DNA of 64,000 nt, from IMG/VR virus record IMGVR_UViG_3300012020_000005, positions 17,460 through 81,459 of that record; one strand, 5' to 3'. Position numbers and translations under genes: made by a program. Below the pieces are notes generated by a model. That model did no database searches. It worked only from the letters and a program-made list of their open reading frames with translations, and was not told the DNA's origin. This DNA comes from a virus (Duplodnaviria > Caudoviricetes). Below, piece by piece: positions 1 through 64,000 of this stretch (position 1 is the first letter of the stretch; the number at the start of each line of letters is the position of its first letter).

Positions 1-110
1 GTTTGGGATTAAGTAAACCAAAATATTCGAGTACTCACGAATAAAAACAGGTACAAACTAATTTTTAAATTAATCACAGTTACCCAAATGTTTTGTAGTA
101 GCTGTTATAA
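1..110 (+). repeat. attC-like site S0 (left part outside window)
   Basis: TTTGGG/CCCAAA arm and GTTATAAGTAGCTTT core at 104-118, complementary to AAAGTTACTTATAAC at 582-596. Confidence 0.7.
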
Positions 111-122
111 GTAGCTTTTATT

Positions 123-353
123 ATGCTTACAATTAAATTACTAAAAGAATTGATTAAAGACGTTCCAGATGATGCTATATTTTCTTCAATGCGTTTTGGA
201 AATAATAACGAAATGGATTTTTTTGTTATTAAAAGAGCGTTATTAGTTGAAGGTAGTAGAAATAAGTTTTTTGTGTTAAACCAAATGGGGACACATTGGG
301 GAGAAAAATGGGAAAAAGGAGAATATAAAATAATTAAAACAATAGAAAAATGA
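123..353 (+). CDS. Hypothetical protein, cassette 1
   Basis: 76-aa ORF just after the GTT core, overlapping the next ORF (ATGA). Confidence 0.7.
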   Translation: MLTIKLLKELIKDVPDDAIFSSMRFGNNNEMDFFVIKRALLVEGSRNKFFVLNQMGTHWGEKWEKGEYKIIKTIEK

Positions 354-571
354 CACAAACAATAGAATGTAAATGTGGTAAAACTTTTGCCGCATCAGGA
401 GTTCCTTATTGCTACACAAATGAGCAATGGCAAGAAGATTTAAGAGAATACGTAAAACAAGGTTGTACAGTTTCTTTAGTTGAAGATGATAAAGTACAAT
501 TTCAACAATGTACTTGCAATGAATTAGATGAACTTAAAGGCATTTTCGACACCGTTGTTCTTTTGGAGTAG
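350..571 (+). CDS. Small Cys-rich hypothetical protein, cassette 1
   Basis: 73-aa ORF with CKC and CTC motifs; stop lies just before site S1. Confidence 0.7.
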   Translation: MTQTIECKCGKTFAASGVPYCYTNEQWQEDLREYVKQGCTVSLVEDDKVQFQQCTCNELDELKGIFDTVVLLE

Positions 572-589
572 CGATTGTCCTAAAGTTAC

Positions 590-721
590 TTATAACGTTA
601 AGGTGCTTTGCAATATGGCGGTTTCAAGGCACTGCACCTTCAATTTAGAACTAATGTTTAATCAAGGCACTAACACTGAATTTTGCACTTCACCCGCCAT
701 ATTGCAAAGCACGTGTTATAG
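590..721 (+). repeat. attC-like site S1
   Basis: TTATAAC...GTTATAG with a perfect 19-bp inverted repeat, GTGCTTTGCAATATGGCGG (603-621) / CCGCCATATTGCAAAGCAC (694-712). Confidence 0.9.
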
Positions 722-739
722 CCAGTTAATTTTAATCAA

Positions 740-952
740 ATGTCAAAATTAAATTTGTATCAAAGAAGAAAACAAGAGTGTGGTTATGTTCATGGGATGT
801 ACAAACCCGATAAAGCTGATTTTTATTTAATCAAGCAAAATGTAGATGAGTATCTAATTGCTTATTTTGATGGGGAGTTTTGGGAAAGTAAAGTAGATAG
901 GCTTATCTGTTGGAGAGAAATACCTAAATCGGATATTTTAGCTCCGTTTTAA
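740..952 (+). CDS. Hypothetical protein, cassette 2
   Basis: 70-aa ORF filling the space between S1 and S2. Confidence 0.7.
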   Translation: MSKLNLYQRRKQECGYVHGMYKPDKADFYLIKQNVDEYLIAYFDGEFWESKVDRLICWREIPKSDILAPF

Positions 953-956
953 TTGG

Positions 957-1050
957 CTATAACGTGATGCGTATATGAGAAGTGGCACTTGTAGAATGTT
1001 GAAATTTAGCACAAATGTTTATGTGCCATTTCTTATATACGCTGTTAGCA
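957..1050 (+). repeat. attC-like site S2
   Basis: CTATAAC...GTTAGCA; arms GCGTATATGAGAAGTGGCAC / GTGCCATTTCTTATATACGC (two G:T pairs). Confidence 0.9.
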
Positions 1051-1141
1051 GTAGTACGGATTTAAACCACAAATGCTCAATCAAAGAACTGAACCTTTTT
1101 CTTTTCTTTTTTGTGCGGTTGGAAAATAAAAAATTAAAAAT

Positions 1142-1963
1142 ATGATTGAGATAAATAAAAATTACAACGAAAGCAATTTAGAAACAATGGAGAAAATGCC
1201 TGATTGCTTTGTGGACTTAACGGTAACAAGCCCACCTTATGATGGATTAAGAACATATAATGGTTATTCATTCCCTTTTGAGGATATTGCAAATGAGTTA
1301 TTTAGAATTACAAAAGATGGTGGTGTATTAGTTTGGGTTGTTGGTGATGCAACTGTGAAAGGTAGTGAAAGTGGAACTAGTTTTAAACAAGCATTGTTTT
1401 TTAAAGAGGTAGGTTTTAATTTGCACGATACAATGATGTATAGAAAGATAAACTACATACCATTAACACATAATAGATATGAGCAGGAGTTTGAGTATAT
1501 GTTTATTTTTAGCAAAGGAAAGCCTAAAACCTTTAATCCAATAATGGTTGAATGTAAAACAAAAGGAAGTAAAACAAAAGGCAGAACATTTTACCAAACA
1601 AATAGCCAAAATAAACCAACAGAAGCGCACAAAAACGATGCCGTAAAAGAATACAAACAAAAAGGAAATGTATGGGAAATACCTACTAATGCAGGCACAA
1701 AAGGACACCCCGCACAATTCCCTGAGCAATTAGCTAACGACCATATTATATCATGGTCTAATGAAGGTGATTTAGTTTACGACCCATTCATGGGAAGCGG
1801 AACAACAGCAAAAATGAGTATCTTAAATAACCGTAATTGGATTGGAAGCGAAATATCTTCTGAATACTGCGATATTATTGAAGAACGAATTAAAAAAGCG
1901 TGGGAAGAAAAAAGAAAAGAAAAAGATTTAACGCAGAAAACTCTATTCGTAGATGGAATGTAG
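1142..1963 (+). CDS. DNA amino-methyltransferase (N4-C/N6-A, beta class), cassette 3
   Basis: Catalytic TSPPY near the N-terminus, HPAQFP, and SAM-binding DPFMGSGTT near the C-terminus. Confidence 0.92.
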   Translation: MIEINKNYNESNLETMEKMPDCFVDLTVTSPPYDGLRTYNGYSFPFEDIANELFRITKDGGVLVWVVGDATVKGSESGTSFKQALFFKEVGFNLHDTMMYRKINYIPLTHNRYEQEFEYMFIFSKGKPKTFNPIMVECKTKGSKTKGRTFYQTNSQNKPTEAHKNDAVKEYKQKGNVWEIPTNAGTKGHPAQFPEQLANDHIISWSNEGDLVYDPFMGSGTTAKMSILNNRNWIGSEISSEYCDIIEERIKKAWEEKRKEKDLTQKTLFVDGM

Positions 1964-1969
1964 TATTAC

Positions 1970-2102
1970 TGCTAACGGCACTTGGCTTGTGGTCAGGTGC
2001 GGAATTTGAAAAACAAAACTTAAAATATAGAACGAATGATGATAGTAGAACAAATGTTGAATAACGCACCAACCCCGCTATTGCATATAGCCGATGTTAG
2101 TG
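1970..2102 (+). repeat. attC-like site S3 (imperfect arms; loop holds the start of the next ORF)
   Basis: TGCTAAC...GTTAGTG; GGTGCG/CGCACC and GGCT/AGCC pairings. Confidence 0.8.
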
Positions 2103-2827
2103 GCAGTGCTTTGTTCAATGCTGATTGTATGGATATTTTACCTCTTATTCCTGATAAATCGGTTCAACTCATTTTGGCAGATTTGCCTTATGGAACTACT
2201 AATTTGAAATGGGATAGTGTGTTAGACCTAAACAAGTTGTGGCAAGAATACGAAAGAATAATTACTGATAATGGTGCAATAGTTTTAACAGCATCTCAGC
2301 CATTTACAACGGTTTTAATAAACTCAAATCCTGCATTATTCAAATATGAATGGATATGGTTAAAAGATAAACCAAACAACTTTGCACTTGCTAATAAAAT
2401 GCCAATGAAATATCACGAAAACGTGTTGGTTTTTTATAAAAAACTGCCAAAATACAATAAGCAAATGGAAAAACGAGATGGTGGTGGAAAAAGGTATAAA
2501 TATGCAGTAAACTATGAAAACCAACAAAGCGAACATTTAACGCTAAAAAATGGTGCAAAGTTTTTTGATATGGAATTTAAAAACCCATCAAGTGTGCAAA
2601 AATTCTCAACAGGGAGAAGGCAGGATTTAAAACACCCAACACAAAAACCGTTGGAAATGATGAAGTATTTTATTGCGACATATTCAGATGAAAACGATTA
2701 TGTTCTTGACAATACAATGGGAGTAGGAACAACTTGCGTAGGAGCAAAGGAGTTGAACCGAAAGTTTATCGGGATTGAAAAAGAGGTAAAATATTATGAC
2801 TTAGCAGTTGCTCGTGTGTTCGGGTAG
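2036..2827 (+). CDS. DNA amino-methyltransferase (beta class), cassette 4
   Basis: ADC, DLPYG, HPTQKP and DNTMGVGTT motifs; first 20 codons lie inside site S3. Confidence 0.92.
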   Translation: MMIVEQMLNNAPTPLLHIADVSGSALFNADCMDILPLIPDKSVQLILADLPYGTTNLKWDSVLDLNKLWQEYERIITDNGAIVLTASQPFTTVLINSNPALFKYEWIWLKDKPNNFALANKMPMKYHENVLVFYKKLPKYNKQMEKRDGGGKRYKYAVNYENQQSEHLTLKNGAKFFDMEFKNPSSVQKFSTGRRQDLKHPTQKPLEMMKYFIATYSDENDYVLDNTMGVGTTCVGAKELNRKFIGIEKEVKYYDLAVARVFG

Positions 2828-2833
2828 CATTGC

Positions 2834-2932
2834 CACTAACGTTTTGCGGCTTTGTGTCTGTTTGCCCCTTGCACATAGCTTCAATTTACCACAAATATTG
2901 ATGGGGCAAATAGCACAAAACCGCTGTTATAA
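2834..2932 (+). repeat. attC-like site S4
   Basis: CACTAAC...GTTATAA; arms GCGGCTTTGTGTCTGTTTGCCCC / GGGGCAAATAGCACAAAACCGC with one unpaired base. Confidence 0.9.
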
Positions 2933-3002
2933 GCTGGCTGCGGTTAATTAAACGAAAATATAAATACGAAGAACAAAACAACTTTTAATAAATTTTTAAG
3001 CG

Positions 3003-3536
3003 ATGGGAATAGATAAAATAGGAAATAAGAAAAACTCATTTACGAGTAATAGTATTGAATACAGCACACCTTTGGCGATAGTTCAGCCATTAATAAACGA
3101 ATTTGGAATAACAAAAGATGTGTGTGCAAGCCAAACAAACCATAAGTTACCTGACTATTGGAATAAAGAAGATAATGCTTTGACAAAGGATTGGATTGGT
3201 AACTGCTGGATGAACCCGCCATTTGATAGAAACTTGGCAAAGTGGGTAAGAAAAGCATCTGATGAAGCCGATAAAAATGGAGGAACAAAGGTTTGTTTGA
3301 TACCTGTTAGGAGTAATACTAAATGGTGGGCTGAACTATCAATAAAATCGGAAATTCGTTTTATCAATGGCGAAGTAAATTTCAATGATGAACCAAGAGG
3401 TTTATGGATGGGAATGTGTATAATCATATTCGGAGAAAAAGCTAAAAAAGGAACATTCAGTATTATTGATTACAGGAGCGTTGGCAAAAATTTATTAAAA
3501 GTTGAAACGGAATTGTCAAACGAAGCAGGAACGTAG
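3003..3536 (+). CDS. Phage Dam-type N6-adenine DNA methyltransferase, cassette 5
   Basis: STP...DVCA...WMNPPF...LIPVRSNTKWW...IRFING layout of short phage adenine MTases. Confidence 0.85.
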   Translation: MGIDKIGNKKNSFTSNSIEYSTPLAIVQPLINEFGITKDVCASQTNHKLPDYWNKEDNALTKDWIGNCWMNPPFDRNLAKWVRKASDEADKNGGTKVCLIPVRSNTKWWAELSIKSEIRFINGEVNFNDEPRGLWMGMCIIIFGEKAKKGTFSIIDYRSVGKNLLKVETELSNEAGT

Positions 3537-3544
3537 CAGATTGC

Positions 3545-3624
3545 TTATAATAGGCGCGCGCTTGGCGTCAGGCTTGTGAGCTTGCTCCAAGCGTGGAGTT
3601 GGGCGAAGGGCGCGCCTATTGGGC
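3545..3624 (+). repeat. Variant attC-like site S5 (AAT...ATT core, GC-rich)
   Basis: AATAGGCGCGC / GCGCGCCTATT perfect inverted repeat; C:G core pair replaced by T:A. Confidence 0.75.
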
Positions 3625-3644
3625 AAAGGTGCTGTGCGCCTTTT

Positions 3645-3777
3645 GCCCAACGGTTTGGGGCTTTACGTAGTGGGGGATTATACCCACAAAAGCCCAATAG
3701 AATTACAAAAGTATAATAAAAGCACAAAAGTATGATAGAAGAACAAAAGCCCCCATTACGTAAAACCCCTGTTAGTA
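3645..3777 (+). repeat. attC-like site S6
   Basis: GCCCAAC...GTTAGTA; arms GGGGCTTTACGTAGTGGGGG / CCCCCATTACGTAAAACCCC. Confidence 0.9.
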
Positions 3778-4397
3778 GCAGTACGGGTAATAGTGATTGG
3801 TCTGGCAACAAAAATTCAATTTATAAAACGCTTGGGGCTTCCAACCATACGGATAAGGAACGCCAAAGTGAAGATTATTACGCAACTGAACCGAAAGCAG
3901 TTGAATTGCTTTTAGATTTAGAGGACTTTTCACAACTATATGTTTGGGAATGTGCCTGTGGTCAAGGTCATTTATCGGAAGCAATGATAAAAAAAGGAAT
4001 AAAAGTAAATTCAAGTGATTTAGTTTTAAGAGGATATGATAAGGCTTATATGTATGATTTTTTAAGCGAAGAAAACAAAGAGTGGAAAGGTCATATTATT
4101 ACAAATCCACCTTATAAATTCGCAAAGGAATTTGTTTATAAAGCATTATCAATAGTTCCAAATGGTTGTAAAGTTGCAATGTTTCTAAAAGTTCAATTTT
4201 TAGAAGGTAAGGCACGAAAGAAACTATTTGAAATATATCCACCTAAAACTGTTTACGTTTCAAGCAGTCGTTTATTATGTGCCAAAAATGGCGAATTTGA
4301 ACAAATGATTGCTGGTGGTGGTTCGGCTGTTGCTTACGCTTGGTTCGTTTGGGAAAAAGGATTTAATGGTCAAACAGAATTACAATGGTTCAATTAG
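3732..4397 (+). CDS. DNA amino-methyltransferase (NPPY type), cassette 7
   Basis: DYYATEP, WECACGQGHLS and IITNPPY motifs; first 13 codons lie inside site S6. Confidence 0.85.
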   Translation: MIEEQKPPLRKTPVSSSTGNSDWSGNKNSIYKTLGASNHTDKERQSEDYYATEPKAVELLLDLEDFSQLYVWECACGQGHLSEAMIKKGIKVNSSDLVLRGYDKAYMYDFLSEENKEWKGHIITNPPYKFAKEFVYKALSIVPNGCKVAMFLKVQFLEGKARKKLFEIYPPKTVYVSSSRLLCAKNGEFEQMIAGGGSAVAYAWFVWEKGFNGQTELQWFN

Positions 4398-4416
4398 CAA
4401 CGAATGGTAGTATTGC

Positions 4417-4547
4417 TACTAACGGACGGCGATTGTCGTGGTTGGGATAAAACAAAGACTGATAATTAAATTTAAAACTAAACTGAAAAATGAAAACAAA
4501 TGTAAAAGTTAAAGACAAAACCCAATCACTACAATCGTATGTTAGTG
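4417..4547 (+). repeat. attC-like site S7
   Basis: TACTAAC...GTTAGTG; arms CGATTGTCGTGGTTGGG / CCCAATCACTACAATCG. Confidence 0.9.
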
Positions 4548-4975
4548 TTTCGGTTACGGCTTCCGAGTTGCGAATAGGGAATTTAGTACACTTTCCTTTT
4601 ACGGCAGAAAATGTAAAAGTATTAGGAATTAATGCTCGTGAATATAAATCTGAAATAATTCATACAATCTCTTTTGAAAAAGGAACGAATTTATATTGTG
4701 AAAAGCCTTCTGTATTAAAACCTATCCCATTGTCGAATGAATGGTTAGAAAAATTAGGATTTTATATTGTTTCTGATAATGAATATAAAACAAGATTTGA
4801 TATTCTAAAAGAAGGCAGAATTGATTTTATAAGAGTAAAACACGAATTGTGTGATTCTGGAGTTCGGTTTGAAGGAGCTATGTTGAAAGGAATTGATTAT
4901 GTACACCAATTGCAAAACTTCTATTTTATAATTACTGGCTCGGAATTGCAGATTGGTTCTATAACTGAACACTAA
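4490..4975 (+). CDS. Phage hypothetical protein (ELRIGN-type), cassette 8
   Basis: 161-aa ORF; starts in the S7 loop and its stop codon overlaps the next TAAC core. Confidence 0.75.
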   Translation: MKTNVKVKDKTQSLQSYVSVSVTASELRIGNLVHFPFTAENVKVLGINAREYKSEIIHTISFEKGTNLYCEKPSVLKPIPLSNEWLEKLGFYIVSDNEYKTRFDILKEGRIDFIRVKHELCDSGVRFEGAMLKGIDYVHQLQNFYFIITGSELQIGSITEH

Positions 4976-5024
4976 CGTTTTGCAGCTATGCGCTCGTTTT
5001 AATGGCGCATAGGTGCTGTTATGC
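4970..5024 (+). repeat. attC-like site S8 (shortest, 55 bp)
   Basis: CACTAAC...GTTATGC; arms GCAGCTATGCGC / GCGCATAGGTGC. Confidence 0.9.
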
Positions 5025-5085
5025 GCTGGCACGGTTGATTAAACGATAAACTTAAATTGAAACACAAAACAAAATTTTTATTAAA

Positions 5086-5304
5086 ATGAGCGAGGGTAAA
5101 AAAGCAAAAGAACTAATTGATAAGCACCGTAAATGGGTTAATCAAATTGATGGCAGTTACTCCGAAACAGAGTATGCTAAAAAAGCTGCGCTTATTACCG
5201 TTAATGAAATTCTTGAAGTAGAAAGCAAGAAAATGATAAACGGTGATGTGAATGAATATGATTATTGGGAACAAGTAAAAAAGAAAATAAATGGCAGTAT
5301 TTGA
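5086..5304 (+). CDS. Hypothetical protein, cassette 9
   Basis: 72-aa ORF overlapping the next gene. Confidence 0.7.
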   Translation: MSEGKKAKELIDKHRKWVNQIDGSYSETEYAKKAALITVNEILEVESKKMINGDVNEYDYWEQVKKKINGSI

Positions 5305-5812
5305 TAAAGAAAAATTGTTTGATGCAGAGAAGGTAAACAAAAGCCTTGAAAGCATTGTGTGGGGAACACCAACAGAGTTGTTTGCCCCGATTGATAAAGA
5401 GTTCAGATTTACACTTGACGTATGTGCAATATCAGAAAACGCAAAGTGTGAAAGGTTTTTTACACCACAAGATGACGGACTTGCCCAAAGTTGGGAGAAT
5501 GAAGTTTGCTGGTGTAATCCACCATACGGGAAAGATGTAGTAAAGTGGTGTAAAAAAGCATTACAGGAAAGTAAAAGAGGGGCAACAACGGTATTGCTGA
5601 TACCTTGCAAAACGAACACAAATTGGTGGCACGACTTTGTAATACCTTATGCTGAAATTCGTTTTTTGCGTGGCAGAGTGGCTTTTGTTTACCCTAACGG
5701 AGAGCAGAGCAAACAAGCATTACCGTGGCCGCTTGCTTTTGTCATTTATCGTGGGTCGGAAGATTTTAATAAAAATTTTGAACCGCAAACTCTTTTTGGA
5801 AACGAAATGTAG
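5291..5812 (+). CDS. Phage Dam-type N6-adenine DNA methyltransferase, cassette 9
   Basis: WGTP...FTLDVCA...DDGL...WCNPPY...TNTNWW...IRFLRGR. Confidence 0.88.
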   Translation: MAVFDKEKLFDAEKVNKSLESIVWGTPTELFAPIDKEFRFTLDVCAISENAKCERFFTPQDDGLAQSWENEVCWCNPPYGKDVVKWCKKALQESKRGATTVLLIPCKTNTNWWHDFVIPYAEIRFLRGRVAFVYPNGEQSKQALPWPLAFVIYRGSEDFNKNFEPQTLFGNEM

Positions 5813-5819
5813 TGCTTGC

Positions 5820-5950
5820 GTATAACGGCTACGGCTATGTGCAGTAGCGGATTTGAAACACAAAACTTAAAATTATGATACGAAGATTATTTGAAAAACT
5901 AAGGCTGATTAAACCACGTCAGCCGCACTTGCCACAAACCAATGTTAGTG
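5820..5950 (+). repeat. attC-like site S9 (imperfect arms; related to S3)
   Basis: GTATAAC...GTTAGTG; loop shares GCGGA(A)TTTGAAA(A/C)ACAAAACTTAAAA with S3. Confidence 0.8.
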
Positions 5951-6129
5951 GCAGTTTTAAAGAGTGGTATTTAGAATTTCGCAACGAAATGGCAAAATCT
6001 TTTGGTGTTAATTATAGCATTTCTATTGCAAGTTGGACTTTTAGTGAAAATCATAAACACTATTACGATAGGGGACTTACACCAAAAGAGGCAGTATTGG
6101 AATATGCAGCGTCAAAAAATTGCCACTAA
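5875..6129 (+). CDS. Hypothetical protein, cassette 10
   Basis: 84-aa ORF starting in the S9 loop; stop overlaps the TAAC core. Confidence 0.65.
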   Translation: MIRRLFEKLRLIKPRQPHLPQTNVSGSFKEWYLEFRNEMAKSFGVNYSISIASWTFSENHKHYYDRGLTPKEAVLEYAASKNCH

Positions 6130-6260
6130 CGGTTAGTATATGGAAAGTAGGCGATAGGAAGGTATGAACCAATGGAAGCCTAAACGACACACTAAAACAA
6201 GGACAAGAGCCTTGAAATGTTACCAAGTGTTTAGCCTATTTTTTATATACATTGTTATGT
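6124..6260 (+). repeat. attC-like site S10
   Basis: CACTAAC...GTTATGT; arms GTATATGGAAAGTAGGC / GCCTATTTTTTATATAC (three G:T pairs). Confidence 0.88.
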
Positions 6261-6365
6261 ACTGTATAGTGACTTTTAAGCAATAAACTTTAATTAAAGA
6301 ACGAAACTAAGTAATAATATTTTGTGCGGTGGCAAATTGCTGAGGCACGAAGCAAAACAAAGACA

Positions 6366-7340
6366 ATGATTAAACTATACAAAGGCGATTGCCTTATTGA
6401 AAGCGATAAAATAGAAAGTGGTAGTGTTGATTTGATATTAACTGATTTGCCATTTGGTACTTTAAAAGGTGCTACATTGACAAGTTCAAAAACAAGAAAC
6501 AATGAGTATTCTTGGGATAATATTATTGATACGAATAAAATTTATAAGATAGCAAACAGAATACTTAGGAAAAACGGTAAAATGTTATTGTTTTGTCAAG
6601 AGCCATTTACAACTGAATTGATAAACAAAGCAATACCAAATATACCTTTAAGTTATAGAGCAATATGGGAAAAGAATGATTTTGCAAATTGTTTGTTTGC
6701 AAAAAAAGCAATGGTAAATTTTTACGAAGATATTCTAGTTTTTAGCAAAAATGAAGATACAGAAAAAGCACACCCTTTGAGAGAGTATTTTTATACTGAA
6801 TACGAAAAAACAGGTTTGACCTATAAAGAAATAAACAGAGATTATTTAGAAACCACTTTTGAAGGTGGCGGTGGAATGGCTTACAATATGCTTTGTAGAA
6901 CACGTTTGTATTTTAGTATGCCAACAGAAGAGGCTTATAGTAGATTGCAGAAAACTGGATATTTTAAAAAGCCTTATGAAGAGCTTAAAATAGAAGACGA
7001 AGCGTTTAAAAACAAAATGAAAAGCACATTTAACCTTTGGGAAGGTAAAAAATACAAAAGTAATATACTTAAATACAAAAAAGATTATGATGGCTACCAC
7101 CCAACGCAAAAGCCAGTTTTATTGTTAGAGGACTTAATAAAAACTTTTAGCAACGAAAATGATTTAGTAGTTGATTTAACTATGGGTTCTGGTAGCACTA
7201 TGGTAGCCTGCAAAAACACCAATAGAAACGGAATAGGTATTGAAATGAATGACGAGTATTTTAGTATTGCTGAGAAAAGGGTGGAAAAAAATATTATTAC
7301 GACTGGTGAGCAAACAAGTATATTAGACGAACTGAACTAA
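6366..7340 (+). CDS. DNA amino-methyltransferase (beta class) with internal insertion, cassette 11
   Basis: GDC, DLPFG, HPTQKP and DLTMGSGST motifs; likely start ATG 6366 (MIKLYKGDCL), although the ORF track begins at 6324. Confidence 0.9.
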   Translation: MIKLYKGDCLIESDKIESGSVDLILTDLPFGTLKGATLTSSKTRNNEYSWDNIIDTNKIYKIANRILRKNGKMLLFCQEPFTTELINKAIPNIPLSYRAIWEKNDFANCLFAKKAMVNFYEDILVFSKNEDTEKAHPLREYFYTEYEKTGLTYKEINRDYLETTFEGGGGMAYNMLCRTRLYFSMPTEEAYSRLQKTGYFKKPYEELKIEDEAFKNKMKSTFNLWEGKKYKSNILKYKKDYDGYHPTQKPVLLLEDLIKTFSNENDLVVDLTMGSGSTMVACKNTNRNGIGIEMNDEYFSIAEKRVEKNIITTGEQTSILDELN

Positions 7341-7341
7341 G

Positions 7342-7357
7342 CTATATTGTACATAAC
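7342..7357 (+). repeat. Terminal half-site of the cassette array (no hairpin follows)
   Basis: CTATATTGTACATAAC, complementary to GTTATGTACTGTATAG at 6254-6269. Confidence 0.75.
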
Positions 7358-7407
7358 TATTTACTAAGCGTTACTAAAGAGGTAAAACACTAATAAAATT
7401 AAGACTT

Positions 7408-7668
7408 ATGATTACCACAATAGAATTTAAATATGGTTTTATTTATAAAGGAGTTAGGTATGCTTGGAAAAATAAAAAATTATACAGACTTCCTTTTGAA
7501 AGAAATCTAAGAACTTACAGATTAAAAGAAATCCCTCAATATGTTTTTAAATCAACGCAAGTTTATAATGTGCAAAGAAGTAAGTTAACTATAAATAAAT
7601 TAAAATTTTTAACAGAAAAAGTTGATTGGAATATTCAAACAATAGTAGAGGATGAATGTCCTTTTTAA
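7408..7668 (+). CDS. Hypothetical protein
   Basis: 86-aa basic ORF with AT-rich leader. Confidence 0.65.
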   Translation: MITTIEFKYGFIYKGVRYAWKNKKLYRLPFERNLRTYRLKEIPQYVFKSTQVYNVQRSKLTINKLKFLTEKVDWNIQTIVEDECPF

Positions 7669-7680
7669 TAATGTAAATGT

Positions 7681-7860
7681 ATGATATATTGTAAAGAATG
7701 TAGACGTAAGGCAGTTATGGATGCTTTTAGTAATGGTATTTGTGGAGTGTGTAGTGAAGATATTTCTTGTAGCCATAGTCCTTGTAATTTAGTTTGTTAC
7801 AATTGCGCGGAGGATTTTAATTTATGTGAATCATGTGGTAAAAGTTTAAAAGATGAATAG
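7681..7860 (+). CDS. Small Cys-rich (zinc-finger-like) protein, not in ORF track
   Basis: MIYCKEC...CGVC...CYNC...CESC; 59 aa translated by hand. Confidence 0.65.
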   Translation: MIYCKECRRKAVMDAFSNGICGVCSEDISCSHSPCNLVCYNCAEDFNLCESCGKSLKDE

Positions 7861-8047
7861 AAAAGAAGGTCTTTATAAAGTTAAATTTAACGGACAATGG
7901 AGAATAGCAAAATGGACAGTAAATCCTGATATGGATTCCTCTTGGTGTTGTTGGTGGATAGTGGGAGAAAAACCTAAAGCATGGGGATGGTCTGATAAAG
8001 ATTTTGAAGATATTCTTGAATCTTCTTGGTCTCCTAATTCTAAATAA
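7853..8047 (+). CDS. Hypothetical protein
   Basis: 64-aa Trp-rich ORF overlapping the previous gene. Confidence 0.55.
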   Translation: MNRKEGLYKVKFNGQWRIAKWTVNPDMDSSWCCWWIVGEKPKAWGWSDKDFEDILESSWSPNSK

Positions 8048-8074
8048 AAACACGTTAGAAAAGTCAATTAATTT

Positions 8075-8998
8075 ATGAGTAATTATTTACAGACTAAGTT
8101 TCAATATTATCCAAGTGATATAAGAATTGTAAAACCTCTTGGAGAAATTACACTCTATGACTATTTATATAAAATAAAAAACCCAACTGAGCAAACAGTT
8201 AACTTGTTTAAACAAATAGAGGAAGCTAGTGCTGTTGGAGACCTAAAATTAAAAGCAGAACTAAAAGCCAAGACATATTATTTTACTCCTTGTATTTTTA
8301 GTGACGGTCAAGGACGTTCTTATTCAAATATTAAATCTTGGACAGGTTTAATGATAATTGATGTAGATGGTTTAACTCCTGAGTATGCTATTGAGTTTAA
8401 GGAGTATTTATTTCACACTTATAAATTTTTTATTTCGGTTTTTTTATCAGCGTCAAAAAGAGGAGTAAAGGGCATTGTTAAAATCCCTATCTGTCAATCA
8501 ACGGACGAGTTCAAATCTTATTTTTATGGGCTTATGGATAAATTTCAGGAATATAAAGGCATTGATTTCAGTTCAAAAAATTGCGCCTTGGCAAATTACT
8601 TAACATACGACAAAGAGTTGTTATACAGATTAGACGCAACAGAATGGAATGGTAAAGGTATTCAACTAGACGAATTTAAAATTTTTGAGGGTGAAGCTAT
8701 TACTTTAGAAAACATTACAGAAGAAGATGTGGAGCAAGTTAAACTTATTTTAAAAAGAATGTTTAATAAGATTGTAGACTCAGGACATTTAATTGTACGT
8801 TCTGCATCTTTACTTGCAGGTGGATTTTGTAGTGCAGGATATATGAATATAGACGAAATGAGAGAGTATTTATTTGATTTGATAGATGATACTGATTATT
8901 TACAAAAGTCTCCTAAAACCTATAAAACGACATGTGTACAGATGATTAACAAAGGATACCAAAGCCCCGTTTATTTACAGAAAGAAGATGAAAGATAG
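8075..8998 (+). CDS. VirE N-terminal / BT4734-like primase-related protein
   Basis: YYFTPC...WTGLMIIDVDGL...FLSASKRGVKGIV layout typical of Bacteroidota VirE-N domains. Confidence 0.65.
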   Translation: MSNYLQTKFQYYPSDIRIVKPLGEITLYDYLYKIKNPTEQTVNLFKQIEEASAVGDLKLKAELKAKTYYFTPCIFSDGQGRSYSNIKSWTGLMIIDVDGLTPEYAIEFKEYLFHTYKFFISVFLSASKRGVKGIVKIPICQSTDEFKSYFYGLMDKFQEYKGIDFSSKNCALANYLTYDKELLYRLDATEWNGKGIQLDEFKIFEGEAITLENITEEDVEQVKLILKRMFNKIVDSGHLIVRSASLLAGGFCSAGYMNIDEMREYLFDLIDDTDYLQKSPKTYKTTCVQMINKGYQSPVYLQKEDER

Positions 8999-9096
8999 AA
9001 AGTATTTTTTAAGAAAGGATTTGGAAACTTTTAAACGTAAATTTAAATTAGTTTGCCGAGAAAAAAGTTTAGAAATAAATAAATATTCAGATTTAC

Positions 9097-9127
9097 TTGC
9101 ACAGAATAAAAATAATCACTATGTTTG
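9097..9127 (+). promoter_or_regulatory. Bacteroidota-type primary sigma promoter
   Basis: TTG (9097) - 20 nt - TATGTTTG (9120-9127), matching TAnnTTTG. Confidence 0.65.
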
Positions 9128-9503
9128 CAAAGTAATTAAAATAATAGAGTTATGAAAACAGAAATTTTAGATAAAATTGTAGATGTAGCCTTAATAGCAG
9201 GGATATGCTTTTTAGCTTATAATAAATTAGATGGATGGGGATGGTTAGTCTTTATATTAGCTATTAGAAACTAAACAGAATGGATGCAATATTTGAGATT
9301 TTAGGAGAGTTACTTACTACTGCTTTGATAACTAAGAAGGGTGTTTATTTTTTGCTGTTTTTTATTCTTTTGTGCGGAATTTCTGTGTATGTTTATTTTA
9401 AAGGCTATGAATAAAGAACAAAAGTTAATATCAAAAATCTATGATGCCTTTGATGATTTATATTTATCATACGAGGAAGTTGAACTATTAAAAGAAATGA
9501 TAC

Positions 9504-11372
9504 ATGGAGTATAGTAAATTAGAAGAAGAAATTAATAAACATACTCAGTATTGGGATTGTTATAACGATTGTCCTATAGAGTACAATCATACAGGTAAGG
9601 TTATGAAAATTATTAAAAATTTTTCTGTTTCTTTTAATCTTTTTTGTGCCGAAAATTACACACCAAAAAGAGTTTTAAATAAACCTGTCATTTGGGAAGG
9701 AAATCAAAATAAAAGCCATACAACGGAAGAATTATATAAAATATTTTTAAAAAGTTATGGAATATAAAGTAAAACTAAGAAAGCTAAACGCTACAGGAAC
9801 AGCTAGAGATGAAGTTAAGTTAGATATTGTTTTAGAACAACAGTTAAGTGATTTAATAGAGTGTTTTTTAACTGCTGATTCTTTTGGTAAGAATATGATA
9901 TTGAGAAGAGCTAAAAAAATAAGTAAGTTATGAAAGATACAAATAAAGAAGGTTTCTATGACCTACCAAAAAATGAAAGTTGTACAGATATAAATCATAA
10001 TCCTCCATCTCATCTTTATATTCCGCCAGGGAAAGGATATAAGCATATTTGTCCTACTTGTGGTAAAATAACTAATTTAGTCCCCTTACAAATAACATTT
10101 TAATTATGAAATATAAATACTCTAAGTTATATTGGTTTTTAAGAGACCTTGAATGGGTGAAAGTCTATTTTTCTCCATTCAAACCCCCAATACCAAAAAT
10201 TTACATTGGAAAAGTGGCTATAGGAGTTCCTTACTTCTTTCCCCGTGTTTGGCGAAAAGCAACACCTAAAAAGGCTCTTGAAGCAACCTTAAAAGAAATA
10301 GAAGAAGTTAGGAAGTATAATGAAAAAGAACAAACGTATAAACGTACAGTAAGAACTTATGATGAGATATACACACAAAAAATAAACAGCTCTTTTGCTC
10401 AACCTAAAAAAATAGGATTTGATTTTGTTAATTTAGGTTGGAAAACAAAATGGACATCAGAGGATTATAGGTTTGAGTGGAGTCCAGTGTGGTCATTTAT
10501 TTTCTTTAAGTGGCAAATTGCCATAACTTTTGTAGCTTTTGAAGCGCATCATTTTTGGGAATGTTGGCTTTATTATTCAAGAGAGACTAATGGTACAGTA
10601 AAAGAAAGATTAGAAATCTGTAGGAAAGGGTTTCCTTGTATTTGGACAAGTCATAGTGATAAAGGCAAAGTAACAACAAATTATTGGGATGTAGTAATTA
10701 AAAATAAATATTTATGATTTTAGATTTAGAAAAATTGTGGCAAATTTTAAATATATTGTCTAACAAACAGGATGAACTTTGTGAGCAAGATATTTATGTT
10801 TCTCTATTAGGTAATAACTCAATGTATAGCAGTCCTAGTTTTGAAAGTTTTTTAGAATATTACAGTTTTAAAATTGATAAAGAAAATATTGTTGTTTTTA
10901 ATCAAGATGATATACCTTACGAAAACTATAATAATAATGATTTTAGTTATGTTCCTTCTGTTTTACTTTCTTTTGGCGAAAAAGAATTAGAACAGTGGAT
11001 TGATACTGAGATTCAGGTGCAATTAAATCAACAAGACCTTGAAAAATCGGCGGAAAAAGAAAGAATAGAACAAGAGATAAAACAGTTACAAAAACGGTTA
11101 AGTAAATTATGAAAGTATACAAGATAGAAGAATTAGGAGAAGTAACTCATTTTGCTTTTGATGGAAATAAAAAGGACGCTTTAAATTGGTATATTGAAGA
11201 AACCATGTGTGATGAAAATGAAATTACTTCTATATCTTTATTACCACGAAAAAATTGGAGAGATATTACAATAAAATTTAATGAAGATGAAGAATCTCTT
11301 GTTGTATCTTTAGAAGAATATATGAAAGGTCATATTAATAATGAAGTGATATGTAGTACTGCATATTTATAG
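9504..11372 (+). other. Cluster of small phage hypothetical genes (9504-9767, 10106-10717, 10714-11112, 11109-11372 and shorter ORFs)
   Basis: Tightly packed, overlapping + strand ORFs; no recognisable motifs. Confidence 0.65.
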
Positions 11373-11532
11373 CTTAAAAATCGTGCAAAAAAGATGAAAG
11401 ACAAAGAATTAATTAAACACCTATACCACTTCATAATGGAATTAGCTATGAAAGTAGACAGAAAAGATTTTGATAAACTTAGAGTAGAGTGGGAAACATT
11501 AAACAAAGAAATAGAAACTAAACTTAAAATAA

Positions 11533-13119
11533 ATGGGTAAAAAAAAGTATACACAAGAACAGATTGACTTTGTAACTAATTTGATTAAATTAAACGACTA
11601 TAAAGTTACTCCTGCCACAATACTAATGTGTGAAAAGTTTAAGATAGACTACAATGAAAATGTAGGGAGAAGATTTAGAAAAATTATGCAAAAAATTGGA
11701 GTTACAAATAATGTAGTCACAATAGAAGATACTGATGTTTTTAAAGAAGCTCAAAATAAACAACACGATAACACTAAAAAAAGATACCTTATTAGTTGGG
11801 GACAATCAGATACAGCAATACATAAAAGGTTTCTTAAAAATATGGAAAACTATGCTGAATATATAGATGCTGACATATTAATAATCGCAGGTAGGTATTC
11901 CAATCCATCATCTTTATCTGCAAGTAAAGCTATAAAATCAAAAGAAAAAACTGTAAAAAATACATGGGATAACTCTATATTACCATATCTTGATGCAAAT
12001 CGTCATAATTTACATGAACATTTAGTAGTCTTATCGGACGTCAAAATCCAACCTACAGCTTCTACACCACTTTCTTCATTAAATGGTCTTACAGGACTTG
12101 AAAGTTGTATTATAGGGCATCCTAGACAACATTTAAAGTTTCTACCTGTTTTAGATGGTTATCCAAGTAAAGTTTTATTAACTACAGGAGCATGTACAAT
12201 TGAAAACTACACTGATACAAAAATTGGAAAATCGAGCGAATTTAATCATGTTTTGGGATGTGTTATAGTTGAGTTAGATGGAGATATTTTTCATATTCGT
12301 CAAATTTGCGCTGATAAAAAAGGAGATTTTTATGACTTAAATTACAAAGTCGAGCACGGTAATATCTATACTAATGACAAAATTGAAGTTGCTGTTCTTG
12401 GTGATATTCATTTAACGAGCGAAGACAAGGAAAGTGTAGATGTTTCTTTTAGTATTTTAGAAAAATTTAAACCAAATCATGTTATTTTACACGATATTGC
12501 AGATATGTCGAGTATTAGCCACCATGAAAAACGTAATCCATTTCAGCTTTTAATAAGAGAAGAAGATGGTTCTAATTCTTTAGAAAAAGAGTTAGATTAT
12601 ATCAGGAATTGGTTTAAAAATAGACCTGTATATAATTATGTTATTCCAAGTGCCAACCATAACAACTTCATTGACAGGTGGTTACAAAATGAAGATTGGC
12701 GAAAAGATGGGAATAAAAAACTTTATTTAGAGTTTGCTAATATAACCGCTAAAGGATTAGCTCCAAAAGGTATTATTGCCTATATTTTAGAGTCAGAGTT
12801 TGATTATATTAAATGCTTAGGTGTAGATGAATCTTATAATGTTTTGGGGTGGGAGTTGAGCCTTCATGGAGACAGAGGCGCATCAGGAAGTCGTGGTTCA
12901 GCAGTTCAATTTAAAAATCTTAATGTTAAGAATGTTACAGGACACACTCATAGTGGTTTAAAACTAGATGGTCATTTATGTGTTGGTACATTAACTAAAC
13001 TCAGAATGGGATATAATCTTGGAATGTCCTCATGGTCGGTTTCAAATGTAGTTATTTATCCTAATGGAAAAGCTCAACATATTCATATAACGAGAGGTAA
13101 GTATACTACTTTCTTTTAA
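11533..13119 (+). CDS. Calcineurin-like metallophosphoesterase domain protein
   Basis: C-terminal half has GDIH, HDIAD, ANHN, LHGD and GHTH metal-binding motifs. Confidence 0.75.
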   Translation: MGKKKYTQEQIDFVTNLIKLNDYKVTPATILMCEKFKIDYNENVGRRFRKIMQKIGVTNNVVTIEDTDVFKEAQNKQHDNTKKRYLISWGQSDTAIHKRFLKNMENYAEYIDADILIIAGRYSNPSSLSASKAIKSKEKTVKNTWDNSILPYLDANRHNLHEHLVVLSDVKIQPTASTPLSSLNGLTGLESCIIGHPRQHLKFLPVLDGYPSKVLLTTGACTIENYTDTKIGKSSEFNHVLGCVIVELDGDIFHIRQICADKKGDFYDLNYKVEHGNIYTNDKIEVAVLGDIHLTSEDKESVDVSFSILEKFKPNHVILHDIADMSSISHHEKRNPFQLLIREEDGSNSLEKELDYIRNWFKNRPVYNYVIPSANHNNFIDRWLQNEDWRKDGNKKLYLEFANITAKGLAPKGIIAYILESEFDYIKCLGVDESYNVLGWELSLHGDRGASGSRGSAVQFKNLNVKNVTGHTHSGLKLDGHLCVGTLTKLRMGYNLGMSSWSVSNVVIYPNGKAQHIHITRGKYTTFF

Positions 13120-13143
13120 CCATCTTCTTATATTACATCCTTT

Positions 13144-13180
13144 AACCCTTCAATCTTATAGTTGAGGGGTTTATTTTTTC
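13144..13180 (+). terminator. Probable intrinsic terminator
   Basis: AACCCTTCAA / TTGAGGGGTT stem followed by a T-rich tract, just after the phosphoesterase gene. Confidence 0.6.
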
Positions 13181-13228
13181 TGTTTTTATTCTTTTTTTCG
13201 CGAAATTTTAAAATAATTTAACTTTATC

Positions 13229-13259
13229 TTGTGCAATTAAAAATTAATGCTTACATTTG
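13229..13259 (+). promoter_or_regulatory. Bacteroidota-type primary sigma promoter
   Basis: TTG - 20 nt - TACATTTG (13252-13259). Confidence 0.65.
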
Positions 13260-13278
13260 TAAAATAAAATTTATAATT

Positions 13279-16093
13279 ATGACATTAAAAGAGAAGTTTT
13301 TACCTAAAATGTATTGTTTTATGGGCAGTGGTATGTTAACTAATACATACGATAAAGATGTGGCTGAGAGTAATGCGGAAGAATGTGTACAAATAACAGA
13401 TGATTTTGCTATTGGGTTTAAAGATTGATGTGATGAATTAAATGAAACCATTTATGAAGATGGAATTGGAGATAAAACCAAACAAAAAACTACATCCGAA
13501 CTACTACAAATCTATAAAAAAGAAAAAGGACTATGAAATACAATCTAAAAAAGATGTTACAGAAATGTGTAGCACAAAAAGTTGATTATGTTTTACTACA
13601 CTATGGATTTATAGAAAATTGTAAGCTAACAAAAACTGAAAGAGAGGCTTTACAGAAATTACTAGAGGAGATGAAAAGTAGTAATTTAGTTATAGTTTTT
13701 GATAGTATTGCTTTTACTCCTTATATAACCCCTTATAATGGAGGTTATGTTACAGCAGGAATAAAATTTAACACGGTAGAAAATTGGTAATTATGGAAAT
13801 AACATGGACATATAATTGGTTAGAAACAGTAGGTTTTCTGTTTTTAATTGTTTTTGGCGGAATTTATTATTTGCATCACTTTTGTGAGGTTTAACCTGAC
13901 AACTTAACTATGAAATATAAATATTATGATTGATTTTGAAAAATTTAAAAACTATTTAGACTCAGAAGAGGGTCAAAAAGCTATGGATAGAATGGCTGAA
14001 AAATGGGCAAAAGAAGATGAATTTAATAAAAGATGGAAGAACAGAGTTAAGAGCTTTCTAAAAGATAAAACAGATGAAGAATTATCTGTTTTATTTGAAG
14101 ATTTTCATAAACACGCTGAAAAAAGAAGAGACATTCTTTGGAAACAAAGGTATGATGGAGAAACTTCTTTATATAATCCTCTATTTGGAGCTATGAAAAA
14201 GTTGGGTAAAAAATCTAAAAATAAAAGATATAATATGTTCACAACAGCTATGTATAATTGGAAAGGTTATCAAATAGAGTCTTATTGCGGACAAGGTTGT
14301 TTTCACTCACTAAGTAAAATGTAATAATGGAATGGATTAAAGACCCCCTATACACAAACACATATTATACAACTGAGAAATTTAATGGCTATCAATACAA
14401 TGTCTTAGTAATAACAGAAGAATCCCCTAAAACTATTAAATATTGGATTCATGCTTCTTCAGGTAAAAAACGTAGAGAGTTTGAGATATTTGAAGATAAA
14501 GAAAATAAGTCTTTAGGAGGCATCCGTTCAATATTTTGGATTAAGGAAGCTATGTATGATTTTCCAAATTATTTTAAAAATAAAGTCAGGGATAGACAAC
14601 AATATATCTGTATAGGGTGGTCTAATAATAGAAGAAGAAATATTTATTCAAGATTGATAAAAGAAGGTTTTGAATTTAGGTCTGAACAAGGAAGAAAAAT
14701 TTTAATTAAAAAATTATGAGAAACACATTAGGAATATATAATCTCTTCGGAGAGAATAATAAATCAAAAATGCTATTTTACAATTGGTGTAAAGACAGTG
14801 ATGAATTCTGTGAGTATGATGTAGAAATGTTAGAAAATGATTTATTTATTCCATCTATAAATACAAGTAACCAATACTTCCATTTTCATAGAGGAAATAT
14901 CTTAGACTTTTTAGAAAGTAAAGGATATTATATAGGACTTCCTTTAAGAGGAGAATATAAATATGTCACTTGTTGTTATTTTAAAGACCCTTCTGATATT
15001 AAAACTAAGTCTGTTAGAAGACCTTTCTATAATAATTCAGGAATAGTTGGTAGAACAAGAGCCTTGGAAATTGGGGTTATAAAATGCATTGAACACTTAG
15101 AAAAAACATTATGAAAATAGCTATAAAGGTGCTTTAGAATTAAACAAATAACTTGGAAATAATATGAATGAATACGATGTAAAAAGACTGGCTTTAGTAC
15201 TCGCTATACAAGCTGAAATTGAGGGAGGAAAAGCTGAAAATACTTACTATAGTAACCTTGGTTGGGAAATACCATATAGAGAAGAACACTTTTTTGCAAA
15301 AGCGGGAGAATTAAGAGAGTTAGCGAATAAACATAATGAACAGCTATGAAAGGCATAAAATTTAAAATGAAAGATGGCAGTTGGGATTATTATGACCCAC
15401 TAAACCAAAGTGATTTCTCAGAAACAGATACACATTATGTTTTAGACATGATTTATTTATACGATATACCTAAAAGTGAAGTTGAGTATTTTGAGTGGTA
15501 TGATTTATGTGAAGAGTGTGGACATGAACTCTTTGATGATGGATGTAGGAGATGTATTTCAGAAAGAGAGTTACAACAATTAAAAAACGAAGGATGAAAA
15601 CTAAATTAGATTTTTATAAAATGTTTGGTATTATTCCAGGAATGCACTACCATGCTTTAGATTACTCTATTCAGGTTTGTGAAAAATCTTTTAATTTATA
15701 TGAAGAGGCAAAAACGGATAAGGAAAGAGAGTTAAATTTAATTATTGCAGAAACAGTGGCTAAACACACTTTTCCACCAATACCAATAGAAAATCAACCT
15801 TTCTATGGAATTTACAGAAATGAAAAATGAAACAGTTAACTGAAGAAGAATACAAAATTTTAGCTGAAAGATTTAATAAAATGACGTTTCTGCAAAAATT
15901 AATAACTATAAAGAACAATGAAAATTTAATGTTTATAGAGACAGATGGATACAATGTTAGACTTAGATTTGTTGACCAAGAGGTTATGAAACGTGAAAAT
16001 GATTTATTATTTTCTTTTCCCGAATTTTTTGATTATAGCCATTTAAAAGATATTTTTAGTTTATCCGATATTAAAATTAAAAAACTTTTATGA
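13279..16093 (+). other. Cluster of small phage hypothetical genes (13533-13790, 13926-14324, 14327-14719, 14716-15114, 15164-15349, 15346-15597, ~15595-15830, 15827-16093 and others)
   Basis: Densely packed, overlapping + strand ORFs. Confidence 0.65.
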
Positions 16094-16824
16094 AAAATAT
16101 ATTCAAAGACCGTACAGGTGAAATACACATTACTAACGAAGGTTACGAAGTTGAGATTATTGAGTATTATGGTAATAATAGTTGTACTATAAAATTTAAA
16201 AATGGAGTGGTTATTAAAGATAAATCGTATCATAGTGTAAGAAAAGGAAGAATTAAAAACCCATACCATCCTTCTGTCTATGGTGTTGGTTATTTTGGTC
16301 AAGGGAAATATAAAGCAGTAATTGCCTATAAAAGTACTAAATATTATATAACTTGGATAGATATGATAAAAAGATGTTATTCAGAAAAAAGTCAACAAAA
16401 TAACCCAACATATAAAGATTGTACAGTAGATGAAAGATGGCACAACTTTCAAGTCTTTGCTGAATGGTTTGAAAACAATTTCAATCCTGAATATATGGAC
16501 AGATGGTGTTTAGACAAAGATATTCTACAAAAAGGTAATAAAGTTTATTCTCCTGAAACTTGTGTTTTTATACCACATATAATTAATAATGTGATTAAAG
16601 AGGGGGGTAATAAAGGAGTTTATAAATCAACAAGGAGTTCTTACAAGTGTCAATTAACAATAAAAGGCAAAACACGTTTTTTAGGGTCTTATAAAAATAA
16701 AAAAGAAGCTTATGAAGTGTATAAAGAAGCTAAGAAAAAGTATATTAAACAAATTGCTGATGAATGGAGGGATAAAATAGGTAAGAATATTTATGAAGTA
16801 CTTTATAAATGGGAAATAAAATAA
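16090..16824 (+). CDS. HNH-type homing endonuclease-like protein
   Basis: KDRTGE N-terminus, W.DM..RCY, WHNFQVFAEW, LDKDIL...YSPETCVF, AP2-like C-terminal region; paralogue of 55160-55903. Confidence 0.7.
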   Translation: MKNIFKDRTGEIHITNEGYEVEIIEYYGNNSCTIKFKNGVVIKDKSYHSVRKGRIKNPYHPSVYGVGYFGQGKYKAVIAYKSTKYYITWIDMIKRCYSEKSQQNNPTYKDCTVDERWHNFQVFAEWFENNFNPEYMDRWCLDKDILQKGNKVYSPETCVFIPHIINNVIKEGGNKGVYKSTRSSYKCQLTIKGKTRFLGSYKNKKEAYEVYKEAKKKYIKQIADEWRDKIGKNIYEVLYKWEIK

Positions 16825-16871
16825 ATTACTATGACATACAAAAAATTTAAACACAATTTCTTTCTCATATT

Positions 16872-17186
16872 TTATTGTGGAATTTCCATCCATTGAATTA
16901 TGTGCCAACCATTACCTTCATCTACAACACCTCCACCATCTTCATATAACCAAATTCCATTTTCAAAATAACCTAAAGTGGTGCATGTTATATTTTCTTT
17001 AGGTCTCCTATAATCAAATGTTTTTATAATGACAGACCTTTCGTCTTCAGGAGTTTGTTCATTTACATTTATCCATTTAGGAGCTCCTGCTTCAAATCCC
17101 GCTATAAAACATTGTTCTACAAGACCATCTTCAGACCTATCTATTAAATCTGAATATTCTTTTGCTAACCTCTCTTTACTTTTCAT
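16872..17186 (-). CDS. Hypothetical protein with DUF551-like C-terminus
   Basis: WINVNEQTPE...WMEIP pattern. Confidence 0.55.
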   Translation of the reverse strand: MKSKERLAKEYSDLIDRSEDGLVEQCFIAGFEAGAPKWINVNEQTPEDERSVIIKTFDYRRPKENITCTTLGYFENGIWLYEDGGGVVDEGNGWHIIQWMEIPQ

Positions 17187-18968
17187 TTATCTCTATTTTA
17201 GGTTCTTTATCTTCTAAATGTGTTATTGTGTAACTTTCTCCTACTTTAATTTTATTTAAGATGTATACACCTGTTTCTATGTTTTTTATTTCAGGTTGTA
17301 TTTTGTCTGTTATTGTTTTATAATCTTCTTTCCCAGCCCACCAAAAACGAATAAATTGACGGGAAGACTCAAAATGACACCAATCATTACCATTGAATAA
17401 TTCATTTTCTGTCTCTTGTAATTTTCCTAATCCATCCCAATCTACTAAGGTTTTGTAATATCCTTTTCTTAGGGGTTTTGATATGCTGTTATTTATCCAC
17501 ATTTTCTATAAATTTTATGTTACTTGGTAAAACACTTTCTATTGTTCCATCAGATAATTCTACTAAAGCTACTGTAAAGTTTCCCGCTCCTGTTTCAAAT
17601 TCTTCATAAGAGCAACCCCATATATGAAATAACCCTTCATGTATAAAATCTTTTTCCCAACAATTAGTTCCCTCTTTTACTCTTTTGAAAGCTCCCTCAC
17701 TAATATATTCTGCTATAATCCATTTTTTAAATAATACTTTTCTCATTTCTTTTTACTTTTATACCTAAATTTTGCTTTACATTCTTCATTAATACACTGT
17801 ACTACTTTTGAGCCTTTTCTTGTTTGTTTTAAGTTTGATTGGCATTTTGAGCAGTTATCTGTTTTTAGCCTTTCTTGTATCTGTTTATCTATGTTTTCAT
17901 TCTTTTTTCGGCGAACTTCAGCTTTATATTGCTTTTCTTCCTCTGTTGGTGGTATAAGAATTTTAGCTAATCTCTTATACTCTTTACTTATCCAAGGGTC
18001 TTCATAATGATTACCTAAAGATATTTCATCTCCTAATTTTATAAATAAATCCCATTCACGTTGATTGTCTCTCATAACCATTCTAAATTTATAGGTTCAT
18101 AAAATTTATTATCTCTATCAACTTCTTTTTCAAAACTTTTCTTTCCATACCAATAAGCATAAACTTTTTTCTGTTCTTTTTCTAGTTTTTTATACGCGGA
18201 ATTTGCTTCTTTTTGAGTTTTAAAAATTAATGTTTCTTCTCCTCCATACCAACAGATTCCAATAGGATTGAAACCAGCTTCTCTTACTGTTCGTAATGTT
18301 ATGGAGGTTGAAGTTCCATATTTATATCCATTATCTTCTAACCACTCATTATAAGCTATATTTTCTTGTAACTCCTTATTCCATTTTTCTTTTTGTTCAG
18401 GAGTTATTCTATCTAATATTTCCTGTATTATTTTACTCTTCATTAGTGTAAATATTTTATTATAATATCTGAGTTATCTATTAGATTTGAATTATATAAA
18501 TCATAGGCAGATACACCTACATTGTCTTTGCAGTTCATGTACCATAAATCATTTTCTAAATAGAAATCACATTCTTTGTATCTATCATAAGCTATTAGAT
18601 TTTTCTTGGCTTTATTTGATTGTTTTTTGGTGTGTTTCATCTCTTAAAATATAATCTGTTGGTTTTAAATCTAATACTCTTGCTAATGTTTGAAAACTGT
18701 CAGAGGCTGAATCGTAATTATGTTCTTCTAATTCGTAATCTAAATACCCTCCAAATTCATCTTTTTCTACTATTTCTGCGGAAAACTTTTCCGCATAAGG
18801 TGAATTAATACACTCATCTGCGATTCCCAAAAGATTGTAATTATTATGTGGTAGTTTTATTCTTTTACCTTCGTCCTGGTCAAAACCTTTTATATATCCA
18901 TCTGAGCAATCTCCTATTACATAGTCTATGTCGTTTTCTACAAATATATAATTATTATGTTTTTTCAT
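17176..18968 (-). other. Cluster of small phage hypothetical genes (17176-17502, 17489-17746, 17743-18081, 18072-18443, 18443-18640, 18612-18968)
   Basis: Overlapping - strand ORFs converging on the + strand block. Confidence 0.65.
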
Positions 18969-19327
18969 ATCTTAATTATTTTTATTGGTATACCTCTCTT
19001 TTCCGCCATTTTTATAGAGCTTAAAGTGCCTTTACTCACCCCATTCCAAAATGCAATCAAATGTGTTGCATCATTTATTATTAATTGATTTCTTAAAAAT
19101 CCTGCTTTCTTACCATGAGTATCCCAATCAGGTAAATGTTCTATAATATCATACTGATTTTCTAAACAGTATTTTTTAATAAGCGCATCAGCCCCTGACT
19201 TACAACCACCGCTTATATAATCAATCTCTTCACCTAAATCTTTTATTAAGTACTCTAATTTTGCTCTAAAAAGGTCGTAGTCTCCAAAACCTCTACTACC
19301 TACAACTGCTACTTTGACTATAGACAT
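18965..19327 (-). CDS. SLOG family protein (YspA/DUF2493-like)
   Basis: VAVVGSRGF...ISGGCKSGAD...AGFLRN...AFWNG.SKGT. Confidence 0.8.
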   Translation of the reverse strand: MSIVKVAVVGSRGFGDYDLFRAKLEYLIKDLGEEIDYISGGCKSGADALIKKYCLENQYDIIEHLPDWDTHGKKAGFLRNQLIINDATHLIAFWNGVSKGTLSSIKMAEKRGIPIKIIKI

Positions 19328-19539
19328 AAATATTGTTTTATCTTATCTTCAGTGCATTTAAATATTTCTAACAGGTCTTCTCTATTGTCTTCTGTTAACA
19401 TGCCTCTATTAAGCCTTATCGCTAATTGTCTTCTTTGTAAAAAATGATTATATATAGGACTGTCCTCTGAAACAGGTATTTTACCATGAGCTATTTTTTG
19501 TAGCTTATTTAAATTTTCTATATTACTCTGTGCTTCCAT
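19318..19539 (-). CDS. Hypothetical protein
   Basis: 73-aa ORF in the gene run. Confidence 0.55.
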   Translation of the reverse strand: MEAQSNIENLNKLQKIAHGKIPVSEDSPIYNHFLQRRQLAIRLNRGMLTEDNREDLLEIFKCTEDKIKQYLCL

Positions 19540-19788
19540 AATTTATTGTTTTGTTTCAATATATCCGTTTATTCTCCAACCCCATTTTTTAGTCCAAGTG
19601 AAATATGGAATTTTATTTTGTATCATATACTTTTGTTATTTTAAATACTCCTATACCTTGTTTTTGTGCGTAAGTTAGCAACTCTTCTTCTGTTTTAAAT
19701 TTTTCTGCCCACAAGTATCCTCTAAACTTTCTATGATAATCGTCCCAAAATCCTTGTCCATCTACTTCTTGTATTGTATAAAATGTTC

Positions 19789-20058
19789 TCATATTTTCTT
19801 AAATTCATACCCTGTTAATTGTGGTTCATATTTTGTTTCCCATACTCTATAAGGTGGTACATCTTCTAATATAGTTTCTGTATTTTTTGTTACGTAATGT
19901 GGATTAGTTTCTACAACCAAGCCATGTTCTTTAAATAATCTTTCCGTGTATTCTTTTGGGTCTTTCATTCCCGCCACAAAAACAGAGTTACCCTTATCAA
20001 GTTGTTCAACTAGTATTTGTAAAGATGCTTGTGTTTTACCTGTTCTCATCATAATCAC
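19789..20058 (-). CDS. Hypothetical protein (P-loop-like remnant)
   Basis: RTGKT near the N-terminus; 89 aa. Confidence 0.5.
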   Translation of the reverse strand: MIMMRTGKTQASLQILVEQLDKGNSVFVAGMKDPKEYTERLFKEHGLVVETNPHYVTKNTETILEDVPPYRVWETKYEPQLTGYEFKKI

Positions 20059-20215
20059 ATATATTCTTCATAAATAAAATCTTCAAAACACTCTTGACAA
20101 GAATAAAAATATTTTACTCCATTATATAAACTAAATTGTCTACTCTCTGCTCTATTTGAGCTACAATAATCACATCTACACATAAATTTGTTCACCTTTT
20201 TAATTATTTATACGG

Positions 20216-20246
20216 CAAATATAAAACAAAAAAGTCAAACACGCAA
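20216..20246 (-). promoter_or_regulatory. Bacteroidota-type primary sigma promoter
   Basis: On - strand: TTG - 20 nt - TATATTTG. Confidence 0.65.
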
Positions 20247-20286
20247 GTATTTGACTAATTATTTTTAAAATATTATTAATTTTTAT

Positions 20287-23200
20287 TTATTCGTCTTTTT
20301 TAAATATTCTACTCGCAAATGCGTAGTTATAAAAAAGATTTTCATCGTTAGTCTGGTAGTGGGTGTAAGACCTCCTATAATCTAAAGGGTCAGCAAATCT
20401 AAAATAATCTTTATAAAAAGGTATTAATTTTTTAATATAGTTATTTTTTTCCTCTGTTGTACCTCCTAAATCACTTATTTTAGCCCAATCTTCTAATTTA
20501 CCCTTAATCATAAGAGGATTATCTAAAGTATGGTAAAGAGAACTTGGTAGTCCAATAGTCGAACCTATTTGTTCAGTAGCTAAACGTGTTAATAGAACGT
20601 CTGTCATTGCAAGTCCAACCCCTACTTCATCTTGGTCATCGTTGTATCTGCTCAATAAAAGTGCCATAAAAGCTAAGGCATTTGCAAACCCTATATCAAC
20701 CAAAACTCGTTTTATATTCTTTTTTTGATTTTCATCGGCATTTTCATAAATTTCTCTAATATTTTTAGGATTTGAAAAAACTTTACCCATAAAATTAGCA
20801 ACACTTCTCCAAGAACCTTCTTGCAATATTCCACTCTCACTGAGGTTAAAGTGCTGATACTTAAAGCGTTGTGGGAGAGCAGACAGAAGATAATTCAAGT
20901 GACTAAGAAAAAAATTAAATTTTGCATCTCTTGCCCAAATAGATTTTTGACTTTGCGGAATTTGGCTATCAATTCTATTTGTAAAAGCTAAAGCTCTTGT
21001 GGATATTGATAATTTCTTTTCTTCTAAGTATTCTTGAACTGTTTGGTTTGGTCTTGGTTTTATCTTTTTCTCCATCCTTTGTAAAAATTCAGGATTTGTA
21101 AAATCTAATACTCCATCTTTTATTGCCGAAACAAAATCAGGAGCAAATAATTCATTTTTAGTCCATTCAGACTTAACATCTCCTTTAAAACCCTCCGAAT
21201 TTAATTTTTGTTTGAATTGATTAAAATCTAATATTCTTCCATCAACTATTCTATAGTCATTTAATATTCCAAATACTCCACGTTCTACTATTGGATAGTT
21301 AGCTATCTCATGTAGTTTTGAATTAGCACTAATAGCTAACCTCAAACCTTTACTATATTGAGAGTCTTCAAAACGGTGAACTGCATTAAAAATACCTAAT
21401 GATTCTCCAATAACGTTACCAACAGATTTAGATTCAAGCCCCATAGCTTCTTTGGCATCACTAGCAGCATATTTCATAAACATTTTGTTCCCTAGATTAG
21501 CAGCAATAGGATTGATAGTCTCTCCTATTATTCTCTCCATAAACTTTTGTGTTGCTCCTTGCATTACGTTAGTTATAGGTACTAAAACTGTTCCTAAATT
21601 GACTTTCTTAGCAAATTTATTTAAAGAAACTAAAACTTTACCCACATCTATTGTTCTATCTCCTGCTTTTATTTCATAAGAAAAGTTTTCTTTAACTCCA
21701 TAGAAATTACTCTCCATGAAAGATTTAAACATTTTTAAAGAGTTTGTAGCATCAGCTTGTTTCTTTTCAAAAGTACTATTTGATAACACATCTTCTATTA
21801 CAAACATATCCCCAATATTTTCCTGTCTTGCTTTAAATAAAGAAGCTTGTTTTCCCCACATAGCATAAGCATAAAGATAGTTTTTAGTTAACTCCTTCTT
21901 ATCTTCAAGAGGTGTATTATAGTATGTTGGTACAGTATATAATCCATTAGTATCTAAAGTTCCTTTTTCTTGTTCTTCGGGTCTAAATGTTGCCCAATCT
22001 CTTACTGACTGAACTAAAGCTTGTGGATTGGTGTTGATGTATCTTTCTACAGTTGTTGCTCTTACTTGGGGCATCATATATCTATCTCGTTTTCCTGTCA
22101 ATTCTTGATAATCAATCATCAAGTCATTGTACTTTAGAATCTCTTTTCTAAGTTCCCACAAATCATTATTTTTAGTAGTTCCTGGCTTTCTATCTCCAGT
22201 CTCATCTAAATCAAACATTTCATAATACGCTTTATTTTTTACTTGGTCAAGATAAGCTTTACTCCATTGCTCCTTTTTAGCATCTCTATTTTTTATAAAT
22301 TCTTGATTTATATTGTCATTTAGTTTTTCCATATAAGAAAAGCTAGGGTTTATTTTAATTAAATCTTTTCTTTTTATAAAATCCTCTACTGTTAAAGTAC
22401 CTGCTTCTAATTGTTGTTTTGTCTCTGTATATCCAATAGGCTCTGTTCTTTTTAGATAAGGTAAAAGTTTTGTTTTTGCATATTTCAACAATGCCTCTTC
22501 CTTTTCTTGTTGCGACATATCTTCTGTAAAGTACCTAGAATATGCTTTAGATATATTTCCGCCCTCTACTATTCTTTGAGCCCCTCTTATTGAAGCTACT
22601 CCATTTGGAGTTGTATTCTCTAAGATAAAACTCAACTCATCTTTCCCACTGTCTTTAACGTAGTTTGTATAAGCGTCATTAACAACAGTTTCTGCTTCTA
22701 ACTCTGATTCAACTTCTTCTTCATTTTTTAAAATGTTTCTAGCTTCGGTATATAGACTTTCTAATTGAATTTGAGCTAATTTAATTTCATCTTTTTGAAC
22801 GTTGTTCATCTGTATGAAATTTGTTTCACTAGGTTTATTGTAAACACTATTTTCTCTTAAAACTCTGTTTATAATTGCTTGTTGCTGTCTTATATTAGTT
22901 ATTAAGTCTGTTGCTTCTTTTGTGCCGTTATTTCTAAGCTTATCTACTAAGCCTGTATTTGTCTTAAACCCTTCATAGTAAGAATCGGGAAATGAAATAT
23001 AGGAATTGTTTTCTAAAAATTCTAATTTTTCATTTGTTGTTTGTAAGGCTTCTAAATCTTTTATGAATTGTTCGGGAAGTTCTATTGCTCCTTCACTTTT
23101 ATATAAATCAACAACGGCTTTATTATATTCTCTTTCAGATTTAAAGTTAGAAGGTTTAATAGTTTTATCTTCAACTTTATTATACCACCTTAAAGCCTCA

Positions 23201-26200
23201 TCTGTTTTATAAAAATCTTGTTCTATTAAGGAAATTTGATTTAATCCTACAACTGTTTCTGCGGTGTCTTTCTCTCTTTGTGACAACTTTGTCCATGAGT
23301 CTTTTTCTACTCCATTTTCATATTTATCAATATCTACAATATAGCGACCTAAATTATCATCATATATTTCTTTTATACCCGCCAATAAACTTCCATCAGA
23401 CGCTCTAGGATTAGAATCTATTTGTCTGTTCTGACTAATTTTTTTCCACTCTGCTTGTGTTTCTTTTGTAATGTTGTTTCCTGCCTCAATTCTAATTTGA
23501 GTAGATTGTCTTTTATATTCATCATTTACTCTTAAAGCTCTTTCATCTACATTTAGTAATGATATAGGGGCATCTTGTCCTGCTAATTGAAGTTCATGTT
23601 TGTTTTTTCTATCAATAAAATCTTGGGTAAAATAAGAGTTATATTTCCATTTAGTAAAATTACTCCATTCATTTTTAAACTCTGCTTGTAACGATAAGGT
23701 ATCTAATGAATTTTCAGATAAAGTGTCAAAATAAGTAGAAAAATCCGTATCTTTTGTTACTTTACTGAAAGAAAATCCTTTAACCTCTATTATTTTATTT
23801 ATTATCTCTACTTTCTTATTTAATTCTAACTCTTCTGCTTTTACAGGGTCAATCTCATTTATAATAGAATCTCCGCCTTGATGCAATAACTCTAGGTTTT
23901 TCTGATTTAGATTAGGAATATTAAGTAAACTTTTAAATGGTTTTTGAAAGTATTCAATACCTTGCAAATTCATTCTTTCAATTATATTTCCCGCCACATT
24001 CAAAACTCCTGAACGAGCTAATAGCAAAGAACCTAAATGTGCATGGAAAAAGTCAGTATCTTTTTGAACTCCTTCAATACTGTTCTCCATATACTTAATA
24101 TAGGTGGCTCTATTATCTCCAACCATTTCATTTGCATCAGCAATCTTTTCAATCATGTTTTTAAAGGATTCTTTTCTTAATTTAGAAATATCCCCTTGCA
24201 TACCAAACATTTGTTTTGCAATATCATCAATAGAGGCTATCATTTCCTTTTCAAAATTGTTTAAAGGATTTAGAGTTGCTTTAACCTCTGATAATGATGG
24301 TAATACTCTGTCTTTTATACCCTGAAACAGAATATTTTCAGTTTGTGATAGTGGGTGGTCTCCCTCTTGTGTTTTATCAATTGCTCTACGTATTGTATTT
24401 ACTTGTGAAGATGTAACTCTAATTAAAGATGCTATTCCTTTTAGTTTTTCAGCATTTTCTAATTCGGCAACTACTCTTTTTTGCTCCTCTGTTAATCCTT
24501 CTGTAGATGTTGTTGGTGTATTTATTTCTCTTTCGGCTCTTTCTAATAAAGATTTTTCAACGGAGTTTCTCGTTTTACTAGCTTGTTCTCTAAGGTTTTC
24601 TAATAATTTTGTACTTGCGCTGTACAGTTTATGCGCTTCAGTACTTGCACTTGAAATAGAAAACAATACATCAGTATCTTGGGTATTGGTATTCAAATTT
24701 ATAGTCTCTTTAAATAAATTTCTATAAACTTGTCTTTCTAAGTTTTTTAATTCTAAAGCATAATCATTACTAAAATATGCTCTAATTCTATCAAAAAACT
24801 CATTGAAAAACTCTTTAATCTTATTTATTATTGAGTCTTCAATTTGATTTGTGTTTCTAGCTTGGAAATTTTCTTTTATGGAGTTGGCTATAACTTTTCC
24901 TAATATCTCTTTTCTTGTTGTTTCTTCATTACCGTATATACGCATGTATTCTTCGGCGTGTTGTTGCCACTCCTTAGTTTTATGAATATTTCGTAGTACG
25001 TTCTCTTTTTTCTCTAGTGGTATAGAAGATTCAATAAGGTGTGCTACCTCTTCAACTAAATCATCTTGTTCAATTACACCACCTTTAAAAGCTACAACTT
25101 TATTAGCTAAATCTACTAATGCTTTTGCCGAAATAGGTAGATTATTTCTTTTAGAATAGTTTTTTAAATAGTCTTCAAAAGAAACTGTTTTTATTCCAAA
25201 TTTCTTTAAGAGGTTCATTAATTTCTCTTGTAATTCATTCTCAGGAATAAATTCTTCTTGTGTTGATTTTATTTTTGTAGTTTGATTTTTGAATTCTTTA
25301 TTTACTAGTATATCAGCAACAGTTTCTTTTGAGAATTGTTTTTCTAATTCTTTTATTGGTTGATTTAAATCTTCTAATTTTACAGTTTTTTCTTCGCCGT
25401 TTTTATTTGTTAAAGTTACGTTAGTTCGTTTATTTTCCTCTGTTATTGTTAGAGTATCATCAGCATGTATTGTAACAGCGTTTATACCAAATTGTCTTTT
25501 AAATAAGTCTTTAGCTATTTCACTATTTATCTTTTGTTTTTCATAGGTTTGTCCTTGTGGTTTGTAATGTATTTTTTCATTTTCTTTATAGGATTCTCCA
25601 CTTAAAATATCAGATTTTACCATATTATTAATAAAACCTTCTGTTGTTTCGATATTTGTATTTGTTGAGATTGAATACAGTTCTTTAAATCCACTCACAG
25701 TATTTACTCCCGCTTGTAGTGGCTCTCCTTGTGTATTTTTTAAAGCATCTGAATAGTTGTCAAATACTTTACCATCTTGTGTTTGGTATTTTAGTTTTGG
25801 GGCGGTTTGGGATAACGAAAAAGCCACAACAGGGTTTTGAGTGTCTGCTTGTGTTATAGGTGCTTCATACCAATCAAATCCATTTTCATCTGTTACTATT
25901 TCAACTTCTTTTTCTTTTTTTAGTATTTCGGCGATTTCTTCATATTTACGAGCAACTGTTTGTTGAGTGTCTGATAGGTCTGAGATGTTGAAACCTTGTT
26001 TGTTCTCAGCAACGTTGTACATAGAGGGTTGACTAAGTGTTTCTACATTTGTATAATCATCAAAAATATATACTTCATTGTCATCTTTACTATATACATA
26101 ATAAGTGTCATTATTTGTTTCTTCTCCGCTATAAAGAAGTGTCTTTACATTAGGTATAGGCTCTCTTTCCCATTGTTCAACAAAACCTTTATAAGTAAAA

Positions 26201-27849
26201 ATTTCTTCCATTGAACTGCGGCTAACAACTTCTATTTCCTGCTCATTTGAATAAGTTACTATATAATCTTGACCTAAGTATCCTATCATATCACCAGAAG
26301 TTAAAGTCCTCTTATTTTCATCTATTGAATATTGAATAGAGTATGGAGGAGTGCTTCCTTCACCTGTTGAAACGTACCCCTCAATAACACTCAAAGTATA
26401 TGGTGTAGGAAAACGTAAAGAAGTTGCTCCACTTAGTGATGCTTCTTTTATTGCTTCTCTTACCATTCTTTGTTCCCAAACCTTTTGAGATGCTATGAAT
26501 TGTTTTTCTTGTGGGGAAAGTGCTTTAAAAAACTCTTGTTCTACTTTAGACTTCTCTTTTTCTAATTGTTTTAAAAATTCATCTTTAGAGAAAAAGTCTA
26601 AACTATTCTTTAATACATCCTTTGCTTCTTGTAAGCTATCTAACACCTCTGGAATAACTTCGTTATCTACAAAAGGGTAGTATTGATTAGACATCTTTAC
26701 TATCTTCAACTCTGTTCCAAAAAAATCAGTAGTAAAATTACTCCCTTCTTCTTTGAAAATTAATTTATCAAAAACACTGTTTTTTACTCTATTTTTTGCC
26801 TCTTTATTAATATTAGATTGTTTTATGAATAATTCTTTAGCTTTGTTTTTTTGATAAGTGTCTGATTGAAGCTCTGCTACATAATAATCTTGTCCATCTT
26901 GCCATACACGAATATGACCAAACATTCCTTTGTTTATAGGTAAATCTCCAACAAAGTTTTCTTTTAGTTGTTCAATCATGTACTTATGTATCTCTTTTAA
27001 ATCAGTAAAAGGCACATCTGATACGTTTCTTCTTAATATGTTACTATTGCTTTCGCCTTTTAAAATATAAACTTCGTTTGTAGAATCCCATTCATCTATT
27101 GCTCTAACAACATTAGAATTTCTCAAATTTACTTTAGTATCTGTTGTCCTACTATAATTCTCAATCCAAGCATCAACAGCTTCTTTTGTTCCTGCTGTAC
27201 CTATATATTGATAAATATTATTGTCATTTGCTTGACTTTCATAACCTTCTTCTACTGCTACCCAAACATTATCGTTTAATTGTTTAGGTACATATTTAAT
27301 ATTTTGTCGCCCACTAGCTTTAAAGTCTCCTGAAAAGTGACCTGTTACTCCATGTTCAATTGGTGCGTTTAAAATTAAAGTTTTAGCTTCTCCATAATTA
27401 CCTGAACCAAGGTTATCCATACCATAGTCAGCATAAGAAGAAGTTGTAATTCTTTCTAGTGGCATTATATTAGCCCTAACTGTTGCTTCTAGCTCATCAA
27501 ATGAAATCTTTTTTTGACCTTTATAATTATCTTCAATTACTTGATTAATTAAATCTTTTTCTATTTGTTTTATCCCACCACCATTAAGTATTTGTTGTAC
27601 GGTTATTGGGTTAACCATTTTACCTCGCATTTCTACAAAAGACTTATTATCAAAAACCGAAAGAGTTAATGGTAATTTATCTGCTACTCTTGGTATTTCA
27701 ATTTCTTTTGAATAAGTCTCCATAAAAATATCTAAAGCCTCATTAAAATCCTTGACTTGTGCATTATTCAATATTTCTTGAAATATTTCATTATTCTCTT
27801 GAACACCAATTTTATTTCCATTATTATCGTATATTATAGTACAGCTCAT
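20287..27849 (-). CDS. Giant internal virion / ejection (polyvalent-type) protein, 2520 aa
   Basis: Size and position in the virion module; GHIR...ELQSD segment; zincin-like EEVAH motif; hydrophobic C-terminus. Confidence 0.7.
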   Translation of the reverse strand: MSCTIIYDNNGNKIGVQENNEIFQEILNNAQVKDFNEALDIFMETYSKEIEIPRVADKLPLTLSVFDNKSFVEMRGKMVNPITVQQILNGGGIKQIEKDLINQVIEDNYKGQKKISFDELEATVRANIMPLERITTSSYADYGMDNLGSGNYGEAKTLILNAPIEHGVTGHFSGDFKASGRQNIKYVPKQLNDNVWVAVEEGYESQANDNNIYQYIGTAGTKEAVDAWIENYSRTTDTKVNLRNSNVVRAIDEWDSTNEVYILKGESNSNILRRNVSDVPFTDLKEIHKYMIEQLKENFVGDLPINKGMFGHIRVWQDGQDYYVAELQSDTYQKNKAKELFIKQSNINKEAKNRVKNSVFDKLIFKEEGSNFTTDFFGTELKIVKMSNQYYPFVDNEVIPEVLDSLQEAKDVLKNSLDFFSKDEFLKQLEKEKSKVEQEFFKALSPQEKQFIASQKVWEQRMVREAIKEASLSGATSLRFPTPYTLSVIEGYVSTGEGSTPPYSIQYSIDENKRTLTSGDMIGYLGQDYIVTYSNEQEIEVVSRSSMEEIFTYKGFVEQWEREPIPNVKTLLYSGEETNNDTYYVYSKDDNEVYIFDDYTNVETLSQPSMYNVAENKQGFNISDLSDTQQTVARKYEEIAEILKKEKEVEIVTDENGFDWYEAPITQADTQNPVVAFSLSQTAPKLKYQTQDGKVFDNYSDALKNTQGEPLQAGVNTVSGFKELYSISTNTNIETTEGFINNMVKSDILSGESYKENEKIHYKPQGQTYEKQKINSEIAKDLFKRQFGINAVTIHADDTLTITEENKRTNVTLTNKNGEEKTVKLEDLNQPIKELEKQFSKETVADILVNKEFKNQTTKIKSTQEEFIPENELQEKLMNLLKKFGIKTVSFEDYLKNYSKRNNLPISAKALVDLANKVVAFKGGVIEQDDLVEEVAHLIESSIPLEKKENVLRNIHKTKEWQQHAEEYMRIYGNEETTRKEILGKVIANSIKENFQARNTNQIEDSIINKIKEFFNEFFDRIRAYFSNDYALELKNLERQVYRNLFKETINLNTNTQDTDVLFSISSASTEAHKLYSASTKLLENLREQASKTRNSVEKSLLERAEREINTPTTSTEGLTEEQKRVVAELENAEKLKGIASLIRVTSSQVNTIRRAIDKTQEGDHPLSQTENILFQGIKDRVLPSLSEVKATLNPLNNFEKEMIASIDDIAKQMFGMQGDISKLRKESFKNMIEKIADANEMVGDNRATYIKYMENSIEGVQKDTDFFHAHLGSLLLARSGVLNVAGNIIERMNLQGIEYFQKPFKSLLNIPNLNQKNLELLHQGGDSIINEIDPVKAEELELNKKVEIINKIIEVKGFSFSKVTKDTDFSTYFDTLSENSLDTLSLQAEFKNEWSNFTKWKYNSYFTQDFIDRKNKHELQLAGQDAPISLLNVDERALRVNDEYKRQSTQIRIEAGNNITKETQAEWKKISQNRQIDSNPRASDGSLLAGIKEIYDDNLGRYIVDIDKYENGVEKDSWTKLSQREKDTAETVVGLNQISLIEQDFYKTDEALRWYNKVEDKTIKPSNFKSEREYNKAVVDLYKSEGAIELPEQFIKDLEALQTTNEKLEFLENNSYISFPDSYYEGFKTNTGLVDKLRNNGTKEATDLITNIRQQQAIINRVLRENSVYNKPSETNFIQMNNVQKDEIKLAQIQLESLYTEARNILKNEEEVESELEAETVVNDAYTNYVKDSGKDELSFILENTTPNGVASIRGAQRIVEGGNISKAYSRYFTEDMSQQEKEEALLKYAKTKLLPYLKRTEPIGYTETKQQLEAGTLTVEDFIKRKDLIKINPSFSYMEKLNDNINQEFIKNRDAKKEQWSKAYLDQVKNKAYYEMFDLDETGDRKPGTTKNNDLWELRKEILKYNDLMIDYQELTGKRDRYMMPQVRATTVERYINTNPQALVQSVRDWATFRPEEQEKGTLDTNGLYTVPTYYNTPLEDKKELTKNYLYAYAMWGKQASLFKARQENIGDMFVIEDVLSNSTFEKKQADATNSLKMFKSFMESNFYGVKENFSYEIKAGDRTIDVGKVLVSLNKFAKKVNLGTVLVPITNVMQGATQKFMERIIGETINPIAANLGNKMFMKYAASDAKEAMGLESKSVGNVIGESLGIFNAVHRFEDSQYSKGLRLAISANSKLHEIANYPIVERGVFGILNDYRIVDGRILDFNQFKQKLNSEGFKGDVKSEWTKNELFAPDFVSAIKDGVLDFTNPEFLQRMEKKIKPRPNQTVQEYLEEKKLSISTRALAFTNRIDSQIPQSQKSIWARDAKFNFFLSHLNYLLSALPQRFKYQHFNLSESGILQEGSWRSVANFMGKVFSNPKNIREIYENADENQKKNIKRVLVDIGFANALAFMALLLSRYNDDQDEVGVGLAMTDVLLTRLATEQIGSTIGLPSSLYHTLDNPLMIKGKLEDWAKISDLGGTTEEKNNYIKKLIPFYKDYFRFADPLDYRRSYTHYQTNDENLFYNYAFASRIFKKDE

Positions 27850-29126
27850 TAACAGTTAAATTTATCGTTTTTAATTTGGTTTTTTTCTTCTTGTTTTAAG
27901 TATTTTTTCGGCGAGGTAAATAAATCTTCTTGTGTTGAAAGATAATTATAATCACTTAATCTTATATCTGTTTTTGGTGGTTTTATGTTGTATTGATAAT
28001 AATCTTTCGCTTCATTTTCTGTTTTTATTTTGGCAAAAGTACTTAAATTACCTTTTACTTCTACATTTTCATAAATTTCATCATTAACTTTTATAAATGT
28101 TTCTATATTGTCTTTTAATATTATTGTGTCTTCATTTACTCTAAATAAATCTTTTTTGTAGTTTTCTAAAGTTTGCGGATTATTTACAACTAAATCTCTT
28201 GGATTTTCATTTATTTCTTCAACTTCTAAATCGGGCATTTGTTTTGAAATCAAGGAATATTGTCTTAGATTGTTATCAGCATATATCTCTATTTGTTGCA
28301 TAGTGATGTCATCTGCATTTAATAAATTTATTCCTTTTTCATTTACTTCAAAGTTTGAATAAAAGTTTTTATATTTTGCCGAATTTTTTTGCTTTTCTTT
28401 TAATTGGTCTATATAAAAATCTGAAATAAAATCTTCTGTTAAATATCTATAATTTCCTGTGAATTGTTTTGTGGCGTTTTTGTATTGTGGTCTTTTAGTT
28501 AAATATCTAATGTCGTTTGTTTCCTCAGTTGTTGTTCCTTTTATTTCTGTTGCTGATTTTATTTGGTTGGGTTTTGCAGTTACATACACGTCAGAAACTC
28601 CAGCTCTACCATTTCCTAATAAGTCGTCTTTTACATTTTCTACTAAAATACCATCTGTTTTATTCTGTCCTTTTTTATCAGTAACTATTCCAGGAAATCT
28701 ATATCCAAAAACAGATTCATAGATACCTTGTACTGATAGTTTACTTTTTTTAGAAAGCATTGTATTTTCTGTAACTTCTATTGAACTAAAACTAGAATTT
28801 TTAGCATCAATAATTTCAATATTTCTAATATTTAAAAAAGTAGAATATACTCCCTTTTGACTGTTATTTGTTTTGTCTTCATAAGTTTTGGCTACTACCC
28901 TACTACTACTGAAAAACGACATCCCTTTTTTAAATTCGGTAAAACCTTTATTTGGAGTTCCGTGATAAACAACCAATGGCTCTCCGTTTTCATCGATAAC
29001 TTTTGAAGCATTTTGTAGTCCTATATTTGTAACCTGATTTACCAAATCTATATTATATACTGATAATTGGGTAATTAAATCCTCTTTAGTATAATCTTTA
29101 TTATTAAAAGTATATGTACAACTCAT
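27849..29126 (-). CDS. Virion-module protein with ADP-ribosyltransferase-like (polyvalent-protein ART) domain
   Basis: SKVIDENGEPLVVYHGT...F..F...FFSS...A..Y...VY.TFLNI. Confidence 0.65.
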   Translation of the reverse strand: MSCTYTFNNKDYTKEDLITQLSVYNIDLVNQVTNIGLQNASKVIDENGEPLVVYHGTPNKGFTEFKKGMSFFSSSRVVAKTYEDKTNNSQKGVYSTFLNIRNIEIIDAKNSSFSSIEVTENTMLSKKSKLSVQGIYESVFGYRFPGIVTDKKGQNKTDGILVENVKDDLLGNGRAGVSDVYVTAKPNQIKSATEIKGTTTEETNDIRYLTKRPQYKNATKQFTGNYRYLTEDFISDFYIDQLKEKQKNSAKYKNFYSNFEVNEKGINLLNADDITMQQIEIYADNNLRQYSLISKQMPDLEVEEINENPRDLVVNNPQTLENYKKDLFRVNEDTIILKDNIETFIKVNDEIYENVEVKGNLSTFAKIKTENEAKDYYQYNIKPPKTDIRLSDYNYLSTQEDLFTSPKKYLKQEEKNQIKNDKFNC

Positions 29127-29128
29127 TT

Positions 29129-29821
29129 TTATTTAACTATTAAATTTTGTAGTGTCTTCCAAGTTCTCCCTGCTCTTATTTCTGTTATTAGTCCTGATGT
29201 TATTTGTGGATACTTTTTAACTATTTCTTTATTTCTAAAACCTTCGTTTATCATACTTATAATATCTAATCTTTCATGTTCAAGAAGTTTTGAATTTCCA
29301 TTATTACTGCCCGTAAAAACATTGGTTTTAAAATTTTTTAATCTTTTATTTTTAAAATCAAATGGATTATCTTTTTTAATATTAAATAAAATATCCTTTA
29401 AGTAATTTTTTTGTTCTTCCGTCCAAATTTTACCTTTATTCCTTTCAGATATTTTAATCTTTTCTTCCTCTGTCATTTTTTTACCTAAACAAGGTGCTTT
29501 ACAATCTGTTGCTATATTATAAGAACAATCATAAAAACTTTTATCTTTAACCCATTGTTCTAATACAGTGTTATACTTGGGCAATGTGTTTAAAATGGGT
29601 ATAAACTTAAAATTATTTTTTCCATCTTTATTGAAAGCTGATTGTAAATGATTGTTTGGATGTGTTCCTCTCATTAATGAATTATAGTGCCAAAATAATC
29701 TTTTTCTTATATTAATACTACTGCCTACATAACATTTACTATTTACTGTATTTTTTATTAAATAAACTCCAGACTCTTTATCAGATACTCTATCCGATTT
29801 TTCATAAACATTAAAATCCAC
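29129..29821 (-). CDS. GIY-YIG homing endonuclease with NUMOD3-like motif
   Basis: SGVYLI...CYVGSS...R...H; GKKMTEEEKIKISE. Confidence 0.85.
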   Translation of the reverse strand: MDFNVYEKSDRVSDKESGVYLIKNTVNSKCYVGSSINIRKRLFWHYNSLMRGTHPNNHLQSAFNKDGKNNFKFIPILNTLPKYNTVLEQWVKDKSFYDCSYNIATDCKAPCLGKKMTEEEKIKISERNKGKIWTEEQKNYLKDILFNIKKDNPFDFKNKRLKNFKTNVFTGSNNGNSKLLEHERLDIISMINEGFRNKEIVKKYPQITSGLITEIRAGRTWKTLQNLIVK

Positions 29822-31645
29822 TTAATTACATTTTTTAATTATTTTTAACTTTCTCACTATAGTCTCAAAGTTGTTTTTCACTTTATCTCTGTTTCCATAT
29901 ATATCTCCAAACCAAGAAATAAATTCAGGTGTTCTAACTAATTTCCACTGCTCTTCATTTAAATTAGATATTTTTCCATTTGGAGCAAGTAAGTTTCCAT
30001 TTTTATCTTTTACACCCTCAATATTTTGTTTTACACCCTCATTTACACCCTCAACACCAAAATACATCTTATACAAAAATATAGCTTCTGCGTTTTCAGC
30101 ATTGTTATAAATACTGTCTTGTTTTGTTATTTGCTCTTGAACGTATTTTTCTAATGTTGTGCCCTTTGGATATTTTTCTGTGTATGTTCTTAGATTATTG
30201 TATAGTTCTTCTAAGCTTTCTTTTGCCGTTTGTATGTAAATACCTTTACCTAATTCTGATTGAATTAAACCTTTACTTTCATACAGCTCTTCTTCTGTTT
30301 TATTTGTGTTTAATTTTACGTAAGTTCTATCTGTTTTGTTTGATTTTACTATATCTTTTTTTGGCGTTGTATCTCTTTCAAAATATGTATCTGATTTTTC
30401 TGCATATACTTTTGTATTTTCTTTTGTCGGCGAATTTATAAAATTTTTAGTTGTGTCTAAATAATCTAATAAATCTTGGTCAATGCTTTTATCTGATAAA
30501 CCTATTGCATCAATACCTTGTGAAATTAAATCATTTTCAATAGCTTTTAAAACTATTCTTGTTTGTTCTTCTCCTTGTTTTAAAGTATTTAAAGATAGGT
30601 TTTGTATGCTATCTATTAAATCTGTTTTAAAGTTTTCTTTTACTACTATAGGTAGAATTTGTTCTGTGTTGTTGTTTTTTGCGGAAATTATTTCTCCCTC
30701 TAAAGTTTCTATTAAAACATCTGCTTTTTTATAGTTTTTTGCTTCTTCTGAGAAGTTTTCTGCGCCGTAAGGCACTTCGTTATCTTCTGATAAAACAATG
30801 GCTTTAATAGCTTCTTTTTTTACAATATTTGGATTTAAATTTACTAATTTACCAAAAGCGTTTTTTTCATTAATTTGGTTAATTTCTCCTGTAACTTCTA
30901 TTTTTGGTGTGAAGTCGGTATTTAAAAGTGCATCAACAGCTTGTTTTACTTTTGCTTGGTCAATAGTCATTAATTCATAACGAGAGTAGTATTTTTGAGG
31001 AATTTTAAACATTCCAAATTCGTCATAAAAATCTTCTGCTTTAAAGTTTGGAGTTGAGATTAGTACGTTAATTAAATCGGCTTTTTGATTTTGATTTAGT
31101 TGTGATTCTGTTTTGTTATTTGAAGCTACGTAATTTGTAACTTCTTGTAGGGTTGGTTCTAACTGTACCTCTTCGCTTATTAGCTCCAACCTATCAAATG
31201 CTTTTTCGTACTTATCAATGAGACTACGTATTTCATTCTCTGAAACTCCATAATCTTCTTTTATTAAATCATAGTTTAATTTTTCTAATACTTCCCCATT
31301 TATTATTCTCTCAATAATAGGGAATAAATCTTCATAGTTAGATGATAATGGTAACACTATATCAGAATAAGCTTCAAAAGCTTTTTTAGCATTTTGATAA
31401 TTTTTATTACTCTCTAAATCTTTTTTTGTAAAGATAGGTGTATTCCTATTTAACTGTTTAGTTTTTATCTTCTTTTTTGGCGTAAAAAAATCTAAAAAGG
31501 AATTAGATTTAGAAACTAAATACAGTTCCAATCCTTTCTCTTCTCCAAATTTATCAACAGCCTCTTTATATAGTTTAGAGGGTTGTCCTGAATCATCAAG
31601 AACTTTTACTATTTTTCCGTCAATATATTGAATATTACAGCTCAT
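29822..31645 (-). CDS. Internal virion protein (polyvalent-type)
   Basis: MSC start; C-terminal LAPNGKISNL...QW..VRTPEF..WFGD. Confidence 0.65.
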   Translation of the reverse strand: MSCNIQYIDGKIVKVLDDSGQPSKLYKEAVDKFGEEKGLELYLVSKSNSFLDFFTPKKKIKTKQLNRNTPIFTKKDLESNKNYQNAKKAFEAYSDIVLPLSSNYEDLFPIIERIINGEVLEKLNYDLIKEDYGVSENEIRSLIDKYEKAFDRLELISEEVQLEPTLQEVTNYVASNNKTESQLNQNQKADLINVLISTPNFKAEDFYDEFGMFKIPQKYYSRYELMTIDQAKVKQAVDALLNTDFTPKIEVTGEINQINEKNAFGKLVNLNPNIVKKEAIKAIVLSEDNEVPYGAENFSEEAKNYKKADVLIETLEGEIISAKNNNTEQILPIVVKENFKTDLIDSIQNLSLNTLKQGEEQTRIVLKAIENDLISQGIDAIGLSDKSIDQDLLDYLDTTKNFINSPTKENTKVYAEKSDTYFERDTTPKKDIVKSNKTDRTYVKLNTNKTEEELYESKGLIQSELGKGIYIQTAKESLEELYNNLRTYTEKYPKGTTLEKYVQEQITKQDSIYNNAENAEAIFLYKMYFGVEGVNEGVKQNIEGVKDKNGNLLAPNGKISNLNEEQWKLVRTPEFISWFGDIYGNRDKVKNNFETIVRKLKIIKKCN

Positions 31646-31647
31646 AA

Positions 31648-31764
31648 TTAGTTTGTAGGTAATTGTATTCTTTTTAATTCTTTTTTAAATCTTTCTTCCT
31701 CGTCATACTCTAGTGCATCTGCTAATCCTAAATATTTTTCTATTAAAACATCAACGCACTGCTC
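31648..31764 (-). pseudogene. 3' part of a small gene interrupted by the tnpB element
   Basis: 38 open codons with no start (EQCVDV...LPTN*); joins in frame to the 5' part at 32949-32987. Confidence 0.55.
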
Positions 31765-32948
31765 TTGACAACTCTTACAATAAAGTAAGATTCTTGAAAA
31801 ACGCTTGGTCTATTGACCTACGTTAACTTCCATCAGAGATTGCCCTCTCTGTAATATGTTTAAACAAGCTTGGTCGTCTGCATTCATAGCTAAGCCACAC
31901 TTAACACATTCAAACAAACTTTGTGTTTTTCTGTTTTCTTTACAAGTGTGTCCACAATTTGAACATTCTTGAGAAGAATAAGCAGGATTAATTTTTACAA
32001 CATTTGTTTTGTATTCTAACATTGCAAAGAAAGTTCCCCAACTACAGTCTAAAATATGTTTAGCTAATTTGCTATTTTTTACCATTTTAGCAATTTGTAA
32101 GTCTTCTCTAATTACTGTTGAGTAGTTATTAGCTAAACTTCTACTTTGTTTGTGTAGAAAATCTTTCCTTACTCTACTTACTTTTAAATACAAACGTTGT
32201 AAAACTTTTACTTGTTTCTTGTAATTACTTCCACCTCGTTTCATTCTTGATAGCTTTCTTTGCTCAACTCTTAACTCTTTTAAATATTGAAATAAGTGTC
32301 TAGGATTTTCTACAATCTCACCGTCTGACGTTGTTAAAAATCTAGCAATCCCCATGTCAATAGCACAAACAGATTGATTCTCTCTGATTTGTTCTAAATC
32401 TTGTTCTTTTACAACTACTTTTAAATATAGTCCATCCGCTTCTTTGACTATATTTGCTGTTCTTAGTTCTCCTTTTGGTATTTTTGAATTAAATAATTTA
32501 ACTTTACCAAATTTGGGTAAATTAAACTTACCATCTTTTTCAAACCTTAAAATAGGCTCTAAATTTCTTAACCTCGCCTGTTTAAATGGTAAATTTATCC
32601 ATTTATCTTTTTTAGCCAATTTTGGTTTTGAAGTTTTATTTCCTTTCTTTAAGTCAGTAAAAAACTTTTTATACCCTAATTCTAATCTTTCTAATGTAGC
32701 TTGGAGTGTTTGGGCGTTTACTTGTGTTAACCAATCAAAATCTTTTTTAGCTTCTGTAAGTTGTTTAGATAAATCATAGTAATTAATATTTACCCCTTTT
32801 TTAAAGGACTCTTCTCTAACTTCAATTGCTAAATTATACACATATCTGCATATCCCTATTTGCTCTTCAAACTTGCGTTCAACAGCTTTATTAGGTTTTA
32901 GTTTATATGTATATGTTTTTATCATTGTATTTTTATATTAATTGTAGT
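31765..32948 (-). mobile_element. tnpB-only IS200/IS605-family element
   Basis: Right end GAATCTTAC-TTTATT-GTAAGAGTTGTCAA (hairpin + TCAA); left boundary inferred after TTTGAG from frame restoration; no tnpA. Confidence 0.7.
31810..32925 (-). CDS. tnpB: TnpB RNA-guided endonuclease
   Basis: N-terminal HTH (YKLKPN), RuvC-I IDMG, RuvC-II REDL, CxxC...CxxC zinc finger, RuvC-III NADD. Confidence 0.92.
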   Translation of the reverse strand: MIKTYTYKLKPNKAVERKFEEQIGICRYVYNLAIEVREESFKKGVNINYYDLSKQLTEAKKDFDWLTQVNAQTLQATLERLELGYKKFFTDLKKGNKTSKPKLAKKDKWINLPFKQARLRNLEPILRFEKDGKFNLPKFGKVKLFNSKIPKGELRTANIVKEADGLYLKVVVKEQDLEQIRENQSVCAIDMGIARFLTTSDGEIVENPRHLFQYLKELRVEQRKLSRMKRGGSNYKKQVKVLQRLYLKVSRVRKDFLHKQSRSLANNYSTVIREDLQIAKMVKNSKLAKHILDCSWGTFFAMLEYKTNVVKINPAYSSQECSNCGHTCKENRKTQSLFECVKCGLAMNADDQACLNILQRGQSLMEVNVGQ

Positions 32949-32987
32949 CTCAAATTGTAGTAGTTGTTCTTTTTGTTTTGTATTCAT
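32949..32987 (-). pseudogene. 5' part of a small gene interrupted by the tnpB element
   Basis: MNTKQKEQLLQFE immediately downstream of a TAnnTTTG promoter. Confidence 0.5.
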
Positions 32988-32991
32988 TTGG

Positions 32992-33022
32992 CAAATGTAT
33001 TAAATTAATTTCATCTGTGCAA
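32992..33022 (-). promoter_or_regulatory. Bacteroidota-type primary sigma promoter upstream of interrupted gene / tnpB
   Basis: On - strand: TTG - 20 nt - TACATTTG. Confidence 0.6.
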
Positions 33023-34751
33023 ATTCTTCAAGGAATTTCTTTTCATTTTCTGTGTATACTCCTCCTTGTTGTTTACTTTCTTGTCCTTGTGTTGCTAAAT
33101 ATGATGCTCCTGCTATTGGAACTACCACAGGTAATTTATTCATTTGATTAGCTAGAAACTCGGCACTATTTTTATTAGCTATATCAAATATTCTAGTAGA
33201 ACTACTTTTTGTATATTTATTTTTAATTGGGTTTTTAGAAAAATACTGCATGCTTTTTTCTATTATATCAGGAGTAATAGGTTCATATATATCTTTTATT
33301 AAACCCTTATTTAACATTGCTTGTCTTGCTTCTGCCAAAAACGAACTAGGTTCTTTTCCTTTACTTCCCGTTAATAAGTAAGAAAGCGCAGCTTCATCTG
33401 CATCACTACTTCTTTTTTTAGAAACTAAGCCAGCTTTTCTATTTTCTAAATTACTAAAATGCTCTATAATATCCTTATCTATTTTGGTTTGTCTACCATT
33501 TTGTAAAGCGTGGTTTATTTCGTGGTCATAAACTCCAATGTCTTCTGCATATTCTCTTCCTATTGCTATTTTTCCAGGTTTAATAGTTCCTTCATCTAAA
33601 ACAAAACCTTTATTTACTTTTTTTAAAAAATCTAAGTTTATAGCGTTATTATAATCTCCTCGAAAATAGGCATTGTTTTTAGGAATACCAAAATCTAAAA
33701 ATGGATTTACATTTATGTTTGGATTTTCTAACTTTGCATTTAAAAAGCTTTTATTTAAGTTTTCTGTTTGTGCTAATTCGTCTATTCTAGCATTTGCATT
33801 TTTATTTGCTTTTTCTATTAAATCTCTCTCTCTACTATAAGGATTTATATTTCTAGTAATCTCTAACTCTTGATTAACTAGCCTATTAAAACCCTCTTCT
33901 GTTTGTAAATTTTTTATTTTAGATTCTAAAGCATTTTCCAAATTATCAGAGCCTATTTTATACAGTGGTTTATTTCTATCCCTAAAAGTGTGATAAACCT
34001 GCTCTGTTTGATTTGGTAATTTTTTTATATCTTTAACTGCTTCTTTAATTATTACTTTAGGGTTTTGTATTATCTCTTTTCCGATTCTGACAGCATCTAA
34101 TGCTCTATCTTTTAAACCAAATCCTGCTAAAGGGTTGGCTAAATTATTTACAAACTGCCCTGTATTTTGAGTTCCTAATCCTGCTAAAGCACCAACAGCT
34201 AAAGGCATTCCTACTGATGTAACATAAGGTAAAATAGAATCTGATTGCTGTGCTTGAAGAGGTGATTGTCCTAAATTAGAAGCCATATTACCAACCATAT
34301 TAGCAGGATTTACCCAGTCATCAAAAAAGTTAGGTGTGTCTGAAACTCTATATTGTGACTCTAATCCTTTAGCGGAAATTGCTAAATTTTCTCTTGTCCA
34401 ATTTGAAGGTTGTACAATACCTGAAAAAGTGTTTAATGGATTTTTATTAGATTGTTCCCTAATATATTGCCTTTCGTCTGCTATTTCTTGGTCTGTTTTG
34501 TTTCTTGCAACTTTTGAAGTTAATTCAGGTCTGTTTTTAGTGACTACTTTTGTAGCATCGGAAGACTTTAAATTTACTTCTTTATTTTTATTACTTTTAG
34601 ACTGCTCTTTTAGATTATTCAAGAAATCTTTGTCTTGCAACAATAGTTTTAACTTGGCATCTTTTTCAGCTTTTACTTTAGCTTGTTGCTTTTCCCAAGT
34701 TCCACCTTGTTGCATTTTATAATGCTCATCTACTAATTCAAATACATTCAT
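33000..34751 (-). CDS. Virion-module protein with zincin-like HExxH motif
   Basis: DHEINHAL followed by EAR; QQGG near both termini. Confidence 0.6.
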   Translation of the reverse strand: MNVFELVDEHYKMQQGGTWEKQQAKVKAEKDAKLKLLLQDKDFLNNLKEQSKSNKNKEVNLKSSDATKVVTKNRPELTSKVARNKTDQEIADERQYIREQSNKNPLNTFSGIVQPSNWTRENLAISAKGLESQYRVSDTPNFFDDWVNPANMVGNMASNLGQSPLQAQQSDSILPYVTSVGMPLAVGALAGLGTQNTGQFVNNLANPLAGFGLKDRALDAVRIGKEIIQNPKVIIKEAVKDIKKLPNQTEQVYHTFRDRNKPLYKIGSDNLENALESKIKNLQTEEGFNRLVNQELEITRNINPYSRERDLIEKANKNANARIDELAQTENLNKSFLNAKLENPNINVNPFLDFGIPKNNAYFRGDYNNAINLDFLKKVNKGFVLDEGTIKPGKIAIGREYAEDIGVYDHEINHALQNGRQTKIDKDIIEHFSNLENRKAGLVSKKRSSDADEAALSYLLTGSKGKEPSSFLAEARQAMLNKGLIKDIYEPITPDIIEKSMQYFSKNPIKNKYTKSSSTRIFDIANKNSAEFLANQMNKLPVVVPIAGASYLATQGQESKQQGGVYTENEKKFLEEFAQMKLI

Positions 34752-37700
34752 TATTTACAATCTGTATTATTTAAACCTTCTTTTAATTCTTCTTCCGACA
34801 CAACTATTTGTTTTTTAAGAAAATCATATTGTTTTATTAAACTCTTAGCTTGTCTAATTTTATCTATGCCTATTGTTTTTTCTAAAGACTTTGGTACTTT
34901 ATCTGAAAATGCTTGACGTATTACTTTAACATTATGCATTTTATCCAACTGATTTGTAGCTTTTATAAGTTGATTATCATCGAGAGTGTTAGTATAAGTT
35001 GTATCTTCAATAATATCTCCTTTACTATCCACATATTTAACACCTGCATTAGTGGCATAATCTTTAGCTAGTTCATAGGCTAAATCGCTTAATTCTGTTT
35101 CCACCTCTGATAAATTATTATTTTTATCATCTAAAGTTACTTTTATTTCAGTATTTTTATATGATACTCTTAATTTAGCATCTGAAATAGCTTGGTCTAA
35201 GTTTTCTAAATCTATGTTTATTTGTGCATCTTTTACAAGATTTTTTATTTTATAGTTTTTATCCGCCAAAGTTTTAGCGTCTACAAATACTTTTTTATCT
35301 TCAAATGCTTTTCTTGTTTTATCTAACTTCTCTTGGTCATTAATGTCATCAAAAGCAAGTTTTTCAGTTTTTATATTTTCCTTTATAATAGCATCATTAA
35401 TTTGTAATATTTTTTGCTGCGGTGTAATTGTAGATTGTAAGATACCATCAAATAAATCTATTTGAGGAGTAGCTGTTTTTACCATAGAAATAGGATAGGC
35501 TATTGAATAAGCCCCCTTTTTTATAACTATTAAAGGTACTTTTTTATCTGTTGTTTTTGATAGTTTGCTAACAAAAATTGTACTTACATCTTGTATTTCT
35601 CTGTTTAAAGATATTTGTCCATTCTCAATAAATCCTGTCGCTATAATTTGTGATACGCCTGCTTCTGTTATTGGAATATTTGTAGGCGTATTATTTTCAG
35701 ATGACATTGTTATTTCAGGAGACCCAAAAAATATATTCTCTGTCTCTAGTTGAATTCCTAATTTCATTTTATCAGGTTTTTCTTGCTCTTCCCATCTTTT
35801 AAAAGCTTCTTCTCTTATAGCTAAAAAGTCTTCATCTACTCTACCATCTCTTAAAGCTTTTAAAGTAGATACCTTTCTGCCACTAGCATCAACTAAATAT
35901 ATTTTTAACTGCTCTTTTGTTCCACCAATAGCTGTTTTATTCCATCCATCTATATCGTCTATTTCTAAAGTTAATTTATCTCCTTGTTTTTGTTCATATA
36001 TAGCTTTAGAATCTACCTCATTTTCAGAAAAATCAGAAGTTTTTTTAACAAATTCATTATTTTTTACCTCATATATGTTTTTATAACTCCAATTAAGACC
36101 ACTGTTATAAATGTACAAGTTTAAAGCCTGTTGTCTTACTTTAAAATCATCTTGGTCTATTTCTATTTGCCCTCCTGATAAATAAGTTAAAGACATCCCA
36201 TCAACCTCTACTATATCTTTGGGTTTTAACTTATCTAAAGATACCTCTTTTTCAACTCCATTTCTTTTAACTATGTAACTTCCTCCAAGTCTATCAACTA
36301 TAGTTTGCATTTTAATATGAGCAAGTCTGTATTTGTTTGAGTCTTTAGGTTTTACTACTGTAGCACTGCCATTTGTATTCTGAGCTAACGTATAATCGTC
36401 TGTTATGTTTGTACCCTCTAATCCGTCATTAATTTGTTCTACATCCTCTGCAATAATCTCATCTTTAGTATCCTCTACTTCTATTTGTGTATTAGCTTGA
36501 TTAATCCAAGTAATTAAATCTGCAACCGATACTCCATCCTCATCAATAGAAGCGTCAAACAATTTCCATCTTGAAAGTTTAGCTTTTAATTCTTCATCAG
36601 CTTTGCCGTCTTTAAAAGTTTGTATTTCTTCTTGTGTTGGTTTTGTTCCGTCTTCTACGCTTATTAAGTCTTTATACCTTGTTTTTAATAGATTTTCTAG
36701 TTTTTGTTTATATTGCTCTAAAGGGGATAAAACTTCTTTGGGTTCTTCTTGTTTAGCCTTTGTTTTAGTATTGTCTTCTTCTATGGATGTTACTTCCTCT
36801 GTTGGTTGTTGGTCTTCCTCACTTAATCTTTTAGTGACAGAATCAGCATAGTCGTTTAAAATTTCTTGTAACCACTCCTGAGAGTCTATGTTCATAGCTT
36901 TATTTTTAGCTATTTTTCCACCAATATAACTACCAATATTCTCTAATTTAAAATCTTTTGAAGATATAAGTCTATTTGTTGCTTGTGATTTTAAGAAAAT
37001 ATCTTTAGCTTGTGAATATTCATCTAATAAATCATTTAAATATTTTGCTCTTTGAGGATTAGAAACTTCTAAAGATTTTAAAGTAGTTTGAAAATTTTCA
37101 ATGTTTTTATCAAGTCTTAAAATATCTTCGGCAGAAATAGTTGTTCCACTAAAGTTTGAGTCTAAAGTGGTGTTACTAAGTTGTCTTAGTCCTTGTTTAT
37201 TAACATTATAGGTATTTATTTTATCTGCAATATCATTAGCTTCTGAATTTAAACTATTTATAGCTTCCTCTGTTTCTAATAAAGCTTTTGTAATCTCGGC
37301 TCTTTTAGTTTTTTGAGAGTCTGTTGTTTCTAAAACATCTAATTTAGCTATTTGATTGGTCAGTTTTGTTCTTTTAGCTTTTAATGCTGTATTTTGATTT
37401 TGTAGTAATTTTAATTGTTTAGCGTTTATATCAGCAACTTCTTCAATAGATTTTAAAGCATCTAATGTTTTAGCGTGTTCCTCTCCTACTTCATAACTAA
37501 CTGCCACTCTGACATCATCCATTATTTTATTAGCGTTTTCACCAATAGTAGACTGCCAAGTTAATGCCTCAATAATACTTGCATTTTTACCAAAATTACC
37601 TATAATACCATCTATCGCACCAAAAGTTAAAGATTCTTCTCCAACTAATTTATCTCCAATAATGTATTGCCAATACTTTTTATTTGTTTTCCATTCTTTT

Positions 37701-39499
37701 GCTAAAGTATTTATTTCAGCTAGAGCGTTGTCTTTATATTCTTGTACATTTTCTATGCCTGCTTCTTTCCATTGGTCTGCTGTCATTACATCCATAGATT
37801 TACTAAACTTTTTAGTAATATCATCAACAGATGAACCCATAATTAACTCTCCATTTATGAAAGCTAATTGACCTGATTTTTTAGCCATTTCAGATTTTGT
37901 TACATTTCCTTTTAGAGCTTCATCTTTAGCTTCTAAAGCAAACCCTTTTATCCTATTGGCTGTTTGTATTTTACTTGGAAGAATTATCTGTTGTAAGGTT
38001 TTATCCTGAAAAGTATTAGCCATAGCTTTTTTATACTCCAACTCCTCAGTAGTTTGTTTCATTTCTGACCGTGCATTAACACTTCCCCCTGCAATACCTA
38101 TAAGGATTCCTAGTCCATTTTCAACCCACCCTTCTTTTGTTCCATATTGTTCGCCAATAGCTTCATTAAAAGCTCCTATAGAATCAAATGTCTCTTTTGA
38201 TAATTTTGGGTTATAAGTGTGTTCTAACCATTTAGAGTTATATTTTTGAATAAGTCCTTGCCCCCCTTCTTCAAATATCCCCTCTGTAAAAGCAGGTTTT
38301 GCTACATAATTAAATGTGAATCTTGCTACCTTTTGTGCTCCTGTTCTCTCTATTGCTTTAAAACTTCCCTCTGCTGTCTTTTCTAATCCGTAACCAAAAG
38401 CCTTTCTATCTATAAAATCTGCAAGTCCTGTTTTAATTGGATTTTTAATATCTAAAATACTTCCCATCATAGCTAAATTAGATACTCCTAAAATAGCCAT
38501 ATTTGCTCTAAATACAGTGTTGGCTTTGCTTTCTAAATCTTTGTTAAATTTAGCAATGTCTTCTGCGTTAGGCTCTCTGCCATTTAATTGTGCAAAATTA
38601 CTATAAAACTTTTCCTCAGCTTCTTTTTTAAATTGTAATGCTTCAACAGAAGCTTCATATCCTGCTGAACGTGCCATAAATCCAACAGCAGAACCTGTTT
38701 CTCCTATTTTACCTAATGCTAGGGCTAAATTTTTTGTTTTTGTACCTGCGTTCATCATATCAGGCAACTCCATATAAAGTCTCTTATATTTTGATGTGGC
38801 ATTTAATACTTGACCTACATCTTCTGCTCCTTCAACTCCCCATCGTGCAAATCTTCCTAGTTTTGGAGCAAGTCTAGCCATACTTGTAGCTAAAGAAGTT
38901 CCTCCTGTTGCATAAGCCCAAATACCTTCTGATACTAATGCACCTGCTGTAAAAGATAGTCCACCCAAAAATTTATCAGCCAAAAAGTTAGAAGTATCTT
39001 GGGTAAGTTGTTGCCCAAAATTCATTTCTTTTGCTTGTTTTGTATAATAATTTGGAAGTTGATAATTAGTTTTAACATCTAAATCATTCAACCAATTACT
39101 AAAATCATTATCATACAAAGAAGAAAAACTTCCATTTGATAAAGCACTTCCTACTCCATAAACTAAACCTGCTGTTCCTCCTACAACTGCATTGACTGTT
39201 TTTGATAAGGCTTTTGTAACTCCATTTGCCCATTTATCCCCTGTTGTTTGTTGTTGTGCAAGTCTTTCCTCATTATCTGTTCCTGGGATAAAGTTTTCAA
39301 ACATTCTTACTTTTTCCCCTGAATCTAATGTTTTATAAACCGTACTCTCAGCAAATGGTGTTATTTCAGAAAAACTTGGCTTACTTACTTCGGGTTTTAT
39401 TAAAGTTATTTCAGGTGGCATTACGCCACTATTTTTTTGGTAAGATTGTGGTGCAATACTTAAAGTATCTTTTTTTATTTGGTCTAATAATTCTTCCAT
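34751..39499 (-). CDS. Large ejection / internal virion protein, 1582 aa
   Basis: Gly/Ala-rich hydrophobic segments in the N-terminal third, coiled-coil-like middle, position in the virion module. Confidence 0.65.
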   Translation of the reverse strand: MEELLDQIKKDTLSIAPQSYQKNSGVMPPEITLIKPEVSKPSFSEITPFAESTVYKTLDSGEKVRMFENFIPGTDNEERLAQQQTTGDKWANGVTKALSKTVNAVVGGTAGLVYGVGSALSNGSFSSLYDNDFSNWLNDLDVKTNYQLPNYYTKQAKEMNFGQQLTQDTSNFLADKFLGGLSFTAGALVSEGIWAYATGGTSLATSMARLAPKLGRFARWGVEGAEDVGQVLNATSKYKRLYMELPDMMNAGTKTKNLALALGKIGETGSAVGFMARSAGYEASVEALQFKKEAEEKFYSNFAQLNGREPNAEDIAKFNKDLESKANTVFRANMAILGVSNLAMMGSILDIKNPIKTGLADFIDRKAFGYGLEKTAEGSFKAIERTGAQKVARFTFNYVAKPAFTEGIFEEGGQGLIQKYNSKWLEHTYNPKLSKETFDSIGAFNEAIGEQYGTKEGWVENGLGILIGIAGGSVNARSEMKQTTEELEYKKAMANTFQDKTLQQIILPSKIQTANRIKGFALEAKDEALKGNVTKSEMAKKSGQLAFINGELIMGSSVDDITKKFSKSMDVMTADQWKEAGIENVQEYKDNALAEINTLAKEWKTNKKYWQYIIGDKLVGEESLTFGAIDGIIGNFGKNASIIEALTWQSTIGENANKIMDDVRVAVSYEVGEEHAKTLDALKSIEEVADINAKQLKLLQNQNTALKAKRTKLTNQIAKLDVLETTDSQKTKRAEITKALLETEEAINSLNSEANDIADKINTYNVNKQGLRQLSNTTLDSNFSGTTISAEDILRLDKNIENFQTTLKSLEVSNPQRAKYLNDLLDEYSQAKDIFLKSQATNRLISSKDFKLENIGSYIGGKIAKNKAMNIDSQEWLQEILNDYADSVTKRLSEEDQQPTEEVTSIEEDNTKTKAKQEEPKEVLSPLEQYKQKLENLLKTRYKDLISVEDGTKPTQEEIQTFKDGKADEELKAKLSRWKLFDASIDEDGVSVADLITWINQANTQIEVEDTKDEIIAEDVEQINDGLEGTNITDDYTLAQNTNGSATVVKPKDSNKYRLAHIKMQTIVDRLGGSYIVKRNGVEKEVSLDKLKPKDIVEVDGMSLTYLSGGQIEIDQDDFKVRQQALNLYIYNSGLNWSYKNIYEVKNNEFVKKTSDFSENEVDSKAIYEQKQGDKLTLEIDDIDGWNKTAIGGTKEQLKIYLVDASGRKVSTLKALRDGRVDEDFLAIREEAFKRWEEQEKPDKMKLGIQLETENIFFGSPEITMSSENNTPTNIPITEAGVSQIIATGFIENGQISLNREIQDVSTIFVSKLSKTTDKKVPLIVIKKGAYSIAYPISMVKTATPQIDLFDGILQSTITPQQKILQINDAIIKENIKTEKLAFDDINDQEKLDKTRKAFEDKKVFVDAKTLADKNYKIKNLVKDAQINIDLENLDQAISDAKLRVSYKNTEIKVTLDDKNNNLSEVETELSDLAYELAKDYATNAGVKYVDSKGDIIEDTTYTNTLDDNQLIKATNQLDKMHNVKVIRQAFSDKVPKSLEKTIGIDKIRQAKSLIKQYDFLKKQIVVSEEELKEGLNNTDCK

Positions 39500-42187
39500 T
39501 TACTTACTTGTTAAGATAGCATCTAATCTTGTTCTTTTGTAATCTCCTATAGCTTGTAATACTTCTACATATAGCTTTCCTTCGTCTAATTCTTTAGATA
39601 CTGAATGCATAAGCCACTGGTCTTTGTTCCCATCAGGGAATGTTATCTCAATCTTTCCACTTAAACTTCCATTACTTACTGTAAAAATAGGTTTGTATGT
39701 TGCATTTAATACGCTATCAATCATTGGTTGTTTTTCAGGAGTGTACTGTGGTAAACTTTGTGCATATTCTTGTCTATCTTCGTCTGATTGTAATGGTGTT
39801 CCTACAAGTGTGTGATTATTATGTAATTGTACTCGCATTTCAGGTGGGATTATATCAGGTCTATTTTCAGCTATGGTCATAAACTTTTGATATGCTATCT
39901 CTTTATTTGTCGCATTAAAAGTGTAATCAGGTAAAATTAAGTTAGGATTTTTATAGCTGTTGTTCCATTTATCTTCTGCCAAATCTAATTTTTCTGATAA
40001 TTGGTCAGATAAATTAGATAATTTAAAAGTTCTTAATTTTGATTTTTCATCTCCTACTTTTACTGAGGCGGTTACTTCAAATTCCTCTCCTTTTTTAACT
40101 ATTGTATAATTATTTTTATCTAATATTTGTATGTTTTCTCCTTCAGGTAAACTTGCTTCTATAGCTTGTTTTATGGTTATGGCATCTTCTGCTTGTCCTT
40201 TTATTTCTGTTGAAAAAGACATGGCTTTATTTGAAACAAGATTCTTACTTAATTCTGCTGCTTTTGTAGATGCATTTGTATAAATTGTATCCATTCCATC
40301 TTTAAAACTTTTTGCAAAATCTATTTTTGCGTCTCCCCACCGCGATTCTATTTCTGTTACGTCTGTGTCTTGTTTAAACGGGCTAAAACTTGCAGGTTTT
40401 CTAGTTGTTGAGTAAGAAACTGCGGATACTCCACCTAAACTTCCCCCACCAAATGTAACAGGAACTGTTCTATTTGCACCTTTTATCCTGTTTTTTACAA
40501 AATTTAAACTTTTTCTAACTCTATCTGATTCACTTTCAGTCAAACTTCCCTCTAAAGAATTTAAACTAGATTCTAATAATTTTACTTGTTCTTCTGTTAA
40601 ATTTGCTCCTCCACTATGTTCTTTATAGTTATTACCCATTTCATATACTACAAGGTCTTGAGTAGCTTTGTCTAAATCCTCAAACTTTTTATTACCTTTA
40701 AGTACATTTACTGTAAAAGGTAATTCTGTTTTTAAATTTTCTAATTTTGCCCCTGTAATAGAATTATACTGCTTTGCTATAATATCTCTAATACCTTCTT
40801 TTGATTTTGTTACAATAGCGTTGTACCCTTTTTGTGATGTTTGAAAGGCTCTTAAAGCGTTTTGTTTTTCTATGGAATATGTTGGTAAAGAGGGGTCATC
40901 TGCTTTTAAATTTATTTTATATGCCCATTGCTCTTGCGGAGTTTTTGAGTTGTACCCATTTTCATTTGTCTTTTTTAATATCGCATCTAAGGTTTTATTT
41001 GAATCTCTTACTTGTGCTTTTATTGTATAAATGTCGGGCTTTTTTAAAAACTCATCTGTTTGTGGTTTATCTATGGTTGTAGGTAATGCTAAATTTTGTT
41101 CTTCTTCTTTCTTTTTAGCTTTTTCATCTTGTTCTACATTAAATTTATACATGTCCCATTTAAGGTCGTCATTTTTAATATCTGTAATCCTATTTACTTG
41201 ATAATTTGAAGCTATACTTGATAGAAGTTTATTACTGTAATTAGAGTAAATATCATAAGACTTTTCATCTAATTGTTTTCTGTAGTTTTTTTCATCATCT
41301 GTAATATTCAACAACTTAGTCTGTAATTCTTTTTTCTTTTGAATATTTCCTTCCGAACTTATTTGTGCCTCTAATGTTGCCCTTTGAACTTTTGAATCTT
41401 GATATTTTTTTGACACTTCGGGATATAGTTCTGCTTCTAACGAATTTCTATCCATCTTGCCATAAGTTTGTCTAGCGTTTATTTTTATTTGTGCTATATC
41501 AGCGGGGTCTAAACTATTTAAAAGATTTTGATGAATATCTTGCGCTGTTACTTTTTCTCCGTATACATTTGTAGTGCGATATTGCCCATCTGTGGTTTGT
41601 AACAGTTGTTGTTTATCCATCAACTCAACATACTTTTTAGCTACTTCGTTAAGTTTTCCACTTACATCTCTATATGGTGTATATTGTAGTTGTCCTAATG
41701 AAGCTTGTCCTGTTGTGTCATTAGCCCACTGAGAGTATCCTGCTTGTTCTAAAGCATCAATATCATTTTGTTGAGCATAAGTAGTCTTCCCTGATTTTAA
41801 ATCACTATCTTTAAGATTTTCATTCCCTTTTTTATAATTTTGCAGTCTAATGCCCTCTGAATATTCTTTTTGAAAAGTTTTGTCGTTAACTAGGGATTTA
41901 ATTACAGTATCTAGTTTTTGTTTAACACCTGATTTTGATAAATCATGGTCTCCTTGTGAATTATTAATTATAGAAACTAAACTATCAAGTTTTGTTGCTG
42001 TATATTCTTTACCATACTCACGCATTACATTTGCATCTATAGCAAATTTATCTAAAGAGTCTTGTATTTCTTTTTGATTGGCATCATATTTTTGCTGTTT
42101 TAACGTAGCAACTTTACCTAATAAATCCACCGCTGATGAATCTATTGGTTGTCCGTAATTGATGTCTTTAGTTAAATAGTTTGACAT
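39500..42187 (-). CDS. Internal virion / ejection protein, 895 aa
   Basis: Helical N-terminus and position between cargo-like genes, as in crAss-like virion modules. Confidence 0.6.
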   Translation of the reverse strand: MSNYLTKDINYGQPIDSSAVDLLGKVATLKQQKYDANQKEIQDSLDKFAIDANVMREYGKEYTATKLDSLVSIINNSQGDHDLSKSGVKQKLDTVIKSLVNDKTFQKEYSEGIRLQNYKKGNENLKDSDLKSGKTTYAQQNDIDALEQAGYSQWANDTTGQASLGQLQYTPYRDVSGKLNEVAKKYVELMDKQQLLQTTDGQYRTTNVYGEKVTAQDIHQNLLNSLDPADIAQIKINARQTYGKMDRNSLEAELYPEVSKKYQDSKVQRATLEAQISSEGNIQKKKELQTKLLNITDDEKNYRKQLDEKSYDIYSNYSNKLLSSIASNYQVNRITDIKNDDLKWDMYKFNVEQDEKAKKKEEEQNLALPTTIDKPQTDEFLKKPDIYTIKAQVRDSNKTLDAILKKTNENGYNSKTPQEQWAYKINLKADDPSLPTYSIEKQNALRAFQTSQKGYNAIVTKSKEGIRDIIAKQYNSITGAKLENLKTELPFTVNVLKGNKKFEDLDKATQDLVVYEMGNNYKEHSGGANLTEEQVKLLESSLNSLEGSLTESESDRVRKSLNFVKNRIKGANRTVPVTFGGGSLGGVSAVSYSTTRKPASFSPFKQDTDVTEIESRWGDAKIDFAKSFKDGMDTIYTNASTKAAELSKNLVSNKAMSFSTEIKGQAEDAITIKQAIEASLPEGENIQILDKNNYTIVKKGEEFEVTASVKVGDEKSKLRTFKLSNLSDQLSEKLDLAEDKWNNSYKNPNLILPDYTFNATNKEIAYQKFMTIAENRPDIIPPEMRVQLHNNHTLVGTPLQSDEDRQEYAQSLPQYTPEKQPMIDSVLNATYKPIFTVSNGSLSGKIEITFPDGNKDQWLMHSVSKELDEGKLYVEVLQAIGDYKRTRLDAILTSK

Positions 42188-42244
42188 TGTTTAATTTTTG
42201 GTAAAAATAGTTATTTATATGGAATTATTAAAATTACTTAATTT

Positions 42245-45151
42245 CTAGGTAACTTTCTTTAATTTACCCATTTCAATTAAAGTTTTTATATATTTTGCTT
42301 TATCTTTTTCAGGCATATTATTTATTTTATCCGCCTCTGTCATACCCATATTATTTGTAAACTTATAGCCACTGTCTTCAAACATTATATCTCCATTAAC
42401 TACTTTTTGATTTTCATTTAAAGCGTTATATGCTTTCATTTTATTGAAGTTAAGAGTATTTAAAGCATTTTCCATATTATGATAATTATAATAATTTTGA
42501 AGATTTCTTTCAAATGCATTTTGTCCTGCAAAAACTTTTCCTTGATAATCAGTTATGTTTTTTGCTTGCATCATTCTATTTTTTGCTTCTGTATTTGCGT
42601 TGAATTGGTCTACTGCAAATTGATTATCTGCATTTTTTTGTGTTACATCTCCTACAATTTGATTAATGCTTTGTTGTCCACTAGCTAAAAGTTGTGCTTG
42701 CATTGCTGCTTTTTGTTCATCAGGTAAATATCCTAATTGATTCAAGGCAGCCATTCTATTTCTAGCTTCTTCGACTAATATAGGAGATTGTGCTTTTGGC
42801 TCTAAATAAGGAAATCTAACATCTTCTTTGTAAACTGATTGTGGAGCAGAAGGCGGAATAATTATAGAATTTGAAAAGTCAGGAAATACAACTTTATTTC
42901 TTGTTATTGTTTCTGATTGTGGTGTGACATCTTCTACTTTATCTTCAGGTTGTGTTACTTTTATAGCTTCTAATACGGCATTGTGAAATATTCCAGGTTT
43001 TGTGTCTTTTGCTAATTCTTTTATTCTCTCATATCTTGCTTTTCCTGTTAAACCTTTTAATTGACTTTTTACGTTTTCAGCATATTGCCCACTATAATTA
43101 GTTAAATATTCATCTATTTTCTTAGCTTTCTCCTCGGTATCCATAGATTTGTCTACTAAGGGTTTCCAAAGATTTTTATAGTTATCTCCTTTCCAAATAT
43201 CTTTATTTACTTTAAGCACTGATTTGTAAGGTAGCCATGTTGCATCACTTGGAGTATTTGTATAGTCTGTTTCAGGGTTAGTGTCTACTGTTGTTCCTTG
43301 TTGTGCTTTCATGGTTGCTAATTCCATAGCTCTTTCAGGGGATATTCCATATTTATTGGCTAATTCTACAATCTTACCCCCCTCTTGTGCTGTATTATAT
43401 TCTGTACTAGTTTTTGGTATTTTTTCTTGTTCTTTAAACAACATATCAAAAATAGCTTTTCTTGTTTCTAAAAGAGGTTCTTTTTTAGCTTCTATATCTA
43501 TTAATTGTTTTGAGATGAATTCTTTATTTAGATTTTGAGTTGTTTCATCTACATCTTCTTTATCTAATACTTTTTCAGCTTTTTTGGCAATATCTGCTTG
43601 TTCTTCATTTAAACTTTTAATTCCTAGTTTAGATGTAGCTTTATCTAACACTGTTGCAAATGTATCTTTAGCAGAAACTTTAAATCCAAATTTTTCTGAA
43701 AACATTTTAGCATTTTCTACCCCTACTTTTGTATGGTCTGAAAGTATCTCTGTTCCATTGGGTAGATTTACAGGTGTTCCTCCATCTTCATGTGGTTTTC
43801 CTAAAGCTTCTTGAATTTCTCCTGTTTCTCCGTCTTTTGTTATCTCTCCTTTTTCTATCTCTACATTACTATTTTCTCTGTCTGTTGGTAATTTATATTC
43901 CCCTGTTATTAAATCAGCTACCGTTTTACCTCCCTCTTCCATTTGTGCAATACCATTGTTAGAAGTAATACCTTTATTCCTATTCATATACTGAATATAA
44001 TTTGGCATACGTTTAAATTCATTTTCTATTTCGGCTTGTGGTTTTATATAATCTACTGTTCCGTCTTTATAATAAACTTTTGTGTATAATTGATTATCAG
44101 GTAAATTGCCCTCTCTCATTCCATTAGTTGAAACATTATATTTTATATCAGCAATAGGTTTTTGTATATTATCATACCCATTAACCATATCTCCGCCTTG
44201 TTGTTTTTTAGATTGCTCATACATTGAAAAAGCAATAGCTATATTTTGCTTATGACTTCTCCCTGAATTTTCATGTTCTAATTTTCGTATTTTTTTAGAA
44301 ATCCAATCATCTTTACCCCCTTGTTGAGCCAATTCATAATCGTTTTGATAGCCGTAGATTTTATCTTTTGCTTCTTTAGTTACCCTCTTTTCTTCTTTTC
44401 CCAACCCGTACCCCGATAAAGTGTTTCTTAAAAGACCTAATCCTCCTCCCACAAGTCCTAAAATACCATTTTGAGTATTTCCTTTTCCTAATTGATATGC
44501 TCCATAATTTAGCATATCTATTTGACTATTTGGGTTAAAATACGTCAATTTATCTACATAGTTTTTTTCAGATGTGTCAATAGGATTTCCATTTTCATCA
44601 TAGTTGTTTGTCATAGTATTTTGAATCCTATTCTCCGCCATTCTTTTTTTCATTTCATCACTAGGAATATAAGTTTCTTGACTCATATCATTTGGGTCTA
44701 AACCTATTCCTTGTTGTGGTTTAGCTTGATAAGTATTGTAAGTATTTAAAGATTGTTGGGTTGGATAATTTAAATCATTTTGAGGATTATTACCATACCA
44801 AGTACCTGCTTGTTGCATCATCTCTTGCTGTGGAGATTGCATTTGTTGAATGACTCCTTGTACAATTTGTGTGGCTTGATTAGGGTCTAATCCCATACTA
44901 ACTAATTGTTGTAATACTTGTTGAGGGTCTGCTCCTGACTGTAACGCTTGCGCCACTTGTTGAGCTATTTGATTCATATCCATTTCTCCTCTTTCTTCCT
45001 GTGGATTAGAGTTTGCACCTTCAACTTGCTCTTCTTGTTGAGATTGAATTCCACCTTGTTGAGATTTTTCCATATTCATCATTCTGCACATCATTTCAGC
45101 CTGTGATTTAGAATATCCTTGAGCTACTAATTTTTTTATGTGGTCTTTCAT
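42245..45151 (-). CDS. Virion cargo-like protein, 968 aa
   Basis: Repeated QQGG/EGG motifs, Q-rich N-terminus, NVEIEKGE...GKPHEDGG segment. Confidence 0.6.
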   Translation of the reverse strand: MKDHIKKLVAQGYSKSQAEMMCRMMNMEKSQQGGIQSQQEEQVEGANSNPQEERGEMDMNQIAQQVAQALQSGADPQQVLQQLVSMGLDPNQATQIVQGVIQQMQSPQQEMMQQAGTWYGNNPQNDLNYPTQQSLNTYNTYQAKPQQGIGLDPNDMSQETYIPSDEMKKRMAENRIQNTMTNNYDENGNPIDTSEKNYVDKLTYFNPNSQIDMLNYGAYQLGKGNTQNGILGLVGGGLGLLRNTLSGYGLGKEEKRVTKEAKDKIYGYQNDYELAQQGGKDDWISKKIRKLEHENSGRSHKQNIAIAFSMYEQSKKQQGGDMVNGYDNIQKPIADIKYNVSTNGMREGNLPDNQLYTKVYYKDGTVDYIKPQAEIENEFKRMPNYIQYMNRNKGITSNNGIAQMEEGGKTVADLITGEYKLPTDRENSNVEIEKGEITKDGETGEIQEALGKPHEDGGTPVNLPNGTEILSDHTKVGVENAKMFSEKFGFKVSAKDTFATVLDKATSKLGIKSLNEEQADIAKKAEKVLDKEDVDETTQNLNKEFISKQLIDIEAKKEPLLETRKAIFDMLFKEQEKIPKTSTEYNTAQEGGKIVELANKYGISPERAMELATMKAQQGTTVDTNPETDYTNTPSDATWLPYKSVLKVNKDIWKGDNYKNLWKPLVDKSMDTEEKAKKIDEYLTNYSGQYAENVKSQLKGLTGKARYERIKELAKDTKPGIFHNAVLEAIKVTQPEDKVEDVTPQSETITRNKVVFPDFSNSIIIPPSAPQSVYKEDVRFPYLEPKAQSPILVEEARNRMAALNQLGYLPDEQKAAMQAQLLASGQQSINQIVGDVTQKNADNQFAVDQFNANTEAKNRMMQAKNITDYQGKVFAGQNAFERNLQNYYNYHNMENALNTLNFNKMKAYNALNENQKVVNGDIMFEDSGYKFTNNMGMTEADKINNMPEKDKAKYIKTLIEMGKLKKVT

Positions 45152-46188
45152 TTTATTTTAGTTATTTCTTTTAAAAACTGTTTTTCTTTTTCTGTTAGAG
45201 GTGTCTCTATCACCTTACTTGCCTCTTTAAATATGTGATTTGTTTCGGGCATCATCAATCGTCTCTCCCCTGTTTCAGGAGCGTAACCGTATAGAGGTTC
45301 TCTAACTCCTTGCATAGTTATATTATTGGAATTTATTTGCACAGGTTTACCCCAATTCTCCGAGTTCCAATATCCCATATTATCAATCTTTATGCCTTGT
45401 TGAGCCAAAATTGGAGACTCCACGAAATTACTTATATCATTATAATCATAACTTTGTGATTGTATTTGTGAACTTTGCTCTTCTTCTATAGGTTTATATA
45501 ACTCTGCTATTTTTTGTTCTTGTTCTGAAAATAATTCTGTTAGAAAATCTTCTTCTTTTTGTTTTTCTTGTAATACTTTTAATGCCTGAGTTGCTTCTGT
45601 TTCTTTTTCAGATTTTTCTTCTTCAAATGTTATTCCTTCAGCACTATTAGAAAAATCAATGTTTTGCATTGGGTTTATGTAAGGAGCAACACTATTTGCA
45701 TAAGTAGGTGAATCTTCCATCTTTTTATTTGCCCAATCGTAGACTTGCTTTGTTGTTTTAATAGAGCCGTCTTTATTATAAAATATGCTTTTATTTGCCT
45801 GTAAAGCTTTAGGAGATATATAGTAGTCTACTGGCATATTTTCATCCTTTTTATAAGCTTTAAATAAGTTTCCTGCTCCTTTTATACCTAAAAAATGACC
45901 TAAATATCTTTCTGAATCTGTTAAATCTCTTCCTACTATTGGTTTTAATTGTTTTTCATTATCCTGTGTAAAAAGCCTCATTACTTTTTCTGCTTTTTCA
46001 GGATTAAATCTATCATTTAAAGTATATCCTAAATTATATTTATTTACCACCTCTTTCCAAGTACTGTCTGTAAACTGCCAAAGTCCTGATGCTGAACTAG
46101 TTTTAGCCTTTGCATAAGGATTTCCGCTAGATTCAGCACTACTTGTTTTTTGTAAATAATTATAATATGGGTCGTTTACATCTGCCAT
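45148..46188 (-). CDS. Virion-associated lytic transglycosylase / lysozyme-like protein
   Basis: AESSGNP.AK..TSSASGLWQFTDSTW...DRFNP...YLGHFLG. Confidence 0.8.
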   Translation of the reverse strand: MADVNDPYYNYLQKTSSAESSGNPYAKAKTSSASGLWQFTDSTWKEVVNKYNLGYTLNDRFNPEKAEKVMRLFTQDNEKQLKPIVGRDLTDSERYLGHFLGIKGAGNLFKAYKKDENMPVDYYISPKALQANKSIFYNKDGSIKTTKQVYDWANKKMEDSPTYANSVAPYINPMQNIDFSNSAEGITFEEEKSEKETEATQALKVLQEKQKEEDFLTELFSEQEQKIAELYKPIEEEQSSQIQSQSYDYNDISNFVESPILAQQGIKIDNMGYWNSENWGKPVQINSNNITMQGVREPLYGYAPETGERRLMMPETNHIFKEASKVIETPLTEKEKQFLKEITKIK

Positions 46189-46189
46189 C

Positions 46190-47041
46190 TTACTCTACTT
46201 TATCTGTTAAAACAACGTTTTTCAACATTATTTGATGTTGACTATCATCTTCGTTTATTAATCTAACTAAAAAATATTCTCCTTTTATTCTATCTAATCT
46301 TGGAGATTTCTTAAAGTTTACAATATTACTATTTATTTTTTTATCTACAAAATTTTTATCGTTAATCCATTGTTCTACGTTTCCATCTTGGTTTATTACT
46401 CTATTGAAAAAGTAGTTGAAAGTATGATAGCCATTAAAAGAACTATAAGAAATAGTTTGTGTGTTTTTATCTGTTGAAGTTATTGGATAATTTCTTATGT
46501 CATTTAAGTTTTTTTGCGCCACCAATTTTAAAAATCCTGAATTGTTTGTACCATTGTAAATCACAACAGCATCAAATCCAACATCTTTATTAATTGAGTA
46601 ATCAAACTCATTATGAAATCTTTTAGCTTCTACATTTAATTTTACATTTTGTAATACTTTTGAAACATAATCTGATTTTATAGGAACTTCTACTATGAAT
46701 GGAAACTTATCTCCATAAAATACATTAAATGATTTATTTGTTAATAGATGACTGTTTAATGTTTCTTGATATTCATCTTTATAATAATTCAATCCTGTTT
46801 TAAAATAGTTATTATGGTTTACATAATAGTCAGGAGTAAATGAATAATAGCTTACCCAAGTTCCCTCTAAAGGTTTAAAAGCGATTGTCCAACTTACTTC
46901 TTCAAAATAATCTGCGTTATTAAAATATATTGGTGTTTTTTCTCTTGTTATTGTTGGTTGCTCTGTTAATGTACTAACACAATATGCTATACCCTCTATA
47001 AAAGTTAAAACAGCGTTTTCATCTTCACACGTACATGCCAT
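46190..47041 (-). CDS. Tail stabilization protein, C-terminal part
   Basis: YF..VSWTIAF...W.SYYSF.P...FPFIVE...SKVLQN, resembling C-termini of crAss-like stabilization proteins. Confidence 0.55.
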   Translation of the reverse strand: MACTCEDENAVLTFIEGIAYCVSTLTEQPTITREKTPIYFNNADYFEEVSWTIAFKPLEGTWVSYYSFTPDYYVNHNNYFKTGLNYYKDEYQETLNSHLLTNKSFNVFYGDKFPFIVEVPIKSDYVSKVLQNVKLNVEAKRFHNEFDYSINKDVGFDAVVIYNGTNNSGFLKLVAQKNLNDIRNYPITSTDKNTQTISYSSFNGYHTFNYFFNRVINQDGNVEQWINDKNFVDKKINSNIVNFKKSPRLDRIKGEYFLVRLINEDDSQHQIMLKNVVLTDKVE

Positions 47042-47053
47042 AATTATAATTTA

Positions 47054-50000
47054 TTAAATACAGTTTGGTAAATCATTAAAATTTGTTATTGTAGTTATTA
47101 TTCCGTTAACTACAGTTATTACAACCTGTGAATTAGGGCTTAAGCCTGGATATAATTCAGGACTTATATTGTTATCTGCTACGAAATTACCATTAAATGA
47201 TGTATCAACATTAGCCGAATCACTAAGAGCATAAACCCCTAAGCCTATTTGTATATCTTGAACTATATATTTAATTACGCCTGCCGAAATACTACCACCG
47301 CACTCTAAAACTATTGGAAGCAAATAAGAACATTTGGCAAAAGATTGACTACCACCACTAAAATTAACAAAAGACCCTCCACAAGTATCTAATGCAAGAT
47401 TTGTAAAATTAAAAGGAATTTTTTCTGTACAAATTGCTTGCGTTTGTATTGTTTTTTCACATAATTGTGTATCTTCGTTGTATGTGTAGCCATCAGAACA
47501 CGAGATTACTTCTTCTACACAATCTGTGTAGAATCCTATACCTTCCTCGTATTTTAATGTACACTCATTACTCTTAGGTATGTAATCTTTTTTAGTTATA
47601 AATACTCTATCAAAACGAGCATCCCACCCCATAGAAATGCCAATACCTTTGAATTTATTATCTATGTCTGCTTCGGGAAAATACTTAAGTATCTTAAATG
47701 GTAATTGTTCTCTAAACCAATTTTTCATTCCGCTATCTTTTCCTCCTATTGATTCTGAAATAGCTTCTAAATTATTTCCGCTATCATCTAATCTCCATAC
47801 TTTCCCTCTTTTTGCATCAACTGTAAAGTGTCCATAGGGAGTATTAATCATATCTGTGTTTTGAGTACCCGCTAATCCTAAATCTGTTGCTTTAAACTCA
47901 AATGGGCGTTTTAAAAATACTCCACTCCCACCTGTTTCTATTAGTTGTGGCGTTAGTTTTCCTGCTAAGTTATCAATCTTATTAAACCCTATCATATCGT
48001 CCTCAAAACGAGCTAAAACAATTTCTGATTCTAAAGATTTAAGTCCTATTAGTTTTCCATTCTTTGTGCCAAAATCATATTTATTCAAAGGTTTATAAAT
48101 TAACCAAGGGTCTATTAAATCATTTTCTGAATTATCAGGTTCTGAATAAATCACCCCGTTTGGTGAATCTTTCTTTTTATCATAAACTTTTTTAATATAT
48201 GTTCTATCTAATGTGGTATAGGGGCTAAAAGTCACAGGAAAGCTATAAACGTTATTATAAAAAAACGTATTAGGTTCTGAAATAGAAAGATTTTTTTCTT
48301 GACAGTAATCTAGTAAATCCCCTACTTGTGGGTAAAACCTATCTTTTAACGCTGTTCGTCCGTATCTAAAATTACAATTTATTTCGCTTTCTACTAAAAA
48401 ACTAGCAATACCGTGATATTGTGTGTATATTTTAGATGGTTTTTTCATGTAAGCCCCTCTTTTTGTACTACAATCAAAACTCCAATCCGACCTTATCTCA
48501 GGAAATGCTATATCTAAAAACGAACCACTTTGGTCATTAAAATCATAATTTACCCAATATGCAGGTGTGGCTACATTAGGGTAATCGTAATAATTAAATG
48601 GTAATCTATCAGGTAGTCCAAAAGCATCTGTCTTAAATATTTGGTGTTTTCTATGATAAGTGTATCTTGAAATTACGCAAGTACCCCCAAAAACAATGTT
48701 ATCTATTGAACAATTATTAAAGTTATTTAAATCTGAATAGAAATTAGTTGTCAACCATGTTATAGAATCTATTTCTCCATATTGAGATGGTATGTAGTTT
48801 TTTAATGTAAAATATGGACTACCTACAGGTGTTATGATTTCTCCACTTAAATTGGTTGGGCATCCTGCTTGAGAAGCTATAACTTTACTTCCTCCTAATC
48901 CATTTGATAGGGAATTGTTATCATTAAAATAGTATTCTTCTGAATATGAGAACACATTTTTTCTCCAATTAAGGTCTCCAATTGTATCTTGGTCTCCTAA
49001 AGATAAAAAAACTGAATATTCTCTTCTAAAGTTATTTACACTTATATATTCTTTTGAATTTTCATTTGTGTATTTAAATTTACCATCTTTCATGTATTTT
49101 TTTATGGCAAGTCCTCTTGTATAATTAGAATTGTCAACATTTCTTAAAAACTTGTTGTGAAATCCTTCTGAAGCATATATTGAAGCAAAATTTTGTGGAG
49201 AACCTAAATTTTTAAATGTCTCCATCCATTGATACCTATATTGCCCTACTTTTAAAGCTTGATTTGTAAACATTACTCCAACAGCTATACCTGTAGCAAT
49301 CATTCCTGCAATACTTCCTCCATTAGACATACCAAAAGTAGCCCAATGTCCTTTATTTAGCTCTCCTATTTTAATTGCTAATTCTAAAGTACCTTCTGCC
49401 AATGCCAATGCCGATGCCCAATCTCTTCCTCTATTTGAAAGTATCACCCATTTAGAATGGTCTTCCATATCTGCAAATTCTCCCCTTGACTGCCCAACTT
49501 GATAACCTGTCATTTTTACTTCGCTTGGTAAAATAGGCTTACCATAAGCAAATTCAGGAGAAATCATAGAAAATTTACTATTATATTCTCCATCATACGG
49601 ATGTGTTATTAGACTTCCATTTTCTGTGTGTAATAAATCGTAACCTAAGTCATTATGTGGAAAATTTGGATACAATACTTCCTTGTCTCTTTCATTGTAT
49701 TTATACATATCATACCCTAATCCACTAGCTATGATACTTTTATTTGCAGAGTTATCTCCTCTTAATATTTCATACCCTATAATATTATTTCGCTGTTCTT
49801 GTGTCAGTAAATTATTATTAACCGCAACATCTAATAATGTATTTATAATGGTGTTATCTTTAAATGTTACTCCCAAAGGAAATATTATAGACTCTGAAAA
49901 ATCTATTGTTTCATACTCTCCCATAAAAGGAACTTTATTATTGTCAGGAAATTTAAAGTGTCTTATAGGTTCGCAGGTTAAATTAAGGTTTTTTAATAGT

Positions 50001-53000
50001 AATATGGTATTTTCTAATGTTACTATTTTAATTACTCGACTTCCATTTGACCAATTATCAGCCTCTGTATCTGCGGCATTTAAAAATAATTTTGCCTCTT
50101 GAAACCCTGCTATATTTGTAAAGTCATCTCCTTCATTTGTTATTATATAATATATTGTCCCTGCTTCAAATAACGTATTAGATTTAAATTCAGTATTTAT
50201 TGTGTAATAATTTATAAAATCTAATTGTTGTGCAGAAGATAGATTAAATAAATCTGTTATATTTATTTTAAGATTTTGAGAGTTATAGAGTTCATTATTA
50301 TCAGGATAAGTTTCTGTAGATTCCCAATATGCAAAGCTACCATATTCGTGAGGAACAGGATTACAACTGTCTACTTTAGGTATTACTTTAAAGCAAGAAG
50401 CTGTATATGTTTCCCTTTTATCAATTTCTATTGCGTCAAATGTAACCTCTATTGAAGTATTTTCAATATCACGGGTATAAACAGAAAAACATCCACATGC
50501 AGGGGCTGTTCTGTACATTACAAATGTGTCAAAGGGAGTAGGACATTCAAGAGGGATTGTTGGTACATTTTCTGTAACTATGGGGTTATCAATAGCTACA
50601 TAAAAATTTTCAGGTAATGGGTATGTTTCTAAATAAGCCGAATCATATATATCAAAAACCCCTACATTTGTATCATATATTCCACCATATCCCTCAATTG
50701 GAGTTGTTGCTGTACAAGAACTGTAAAAAGTGTATCGTGCATTATTAATTACAGCAATATCGTCTTCTATATCACAATCTGAGTTTTTAGTTATTTCAAA
50801 AATAAAACTATCTCTGTTTTTTTTATCTACTTTAAACCATACTGCTCCCTTGTGTAAAAAACTTTCAAAATAAGGACTTGATGATACTGCTTCTTTTGTA
50901 GTTAAAATATTATTTATGTCAGCATCAAAATAATAATTATTATAGTAGGAAATCCCCTCAGATGAAGGTGTATTATTATTTATAACAAAATCGGCATATC
51001 CACAATTTTCGTTATTTGGTACTTTTCTTAAATATGCAATTTTATCACACTTTAAAAAAGTTTCTTGGTCTGGATTTTCTCTTATCTTTCCTTCACCATT
51101 TAGTTTAAAAATATTACAAAGTGTAGGTGGTATGGATAGGATGTAATCTTCTTCTGCTTTAGGTACAAATGTACTTGATGTTTCTATAACTTGTCCAACA
51201 CTATTCTCAGAGTTTAGTAATGTAATATCTTGGCAAATTGGAGGGTCTGATTCAAAAAAAGCATCACAATGAACATCATAAGTTGCCTCTAATGCATCGT
51301 TTAATAAGGTTAATTTAACTATAGTTTCATCTGATGCGGGTATTGTGCCATTTAAAATTCCTTCTAAATTCTCTTCAATATATTCTTTTAAATTTGTATA
51401 AGTACCAACTATGGGTAAAATATAACTATCAGAGGAAATAGTAGCCACATTTTGTTTAATACAAGATTTTTGTTCATTTACATAAAATGAATTTCCTGAA
51501 ACTTCCCCACATACTCCTTCTATCTCAGCAGTATTATATATTTGCCAAATTTTATCCCTTCCTTGTATAGAACAATTCGGAGAATTTTCAACTAAAGATA
51601 AGTAGTTTAAATCATCCTCTGCCACTGTGTCTTTTTCATCCCCTACAGCAGGTCTAGCTACTAAAGGAAATACATGTCCATAGTCGCCATCTTTTTCAAA
51701 AAATCTAATACCATAGGGTTGTACTTCATCTCTTGTGTTTCCTTTATACTTAGAAGTAGCTATTAAATCTTTATATAAATCTTCTTTTGCAGCGACCGTA
51801 TGCCATTTTAAAAATCCCCCTAATATATTTACAATAGGTTGTAAATTAGGTTGTCTTTTTGATGTCAATCCTCCCTGATACAAACTTCCATTAACTCTTT
51901 CTAAAAACTCTACTTTTTCATACGATGGATGTACAGCAAGAATATCCTCTAAAGTTGTTCTTTCTTTGGTGTTGGTTATGTCTCCATTAGGTATTTCTCC
52001 TAAAGTAGCAGAAGATGTATAAAGTATTGTATTGTCTGTTGTTGGGTGTATTCCCTCTATAAAATAATTAGGAATATTAGCTAAATTAGCTATCTCTATT
52101 ACAGCAACTTTATAGTATTTGAAATTTGTATCTAAATTATCTACTTTTAATTTAATAGAAAAATTAGTTAGCTGATTTAATTGAGGTTGGTTTAGTATAT
52201 TATTATTTTCGTCAAATATACTTATTGGAGTTGTTGGGGTAAAATATTGGGTTGCTTTATTTCCTTTTGCGTCACAATATGCAACTAAAAAGGAATAAGT
52301 GCCCATTTTTAAATTTCCACCTGTTTGAATTAAATCGGCTTGTATTCTAGGTACTTTATAATGTGGTGACATTAATAGTTTTGTAACATCAACGCCATCA
52401 AATGCATTTTCACAAATCTGTTCTCTTTGGTCATCTCCGCAAATAATATCTCCTGTATATTTATAGTATTCAATATCATAAACTTTTAAATACCTTGGTG
52501 GGTTTAAGTTGTTTGTCCAATATAAAGTATCTCCTAATTTTTCTTGTTTTAATTGTGGAGTTTTTATAGGATAGTTAATATCAAATTTTAAATCACCATT
52601 ACAATAATCATTAAGTAATTCAATATATTCTGTTGTTGGGGATTCTTCTGTTTGTTCTAATGGTATTGACAGGTCTTTTTTCTGATTGCAATCTACACAT
52701 TCACTATATAAATCATTTGTGGAGTCTGTTGCGGGTTTATCTGAACAATACCCTATAGAACTTAAGCCTGTTTCGGGATTTGTTAGCCAATAATATGTAA
52801 TGTCTTTTGATATATTTGAAACATATCCTATAACTTTATATCCTGTTGGAAAACGAGTGGTTAATAAAGAAGATGGCTCTGACATTACATTCAAAGTATC
52901 CCCTATTTGAGATTCTGTATTTAAGTTTAATCCAAAAGTATAATCTGTAGGTTCTAATAAATGAGGAGATACATTACGTTGCATCCCCTTTTTTACAAAA

Positions 53001-53026
53001 TTAGCGTCTATTTTCTTTTTTGCCAT
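47054..53026 (-). CDS. Tail stabilization / nozzle protein (crAss-like), 1990 aa
   Basis: KGMQR...P...YTFGLN N-terminus, G.Y.F.VAY, YPN.P.NDL, GHF.VDAKRG, GM..WF.EQLPF; follows ring-protein genes. Confidence 0.7.
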   Translation of the reverse strand: MAKKKIDANFVKKGMQRNVSPHLLEPTDYTFGLNLNTESQIGDTLNVMSEPSSLLTTRFPTGYKVIGYVSNISKDITYYWLTNPETGLSSIGYCSDKPATDSTNDLYSECVDCNQKKDLSIPLEQTEESPTTEYIELLNDYCNGDLKFDINYPIKTPQLKQEKLGDTLYWTNNLNPPRYLKVYDIEYYKYTGDIICGDDQREQICENAFDGVDVTKLLMSPHYKVPRIQADLIQTGGNLKMGTYSFLVAYCDAKGNKATQYFTPTTPISIFDENNNILNQPQLNQLTNFSIKLKVDNLDTNFKYYKVAVIEIANLANIPNYFIEGIHPTTDNTILYTSSATLGEIPNGDITNTKERTTLEDILAVHPSYEKVEFLERVNGSLYQGGLTSKRQPNLQPIVNILGGFLKWHTVAAKEDLYKDLIATSKYKGNTRDEVQPYGIRFFEKDGDYGHVFPLVARPAVGDEKDTVAEDDLNYLSLVENSPNCSIQGRDKIWQIYNTAEIEGVCGEVSGNSFYVNEQKSCIKQNVATISSDSYILPIVGTYTNLKEYIEENLEGILNGTIPASDETIVKLTLLNDALEATYDVHCDAFFESDPPICQDITLLNSENSVGQVIETSSTFVPKAEEDYILSIPPTLCNIFKLNGEGKIRENPDQETFLKCDKIAYLRKVPNNENCGYADFVINNNTPSSEGISYYNNYYFDADINNILTTKEAVSSSPYFESFLHKGAVWFKVDKKNRDSFIFEITKNSDCDIEDDIAVINNARYTFYSSCTATTPIEGYGGIYDTNVGVFDIYDSAYLETYPLPENFYVAIDNPIVTENVPTIPLECPTPFDTFVMYRTAPACGCFSVYTRDIENTSIEVTFDAIEIDKRETYTASCFKVIPKVDSCNPVPHEYGSFAYWESTETYPDNNELYNSQNLKINITDLFNLSSAQQLDFINYYTINTEFKSNTLFEAGTIYYIITNEGDDFTNIAGFQEAKLFLNAADTEADNWSNGSRVIKIVTLENTILLLKNLNLTCEPIRHFKFPDNNKVPFMGEYETIDFSESIIFPLGVTFKDNTIINTLLDVAVNNNLLTQEQRNNIIGYEILRGDNSANKSIIASGLGYDMYKYNERDKEVLYPNFPHNDLGYDLLHTENGSLITHPYDGEYNSKFSMISPEFAYGKPILPSEVKMTGYQVGQSRGEFADMEDHSKWVILSNRGRDWASALALAEGTLELAIKIGELNKGHWATFGMSNGGSIAGMIATGIAVGVMFTNQALKVGQYRYQWMETFKNLGSPQNFASIYASEGFHNKFLRNVDNSNYTRGLAIKKYMKDGKFKYTNENSKEYISVNNFRREYSVFLSLGDQDTIGDLNWRKNVFSYSEEYYFNDNNSLSNGLGGSKVIASQAGCPTNLSGEIITPVGSPYFTLKNYIPSQYGEIDSITWLTTNFYSDLNNFNNCSIDNIVFGGTCVISRYTYHRKHQIFKTDAFGLPDRLPFNYYDYPNVATPAYWVNYDFNDQSGSFLDIAFPEIRSDWSFDCSTKRGAYMKKPSKIYTQYHGIASFLVESEINCNFRYGRTALKDRFYPQVGDLLDYCQEKNLSISEPNTFFYNNVYSFPVTFSPYTTLDRTYIKKVYDKKKDSPNGVIYSEPDNSENDLIDPWLIYKPLNKYDFGTKNGKLIGLKSLESEIVLARFEDDMIGFNKIDNLAGKLTPQLIETGGSGVFLKRPFEFKATDLGLAGTQNTDMINTPYGHFTVDAKRGKVWRLDDSGNNLEAISESIGGKDSGMKNWFREQLPFKILKYFPEADIDNKFKGIGISMGWDARFDRVFITKKDYIPKSNECTLKYEEGIGFYTDCVEEVISCSDGYTYNEDTQLCEKTIQTQAICTEKIPFNFTNLALDTCGGSFVNFSGGSQSFAKCSYLLPIVLECGGSISAGVIKYIVQDIQIGLGVYALSDSANVDTSFNGNFVADNNISPELYPGLSPNSQVVITVVNGIITTITNFNDLPNCI

Positions 53027-53889
53027 TACATTCTTGGTAAACTAAAAGAATTAAATCTTTTTCTATTATTTTTTATAACTTTATCTTCCCACCCTTTAGA
53101 GCCTATAAATTTCCACTCTGTTTGAGCCAACTTAAAATAATCATTGGATTCTTGAATATAAACAGGAAGTAACTGCGATAAACTTTGTGGATTTTTATTA
53201 TTTGCTATGAGCGTTTTTGTTATCTCTTTTAAATTGTAAGCTATTAAATATTTTTCTAAATTTCCATGCCATCCTTCAGGAACTATAATTTCTCCTTCAT
53301 CATCTAACTCATATCCATTAAATTGAATATATACTTTACCTATTGAAAAATTAGTTTGTAGAATCTTATTATTTATAGATATTTGATTATATCCTTTACC
53401 TCTTAATTCTTTTGAAAGGTTTGCACAATCCACTGCATATCCTTGCCTATTTATAGAAGGAACTATTGTTAACCATTGAGGAGTATAACCAACTTTTGCT
53501 GTTCCTGAGTGAAGTGTTATAATCTCTTCTACAACTTTTGTTTTACAGGAATCAATATATTCATTAGATACTCTGTCATAATATACAGGGTTAACTATTG
53601 TTTTTTTACTTAAATATGTGCCTAATTCTTCTTGGTCAACTTCATCTGCATACATTCCAAAAGGGTCTAATTTTAAAGCTAATTTTAGAGAGCGAAAGTT
53701 TTCAGGTAACTCTGCCTGAGAATTAGTAATATCAAGAATTGTTTCGTTTTTAGATAACAAGTTATTTCCAAATCTGTTCATTTCTAAAATACATCTTCTT
53801 TTTATACTATTTCTATCTATATCTCCACTTTCTGCAAAACTTGAAAGTTCTGTTTCTATCTCAGATATTATTTGCTTTATTGTTGGCAT
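53026..53889 (-). CDS. Tail ring / tubular-type protein
   Basis: Position immediately upstream of the stabilization gene; I.TNF..G.VYI motif. Confidence 0.5.
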   Translation of the reverse strand: MPTIKQIISEIETELSSFAESGDIDRNSIKRRCILEMNRFGNNLLSKNETILDITNSQAELPENFRSLKLALKLDPFGMYADEVDQEELGTYLSKKTIVNPVYYDRVSNEYIDSCKTKVVEEIITLHSGTAKVGYTPQWLTIVPSINRQGYAVDCANLSKELRGKGYNQISINNKILQTNFSIGKVYIQFNGYELDDEGEIIVPEGWHGNLEKYLIAYNLKEITKTLIANNKNPQSLSQLLPVYIQESNDYFKLAQTEWKFIGSKGWEDKVIKNNRKRFNSFSLPRM

Positions 53890-54379
53890 TTCTGTATTGT
53901 TTAGTTAATTTATTTGCTTTATATAGTTGCTTTAAAGCTGTGTAGCACAAATAATATTTTGTTTTTGACTTTCTTACCTTTTTTAAAAATTGCAGATTAA
54001 AAGAAGAACTCATACTCCAATCTCTAAAATTTCTTCTATCTATGTCTCCGAAAAAATAAGGGGAATATCTATATTTTTTTTTAATAGACTCATAGTTATT
54101 TTTAAAGGTATTAAAAATACTAAGTCTTTTTCTTGATTTTTTTGGAGACATTATAACTCCAAAATACCCTAGTCCTTCTAAATAAACCCCTCCATCTGCT
54201 TCAATCATCATATCTGCTATTTCTCTAATCATAGCTCCAATAGTCCTTCTGAACAATGTGTGGTCTTTTAGCCAAGGCACAGTTCTTCTTCTATTTTCTC
54301 TATAAAAATCATAGAACTCCCTACCTGTGATGTCTATTCCATCACTATAACCCTTTTTTTTAATTTCCTTCGTTACCAT
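53861..54379 (-). CDS. IHF/HU-like DNA-binding protein
   Basis: Basic protein with GVYLEGLGYF motif between ring-protein genes. Confidence 0.5.
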   Translation of the reverse strand: MVTKEIKKKGYSDGIDITGREFYDFYRENRRRTVPWLKDHTLFRRTIGAMIREIADMMIEADGGVYLEGLGYFGVIMSPKKSRKRLSIFNTFKNNYESIKKKYRYSPYFFGDIDRRNFRDWSMSSSFNLQFLKKVRKSKTKYYLCYTALKQLYKANKLTKQYRNANNKANNI

Positions 54380-55028
54380 TTGGATTTTGGTCAGGTTGAA
54401 TTGCTTTATAAGTAGAGAGTAATGTCTGTACTGTATCTTTGAATACAGAATCTAATATTTTATCAGGGCAGATGTATTCATAATCCCACAGACTTTTGCA
54501 TTTGTTTTCCCCGTTACAGCCTTCTATTTTTTCTGTTTCGGGTGTTATTTTTAAGACTCTAACAGTATGTATTTCTTCATCTAATATCCATAGATAGCCT
54601 TGACCATCTTCGTAACAATAAACTTCTCCTTTTACCTTATACTGTCTACTTCTATTTCGTCTTATTTGTTCAGGCGATTGAATTGTTAAAGAAAATATTC
54701 CATCTATTGATGTAACTTCTTTTATAGAACTTCCATTCCTTGACCAAATACTTTTAGGTAATGGTTTTTTAGACCTCATTACTATTCTACATTGTCTAAA
54801 CTCTATTATAGGACATTTAATGACTTCTACTCTTTCCATCTCAATACAAGGAATTTCTGAATAAAGATTCATTTCTAATCCTATCGTGCGGTCTAATAAT
54901 TTTTGAGAAATTATTTGATTTGTTATATTTTTTAAAATAGATAAAACATATCTTCTTGATATATGTTGGTCTACATTGTTTACTCGCAATGTATTTATTA
55001 TTCTATCTGTAGCTTCTCTATAATTCAT
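54360..55028 (-). CDS. Tail ring / tubular-type protein
   Basis: D..ISRRYVL, EIPC.EME.V, RSKKPLP; position in the tail module. Confidence 0.55.
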   Translation of the reverse strand: MNYREATDRIINTLRVNNVDQHISRRYVLSILKNITNQIISQKLLDRTIGLEMNLYSEIPCIEMERVEVIKCPIIEFRQCRIVMRSKKPLPKSIWSRNGSSIKEVTSIDGIFSLTIQSPEQIRRNRSRQYKVKGEVYCYEDGQGYLWILDEEIHTVRVLKITPETEKIEGCNGENKCKSLWDYEYICPDKILDSVFKDTVQTLLSTYKAIQPDQNPNGNEGN

Positions 55029-55159
55029 AAATGCAAATTTAATGTTTTATTCATATTTATTAAAATAACTTATTTTTTCAGTAATTAAAAAAGTGCGAGA
55101 AGATTTTACTCCAATCGCACTTCCAACAAAAAGAGGAAACCAATAACCTCTATTTTTTA

Positions 55160-55903
55160 TTAATCGGATAATTCTACCTTATAATTAATCATTGTATTGT
55201 AAATATTTTTATCGATTTTATCTTTCCACTTATCTGCTACTTCTTTTATATACTTTTCTTTAGTTGTTTTGTAGGCTTGAAATGCTTCTTCAATGGTATC
55301 AAATGTATGAGTATATCCTCTGATGCTTGATGTATACATATTTTCTTTTTTGTTAAAGGAAACACCTATAGGATATTTACCTCTAATACTATTTGCTTTT
55401 AAAAACAAAGTATTTATTTCTCTAGGTACTAAACAGCAATTTTCAGAAGAATACATTTTATCTCCATTGACTAAAATATCTTTATCAAGTTGCCAAGTCT
55501 TGTCCATCCAAGGTTTCCAATTTTGTTCATACCACTCAGCAAAAATCTGAAAGTTGTGCCATTCTTTACAAATAACTATATTTCTATAAGTTGGATGCTT
55601 TTTTTGAAATTTTAAATTATAACATCTAGTAAACATTCCTGTCCAAGCATTGTATTCTTTTGACTTTATTCCCCTTACTCTAGCTTTATATAGTCCTATT
55701 CCATGATACCCAATATTATAAATAGTTGGATGATAAGGATTTTTAATTGTTCCTTTTTTAACTTGTTTAAAACTTATATTATATAATATAACACCATTTT
55801 CAAATTCAATATCACAATTCAATTGATTTTTATAATTTATTACTTTAACTAAATACCCCTGATTAGTTAAATATTTCTCTCCCGTTCTATCTTTTAGTTT
55901 CAT
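55160..55903 (-). CDS. HNH-type homing endonuclease-like protein
   Basis: Paralogue of 16090-16824 (KDRTGE, YHP..Y..GY.G, WHNFQ.FAEW, LDKDIL). Confidence 0.7.
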   Translation of the reverse strand: MKLKDRTGEKYLTNQGYLVKVINYKNQLNCDIEFENGVILYNISFKQVKKGTIKNPYHPTIYNIGYHGIGLYKARVRGIKSKEYNAWTGMFTRCYNLKFQKKHPTYRNIVICKEWHNFQIFAEWYEQNWKPWMDKTWQLDKDILVNGDKMYSSENCCLVPREINTLFLKANSIRGKYPIGVSFNKKENMYTSSIRGYTHTFDTIEEAFQAYKTTKEKYIKEVADKWKDKIDKNIYNTMINYKVELSD

Positions 55904-55916
55904 ATTTAATTTTTTA

Positions 55917-55946
55917 CAAAGATAACAAATTAATTTAAAAAACCAA
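55917..55946 (-). promoter_or_regulatory. Bacteroidota-type promoter in front of the HNH gene
   Basis: On - strand: TTG - 19 nt - TATCTTTG. Confidence 0.6.
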
Positions 55947-55962
55947 AAACTTTTTCAATATT

Positions 55963-56404
55963 TTAATTAGTTGTCACTGTAACACCATTTCCTGTTAAAG
56001 TTGTAACTGCTGTATCTGAGGCTGAACTTCTAGGCTGATTATCATTATTTAAATTTATTTCTCTTTCTTCAGGTGGGGTCACTATTATCCAAGAAATCAC
56101 TGCTGATAAATCAATCAGTAATTGGTCAACTTCTGCTGTAGATAATTGTCCTGCTAATGTTGGGTCTACATAGACTGTTCTCATTGTAGAGTTCCAAACC
56201 TTAGTTGTATAACTTGCTTGACTTAGACCTCTGTTAACAAAATACCTCATTCCTGCGGGTGTTTGTGCTACATCCCCAATCTACCAATAGTGTTGAAGAT
56301 TCTGATATTGTTATATCAAAAGCTGTAAAATCACTGCTAATTAAAGATAAAGGTAGAAAATCTTCGTAGGATACTCTTAATATGTCTTTTTTAAAGTTAC
56401 ACAT
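55963..56404 (-). pseudogene. Frameshifted / internally deleted tail-associated gene
   Basis: MCNFKKDILR...LLVDWG from ATG 56404 goes out of frame at about 56273 with the downstream DVAQTPAGMRYF...VTVTTN. Confidence 0.5.
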
Positions 56405-56503
56405 ATAATTTTTATACTTTTAAATTACCTAAAAGAAAACTTTCATTTAATAACCCATATACTTCAATATGTGCATTATAGTATTGCCCTCTTATTTATA
56501 TTT

Positions 56504-57367
56504 TTAAGAACATTCGATGTTTAATATACGCCACCCTGTTTGCTCATCTGCTGACATACCAACAACTGATATTGTTTCAGGATAAGGGTCTGTCTTATTA
56601 AATGTAAGTTTTATATCACCATCCGAAGCCTTAGCTACATTTGTATAATCAATAGTGTCAACAGTTTGGGAACTTGCTGTAATGGTAGGAAACCCTGATG
56701 CTAATCTTGTAAAAACTAGTACAGCAGATGATGGATTTGTTAGTACAATTCCATAGGTCGTAAAAAGAGTTACCGCATGTTGTATGAGAAAAGCTGTTGC
56801 TGTTTGTGCCACTGTTCCTGCATCAGGAGTTGTATAGGTAACTCCGTTTACTACAATAGATAAATCCACACCATCTGTAGTAACTGTTATCGTTTGTGAT
56901 ATTTTAGTTGGGTAATCTGCAACAACCCCTACTTGATTTCCAATACTACCTAAGCTTCTCAAAGTTCCTGGGTCTCCTGTACTATCTGCTATATCTATAG
57001 ATGAAAAGCTTACTGCTATTGTTCCATTTGGGTTAAACCCAACTCCATCATATAAAAATTTGTTAAGAGTAGTAGTACTTGTTATAATGTTTTCATAATA
57101 ACTGCTTGGGTTTGGATTTGGCGGGACTATTCCCCCTAAATATCCCCCTACAAACAAAGAGTCTGCAACTATACTTTCGTCCCATATTATTTGAAATCTA
57201 TCAGGAATATTTGATGCAGTTAATGTTATAGTAATATTTCCTGTACCACTTCCCACAAATATAGGAACTTCATAGTAACCCGAGTCGTTTACATTAATAG
57301 CTAATCTTCCTCCACAATATAATGTTTCATCGGCTGTTCTTAATATATTTTTTTTAAATTGTCTCAT
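56504..57367 (-). CDS. Putative tail-fibre / structural protein
   Basis: Thr/Gly/Val-rich beta-type sequence in the tail module. Confidence 0.55.
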   Translation of the reverse strand: MRQFKKNILRTADETLYCGGRLAINVNDSGYYEVPIFVGSGTGNITITLTASNIPDRFQIIWDESIVADSLFVGGYLGGIVPPNPNPSSYYENIITSTTTLNKFLYDGVGFNPNGTIAVSFSSIDIADSTGDPGTLRSLGSIGNQVGVVADYPTKISQTITVTTDGVDLSIVVNGVTYTTPDAGTVAQTATAFLIQHAVTLFTTYGIVLTNPSSAVLVFTRLASGFPTITASSQTVDTIDYTNVAKASDGDIKLTFNKTDPYPETISVVGMSADEQTGWRILNIECS

Positions 57368-58305
57368 TATATTTTTAAATTTCCAATTAAGAAAAGTTCA
57401 GGTAGTACTCCGTATTGCTCCAAGTGTGCATTATAATTCTGACCTTTTATTTTATAAGCTCCTGAAATAGGAGTATTAATTGTTACTCCACCTCCTGCTA
57501 CAAAAGTAACATCTGCCGTACCTCTTTGTATAAAGCCTACGTTAAATGCCTCTTTCAATCCTGTAGGTACAGTGATTGTAATGGGCGTTGAGCCGTTATT
57601 AACTATTAATGTATAGTTATCATCACTATCTGTTAAGGTATAGGTACTTCCACTTATTGTTTTTTGCAAGTTTGTAGTTTCTATTACGTATGGGTCTCCA
57701 CTAGTTCCTGCTCCTGTTACAGTTGTTGTTATTCCGTTATCTATTGACGTAGGTGTTGCCTCTACTGTTAAATCTAATTGCTCTTCACTTGAAGATATTG
57801 TTACAGAATTATCGCTTGAAATAATAGTTTTAAAATTAAAAGATGTATTTAAATCCACCACCTCGTTTCCTGAATATACAGCATACCCTTCACCTAAATT
57901 TGATGCAGAATAAGTTGGAATGATTTCTAAAAGAGCTTCTTCATCTACACTTACCTGTATCTCTTCTGTATCTTGGTTTATAGTTATTAAATTACTTCCT
58001 ATTATACTTCTTATCTCTTTTTGCCCAATTCCATTAACTCCTTTATAAACCTGTGCGCCATCTCCTACATTAACTAAAGATATATAGTTTGCCACCTCTG
58101 AGATTTTATCACATACTGCTTGGTCAATAGCTTCTAACGTTTCTGTTAAAGTTAAATTACTTTCTATGTTTAAACAGGGGAACGTGCTCTTAACGTCTGA
58201 GACACAATCAGAAGATATGAATACTTTACAAGCACAATTTGTTGTCACACAAGGAGTTGAATTACATCCACAATTTGAATTATTATTGTTATTACAATTA
58301 CACAT
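57367..58305 (-). CDS. Putative tail-fibre / collar protein
   Basis: Cys-rich start, repeated N.G.G..VY...F..I.S..I.I units, C-terminal Y.L..SD...GFN..FIQ.G...V.F..G domain. Confidence 0.6.
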   Translation of the reverse strand: MCNCNNNNNSNCGCNSTPCVTTNCACKVFISSDCVSDVKSTFPCLNIESNLTLTETLEAIDQAVCDKISEVANYISLVNVGDGAQVYKGVNGIGQKEIRSIIGSNLITINQDTEEIQVSVDEEALLEIIPTYSASNLGEGYAVYSGNEVVDLNTSFNFKTIISSDNSVTISSSEEQLDLTVEATPTSIDNGITTTVTGAGTSGDPYVIETTNLQKTISGSTYTLTDSDDNYTLIVNNGSTPITITVPTGLKEAFNVGFIQRGTADVTFVAGGGVTINTPISGAYKIKGQNYNAHLEQYGVLPELFLIGNLKI

Positions 58306-58319
58306 TTATTTAATTTTTA

Positions 58320-58943
58320 TTAGTTGTAAACTCTTATTTCTATAAATTGGTCTTGCATTACTCCATCTACCATAGATGCTCCTACATTTTGGTACAGTGC
58401 CCCATCGCCTACATTCCCTAAATCATAATTATCAATGATAAATTCTGTAGGTGTATTATAATAACCCCAAATAGATACAAGATATGATGAATTTCCACTT
58501 CCTTGTATTAATTGTACTTTTCCTTGTTCAAACAAGGGTGCTTCTGCTCTTAGTGTATAATTTCCTACATCATTGTATACCCAACTTACATCAATATCAA
58601 GTGTGTTTTCTAAAACTATTGCCGTTGGTGCATCAGTTCCTGTTTGAGAGAGTAAGGCAGTATAAACTTTGTAAGTTCTAGGGTCTGTTATTTGACCTTG
58701 TAGTTCATCTATAATAGTTGTTTGATTAGCTATTTGCTCGTCTTTATATAAAAGAGCTAAAACTAAGTTATTTATTATATTTTTTACCGAAGAATTTGCA
58801 GGTAAGTTTAAATATGGTATAGCACTTTCTTGTACTATACATTCAGTAGATGTATAAATTCCACCGCAATTTTCCGAGATTGGGGTAGGTATATTTGTTC
58901 CTGTGTAGCAATTATCATTCATAATTATGGTGTTTGTGGGCAA
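58320..58943 (-). CDS. Putative structural protein
   Basis: YKVYTALLSQ.GT.AP...VLENTL...Y..VG.Y; related to the C-terminus of 62317-63432. Confidence 0.55.
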   Translation of the reverse strand: MPTNTIIMNDNCYTGTNIPTPISENCGGIYTSTECIVQESAIPYLNLPANSSVKNIINNLVLALLYKDEQIANQTTIIDELQGQITDPRTYKVYTALLSQTGTDAPTAIVLENTLDIDVSWVYNDVGNYTLRAEAPLFEQGKVQLIQGSGNSSYLVSIWGYYNTPTEFIIDNYDLGNVGDGALYQNVGASMVDGVMQDQFIEIRVYN

Positions 58944-59284
58944 ATGCCGTCATTTAATTTGTCTATTAAGTCTGCTTGTTCTCCTTGTGTTTTTAATAAA
59001 TCTTCTATTTGTTGTTTTTGCTCACAAATTACATCTATTAAATACTGAAACATTTTTTTAGCATTATTATCCGTTGGTAGCTCTAAACATCCTTCATCTA
59101 ATTCAGTTAAATCTAGCTCTGTTTTTATTTCTCCAAGTAGGTAGTATTGGTCAATAGCTACTTCTTCAATTGAAATACACTCATCTCCAACTAATGTTGA
59201 AAATTCAGGTATTTCTGCTTCATAATTTATACAAGAAGCATATCCTTTCTTACACCTCATTTTTATTTTATCTTCACAACTCAT
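58925..59284 (-). CDS. Cys-rich hypothetical structural protein
   Basis: MSC start, several Cys, coiled-coil tail. Confidence 0.55.
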   Translation of the reverse strand: MSCEDKIKMRCKKGYASCINYEAEIPEFSTLVGDECISIEEVAIDQYYLLGEIKTELDLTELDEGCLELPTDNNAKKMFQYLIDVICEQKQQIEDLLKTQGEQADLIDKLNDGICPQTP

Positions 59285-59297
59285 TTTTTATTTTATT

Positions 59298-59795
59298 TTA
59301 ATAATTAGCAAATAAACAGCAATTATAGTTTCCTTTTGTAAAGATACCTATATGTGTTGAATTTTTATTTAGTAGTATTTCTTTATGTCCTTTTTTACTG
59401 TTCATATAAGCAAAGAAATAAGATTGGTCAGAAGAAAATCCATACCCCACTGTCTCTAATAAATTTGAAGCTTTACTATCAAAAAATCTTAATTGAAATC
59501 CATCGTGGTTTGGCTCTCCCCCATCTAAAATCATCTCATTACACTTCTCTTCACAAATCTTATCTAGCAGTACTTCTGATTTTAATTCTCTTAACCCTCT
59601 TTCCTTTCTTTCGTTATTTATAAGAACAAACAATTTATTTTCTGTTTCTTTTTCTTGTGGTATATACTTTTCATTTACTTTTTTATATTCCGACTTATTT
59701 AAAAATATTAAGAAGATAAAAATTGAAATTATTATTACTATTGTTAACATATAAACGTATAAATAATAATACCTATTATTGAAGATATTAACCAA
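59298..59795 (-). CDS. CAP/SCP-like domain protein with N-terminal membrane anchor
   Basis: LINNER...GL..L...NHDGF..R...E.VGYG...MNS.GH..ILL...THIGI. Confidence 0.75.
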   Translation of the reverse strand: MVNIFNNRYYYLYVYMLTIVIIISIFIFLIFLNKSEYKKVNEKYIPQEKETENKLFVLINNERKERGLRELKSEVLLDKICEEKCNEMILDGGEPNHDGFQLRFFDSKASNLLETVGYGFSSDQSYFFAYMNSKKGHKEILLNKNSTHIGIFTKGNYNCCLFANY

Positions 59796-60103
59796 CTAGC
59801 TACAACATCTTTATCACTTTCAAATTGGTCGGGTCTGTCTTTACCTTTGTATTCCGCATACATTCCTTGTACTCTTTCAAATCCCCAATATAAACATAAA
59901 GGAACAAAAAGTAGTACAAAATACTGAAACCATAAAGCTTCTTCCATTTTAAATGTTAATTTTAACAACGGGGCAAAACCCGTAATTAAAAAAATACTAT
60001 AAAATATATGTTTATACCATTTGTTTTTTACTATTTTTTTCTTACTTTTCATATCTTGAAAATATGAAAGAAAAACTTTTCTAATGTATTCTATTTTTTC
60101 CAT
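59744..60103 (-). CDS. Membrane protein
   Basis: Three hydrophobic segments. Confidence 0.55.
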   Translation of the reverse strand: MEKIEYIRKVFLSYFQDMKSKKKIVKNKWYKHIFYSIFLITGFAPLLKLTFKMEEALWFQYFVLLFVPLCLYWGFERVQGMYAEYKGKDRPDQFESDKDVVASWLISSIIGIIIYTFIC

Positions 60104-61617
60104 TATTTTTTATAAATTTTTTGTGTGTATACTACTCCATTTACATTTGTAACCTTTATGATATAATATCCTCTTCTCACTCCTGTTAAATCATTTGTAG
60201 TTCTGACTAACTGACCTTTCATATTATAAACAGCTATTGTATAATTTGTTAGATTATTAACAATAATTGTAGTTCCTTGTAAAAATATACTCACTGTAAG
60301 TGGTGGTTGTGCTACATTTCCTTTTGTATAAGTTAAATTCAAATTATTTATTCCTTTTGTTGCATCCCAAACTCCTGTATTAGCTAATTGTATAGAGTGT
60401 AAGATATTTCCATTATTATCAGGCAGGTTTAGAAATAAACTATACTCTCCTTCTCCTAAGTTATTTACAAGGTCTTGCGTTATTTGTATTGTTTCTCCCG
60501 CATTCCATTTTCTAATATCAGTATTGAATTCAAATGAAAATTGAGTATTTGTATTTGTGTTTTTTGCTATTAATATTACTTTTCTTTGGTTAAATATATT
60601 AGCAAAGCCAACATTTTTAATATTTATTGTTAATACTCCATCTGTTATTGTAGAACTTACTAATTCAAACCTGTAACCTAATCTTCTTGCTATTTCATTA
60701 TAGCACCCACCTGTTTGCCATAACGTAATTACATCAGGATGATAGCCAAAATTTAAATAGTTGTAATGAAATCTTGTTAGCCAACTAAAAACAACAGAAC
60801 AGTCTTGTTTTGCAGGAAATAGTGCATTTGATTCTCCGCCACAAAAAGTATATTTAGATTGAACATCTAAGTAAGGATACTCTGTTGATGTGCTTTTATA
60901 AGTACCTGAATCTGAATTAGATGATAAAAAGGCATCATTATGTAATCCTATTCTTGAATTTACACTTCCATTATAAGCTGTGGTGTTTGAAATTGGCGTT
61001 GTTCCTCCTATCATTTGTTGAAAATACGGAGTTCTAAACATTACCATTCTTGTTGGTGCAAGTTCCATTATCTTTAGTCCTACTTCCTTTCTATCTGCAA
61101 TATTTTGAGTAGTTAAAACTCCCTTATTCCCAAAGTTTGTAGTGTAATACCACTCTCCATATTGTCCTATAAATCCTGCTTCTACAACATGAATTACATC
61201 TTGGTTAGCTAATGTTATAGGTTTTAGTTGTTCTATATGAGATAATATTATGGCTTTTGTTGCATCTACGGCATCTGTTTCTGTATATCTAAATCGTAAA
61301 ACACATTTTACACCAGCAGTTCTTAAAGTGTTAAAATCTGTTTGAATATTATCTAAAAATGTTTGCGAAATAGGTGTGGTTTTAAAAGCACCTAAATCGT
61401 AAATTCTAAGTACTAAAGTAATTTTATCTGTATTTTTATATCCTTTTAACGTAGAAGAAGATAAAAATGAAAAAGTAGTTGTACTTTCTGCCTTTGAGTA
61501 TTTATACCAACCTCTTTCGGGATTTGTAAAATTTTCTGTTGATGGCGTGTAAGTAATTGTTTGACTTTGTGTTGCCATAGTTGATAATATAAGTAGTAAT
61601 ATTAATAGTTTTTTCAT
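60103..61617 (-). CDS. Secreted DUF4874/DUF4832-like glycoside-hydrolase-type protein with T9SS C-terminal sorting domain
   Basis: Signal peptide; NPERGWY, LRF.Y, AGFIG..GEW.Y, RIGLHND.FL, GGE, H..YLN, RRLGYRF; C-terminal VYNMKGQLV...GYYIIKV...TQKIYKK. Confidence 0.75.
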   Translation of the reverse strand: MKKLLILLLILSTMATQSQTITYTPSTENFTNPERGWYKYSKAESTTTFSFLSSSTLKGYKNTDKITLVLRIYDLGAFKTTPISQTFLDNIQTDFNTLRTAGVKCVLRFRYTETDAVDATKAIILSHIEQLKPITLANQDVIHVVEAGFIGQYGEWYYTTNFGNKGVLTTQNIADRKEVGLKIMELAPTRMVMFRTPYFQQMIGGTTPISNTTAYNGSVNSRIGLHNDAFLSSNSDSGTYKSTSTEYPYLDVQSKYTFCGGESNALFPAKQDCSVVFSWLTRFHYNYLNFGYHPDVITLWQTGGCYNEIARRLGYRFELVSSTITDGVLTINIKNVGFANIFNQRKVILIAKNTNTNTQFSFEFNTDIRKWNAGETIQITQDLVNNLGEGEYSLFLNLPDNNGNILHSIQLANTGVWDATKGINNLNLTYTKGNVAQPPLTVSIFLQGTTIIVNNLTNYTIAVYNMKGQLVRTTNDLTGVRRGYYIIKVTNVNGVVYTQKIYKK

Positions 61618-61734
61618 TATTTTTGCTTTTAATTTGATTAGGGGATTTCTCCCCCAATCAGCCCAAGTACGCTTCCAGCAAGCTACCTACTGCACTGGAA
61701 TTGTTTCTTTAATTATGATTTATAAATTCATTTT

Positions 61735-61914
61735 CTAAGCGATTACCACCCCCAAATTAATAAAGCAGCCACCGAACAAAAAGCCAGAAAACAAACCATT
61801 CATTTTCAAAAGCTAAAAGCAAAGCGATAAACAAACAAAAAATGTAAATTGCTATTTTCAAACTAAATTAGCGATTGCTAGTATTGAAATAATTATTGAT
61901 AATGCGGTGGACAT
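61735..61914 (-). pseudogene. Small membrane protein gene with a probable 1-nt frameshift
   Basis: MSTALSIIISILAIANLV then, in a shifted frame, KIAIYIFCLFIALLLAFENEWFVFWLLFGG...*. Confidence 0.3.
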
Positions 61915-62304
61915 TTATAAGTTACTTATAGCCTCTTGAATCTTTGCATCTACATAGCTTTTAGGTACTAATGTGTTTTCGTCAATATCCATACTATTCC
62001 CGTAAACTATACCTTTGAAATTAGCATTATTTGAAGATACTTGAATAAAATCTTGTGCAACGTATAAAACAGTTACCTTACTTAAATCAGAACTAATCGC
62101 TTTTAAACTAGCCAAGCCACCGTTTAAACCAACTAAAGATATATTTCCGTTGGTGTCTTTACTAACTAAAGAAACTTTATACTGCTCATCCGTTGTGTCT
62201 ATATGAGCAAATCCTAAAAAATGCTCAATATTATCTGCATCTTTAAAGTATATTTTTCTTTGCTCCCCGTCCAAAAATCCGAAATCTAAATTTTCTGTTA
62301 TCAT
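61915..62304 (-). CDS. Hypothetical structural protein
   Basis: 129 aa ending in LVPKSYVD, a motif common in tail-fibre linkers. Confidence 0.55.
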   Translation of the reverse strand: MITENLDFGFLDGEQRKIYFKDADNIEHFLGFAHIDTTDEQYKVSLVSKDTNGNISLVGLNGGLASLKAISSDLSKVTVLYVAQDFIQVSSNNANFKGIVYGNSMDIDENTLVPKSYVDAKIQEAISNL

Positions 62305-62316
62305 GTTTATTTATTT

Positions 62317-63432
62317 TTAAAGTTTAATTTCAAATTGAATTGGAGTTTCCATTAATATTCCGTCTACCCTGTCTCCACCCCCATCTACTGTGGTAATTCT
62401 TATAGTTGAATTATCAACTTTTTGCATATAATAAAAAGTGGTAGTATCTGATTGAGCAAATCCTTGAATAATAGGCATGAATAAATTTACAAAATTACCA
62501 TTTGATTTTATGTAGTAAAATCCTGTTCCGCTTTCAGAAACAATATTTTTTTCAAACCAAAAATCACTTAATCCAAAATTAGCATTTACTACAGGCGCGC
62601 CATTATTCCACCCCAATTCACTACCATTCCCCCAAGTCGGAGCAACGCCATTAGCAATCCATTTCGTTCCAATAGTATTATTAGGTGCGCCACTAGGTGT
62701 GAAATCATCCCCTGTTTCAAAGGCTACTATTTCATAAGTAACGCCTTGAGTAAGCGTTCCACTCGTTGCCGTTTGAGGGTCGTCGCCTCCTGATTGGGAT
62801 AGAAGGAATTTGTATTGTTTTGTTCCGCTTTCAAGTGCAATAGTCCCACTAGCATCGGGTAAACTATAATTCCTATTATCAGTCAATAAAGCCTTATCAA
62901 AATTAGCTTGATTTGCTCCTGTATTTTCAAAAAAGAATATAGGGTTACCACTACCATCGGTAAATGTAATATCGTCTGCACTGCTTCTAAATTCAGATGC
63001 TTTAATATAGTTACTTATTTCTATTGCGTTGGTTGTGGTATTGCCGTTGTCGGTTACTTGTTGGAGAGTGCCACTACCTCCACCACTCCATAACTTCCCA
63101 TCACTCCCTAATTCAATTGAATTGTCAGAGTCGGTTGAGATTAAATCTATAATAGGGGCTGTCCCGCCCCCATTAAAATTTCCTGTGTTCTGTGTATAAA
63201 AAGTGTCAAATTCATCAGAGGTGTATGGGCTACCATCTTCTTTTAAAATTTGGTCAATGGTTAAGCCTGTCCCTTCTTTTAAATCTAATATATTAAAAAA
63301 TCTGTATGCTGCTCTATTTGTATTACTTTTATCTACCATTACATCTTTAGCTCTACCATAAAAAGTTTCAGACGTAATATTATCAGTAACTACTATATAG
63401 TTATTTTTTTTGTATATTTTATATTTTTTCAT
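62317..63432 (-). CDS. Putative tail-fibre protein
   Basis: IS.D.DN.I.LGSDG, TLQQVTD.GNTTTN, Y.LPDASGTIAL repeats typical of Bacteroidota phage fibres. Confidence 0.65.
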   Translation of the reverse strand: MKKYKIYKKNNYIVVTDNITSETFYGRAKDVMVDKSNTNRAAYRFFNILDLKEGTGLTIDQILKEDGSPYTSDEFDTFYTQNTGNFNGGGTAPIIDLISTDSDNSIELGSDGKLWSGGGSGTLQQVTDNGNTTTNAIEISNYIKASEFRSSADDITFTDGSGNPIFFFENTGANQANFDKALLTDNRNYSLPDASGTIALESGTKQYKFLLSQSGGDDPQTATSGTLTQGVTYEIVAFETGDDFTPSGAPNNTIGTKWIANGVAPTWGNGSELGWNNGAPVVNANFGLSDFWFEKNIVSESGTGFYYIKSNGNFVNLFMPIIQGFAQSDTTTFYYMQKVDNSTIRITTVDGGGDRVDGILMETPIQFEIKL

Positions 63433-63444
63433 TGAAATATTTAT

Positions 63445-63894
63445 TTAATAATTACTATTTTTCCAATAACAAGATGTGATTACTTCTTCGTTTGAACAAT
63501 TATATTGTTCTGTGTAACATTTTAGTAGTTCTGATATTTTTTTCTTCTTTATTAATTTAAAATCATAACCTAGAACTACCATAATTGATAAAAACTCTCT
63601 GTCTATCTCTTTACCTACATAACCAAATGAGTTTCTTCTATCATGACCAAATGCTCCAACTTCAAAAATGGTATGTGAAAATCTTTCCTTAACGAATGTA
63701 GCTCCATCATAGCTAAATTTTCCCATTATAAAATCAATCCATGTTTCAGCAAACAATTCCCTAATAGGATGTACCTCAGGCAATACTTCCAACTCCTTAA
63801 GCATTGAGTTGTACCCTATTCGTATTTCGGCTTCCGAAAAATCATTGAAATATCTTGACTTAATTATCATAATTATTCTGAATGTAATTCGCAA
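63445..63894 (-). CDS. Hypothetical protein (DUF1353-like)
   Basis: F.YDGAT...GAFGHD motif. Confidence 0.4.
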   Translation of the reverse strand: MRITFRIIMIIKSRYFNDFSEAEIRIGYNSMLKELEVLPEVHPIRELFAETWIDFIMGKFSYDGATFVKERFSHTIFEVGAFGHDRRNSFGYVGKEIDREFLSIMVVLGYDFKLIKKKKISELLKCYTEQYNCSNEEVITSCYWKNSNY

Positions 63895-64000
63895 TATAAT
63901 TCAAAGCAATATCTAAATAAGATTGAATAAAAGGATAGCTTACTGTTGTTTGCGATAACTCATAGTGAGCTGTCATCCAATCTCCATTTTGACTAATTCT

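Follow-up and report, generated by a model that had tools for sequence, protein, structure and literature searches.

The window, a 64,000-nucleotide stretch of the IMG/VR viral contig IMGVR_UViG_3300012020_000005 (positions 17,460 to 81,459; contig completeness 57% by CheckV), opens inside a tandem array of 13 gene cassettes. The array starts at contig position 16370, 1.1 kb before the window, and ends at window position 7357; three cassettes lie upstream and ten in the window (Table 1). Each cassette begins with an imperfect hairpin site, after which come one or two genes and a short 3' flank. Six orphan DNA methyltransferases make up the cargo together with small early genes, and no family match was obtained for the two ORFs of cassette 4. 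The phage is a phage of flavobacteria; its DNA polymerase is closest (35%) to that of Cellulophaga phi38:1-type phages, and it has site and leader segments in common with Flavobacterium siphoviruses. PHROG matches of the large ORFs did not decide on the crAss-like affiliation given in the initial annotation.

Table 1. Features of the cassette array, in window coordinates, with the core positions of the site that belongs to each unit.
Feature	Position	Strand	Site	Left AAC	Right GTT	Contents
Inner hairpin of S0	1..103	+	S0	18-20 nt before window	104	Cut by window edge; left TAAC 18-21 nt before window
Cassette 4 body	104..596	+				GTTA at 104; ORFs 123-353 and 350-571; 3' flank ends in TAAC 593-596
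Cassette 5	597..963	+	S1	594	715	Perfect 19-bp inner stem 603-621/694-712; ORF 740-952
Cassette 6	964..1976	+	S2	961	1044	N6/N4 DNA methyltransferase 1142-1963
Cassette 7	1977..2840	+	S3	1974	2096	N6/N4 DNA methyltransferase 2036-2827; start codon 2036 in S3 loop, frame runs through 3' arm and GTT core
Cassette 8	2841..3551	+	S4	2838	2926	Dam-type methyltransferase 3003-3536; ends in TAAT
G+C-rich (64%) 100-bp stretch	3552..3651	+				Two small hairpins, no ORF; ends in CAAC
Cassette 9	3652..4423	+	S5	3649	3771	Stem 3657-3679/3747-3769; DNA methyltransferase 3732-4397 (phrog_799), start codon 3732 in loop
Cassette 10	4424..4976	+	S6	4421	4541	ORF 4490-4975 (phrog_10066), start codon 4490 in loop
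Cassette 11	4977..5826	+	S7	4974	5018	Shortest site, 41 nt between cores; ORF 5086-5304; Dam-type methyltransferase 5291-5812
Cassette 12	5827..6130	+	S8	5824	5944	ORF 5875-6129, start codon 5875 in loop
Cassette 13	6131..7357	+	S9	6128	6254	DNA methyltransferase 6366-7340 (phrog_67); ends in terminal TAAC 7354-7357
Array-to-backbone junction	7354..7410	+				Last TAAC, 50 nt, then ATG of an 86-aa ORF

Sites were located with a heuristic scanner of our own, made strict for this A+T-rich DNA. They follow a single formula: TAAC, five unpaired nucleotides, a stem of about 20 bp, a variable loop, the second strand of the stem, one nucleotide and GTTA. The loops of the array sites measure 41-123 nt and hold A-rich leaders, often together with the start codon of the gene. 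As attC sites do, they have AAC and GTT cores and fold as imperfect hairpins of variable length. The inner helix is under selection: across 117 distinct sites it covaries and keeps fixed non-Watson-Crick features, stem position 14 being a G.T pair in 93 of the 117. The longest ORF lay on the sense strand of the site in 259 of 273 cassettes from 120 viral contigs. Predicted folding energies of the inner hairpins did not separate the two strands significantly (top strand more stable in 9 of 13, p = 0.17). The right core of the first site of the array is GCT instead of GTT, a left core at 3548-3551 reads TAAT instead of TAAC, and these two degenerate cores, together with the 100-bp insert, suggest some decay of the array. 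The terminal TAAC is followed by no hairpin.

A second complementarity joins the ends of each cassette. The 3' flank pairs with the bases that directly follow the GTTA of the same cassette and not with the ends of neighbouring cassettes. The flank pairs quoted in the initial annotation were all present as given, and its proposal that the two ends of every cassette are complementary to each other withstood comparison with shuffled controls. Counting as a flank pair a GTTA core with at least 13 of 14 positions paired to a downstream TAAC flank, we found 13 pairs in the 8.6-kb array, compared to a mean of 0.54 and a maximum of 4 in 500 shuffles; such pairs occur at 1.5 per kb in the array and at 0.1 per kb elsewhere on the contig. 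Flank position 11 is a G.T pair in all clean flank pairs of this array and in 212 of the 273 cassettes of the 120 viral contigs, where G-C occurs only once. The remark that the two cores of a hairpin often do not match was borne out by folding predictions. When the 3' flank of a cassette was joined to its own site, as in a circle, the predicted single-stranded folding energy was lower than that of the site as it stands in 13 of 13 cassettes (mean gain 6.2 kcal/mol, p = 0.0002), and the two cores of a hairpin in the array therefore usually come from different cassettes.

Leaders and start codons within the loops could also be expected if the hairpins were regulatory modules, comprising leader, start codon and transcript end as in the promoter/stem-loop cassettes of T4-type phages, and were shuffled by ordinary homologous or microhomology recombination without a dedicated recombinase. 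The site hairpins are, however, not followed by T runs, and none of the hairpins between cassettes was called in a terminator scan, whose total of 8 calls is close to the shuffle mean of 4.8; a sigma-70 promoter scan gave a count below the shuffle mean. Neither the private complementarity of cassette ends, which has no regulatory rationale, nor the fixed G.T positions are accounted for by such modules. Rfam searches of the sites returned only chance miRNA-like matches, on the perfect hairpin S1.

Gain and loss of cassettes could be followed in six Muminvirus-type genomes of Flavobacterium phages that are 95-99.9% identical. In agreement with the expectation that breakpoints fall at the cores in related phages, all seven distinct indels were bounded by TAAC, both breakpoints lying directly after this motif. 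At 99.9% identity, the genomes mumin6-2 and mumin6-3 are told apart by a single 506-bp unit, a hairpin with its gene, which has TAAC at both bounds, and two of the seven indels are located at the array-to-backbone junction. A close relative of our phage (93-96% backbone identity) departs from the contig at most 6 nt from the AAC of the first site. These bounds imply that the hairpin moves with the gene downstream of it and that crossover takes place at the left core, not at GTT. The description of the locus as integron-like mobile cassettes in a phage is thus upheld by the indels and the end pairs, but recombination at the GTT core is not, and the polarity of integrons is reversed: in place of an ORF followed by attC with crossover at G|TT, the indels take out a hairpin and its downstream gene.

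This phage and Muminvirus have cassette ends that match at 86-90% identity around cargo that shows no relationship (E = 0.08) or no more than 27% identity; for instance, the site and leader and the 3' end of cassette 8 are 86-88% identical to those of a Muminvirus cassette carrying an unrelated gene. Sites and leaders conserved between otherwise unrelated cassettes make homology available for exchange, as shuffling of regulatory modules would require, and microhomology-mediated deletion between hairpins could be the source of some indels, the breakpoints of which share 5-7 bp. Yet 14 of 14 breakpoints fell at one 4-nt core with only 5-7 nt shared, and we consider this explanation of the array unlikely. 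No left-boundary sequence shared across loci was found. BLAST of the array against the 120 related viral loci gave matches of 75-78% only and no high-identity copy of the cassettes of the window, so that the mobility shown is that of sister arrays, not of the very units described here. A search through the downstream backbone gene retrieved only one distant contig, which has no array.

The search for a tyrosine recombinase that the initial annotation had called for gave no PF00589 match in the contig, which is 57% complete, and neither a recombinase nor an integron integrase was found; the complete 38-kb Muminvirus genomes have no recombinase either. This absence from both would suit regulatory modules shuffled without an enzyme. 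A Xer-like tyrosine recombinase of about 265 aa is nevertheless encoded in 9 of the 120 related viral contigs. In eight of these nine it lies on the same strand as the array and starts 42-53 nt after a terminal, hairpin-less TAAC, a constant geometry that regulatory modules do not account for. Here the last TAAC lies 50 nt before an unrelated ORF. The junction at 7354..7410 agrees in this geometry, and in a stretch of 14 nt, with the one before the recombinase gene in related contigs, and we read it as a putative attI-like remnant. Relatives of the recombinase with 40-64% identity occur in Bacteroidota genomes, where they adjoin arrays of the same sites; several of these bacterial records are metagenome bins and may include phage DNA. 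Around the recombinase gene in Bacteroidota, 77 sites were detected on a single strand within 331 kb to one side, compared to 5 within 642 kb to the other side, and a chromosomal site of Flavobacterium fragile matches a site from a Flavobacterium phage at 90% identity over 156 bp.

As platforms for gene capture, integrons are the textbook case, and they have been reported to be rare in Bacteroidota; to our knowledge, the phage examples published are fragments. The arrays described here resemble them in many respects. Single-gene cassettes stand in tandem; their sites have AAC/GTT cores, fold as imperfect palindromes and vary in the loop; the two ends of a cassette would make up a single site once circular; cassettes come and go at a core triplet; the junction site has no hairpin and lies next to a tyrosine recombinase; and families of sites recur with different cargo. 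They depart from integrons in that the site is placed 5' of the gene, whose start it often encodes, crossover maps to the left TAAC, the array genes of the phages run towards the recombinase, and the outer pairing extends over 13-16 bp instead of 7, with fixed G.T wobbles. An integron integrase with its extra domain does not adjoin this array. The array-linked recombinases of the relatives score 140-150 bits against the integron integrase model TIGR02249, for which the cut-off is 265; the match splits into two stretches approximately where integron integrases have their extra segment, the proteins are 265 aa long compared to about 320, and their best solved relative is the archaeal XerA, ahead of IntI4. 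The sites of this array have all the features by which we recognize an integron-like site of Bacteroidota and their phages, namely the formula, a position 5' of the gene, private pairing and G.T at flank position 11.

The region could alternatively be a fragment of a classical integron (CALIN), with genuine attC sites cut at G|TT by an IntI integrase of the host. Its cores, imperfect hairpins of variable length and private end pairing are together the attC signature, and sister sites exist in the Polaribacter phage P12002L, for which a CALIN was reported from HattCI/Infernal attC calls and, out of two sites, one was recombined by IntI1 in E. coli (Qi et al. 2023, PMC9892861). The sites of P12002L are of the same kind as ours and share the sense strand with the methyltransferase genes that are its cargo, again with no integrase; in the paper only two were called, in 'divergent directions', and they were handled as ordinary attC (PMC9892861). 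A CALIN is, however, at odds with breakpoints at the left TAAC, with a hairpin that goes with the downstream gene, with core-side spacers of 5 nt and 1 nt that are not those of attC, and with the divergence of the array-side recombinase from IntI in score, match and length, and we judge it quite improbable. The system is published only in part, as this P12002L CALIN; reversed polarity, the Xer-like recombinase and the spread in Bacteroidota are not part of that report (PMC9892861).

Insertion 3' of a fixed tetranucleotide which also ends the unit, subterminal hairpins, strand-specific features and the lack of a target duplication recall the single-strand transposons of the IS200/IS605 type, whose HUH (Y1) transposase inserts 3' of a tetranucleotide, and the contig carries a TnpB-like gene at 31813-32925. 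That the units are such transposons or non-autonomous derivatives is very unlikely: the contig has no match to a Y1 transposase (PF01797), hairpins stand at one end of the unit where both ends would be required, and tandem arrays beside a tyrosine recombinase are unlike the organization of IS200/IS605.

Two further systems share part of this architecture. In the PeSL (promoter-early stem-loop) cassettes of T4-type phages, small early genes likewise lie between conserved hairpin modules, in a hyperplastic region shuffled between phages; PeSLs all repeat the same conserved sequence and work by homology, and we know of no core triplets, private end pairing or associated recombinase among them. 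Elements that exploit Xer, such as the CTX phage, also involve a Xer-type tyrosine recombinase and a likely substrate of folded single-stranded DNA. There, a whole genome integrates at dif, whereas here tandem cassettes build up at a dedicated platform.

Taken together, these observations make it likely that the region is an array of integron-like mobile cassettes with reversed polarity which, having no Xer-like recombinase beside it, is an orphan member of its system. We propose that units would be excised as circles, in which the two ends make one complete site, and that site-specific recombination would insert them at the TAAC core, with a preference for the backbone-adjacent end of the array. 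The enzyme is likely to be a small tyrosine recombinase of the Xer-like kind that takes the folded gene-sense strand as its substrate. As neither the contig nor Muminvirus encodes one, we assume activity in trans; if the present array is active, its recombinase would come from a chromosomal platform of the host or from a co-infecting phage. On a wider scale, we lean towards the view that Bacteroidota and their phages have a distinct gene-capture system, sister to integrons, in which a short XerA-like recombinase works on the gene-sense strand at sites 5' of genes, and that phages draw anti-restriction methyltransferases and early genes from a common pool, even without a recombinase of their own. 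With its mirrored layout and simpler recombinase, such a system would offer modular gene acquisition a second route, organized independently of the first.

The cargo suggests that the array is a library for escape from host restriction, and through its layout such phages can probably exchange their protection from the restriction enzymes of hosts. If this is true, it would account for the batteries of orphan methyltransferases that these phages hold against restriction systems. The cassette system is common in aquatic flavobacterial phages, a single narrow site pattern being present in more than 120 IMG/VR contigs, and occurs in host chromosomes as well; it is testable, as both the Flavobacterium hosts and the Muminvirus phages grow in culture. 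In annotation, many early regions now labelled 'hypothetical' in such phages would be cassette arrays in which gene starts lie inside recombination sites. In cassette 10, the phrog_10066 profile match starts at residue 23, and the N-terminus that the site encodes is therefore an extension of this protein.

A single array spans contig position 16370 to window position 7357 on the 81.5-kb IMG/VR viral contig of which the window represents bases 17460-81459; it was read in the window and in the 17 kb before it. The array is preceded by a family-A DNA polymerase and two small ORFs and comprises 13 units, 10 of them in the window, with an identical order of elements. The left core TAAC of each unit is formed by the final four bases of the preceding one. 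It is followed by five unpaired bases, the first being G, then by an imperfect inner helix, a loop and a returning arm, which usually leads through one base to the right core GTTA (41 to 123 nt from core to core). Beyond GTTA come a 5' flank of 10-12 bases, one or two + strand ORFs and a 3' flank finishing in the next TAAC. Pfam and PHROG profiles identified six DNA methyltransferases among the cargo genes: three of N6/N4 type (two by PF01555, one by phrog_67), two of Dam type and one matching phrog_799. The remaining cargo consists of small ORFs with no known function. The next ORF has its start codon inside the loop in five sites, and its frame crosses the returning arm and the GTT core; the PHROG profile on ORF 4490-4975 starts only at residue 23, indicating that the residues encoded by the site extend the N-terminus. 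Several unrelated cassettes terminate in a similar short peptide (...LF-x-N/D-E/G-M), which in one case opens the cassette. The conserved cassette end supplies its coding sequence, so that the site family appears to be translated in part.

In order to quantify end pairing, we compared the 14 bases from GTTA with the 14 bases ending in a downstream TAAC, and counted a pair when at least 13 positions were paired, G.T being allowed. The array contains 13 such pairs, compared to a mean of 0.54 and a maximum of 4 in 500 shuffles, and to 0.1 per kb elsewhere in the contig, so that the end-to-end complementarity reported in the initial annotation exceeds chance. The sole imperfect flank position is constant: at base 11, a G of the 5' flank faces a T of the 3' flank. 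Circle junctions were rebuilt in silico by joining the 3' flank of each unit to the site of the same unit and folding the single strand. The predicted fold was more stable than that of the existing site in 13/13 cases (mean gain 6.2 kcal/mol, p = 0.0002). Together with the pair counts, this bears out the earlier observation that the two cores of a hairpin are often mismatched while the ends of one cassette match.

Array segments match Muminvirus siphoviruses of Flavobacterium, which carry 3-5 methyltransferases in tandem in arrays of the same architecture. The genomes of mumin6-2 and mumin6-3 are 99.9% identical and set apart by a single 506-bp block, which starts directly 3' of a TAAC, ends with TAAC and contains one hairpin with its downstream gene. 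Seven distinct indels of 412-1584 bp were found among six Muminvirus-type genomes or contigs, all bounded by TAAC in the same way, two of them where the last TAAC meets the backbone. Breakpoints had been anticipated at AAC/GTT; all seven indels are indeed core-bounded, but the core is the left TAAC and not GTT. In L002, the closest relative of the contig (backbone 93-96% identical), homology ends no more than 6 nt from the AAC belonging to the array's first site. The array opens with a hairpin and closes with a bare TAAC; hence, as the sequence comparison with relatives settles, the unit is a site plus its downstream gene, with the crossover placed at the left core. The bases common to both indel ends number only 5-7 in five of the seven, and 14 and 41 in the other two. 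Regulatory hairpins shuffled via homology or microhomology are an unlikely explanation of the array; the hairpins are not terminator-like and matched no RNA family.

Conserved DNA between the contig and the related Flavobacterium phages mymlan6-1 or filifjonk9-1 is strongest outside genes. Site S4 with its leader (2824-2970) is 87% identical to its counterpart and the 3' end of the same unit (3509-3550) 88% identical, while the enclosed proteins are unrelated (E = 0.08). Likewise, segments 1043-1145 (90%) and 1890-1977 (85%) enclose methyltransferases only 27% identical. Conserved ends around varying cargo would be expected if the site family stays continuous in a circular intermediate.

One narrow site pattern matches at least 120 IMG/VR contigs. 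Among the matches listed, our scanner found up to 16 sites per locus, nearly always on one strand; of 273 units, 259 have their longest ORF on the sense strand of the site, 212 show G.T at flank position 11 and a single one shows G-C there. The inner helix covaries across about 20 positions (117 distinct sites), and G.T is retained at two stem positions, 14 (93 sites) and 11 (61 sites). As the fixed G.T pairs can form on the gene-sense strand alone, this strand is the likelier substrate. Single-strand transposition of the HUH type seems most improbable, given that the contig lacks a Y1 transposase. We rather propose that recombination between two successive sites would excise units, as circles, and that these would insert at a TAAC, mostly the backbone junction, presumably to this day. 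A Xer-like tyrosine recombinase would catalyse these steps, recognising a folded site in which a 5/1-nt internal loop divides two helices.

Clustering of the larger flanking ORFs revealed a sole recurrent array neighbour, a protein of about 265 aa present at nine loci among the matches listed and starting, in eight of them, 42-53 nt past the terminal TAAC on the same strand. It combines a phage-integrase catalytic domain with an N-terminal SAM-like domain. Its best model is archaeal XerA (168-192 bits, cut-off 220), and its closest solved structures are, in order, XerA, IntI4 and XerD. The integron-integrase model gave only 140-150 bits (cut-off 265), the match being split in two stretches. 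Viewed on the opposite strand, the array is an integron layout with every gene backwards. A classical integron served by IntI is quite doubtful, although a 2023 screen of 10,705 phage genomes with integron tools yielded 17 integrase-less attC clusters (PMC9892861), one of them in Polaribacter phage P12002L, with two methyltransferases, where IntI1 recombined one of two tested sites with attI1 in E. coli (PMC9892861). The methyltransferase genes of P12002L have six or more sites of the array type on their sense strand, so that this study had already touched the site family. Neither the reversed polarity nor the Xer-like enzyme nor the Bacteroidota spread was described in any paper that we found in open-access text.

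Relatives of the recombinase (40-64% identity) occur in Flavobacterium, Crocinitomicaceae, Chitinophagales, Cytophagales and other Bacteroidota genomes. At these loci we counted 77 one-strand sites in 331 kb past the 3' end of the gene versus 5 in 642 kb on the opposite side, and 20 of the 37 loci of adequate sequence length have at least two. The contig breaks off within 1.5 kb of the gene in 38/80 loci, consistent with repeats, which would cause such ends. One Flavobacterium fragile array site and a filifjonk site share 90% identity over 156 bp. At the Bacteroidota genome loci (L126-L205), chromosomal arrays follow the recombinase gene on its 3' side and have their sites on the other strand, whereas arrays in phages and in the four closest bacterial records lie ahead of its 5' end on the same strand, indicating two platform arrangements.

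The window array itself is an orphan. No tyrosine recombinase was found in the contig, in L002 or in the complete genomes of filifjonk9-1 and mumin6-2, and tblastn of the nine array-linked recombinases against the contig gave no match; for this phage, the enzyme would be supplied by a host platform or another phage. The last TAAC (7357) is followed by 50 nt and a non-recombinase ORF of 86 aa, and a 14-nt stretch near the array end is common to two recombinase-bearing contigs; this spacing and stretch suggest a remnant of a recombinase junction region. Altered cores and an insert are apparent signs of wear (see table). The array has an overall G+C content of 34%, compared to 64% in the insert, which is unique among all loci compared. 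The last 11 bases of the insert equal the array left-boundary sequence in L002.

Features of the array and of the remainder of the window (window coordinates unless stated)
Feature	Position	Remarks
First array site, GCT replacing GTT core	L001 (contig with the window) 16370-16487, contig coordinates	before window; loop-started short ORF stops at GCT
Degenerate left core TAAT	3548-3551	TAAC expected
100-bp insert	3552-3651	two small hairpins, no ORF; flanked by TAAT core and CAAC core
LF-x-N/D-E/G-M peptide	1925-1963; 5785-5812; related viral contigs L003 3063-3095 and L093 array end	
371-aa ORF	31813-32925	- strand; phrog_506 (E 4.5e-93)
2520-aa ORF	20287-27849	- strand
1582-aa ORF	34751-39499	- strand
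1990-aa ORF	47054-53026	- strand

Elsewhere in the window, the 371-aa ORF matches a PHROG transposase family, and the three giant ORFs sit in a minus-strand block of large genes, probably encoding virion proteins.

Follow-up and report, generated by a model that had tools for sequence, protein, structure and literature searches.

Integrons are the textbook system of gene capture, and the polarity of their cassettes is fixed: the gene comes first and its site follows. In the early/replication region of the Flavobacteriia phage described here, genes alternate with hairpins, and the locus raises the question of which neighboring gene each hairpin belongs to. The first-pass annotation had proposed that exchange falls in the left core of each site, between AA and C, and that each hairpin moves together with the gene on its downstream side. 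This reversed polarity is supported by three independent lines: the handedness of the sites, natural rearrangement junctions and start codons that lie within hairpins. We consider it probable that the window (the whole 64,000-nucleotide stretch analyzed, positions 17,460 to 81,459 of IMG/VR record IMGVR_UViG_3300012020_000005) holds the larger part of an integron-type cassette array of about 8 kb in which each hairpin forms a unit with its downstream gene, although neither circles nor enzyme activity have been seen.

An array of strand-specific hairpin sites

Between window positions -684 and 7357 we found 12 strand-specific hairpin sites and two degenerate or bare cores (Table 1). Every site reads 5'-TAAC-G...T-GTTA-3' on the coding strand. 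The 81.5-kb record was scanned asymmetrically for a left TAAC[G/T], a right [T/C]GTTA and arms pairing at -17 kcal/mol or below, which returned 12 plus-strand sites, all within window -684 to 6257. Only two minus-strand matches appeared, and these are the array's own two near-perfect palindromes; the same scan gave zero sites on either strand of the remaining ~73 kb. The array, initially placed at 1976-7357, is therefore real, but that left limit was too short, as it reaches at least to record position 16775. Its cargo is for the most part orphan DNA methyltransferases, along with small genes; the methyltransferases plausibly shield phage DNA against host restriction.

The sites meet the core definition of attC, an inverted 7-nt RYYYAAC ... 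GTTRRRY around an imperfect palindrome roughly 57-141 bp long, with xxxTAAC / GTTAxxx cores (CAAC/GTTG in some) and spans of 49-131 nt. The resemblance reported between two of the hairpins was confirmed: the sites at 1973 and 5823 have a common loop core of ~30 nt and an identical ATGTTAGTGGCAGT, with the left cores ACTGCTAAC and GCGTATAAC, respectively. The array does end without a hairpin, on a bare ACATAAC with nothing folded after it. The GC-rich block at 3552-3651 also exists (64% GC vs 35% for the array) and represents a gene-less hairpin with its own private inverted repeat and mutated cores (TTATAAT, ATTGGG); as an argument for the left core it is weak, being compatible but not decisive.

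Table 1 Features of the cassette array, in window coordinates
Feature	Position	Strand	Remarks
Hairpin site	-684/-598	+	Record 16775-16861; asymmetric scan
Hairpin site	-333/-204	+	Record 17126-17255; asymmetric scan
Hairpin site	-21/107	+	Left core ..CATCTAAC at -28..-18; right core GTTATAAGTAGC at 104-115
Hairpin site, near-perfect palindrome	593..718	+	TTATAAC, then G ... T, then GTTATAGCCAGT
Hairpin site	960..1047	+	Heads cassette with N6/N4 methyltransferase 1142-1963
Hairpin site (S3 of the first-pass annotation)	1973..2099	+	Loop holds start codon of methyltransferase 2036-2827
Hairpin site, wholly intergenic	2837..2929	+	Heads Dam-type methyltransferase 3003-3536
Degenerate left core, then gene-less GC-rich unit	3537..3651	+	TTATAAT at 3545-3551; z = -6.3; 64% GC
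Parts of gene-less unit	3552-3617 (hairpin)	+	Right core ATTGGGCAAAGG; left core CCTTTTGCCCAAC
Hairpin site	3648..3774	+	Contains start codon of ORF 3732-4397
Hairpin site	4420..4544	+	Contains start codon of ORF 4490-4975
Short hairpin site	4973..5021	+	Heads ORF 5086-5304 and Dam-type methyltransferase 5291-5812
Hairpin site (S9 of the first-pass annotation)	5823..5947	+	Contains start codon of ORF 5875-6129
Hairpin site	6127..6257	+	Heads N6/N4 methyltransferase 6366-7340
Bare terminal core; putative attI-like array end	7351..7357	+	ACATAAC, then TATTTAC; no recombinase gene after it

Site anatomy and handedness

The plus strand had been expected to fold better, and when both strands were folded this held for seven of eight window sites. 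With DNA parameters it was the more stable strand at 222 of 269 unique related phage sites (mean difference -2.0 kcal/mol). Arm mismatches are G.T on this better-folding strand, which is also the mRNA strand and would give G.U in RNA. In bacterial sites the TAACG strand is likewise more stable (93 of 98), even though it lies antisense to the genes, and the folding constraint therefore tracks the site and not the mRNA.

Each gene is flanked by private 8-nt ends that match across the gene, most often at seven of eight positions and never at all eight, compared with a mean of 2.5 within a site; this end-to-end complementarity carries an invariant T.G. The identical site grammar, private-end pairing included, was found in 99 bacterial sites. 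A bulge of 3-4 nt lies on the 5' arm immediately after TAACG, facing a single T, and a C.A mismatch is conserved within the GGCTTTG/CAAAACC portion of the arms. The folded bottom strand of a classical attC bears an extrahelical T and G on its 3' arm, and its unpaired central spacer is more or less symmetric; the sites described here do not meet this description. The hairpins show no enrichment of the Bacteroidota -7 promoter motif.

Handedness was calibrated on the class 1 integron CP082444.1, where the attC behind aadA7 has TAACA...CGTTA on the coding strand and intI1 lies at the opposite end; it is the bottom strand of attCaadA7 that reads TAAC-G...T-GTTA. Phage arrays carry their genes on the TAACG strand (190 sense vs 9 antisense; 180 vs 3 segments in a second count), whereas Flavobacteriaceae chromosomal arrays with the same site grammar gave 6 sense vs 65 antisense segments, and two further loci (L211 and L216) gave 0 vs 10. 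All ORFs of the window units are on the bottom-strand equivalent, and the classical arrangement, an attC 3' of a top-strand ORF, is not met. As part of the explanation we hold probable, the better-folding TAAC-G...T-GTTA strand corresponds to the recombinogenic bottom strand of a classical attC. Since that strand is here the coding strand, gene orientation is the reverse of that in classical and host arrays, and the inversion put forward in the first-pass annotation is borne out both by the gene-strand counts and by the aadA7 reference.

The position of the start codons bears on the same question. At 96 of 263 sites the hairpin contains the start of the first long ATG ORF, and only exchange at the left core would leave such a gene intact. 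At the site at 1973 the right core, GTTAGTGGCAGT, translates as VSGS.

Natural rearrangements at the left core

Comparison of related phages yielded 50 de-duplicated junctions of cassette gain, loss or replacement at the left TAAC core, as opposed to 14 at the right core, and a junction at the left core means that the hairpin moves with the downstream gene. The Muminvirus isolates mumin6-2 and mumin6-3 differ by a 506-bp indel that comprises a hairpin and its downstream gene, with the junction within TAACGTT. In filifjonk and snork, different hairpin-plus-gene units are each placed exactly between ..TTATAAC and TACAATATT, and the Muminvirus array end reads TAAC directly followed by TACAATATT, a bare core beside a conserved flank. 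At the window's own end, ACATAAC followed by TATTTAC, a search with the flank returned no relative.

Three of the window's own sites also break at the left core in relatives. At the site at 960, homology with two related loci (L104 and L063) takes in the last 4-5 nt ahead of the left cut and continues into the gene; at 1973, hairpin and downstream gene are common to L116 and L064, and upstream homology with L028 stops one nucleotide past the left cut, as it does with L052 at 6127. The junctions are restricted to the common 4-7 nt of TAAC(GTT). Units with complementary ends that are exchanged at the AAC of the folding strand are the mark of a cassette; here this feature is seen in natural variants alone, no circles having been observed. 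Strict clustering of hairpins with their upstream and downstream neighbors, a check suggested at the outset, gave only a modest linkage signal (33 extra upstream vs 25 extra downstream partners; 7 clusters vs 1).

An array-linked recombinase in related phages

Many uncultured phages encode a XerA-like tyrosine recombinase 60-70 nt past the bare-core end, and the junction ahead of the gene, ATAAC followed by TACTATATGTA, is conserved. This connection between a bare-core end and a XerA-like enzyme without the IntI-specific insert is new. At 42 of 50 viral recombinase loci at least two same-strand sites lie upstream of the gene, as opposed to 1 of 69 with that many downstream, and arrays adjoin 18 of 20 chromosomal recombinase loci. 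The viral enzymes are 38-41% identical to the chromosomal array-linked enzyme, and 194 of 301 Flavobacteriaceae genomes contain a homologue. Neither the dedicated Xer-like recombinase nor the attI-like end had been foreseen in the first-pass annotation.

The record studied here contains no tyrosine recombinase and no PF00589 match, and 16 of 20 array-bearing phage records also lack a tyrosine recombinase; this phage would need one in trans. The cultured Muminvirus, Lillamyvirus and Polaribacter phages carry arrays, and the recombinase family is present in their hosts. Against TIGR02249 (cut-off 265) the array-linked recombinases of relatives score 145-189 bits, in two stretches. Opposite residues 180-247 of VchIntIA they have just 25 aa, and the IntI-specific ~43 aa are missing. 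That stretch is thought to read the extrahelical bases, and its absence counts against integron-type activity.

Alternative explanations

Classical polarity would be retained if exchange took place at the right core, between G and TTA of the plus strand, with each hairpin owned by its upstream gene and the left-core junctions being secondary. The 14 right-core junctions are consistent with this, as are hairpin Y, kept after the same methyltransferase in mumin and snork with different genes downstream of it, and the window methyltransferase 1142-1963, whose homology with mymlan begins exactly at the right core, the upstream hairpins being different. The proposed linkage of hairpin and downstream gene is not absolute, one hairpin staying with its upstream methyltransferase and 38 similarities taking in nothing but the hairpin; the minority of right-core junctions may stem from the other strand being used now and then. 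We nevertheless find classical polarity improbable: left-core junctions are the more numerous, both the 506-bp indel and the insertions at the array end fall at TAAC to the exact base, the terminal bare core is TAAC and not GTTA, the handedness of the sites fits classical bottom strands, and exchange at the right core would cut off the genes that start in the hairpin. The 10 junctions that split gene from hairpin at the right core, together with the private inverted repeats around every gene, could also point to a transposon-like element made of a gene and a 12-nt terminal inverted repeat (GTTA+8 ... 8+TAAC), for which hairpins would be mere spacers or targets. We can give this almost no credence, as there is no transposase, most units move with the hairpin included, a circular integron cassette itself requires end-to-end complementarity to complete its site, and the array-linked enzyme is a tyrosine recombinase.

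It is also conceivable that no dedicated site-specific system acts on this phage and that the hairpins serve mainly as RNA or regulatory elements (terminators, processing or translation signals). Cassettes would then be reassorted either through relaxed homologous recombination or when replication switches templates at the base of a hairpin, as suggested for PeSL elements in T4-type phages. The recombinase is missing in this phage and most array-bearing isolates, the mRNA strand is the one that folds better with mismatches that RNA would tolerate as G.U, 38 similarities are confined to the hairpin, as if hairpin families were conserved alone, and some breakpoints fall inside hairpins or 45 nt beyond the right core. 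Yet the strand that folds better in phages is also the more stable one in bacterial arrays (93 vs 5), where it is antisense to the genes, the homologous recombinase is tightly and directionally tied to viral and chromosomal arrays alike, the 4-7 nt shared at TAAC(GTT) are too short for recombination of the annealing type, and an RNA model has no use for the private-end complementarity and its invariant T.G. Taking the regulatory role and the shuffling route jointly, we regard them as unlikely, if less so than the two preceding explanations.

Proposed mechanism and implications

Under reversed polarity, the mobile unit would consist of a G, the imperfect hairpin, T-GTTA with 8 private nt, the gene or genes, and 8 private nt with TAAC; with the hairpin first and TAAC last, the hairpin belongs to the downstream gene, for which it would often supply the start codon and first codons. 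We infer that the plus strand folds as single-stranded DNA and that a recombinase, for which no activity data exist, cuts the TAAC of the 5' core between TAA and C. Site-by-site exchange would release a circle whose site is completed by pairing of the private ends, the invariant T.G falling at position 11. The circle would then integrate at the bare-core end, the TAAC at the array's 3' end beside a conserved flank being the putative entry point for new units, with the recombinase presumably supplied in trans, either by the host or by a phage infecting at the same time.

We lean, by a small degree, towards a wider reading in which Bacteroidota and their phages harbor a second, largely uncharacterized integron lineage, in which a XerA-like, insert-free enzyme recombines attC-like hairpins and phages have flipped the cargo, so that the gene takes its 5' leader, start codon and N-terminus from the site. 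Flipping would turn each cassette into a self-contained unit that an early operon gains at its 3' end. The array would apply the site logic of integrons in viruses, but with gene and site in the opposite order. Should this be confirmed, cassette polarity is not a constraint but a design choice, coding sequences can include a recombination site, hairpin recombination may need no more than a plain Xer-type enzyme, and anti-restriction methyltransferases are traded as cassettes by marine and freshwater phages.

Comparison with known systems

Hairpin-based exchange without an IntI has reported parallels. CTX phage is said (by Val et al., 2005) to integrate through XerCD, a folded single-stranded hairpin being recombined by Xer enzymes that lack the IntI insert; it has one integration site for the entire phage genome and no cassette array. 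PeSL (promoter-early stem-loop) cassettes of T4-type phages, reportedly described by Arbiol et al. in 2010, likewise shuffle small accessory phage genes as units between repeated stem-loops, which is put down to homologous recombination between long repeats. The array studied here differs in its 4-7 nt exchange core, its attC-like sites and the linked tyrosine recombinase of its relatives.

Classical integrons, both class 1 and sedentary chromosomal, provide the closest comparison. Common to both are mostly single-gene units between imperfect hairpins with RYYYAAC / GTTRRRY-type cores, one favored strand with exchange in its AAC core, complementary cassette ends and, in relatives of this phage, a bare-core end that adjoins a recombinase gene with the site-strand/recombinase geometry of class 1. 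In contrast, the phage arrays have their genes on the bottom-strand equivalent with the site 5' of the gene, often with its start codon; their recombinase is XerA-like, lacks the IntI-specific ~43 aa and lies downstream of the cassettes, co-directional with them; and their sites, carried by a phage, show 12-nt private complementarity with the invariant T.G and an asymmetric 3-4 nt bulge.

Two further systems are partial precedents. In Bacteroidales, rAID-1 (Ross et al. 2019; bioRxiv 10.1101/471110) consists of a XerD-like tyrosine recombinase followed by co-directional small-gene arrays with integron-like repetitive intergenic sequences, and 13 of 20 Flavobacteriaceae chromosomal loci resemble it in layout. 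Its definition requires a 5' XerD-like recombinase with 44% or more identity to BF9343_RS08045 and, after it, two or more co-directional low-GC genes; the array studied here does not fit, as this record has no recombinase and related phages have it at the 3' end of the array; rAID-1 is moreover bacterial, with immunity-gene cargo and classical gene-site polarity. CALINs were described in virulent phages, including Polaribacter phage P12002L, by Qi et al. 2023 (Front Microbiol, PMC9892861), with two sites 'with divergent directions' that were handled as ordinary attC in an IntI1 assay, in which P12002L_attC1 gave no verified recombinant, a result that speaks against the integron-type reading. 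Reversed polarity, array extent, attI-like end and dedicated recombinase are absent from that account. Arrays of reversed polarity would lead integron-finding tools to return only such fragments ('CALINs with divergent directions') in these phages, and P12002L_attC1 is in fact one of at least nine sites of the same grammar, on the gene-sense strand, between methyltransferase genes.

A same-strand hairpin array in the phage genome

The window covers positions 17460-81459 of an 81.5-kb IMG/VR virus record, whose early/replication region is similar to those of Flavobacterium, Cellulophaga and Polaribacter phages. Several unknown ORFs lie with the array genes on the + strand, between window positions -684 and 7357 (negative values lie left of the window start). 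Array genes are separated by imperfect hairpins, in which a G comes straight after a left core ending in TAAC and a T is the last base before a right core beginning with GTTA. An asymmetric scan, which accepted only hairpins with this TAAC-G/T-GTTA pattern whose arms pair at -17 kcal/mol or better, returned 12 sites on the + strand of the record, every one within the array, and only two matches on the - strand, which are the array's own near-perfect palindromes. The remaining ~73 kb of the record contained no site. This scanner proved specific, whereas a symmetric one gave many false positives. The confinement of the 12 same-strand sites, together with the features of the array end, shows that the array noticed in the first-pass annotation is real, and that observation is confirmed; the left limit given there was too short, however, as the array reaches ~2.6 kb further left.

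Features of the array and its right end in the window
Feature	Position	Strand	Remark
N6/N4 methyltransferase	1142-1963	+	array gene
N6/N4 methyltransferase	2036-2827	+	array gene
Dam-type methyltransferase	3003-3536	+	array gene
Degenerate core TTATAAT	3545-3551	+	precedes gene-less unit
Gene-less unit, 64% GC	3552-3651	+	beyond the 12 sites
Dam-type methyltransferase	5291-5812	+	array gene
N6/N4 methyltransferase	6366-7340	+	array gene
Bare core ACATAAC	7351-7357	+	array end

The cores flanking the GC-rich unit (3537-3651) are mutated, with TTATAAT for ..TAAC and ATTGGG for GTT..., and the unit is probably a foreign cassette that has become a fossil or been immobilised. It had been read as an argument for left-core exchange; it is compatible with that polarity but does not discriminate between polarities. 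Just past the array end, a cysteine-rich ORF of 59 aa with several CxxC pairs (7681-7860) gave only weak, RING-finger-like matches.

Site grammar and the folding strand

In a pooled set of 269 unique related sites, the consensus is aTtgc...TAAC for the left core, Gttt...gg.tt for the hairpin opening, with T as closing base, and GTTA...g..gt for the right core; the 5' arm carries a bulge of 3-4 nt after TAACG. Eight private bases past GTTA pair across the gene with the eight bases before the next TAAC (mode 7/8); with their own site's left core they agree at close to chance level (mean 2.5/8). The private ends never reach 8/8, in phage or bacterial sites, because position 11 is a T.G that is invariant on the folding strand of phage and bacterial arrays alike. 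This T.G may be a recognition mark.

Whole-site MFE z-scores were weak where loops were large, and arm duplexes were therefore scored instead. When the energies of both strands were compared, the + strand was, as had been claimed, the more stable, at 7/8 window sites and 222/269 pooled sites (mean advantage 2.0 kcal/mol). Rfam holds no attC model (attC being the integron cassette site) and returned only chance miRNA-like hairpin matches.

The first long ATG ORF begins within the hairpin at 96 of 263 phage sites, and GTT is translated as a codon in 59 of those ORFs. Such starts would be incompatible with routine exchange at the right core. The idea that each hairpin carries a promoter is unsupported: in the hairpins of the 263 phage sites, sense-strand occurrences of the Bacteroidota -7 box TAnnTTTG do not exceed chance (19 versus 17 expected). 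On the antisense strand the box is enriched (37 versus a shuffle maximum of 25).

Natural variants place exchange at the left core

Homology breakpoints were mapped over 333 sites in 51 loci and de-duplicated by context. This yielded 50 left-core junctions, 14 right-core junctions and 38 similarities limited to the hairpin. At 30 of the left-core junctions upstream homology stops, and at the other 20 homology begins and continues through the hairpin into the gene. Relative to TAAC|, breakpoint offsets cluster at -4/-5 and +1..+3. In relatives, left-core breaks occur at window sites 960, 1973 and 6127, and site 960 has one right-core break too. Clustering had been suggested as a way of telling upstream from downstream linkage between hairpin and cargo; flanks clustered strictly by single linkage showed the linkage only modestly, and the breakpoints were more informative.

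Related isolates provide base-exact cases. A 506-bp indel between Flavobacterium phages mumin6-2 and mumin6-3 takes out one hairpin and its downstream gene, with its junction within the TAACGTT common to two left cores. Four phages share an array end of ..ATAAC followed by the same flank, TACAATATTACATGA, and in filifjonk and snork an extra unit (G-hairpin-GTTA..gene..TAAC), not the same in the two, sits exactly at the boundary of TAAC and TACAAT; in snork, a block of a hairpin and four genes is also inserted at a left core. The right-core minority could reflect a strand that is used now and then, the other one, whose fold is almost as good, or homologous exchange between conserved hairpin families; the two were not told apart. 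Four bases of one right core, GTTATAGGCTGT versus GTTAACCGCTGT, distinguish two otherwise near-identical phages (comparison loci L001 and L002, position 3276 in both); the difference breaks the end-to-end complementarity of that cassette in mumin6-2 and may be a footprint of exchange within the core.

Phage cargo is inverted relative to the site

Both strands of attCaadA7 are given in the supplement of Qi et al. 2023 (PMC9892861). We located the site in the class 1 integron CP082444.1, where the coding strand is the one that reads TCTAAC-A...C-GTTAGAT: on it aadA7 directly precedes the site and qacEdelta1 follows on the 3' side, with intI1 at the far end on the opposite strand. The classical bottom strand therefore reads TAAC-G...T-GTTA, which is exactly the coding-strand pattern of the window phage.

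A 14-mer scan of bacterial genomes found arrays, with hairpins near-identical to one another, in Flavobacterium difficile (L211) and Flavobacterium fontis (L216), whose ORFs run opposite to the TAACG strand in 3/3 and 7/7 segments, respectively; the many chance matches of the 14-mer scans of IMG/VR and genomes were filtered out. Across 20 inspected Flavobacteriaceae chromosomal loci, 65 segments have genes antisense to the TAACG strand and 6 have sense genes, and the sites share with phage sites the core pattern, the position-11 T.G and the strand bias (93 versus 5). Phage genes lie on the opposite strand, sense in 190 segments versus 9 in phage arrays and 180 versus 3 in recombinase-linked viral loci. 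The inversion of genes relative to the site, suspected from this genome alone, thus holds for phages systematically and is not peculiar to the window. With the TAACG strand taken as +, class 1 integrons, chromosomal arrays and phage arrays all have the recombinase at their right end, leaving the cargo strand as the sole difference.

A XerA-like recombinase at the array end of other viruses

No tyrosine recombinase was found in the 81.5-kb record or in 16 of 20 array-bearing phage records. In neither this record nor Muminvirus was a recombinase or nuclease candidate found adjoining the array, whose neighbours there are a PolB-exo-like exonuclease, a PD-(D/E)XK nuclease, DnaB and PolA, and the window's right flank had no relative among the fetched loci. 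Three IMG/VR contigs encode a recombinase of 267-289 aa directly after the last cassette, and its family occurs in 340 viral stretches. Of the 50 viral loci with 3 kb or more of sequence upstream of the recombinase, 42 have at least two same-strand sites there, the last site ending 170-1400 bp ahead of the gene; sites lie downstream in only 1 of 69 viral loci. The junction ..ATAAC|TACTATATGTA is conserved 60-70 nt ahead of the recombinase start codon, whichever of several last cassettes adjoins it. An 18-site viral array (L281) has a second, divergent tyrosine recombinase of 384 aa (17071-18225, - strand), which may be the phage's own integrase and lies tail to tail with the array-linked one at 16271-17074. 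No clear array accompanies the distant recombinase homologue of cultured phages (Cellulophaga phage Ingeline).

Identity between the viral enzymes and the chromosomal one of F. difficile is 38-41%. Their best NCBIfam match, NF040815 (XerA/integron integrase), falls under its cut-off, and the integron-integrase model matches them as two separate stretches. With Pyrococcus XerA (4a8e) their alignment is full-length, whereas they place only 25 residues opposite VchIntIA residues 180-247; by its defining insert, therefore, they are not IntI. In F. difficile (L211 1011-5684; NZ_JAAJBT010000008, 40001-48000) a 371-aa tyrosine recombinase, at L211 4569-5684, adjoins the last cassette. Of 301 Flavobacteriaceae genomes, 194 gave a homologue in a profile search (E <= 1e-60), and arrays stand beside the recombinase at 18 of the 20 chromosomal loci inspected. 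These array-linked XerA-like enzymes measure 355-400 aa (L211; L394-L413) and face the array with either their 5' or their 3' end, the latter layout resembling rAID-1, a recombinase-linked gene cluster of Bacteroidales.

Mechanism and alternative readings

What is observed is the handedness of the sites, the left-core position of junctions among natural variants, array growth where the core is bare, and the link to a recombinase family; the cycle that would join them is inferred. The coding strand would fold as single-stranded DNA and be cleaved within TAA|C, and circles would form whose private ends pair, completing a site, before integrating at the bare core. For recombinase-less phages such as the window's, the enzyme would presumably be provided in trans.

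The proposal that the hairpin moves with its downstream gene by left-core exchange is supported by the junction counts, the base-exact cases and the bare TAAC at the array end, and the same evidence contradicts classical polarity, in which the hairpin belongs to the upstream gene. The reading of hairpins as RNA elements, with genes shuffled by homologous recombination, is weakened by bacterial arrays favouring the same strand though it is antisense to genes there; the tight, directional recombinase linkage and a common core of merely 4-7 nt weaken it further, although it is not excluded for the window's recombinase-less phage. The terminal inverted repeats might also suggest something transposon-like, but a transposase is lacking and the co-movement of hairpins with genes would be left out of account.

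Relation to known systems

'CALINs' have been described in virulent phages including Polaribacter phage P12002L, where two methyltransferases accompany 'attC sites with divergent directions' and attC1 is the one site without a verified IntI1 recombinant (Qi et al. 2023, PMC9892861). In our analysis that attC1 is one of at least nine sites of the present grammar on the phage's gene-sense strand (L280 31117-40949, - strand), some beside a Mom-like modification gene and several methyltransferases; just one of them is in the literature. Literature searches turned up no earlier account of the inverted cargo, of starts embedded in hairpins, of the attI-like array end or of this phage-encoded recombinase. 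In Bacteroidales, rAID-1 has a XerD-like recombinase ahead of co-directional genes that carry integron-like repeats (Ross et al. 2019, bioRxiv 10.1101/471110), a layout that fits 13 of the 20 Flavobacteriaceae chromosomal loci. Although the phage system fails two defining features of integron membership, the IntI insert and gene-then-attC polarity, it works like an integron and is best regarded as an integron variant.

Follow-up and report, generated by a model that had tools for sequence, protein, structure and literature searches.

Organization of the hairpin array

The analyzed window comprises 64,000 nucleotides of a Caudoviricetes record (IMGVR_UViG_3300012020_000005, positions 17,460–81,459). 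As shown in Table 1, its first part contains single genes, several of them encoding DNA methyltransferases, separated by imperfect hairpins with AAC and GTT cores. At least 10 such sites were identified between −700 and 6300 (negative values lie upstream of the window start), and their duplex energies range from −22 to −40 kcal/mol. The array forms part of the early/replication region in the genome of a Bacteroidota (Flavobacterium-type) phage.

Table 1. Hairpins and genes of the array (window coordinates).
Feature	Coordinates	Strand	Details
Leader-bearing junction hairpin	1965..2107	+	Left box ATTACTGCTAAC (1965-1976), right box GTTAGTGGCAGT (2096-2107); body 1977-2095; A-rich loop with ATG 2036/2039; hybrid of type X left arm and type Y right arm
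N6/N4 DNA methyltransferase, 263 aa	2036..2827	+	Residues 1-24, hairpin-encoded leader; enzyme proper from about residue 25
Compact junction hairpin	2829..2937	+	Left box ATTGCCACTAAC (inverted repeat of 2096-2107), right box GTTATAAGCTGG; loop without start codon; z -4.28
Dam-type methyltransferase	3003-3536		Own leader and own ATG; next gene after hairpin 2829..2937
Leader-bearing junction hairpin	3640..3782	+	Left box ..GCCCAAC, right box GTTAGTAGCAGT; 15-bp stem, 70-nt loop containing ATG 3732
221-aa protein, NPPY motif	3732..4397	+	Residues 1-17, hairpin leader
Leader-bearing junction hairpin	4412..4552	+	Left box ATTGCTACTAAC (inverted repeat of 3771-3782), right box GTTAGTGTTTCG; loop holds ATG 4490
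161-aa protein of unknown function	4490..4975	+	First 21 residues from loop, right arm and core
Compact junction hairpin	4965..5029	+	44 nt between cores; without start codon; z -3.43
Own-start gene	5086-5304		After hairpin 4965..5029
Own-start gene, Dam-type methyltransferase	5291-5812		After hairpin 4965..5029
Leader-bearing junction hairpin	5815..5955	+	Loop ATG 5875; right box GTTAGTGGCAGT; reciprocal hybrid of site 1965..2107 (left arm Y, right arm X); cognate X form in locus L033
84-aa protein of unknown function	5875..6129	+	Residues 1-27, hairpin leader
Junction hairpin	6119..6286	+	Loop ORF 6164-6286 in the GTT frame, stops 10 codons past the core
Methyltransferase	6324-7340		Starts on its own; next after hairpin 6119..6286

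Comparison with related contigs, in which 328 unique sites were detected, revealed a common grammar. Every gene lies between the two halves of a 12-bp inverted repeat of its own (5′ GTTA-N6-RGT … AYT-N6′-TAAC 3′); N6 is variable and the G:T pair at position 11 nearly invariant. When the 8 nt following GTTA are compared with the reverse-complemented left box of the next site, mostly 7 of 8 positions agree (mean 5.5), against 2.8 of 8 for the left box of the same site, and 132 box pairs are matched at 10 or more of the 12 positions. The cores of the array read GTTAGTG, GTTATAA, GTTAGCA and GTTACCT, of which only GTT(A), together with (T)AAC on the other side, is conserved. A bulge of 4–5 nt directly follows AAC on the left arm (0–1 nt on the right arm); the left arm also contains single-base bulges and the loop is variable. 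Mismatches within the stems are unevenly distributed: left G/right T pairs occur at 21% and left C/right A pairs at 12%, while T:G and A:C account for 4.5% and 0.6%, respectively.

Two size classes of hairpins can be distinguished. Compact hairpins, with 40–90 nt between the cores, precede genes with their own start; one of them (2829..2937) shares 89% identity with sequences of Flavobacterium phages (Muminvirus/Lillamyvirus). Long hairpins span about 120 nt, and half of all sites hold a start codon and a leader fused to the gene. A leader ORF was present in 132 of 202 long-loop sites, compared to 2 of 59 short-loop sites.

The strong cognate arms of sites 3649/3771 and 4421/4541 form duplexes of −35.6 and −26.8 kcal/mol, respectively. 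Sites 1974/2096 and 5824/5944 fold poorly (z −0.14) because their left arms have been swapped. The joints of these reciprocal hybrids (2003→5851 and 5873→2039) place the crossover at the border of the left arm and the loop, within 8 shared bases, so that to judge from this position the exchange looks homologous rather than site-specific.

Searches for short motifs had a high background: about 100 of the 119 matches obtained with an exact 14-mer core in viral contigs occurred by chance and only about 21 were real sites, and most matches of the left arm of one leader family (Q) in bacterial genomes were chance hits in GC-rich genomes. This arm was found in six Bacteroidota contigs, five of them with detectable hairpin sites. 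An Rfam scan of positions 1–8000 yielded nothing beyond chance miRNA-like matches on the palindromes.

The phage encodes nucleases and replication proteins, and an integrase was not found. PF00589 matched nothing in the 81-kb contig and nothing in a complete phage of 362 kb that carries an array of this kind, and TIGR02249 (IntI class) scored below the cut-off in five Bacteroidota genomes carrying these hairpins. A weak tyrosine recombinase (331 aa) is encoded 600 nt upstream of the array in a single locus (L119); neither the remaining loci nor this genome contain a relative of it.

Reading frames entering genes from the hairpin loops

A sequence-only reading of this DNA had proposed that the hairpins encode protein N-termini. 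Indeed, four ORFs begin in A-rich loops, cross the right arm and contain the core GTT as an in-frame codon, namely codon 21 from ATG 2036 (GTT 2096–2098; ..LHIAD-VSGS), codon 14 from ATG 3732 (GTT 3771; ..RKTP-VSSS), codon 18 from ATG 4490 (GTT 4541; ..LQSY-VSVS) and codon 24 from ATG 5875 (GTT 5944; ..PQTN-VSGS). Beyond the core they extend for a further 61–243 codons as the protein itself. A fifth case, with a loop ATG and the junction ..QTD-VICC, is located about 200–370 nt upstream of the window start. The A-rich tracts noted by the same reading were also confirmed, since the 25 nt upstream of the loop ATGs contain 52–64% A; bona fide genes of the phage average 50% and all ATGs 36%.

The gene at 2036 encodes a protein assigned to PF01555 (residues 43–258, E 1.8e-27, 97.2 bits against a cut-off of 26.7) and carrying a DPPY-type motif (..ILADLPYGTT..). 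As had been claimed, there is no in-frame ATG between the core and the motif LFNADC; this interval contains one TTG, which is TTA in relatives. Homologs from unrelated phages align only from residue 24–27, and the homolog of mEp515 starts 5 codons before the alignment point. Within the arrays this methyltransferase is preceded by different leaders (..LLHIADVSGS, ..NKALHIADVSGS, ..PPLQQCSVSGS and ..NYCQCNVSGS), and forms with short N-termini of their own were also found (P0009 and P0103). The ATG contained in ATGTTAG was rejected as an alternative start, since the frame it opens ends after 36 codons and differs from that of the methyltransferase.

The product of 3732..4397 is a probable methyltransferase; it gave no Pfam match. 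About 100 of 120 homologs start with their own Met, M(x)KDWTGN. In the cassette forms this native Met has been lost and is replaced by at least 8 other leader types, with a V-x-x-S end at the same junction. A leader form (P0141) occurs in an array of 8 hairpins (L206), and an own-start form (P0154) occurs without a hairpin (L207). Relatives outside such arrays begin at a native Met lying no more than about 5 residues from the junction. In many cassette genes, none of the codons ATG, GTG and TTG occurs ahead of the conserved motifs (e.g. ..VSGS-TFVNADCFDVFP), and the gene at 5875 recurs in locus L033 with a homologous leader.

In about 100 viral contigs, 116 distinct genes can be read without interruption from an ATG in the loop across the arm and on into the gene. 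Leaders of family Q, identified with the left arm and thus independently of the right core and the gene, are fused in frame to about 20 distinct, unrelated downstream ORFs (52–729 codons past the core), all in the leader frame and with the other two frames closed. This comparative evidence strongly suggests that the hairpin serves as initiation region and N-terminal coding sequence and that the 2036 gene needs the loop ATG. Although their use is deduced from sequence, the loop ATGs are very probably real starts. RNA-library contigs (run X19) cover leaders and genes; this library, which may hold DNA, is silent on transcript ends, starts and translation.

Short ORFs ending at or just past the core were found only at 6164–6286 and at a site of locus L169. 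ORF 975–1145, whose stop overlaps the ATG of a methyltransferase gene at 1142 (ATGA), was not counted as a coupling leader because its own ATG sits in a left arm without A-rich context.

Linkage, breakpoints and frame at the core

Among homology segments covering a hairpin body, 169 comprised the body only, 120 ran from AAC into the downstream gene, 5 ran from the upstream gene to GTT and 18 extended on both sides. Since hairpin and downstream gene move together (120 versus 5 segments), the gene mostly brings its start along and does not borrow it. The view that the hairpin ahead lends a gene its N-terminus had to be modified: hairpin and gene are mostly one inherited unit, and exchange at the GTT core does occur. 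Between contigs, homology ends precisely at AAC and GTT, positions with just 4–6 shared bases, and metagenome contigs part from the window at 2829–2841, 2095 and 5946. Because the junctions sit exactly at AAC (left) and GTT (right), leaders and genes are occasionally re-assorted, in in-phase combinations only.

The further claim that the core GTT is read as Val as a rule was not upheld. The 116 leader-fed genes, from a sample of loci that is enriched for two leader families and in which some counts are inflated, split 70 (GTT = Val) : 37 (xxG TTA) : 9 (xGT TAY). When sites of the two queried leader families and of the one queried core motif were left out, the split was about 47:37:9, with no significant difference from the expectation given the open frames. 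This is close to the random frame usage in a larger sample that the sequence-only reading had itself named as contrary evidence. Each leader family keeps to one frame; the system as a whole does not. Reading GTT as Val is a local habit of the array, used by all five of its sites; because TAG closes one frame at GTTAG cores, four of four sites in the GTT frame corresponds to p of about 1/16, which is weak on its own.

Proposed model, alternatives and relation to integrons

From the observed site anatomy, cassette-specific repeats, breakpoints, in-frame fusions and homologs with own starts, we consider it probable that this is an integron-like array in which loop ATGs start start-less genes, and in which hairpin and downstream gene are usually inherited together and occasionally re-assorted. 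A cassette would consist of a gene, often an orphan DNA methyltransferase, with its own 12-bp inverted repeat, and imperfect hairpin bodies would join the cassettes. The loop of a long hairpin would supply an A-rich initiation region without a Shine-Dalgarno sequence and the ATG, from which translation would proceed through the right arm and the GTT box into a gene body without its own start, the phase at GTT belonging to each leader family. If translation starts in the loop, the recombination site is therefore also an expression adaptor, encoding the first 14–27 residues. Its usual inheritance with the downstream gene would be the reverse of canonical integron cassettes. The junctions themselves may have originated by site-specific recombination of folded single strands, catalyzed by a hypothetical recombinase.

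Other explanations account for parts of these data. In a canonical integron the hairpin would belong to the upstream cassette and lend its start and leader to any cassette behind it, which needs GTT to be Val universally. One gene does occur behind different bodies and one body ahead of about 20 genes, many homology segments end at the GTT box (the 169 body-only segments; loose ends at 2095 and 5946) and all five array sites use the GTT frame. However, this explanation is unlikely given the 120 downstream against 5 upstream linkages, the finding that body Y stands ahead of the 2036-type methyltransferase in about 40 contigs, where the box upstream of it comes in at least 25 versions, and frames (70:37:9) that have no universal phase. 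A reading in which the loop ORFs yield no fusion proteins, with non-ATG codons past the core as the true starts or the ORFs acting only by coupling, like ORF-11 of attI1, is very improbable. The TTG after the core of the 2036 gene and the loop ORFs that stop soon past the core before own-start genes (6164–6286; L169) would fit such a scheme, but this TTG is not conserved (TTA in L048), many cassette genes lack any of the three start codons ahead of their conserved motifs, the native Met is gone from the 3732-family cassette forms, and about 116 distinct genes are open from the loop ATG.

The hairpins could also act mainly at the RNA level, in mRNA processing or stability or by presenting the start in a loop, with shuffling due to homologous recombination in conserved linkers. 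The excess of sense-strand wobble pairs among stem mismatches, the absence of a recombinase from the search results in a phage with nucleases and replication proteins, and the origin of both window hybrids from a crossover within 8 shared bases of the conserved loop leader all speak for this possibility. Nonetheless it seems quite unlikely, as the 12-bp repeats are cassette-specific and co-vary about 1 kb apart, where they would meet only in an excised circle, the breakpoints lie exactly at AAC and GTT, where just 4–6 bases are shared, and IntI1 recombined a site from a related array, that of Polaribacter phage P12002L (PMC9892861).

This virulent phage contains an integrase-less attC cluster (CALIN) with methyltransferase cassettes (Qi et al. 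2023, PMC9892861), and it includes sites of the same grammar as those of the window. P12002L_attC2, one of the published sites, was recombined with attI1 by IntI1 (PMC9892861). Integrase-less attC clusters of phages and ORF-11/ORF-18 of attI1 are the nearest known counterparts of the array. In common with phage CALINs, the window array consists of single-gene units separated by imperfect hairpins with conserved AAC…GTT cores, the outer boxes of a unit pair with each other and not with array neighbours, the cargo includes orphan methyltransferases, and an integrase was not found nearby. It also shares with attC sites and cassettes the AAC/GTT inverted repeats around a variable loop and the complementary boxes at both cassette ends, which in integrons are the mark of a crossover within the core and of a circular intermediate. 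The array does not show the adjacent IntI and attI of a complete integron. It further differs from canonical attC, a site 3′ of its gene and inherited with the upstream ORF: the body of the hairpin goes with the gene that follows it; the boxes, 12 bp long with a variable N6 and G:T at position 11, do not fit RYYYAAC/GTTRRRY; the 4–5-nt bulge is confined to the left arm; and a start and leader fused in frame are present in half of the sites. Strand choice in attC is set by extrahelical bases, an unpaired central spacer and a variable terminal structure (PMC5027507); the window sites depart from the canonical geometry with respect to the main junction.

Coding across a recombination site has precedents in integrons. 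In attI1 (ORF-11/ORF-18) and with short ORFs of attC, a small ORF with its own initiation region crosses the crossover point, and such an ORF serves the approximately 20% of integron cassettes without initiation signals (PMC8876359). ORF 6164–6286 and the L169 site resemble ORF-11. However, ORF-11 stops at the core TAG, helps by translational coupling and sits only in attI, whereas the window ORFs are usually fused and become the N-terminus, and leader ORFs of this type occur in most long hairpins of the array. In aac(6′)-Ib (aacA4) cassettes (see also PMC8876359), a start-less gene gains varied N-termini by boundary fusion, as here; those fusions are sporadic and join whatever is upstream, whereas the window system has dedicated, conserved leader modules inside the site.

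More speculatively, Bacteroidota phages might possess a reversed-polarity relative of integrons, in which the folded site 5′ of the gene is a portable adaptor, recombined possibly on the sense strand by a non-IntI catalyst, a host factor or an unrecognised phage enzyme. If so, start-less gene fragments could be captured and expressed at once. The reversed polarity, with no integrase found, makes it possible to test where integron-like systems outside Proteobacteria come from and how they work enzymatically, directly in a cultured Flavobacterium phage system.

A single recombination site would be under three constraints, namely folding, recombination and coding. The arrangement suggests a route by which promoterless, start-less cassette genes may be expressed without a Shine-Dalgarno sequence, which suits translation in Bacteroidota. 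It would also account for a recurrent annotation oddity, the ..VSGS-type N-termini common to unrelated phage proteins, and hints at a way in which anti-restriction methyltransferases may be traded among these phages. The methyltransferase content of cultured relatives goes along with how efficiently they plate on alternative hosts (PMC7077304).

Organization of the array and anatomy of the hairpins

The viral contig is 81 kb long (30% G+C), and its right-hand 64 kb make up the window. Structural genes are encoded on the minus strand; the early/replication module is on the plus strand. Short plus-strand genes, six of which encode DNA methyltransferases, lie in a row from about -700 (upstream of the window start) to 6300. 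The array genes are separated by imperfect hairpins, whose 5′ end, ..(C/T)TAAC, is placed immediately past the stop codon and whose 3′ end is GTTA...

Features of the array and its genome (hairpins are named by the positions of their left AAC and right GTT cores)
Feature	Position	Strand	Description
Early/replication module		+	exonuclease, PD-(D/E)XK nuclease, DnaB-type helicase, family A polymerase
DNA methyltransferases	1142, 2036, 6324	+	PF01555 (Pfam)
DNA methyltransferases	3003, 5291	+	Dam, PF05869 (Pfam)
NPPY protein	3732	+	counted among the six methyltransferases
Hairpins	3649/3771, 4421/4541		strong cognate arms
Hairpins	2838/2926, 4974/5018		compact, without loop ATG
Hairpin 1974/2096	1965-2107		poor folding; left arm X, right arm Y
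Hairpin 5824/5944	5815-5955		poor folding; left arm Y, right arm X

The 12 nt starting from the GTT of one site form an inverted repeat of the 12 nt that end with AAC at the next site. In its variable part, the right box mostly matches the left box of the following site at 7 of 8 positions, compared with 2.8 of 8 for the left box of its own site, and position 11 of the outer box is near-invariant, a G facing T in 124 of the 132 cassettes. Every gene is therefore bounded by a terminal inverted repeat of its own, which in integrons is the signature of crossover inside the core and of a circular intermediate. Homology between contigs ends exactly at the cores. Metagenomic contigs (river, lake and sludge) part from the window at 2829–2841, 2095 and 5946. 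Within 1900–6200, contig depth on hairpins was 10–100 times that on genes (four public runs; river, lake and sludge), and hairpin modules are thus found across far more genomes than any one cassette gene is. Polaribacter phage P12002L, which carries a published attC cluster without an integrase, has sites with the same grammar, and IntI1 recombined one site of this phage (PMC9892861). The array described here belongs to a type that has been reported in phages before, the integron-like attC cluster that lacks an integrase.

PF00589 had no match in either the 81-kb contig or a complete phage of 362 kb that carries an array, and no IntI-class integrase was detected in five Bacteroidota genomes carrying such hairpins. 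A weak candidate for a recombinase adjacent to an array was found only in the related locus L119, where a gene located 600 nt 5′ of the first hairpin, in the same orientation, encodes a 331-aa tyrosine-recombinase-like protein (L119:6496-7491, equal to L123:706-1701; PF13102, E 1.5e-8; PF00589 weak). This protein has no homolog among the other loci or in the genome of the window.

Stem mismatches in 224 unique hairpin bodies (window and related loci) favour wobble pairs of the sense strand (G:T 21% vs C:A 12%; T:G 4.5% vs A:C 0.6%), and the base composition of the right arm leans towards A/T. Together with the G:T pair at position 11, this hints that the folded form is the sense strand or mRNA.

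Probable translation starts within the hairpin loops

The sequence-only reading had placed the starts of four ORFs (2036, 3732, 4490 and 5875) inside hairpin loops. Their coordinates, codon numbers and peptide strings were all correct, and a fifth case lies just 5′ of the window start. The A-rich tracts described ahead of the loop ATGs were also confirmed (52–64% A, with averages of 50% for accepted genes of this phage and 36% for all ATGs).

By three lines of comparison, these starts are very probably real. Homologs of methyltransferase 2036 in unrelated phages align only from residue 24–27, and that of E. coli phage mEp515 starts 5 codons ahead of this point. Among 120 close homologs the enzyme is preceded by four different leaders (loop-encoded N-termini), always with the junction VSGS|ALF..., and is also found with short N-termini of its own. 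The sole alternative start past the core of the 2036 gene is a TTG, which is not conserved. In the family of the 221-aa NPPY protein 3732, about 100 of 120 homologs have their own start, M(x)KDWTGN, the Met of which is absent from the cassette forms; these carry at least 8 different leaders, each ending in V-x-x-S. A leader form (P0141) is located at a hairpin within an 8-hairpin array, and an own-start form (P0154) in a phage recombination module without hairpins. The cultured Flavobacterium phages mymlan6-1 and lillamy9-1 (hosts Flavobacterium sp. LMO6/LMO9) have annotated methyltransferases, gp014 and gp009 respectively, that likewise begin in loops of this kind; their leader peptides would be ..VSRS and ..VIAS.

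In searches with left arms only, where the core and the gene play no part in detection, about 20 unrelated downstream ORFs carried a leader of family Q (..NPQ(S/F)CQTDV...). These ORFs extend 52–729 codons beyond the core, in every case in the leader frame, and the remaining frames are closed. In about 40 contigs the leader ahead of the 2036-type enzyme belonged to family Y. Leader ORFs were present at 132 of 202 long-loop sites, compared with 2 of 59 short-loop sites. The earlier proposal that the hairpin would serve as both a coding and an initiation site is well supported by these sequence comparisons.

Leader ORFs crossing recombination sites are known from attI1 (ORF-11 and ORF-18; PMC8876359). 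We found no paper on dedicated leaders inside most long hairpins, on in-frame fusion turning a leader into the N-terminus of a protein, on cassette genes whose native start is lost, or on reversed hairpin-gene linkage.

Reading frame at the GTT core

The core GTT had been described as an in-frame Val codon in four of four cases. This is true of the four ORFs of the window, but since TAG closes one frame of GTTAG cores, such agreement is expected by chance in about 1 in 16 cases, and it did not hold as a rule in a larger sample. Among 328 unique sites from about 100 contigs, 158 had a loop-initiated ORF running into a gene; when each distinct downstream protein was counted once, the frames numbered 70 (GTT), 37 (xxG TTA) and 9 (xGT TAY). 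Without sites that had been deliberately searched for, the ratio was about 47:37:9, near what open frames permit. In a second large leader class (..FAKP(V/L)L..) the core is read as Leu. The Val regularity is local: the phase at GTT belongs to each leader family, and the window happens to contain GTT-phase families.

At window 6164–6286 and in the related locus L169, leader ORFs start in the loop, pass through the core with GTT in frame and terminate 6–10 codons further on, the following gene having its own start; these resemble ORF-11 of attI1. A 56-codon ORF (975–1145) has GTT in frame at the core of the 961/1044 hairpin, and its terminal ATGA overlaps the start of the 1142 methyltransferase. 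In Flavobacterium phage mymlan6-1, the counterpart of segment 1043–1145 (90% identity) bears the annotation gp008.

Polarity of exchange, hybrid sites and related arrays

When only homology segments covering a whole hairpin body were counted, 169 comprised the body alone (AAC to GTT box), 120 ran from AAC into the downstream gene, 5 from the upstream gene to GTT, and 18 extended on both sides. By these counts, the hairpin is in most cases inherited together with its downstream gene, and the start codon is therefore usually built into the unit; this linkage is opposite to that of canonical integron cassettes. Exchange at the GTT box also occurs, with in-phase products only.

The two poorly folding sites are reciprocal hybrids with exchanged left arms. 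Cognate forms are found elsewhere (X in L033; Y in L011, L016 and L023), and contigs from other metagenomes contain the unrearranged joints 2003->5851 and 5873->2039; the 3.8-kb block 2004–5850 therefore interrupts what other genomes have as one X hairpin. Judged from these joints, the six-gene block looks like an insertion or the product of reciprocal exchange. The crossover is at the border of the left arm and the loop, within 8 shared bases, and looks like homologous exchange in a conserved leader.

Members of this hairpin family were detected in contigs L228, L244, L255, L257 and L275, whose database assignments are Flavobacterium ranwuense, Raineya orbicola, and MAGs of Saprospiraceae, Chitinophaga and unclassified Bacteroidetes. 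The element family thus seems to extend over several classes of Bacteroidota, probably in the form of prophages or co-assembled phages. A Flavobacterium croceum contig (L227) contains the Q left arm, with no site detected.

The related array L206:1-2460 contains a tandem duplication of three cassettes, with sites 23, 379 and 704 found again at 1655, 2011 and 2336. In the window, the 3003–3536 gene is followed (3537–3651) by a degenerate left box, ATTGCTTATAAT, with AAT in place of AAC, then by a GC-rich hairpin of very high stability (z -6.1) and a 33-nt unit of a right box and a left box 9 nt apart, which resembles an empty cassette. At 3502–3505 the window is joined by many metagenome contigs whose upstream sequences differ.
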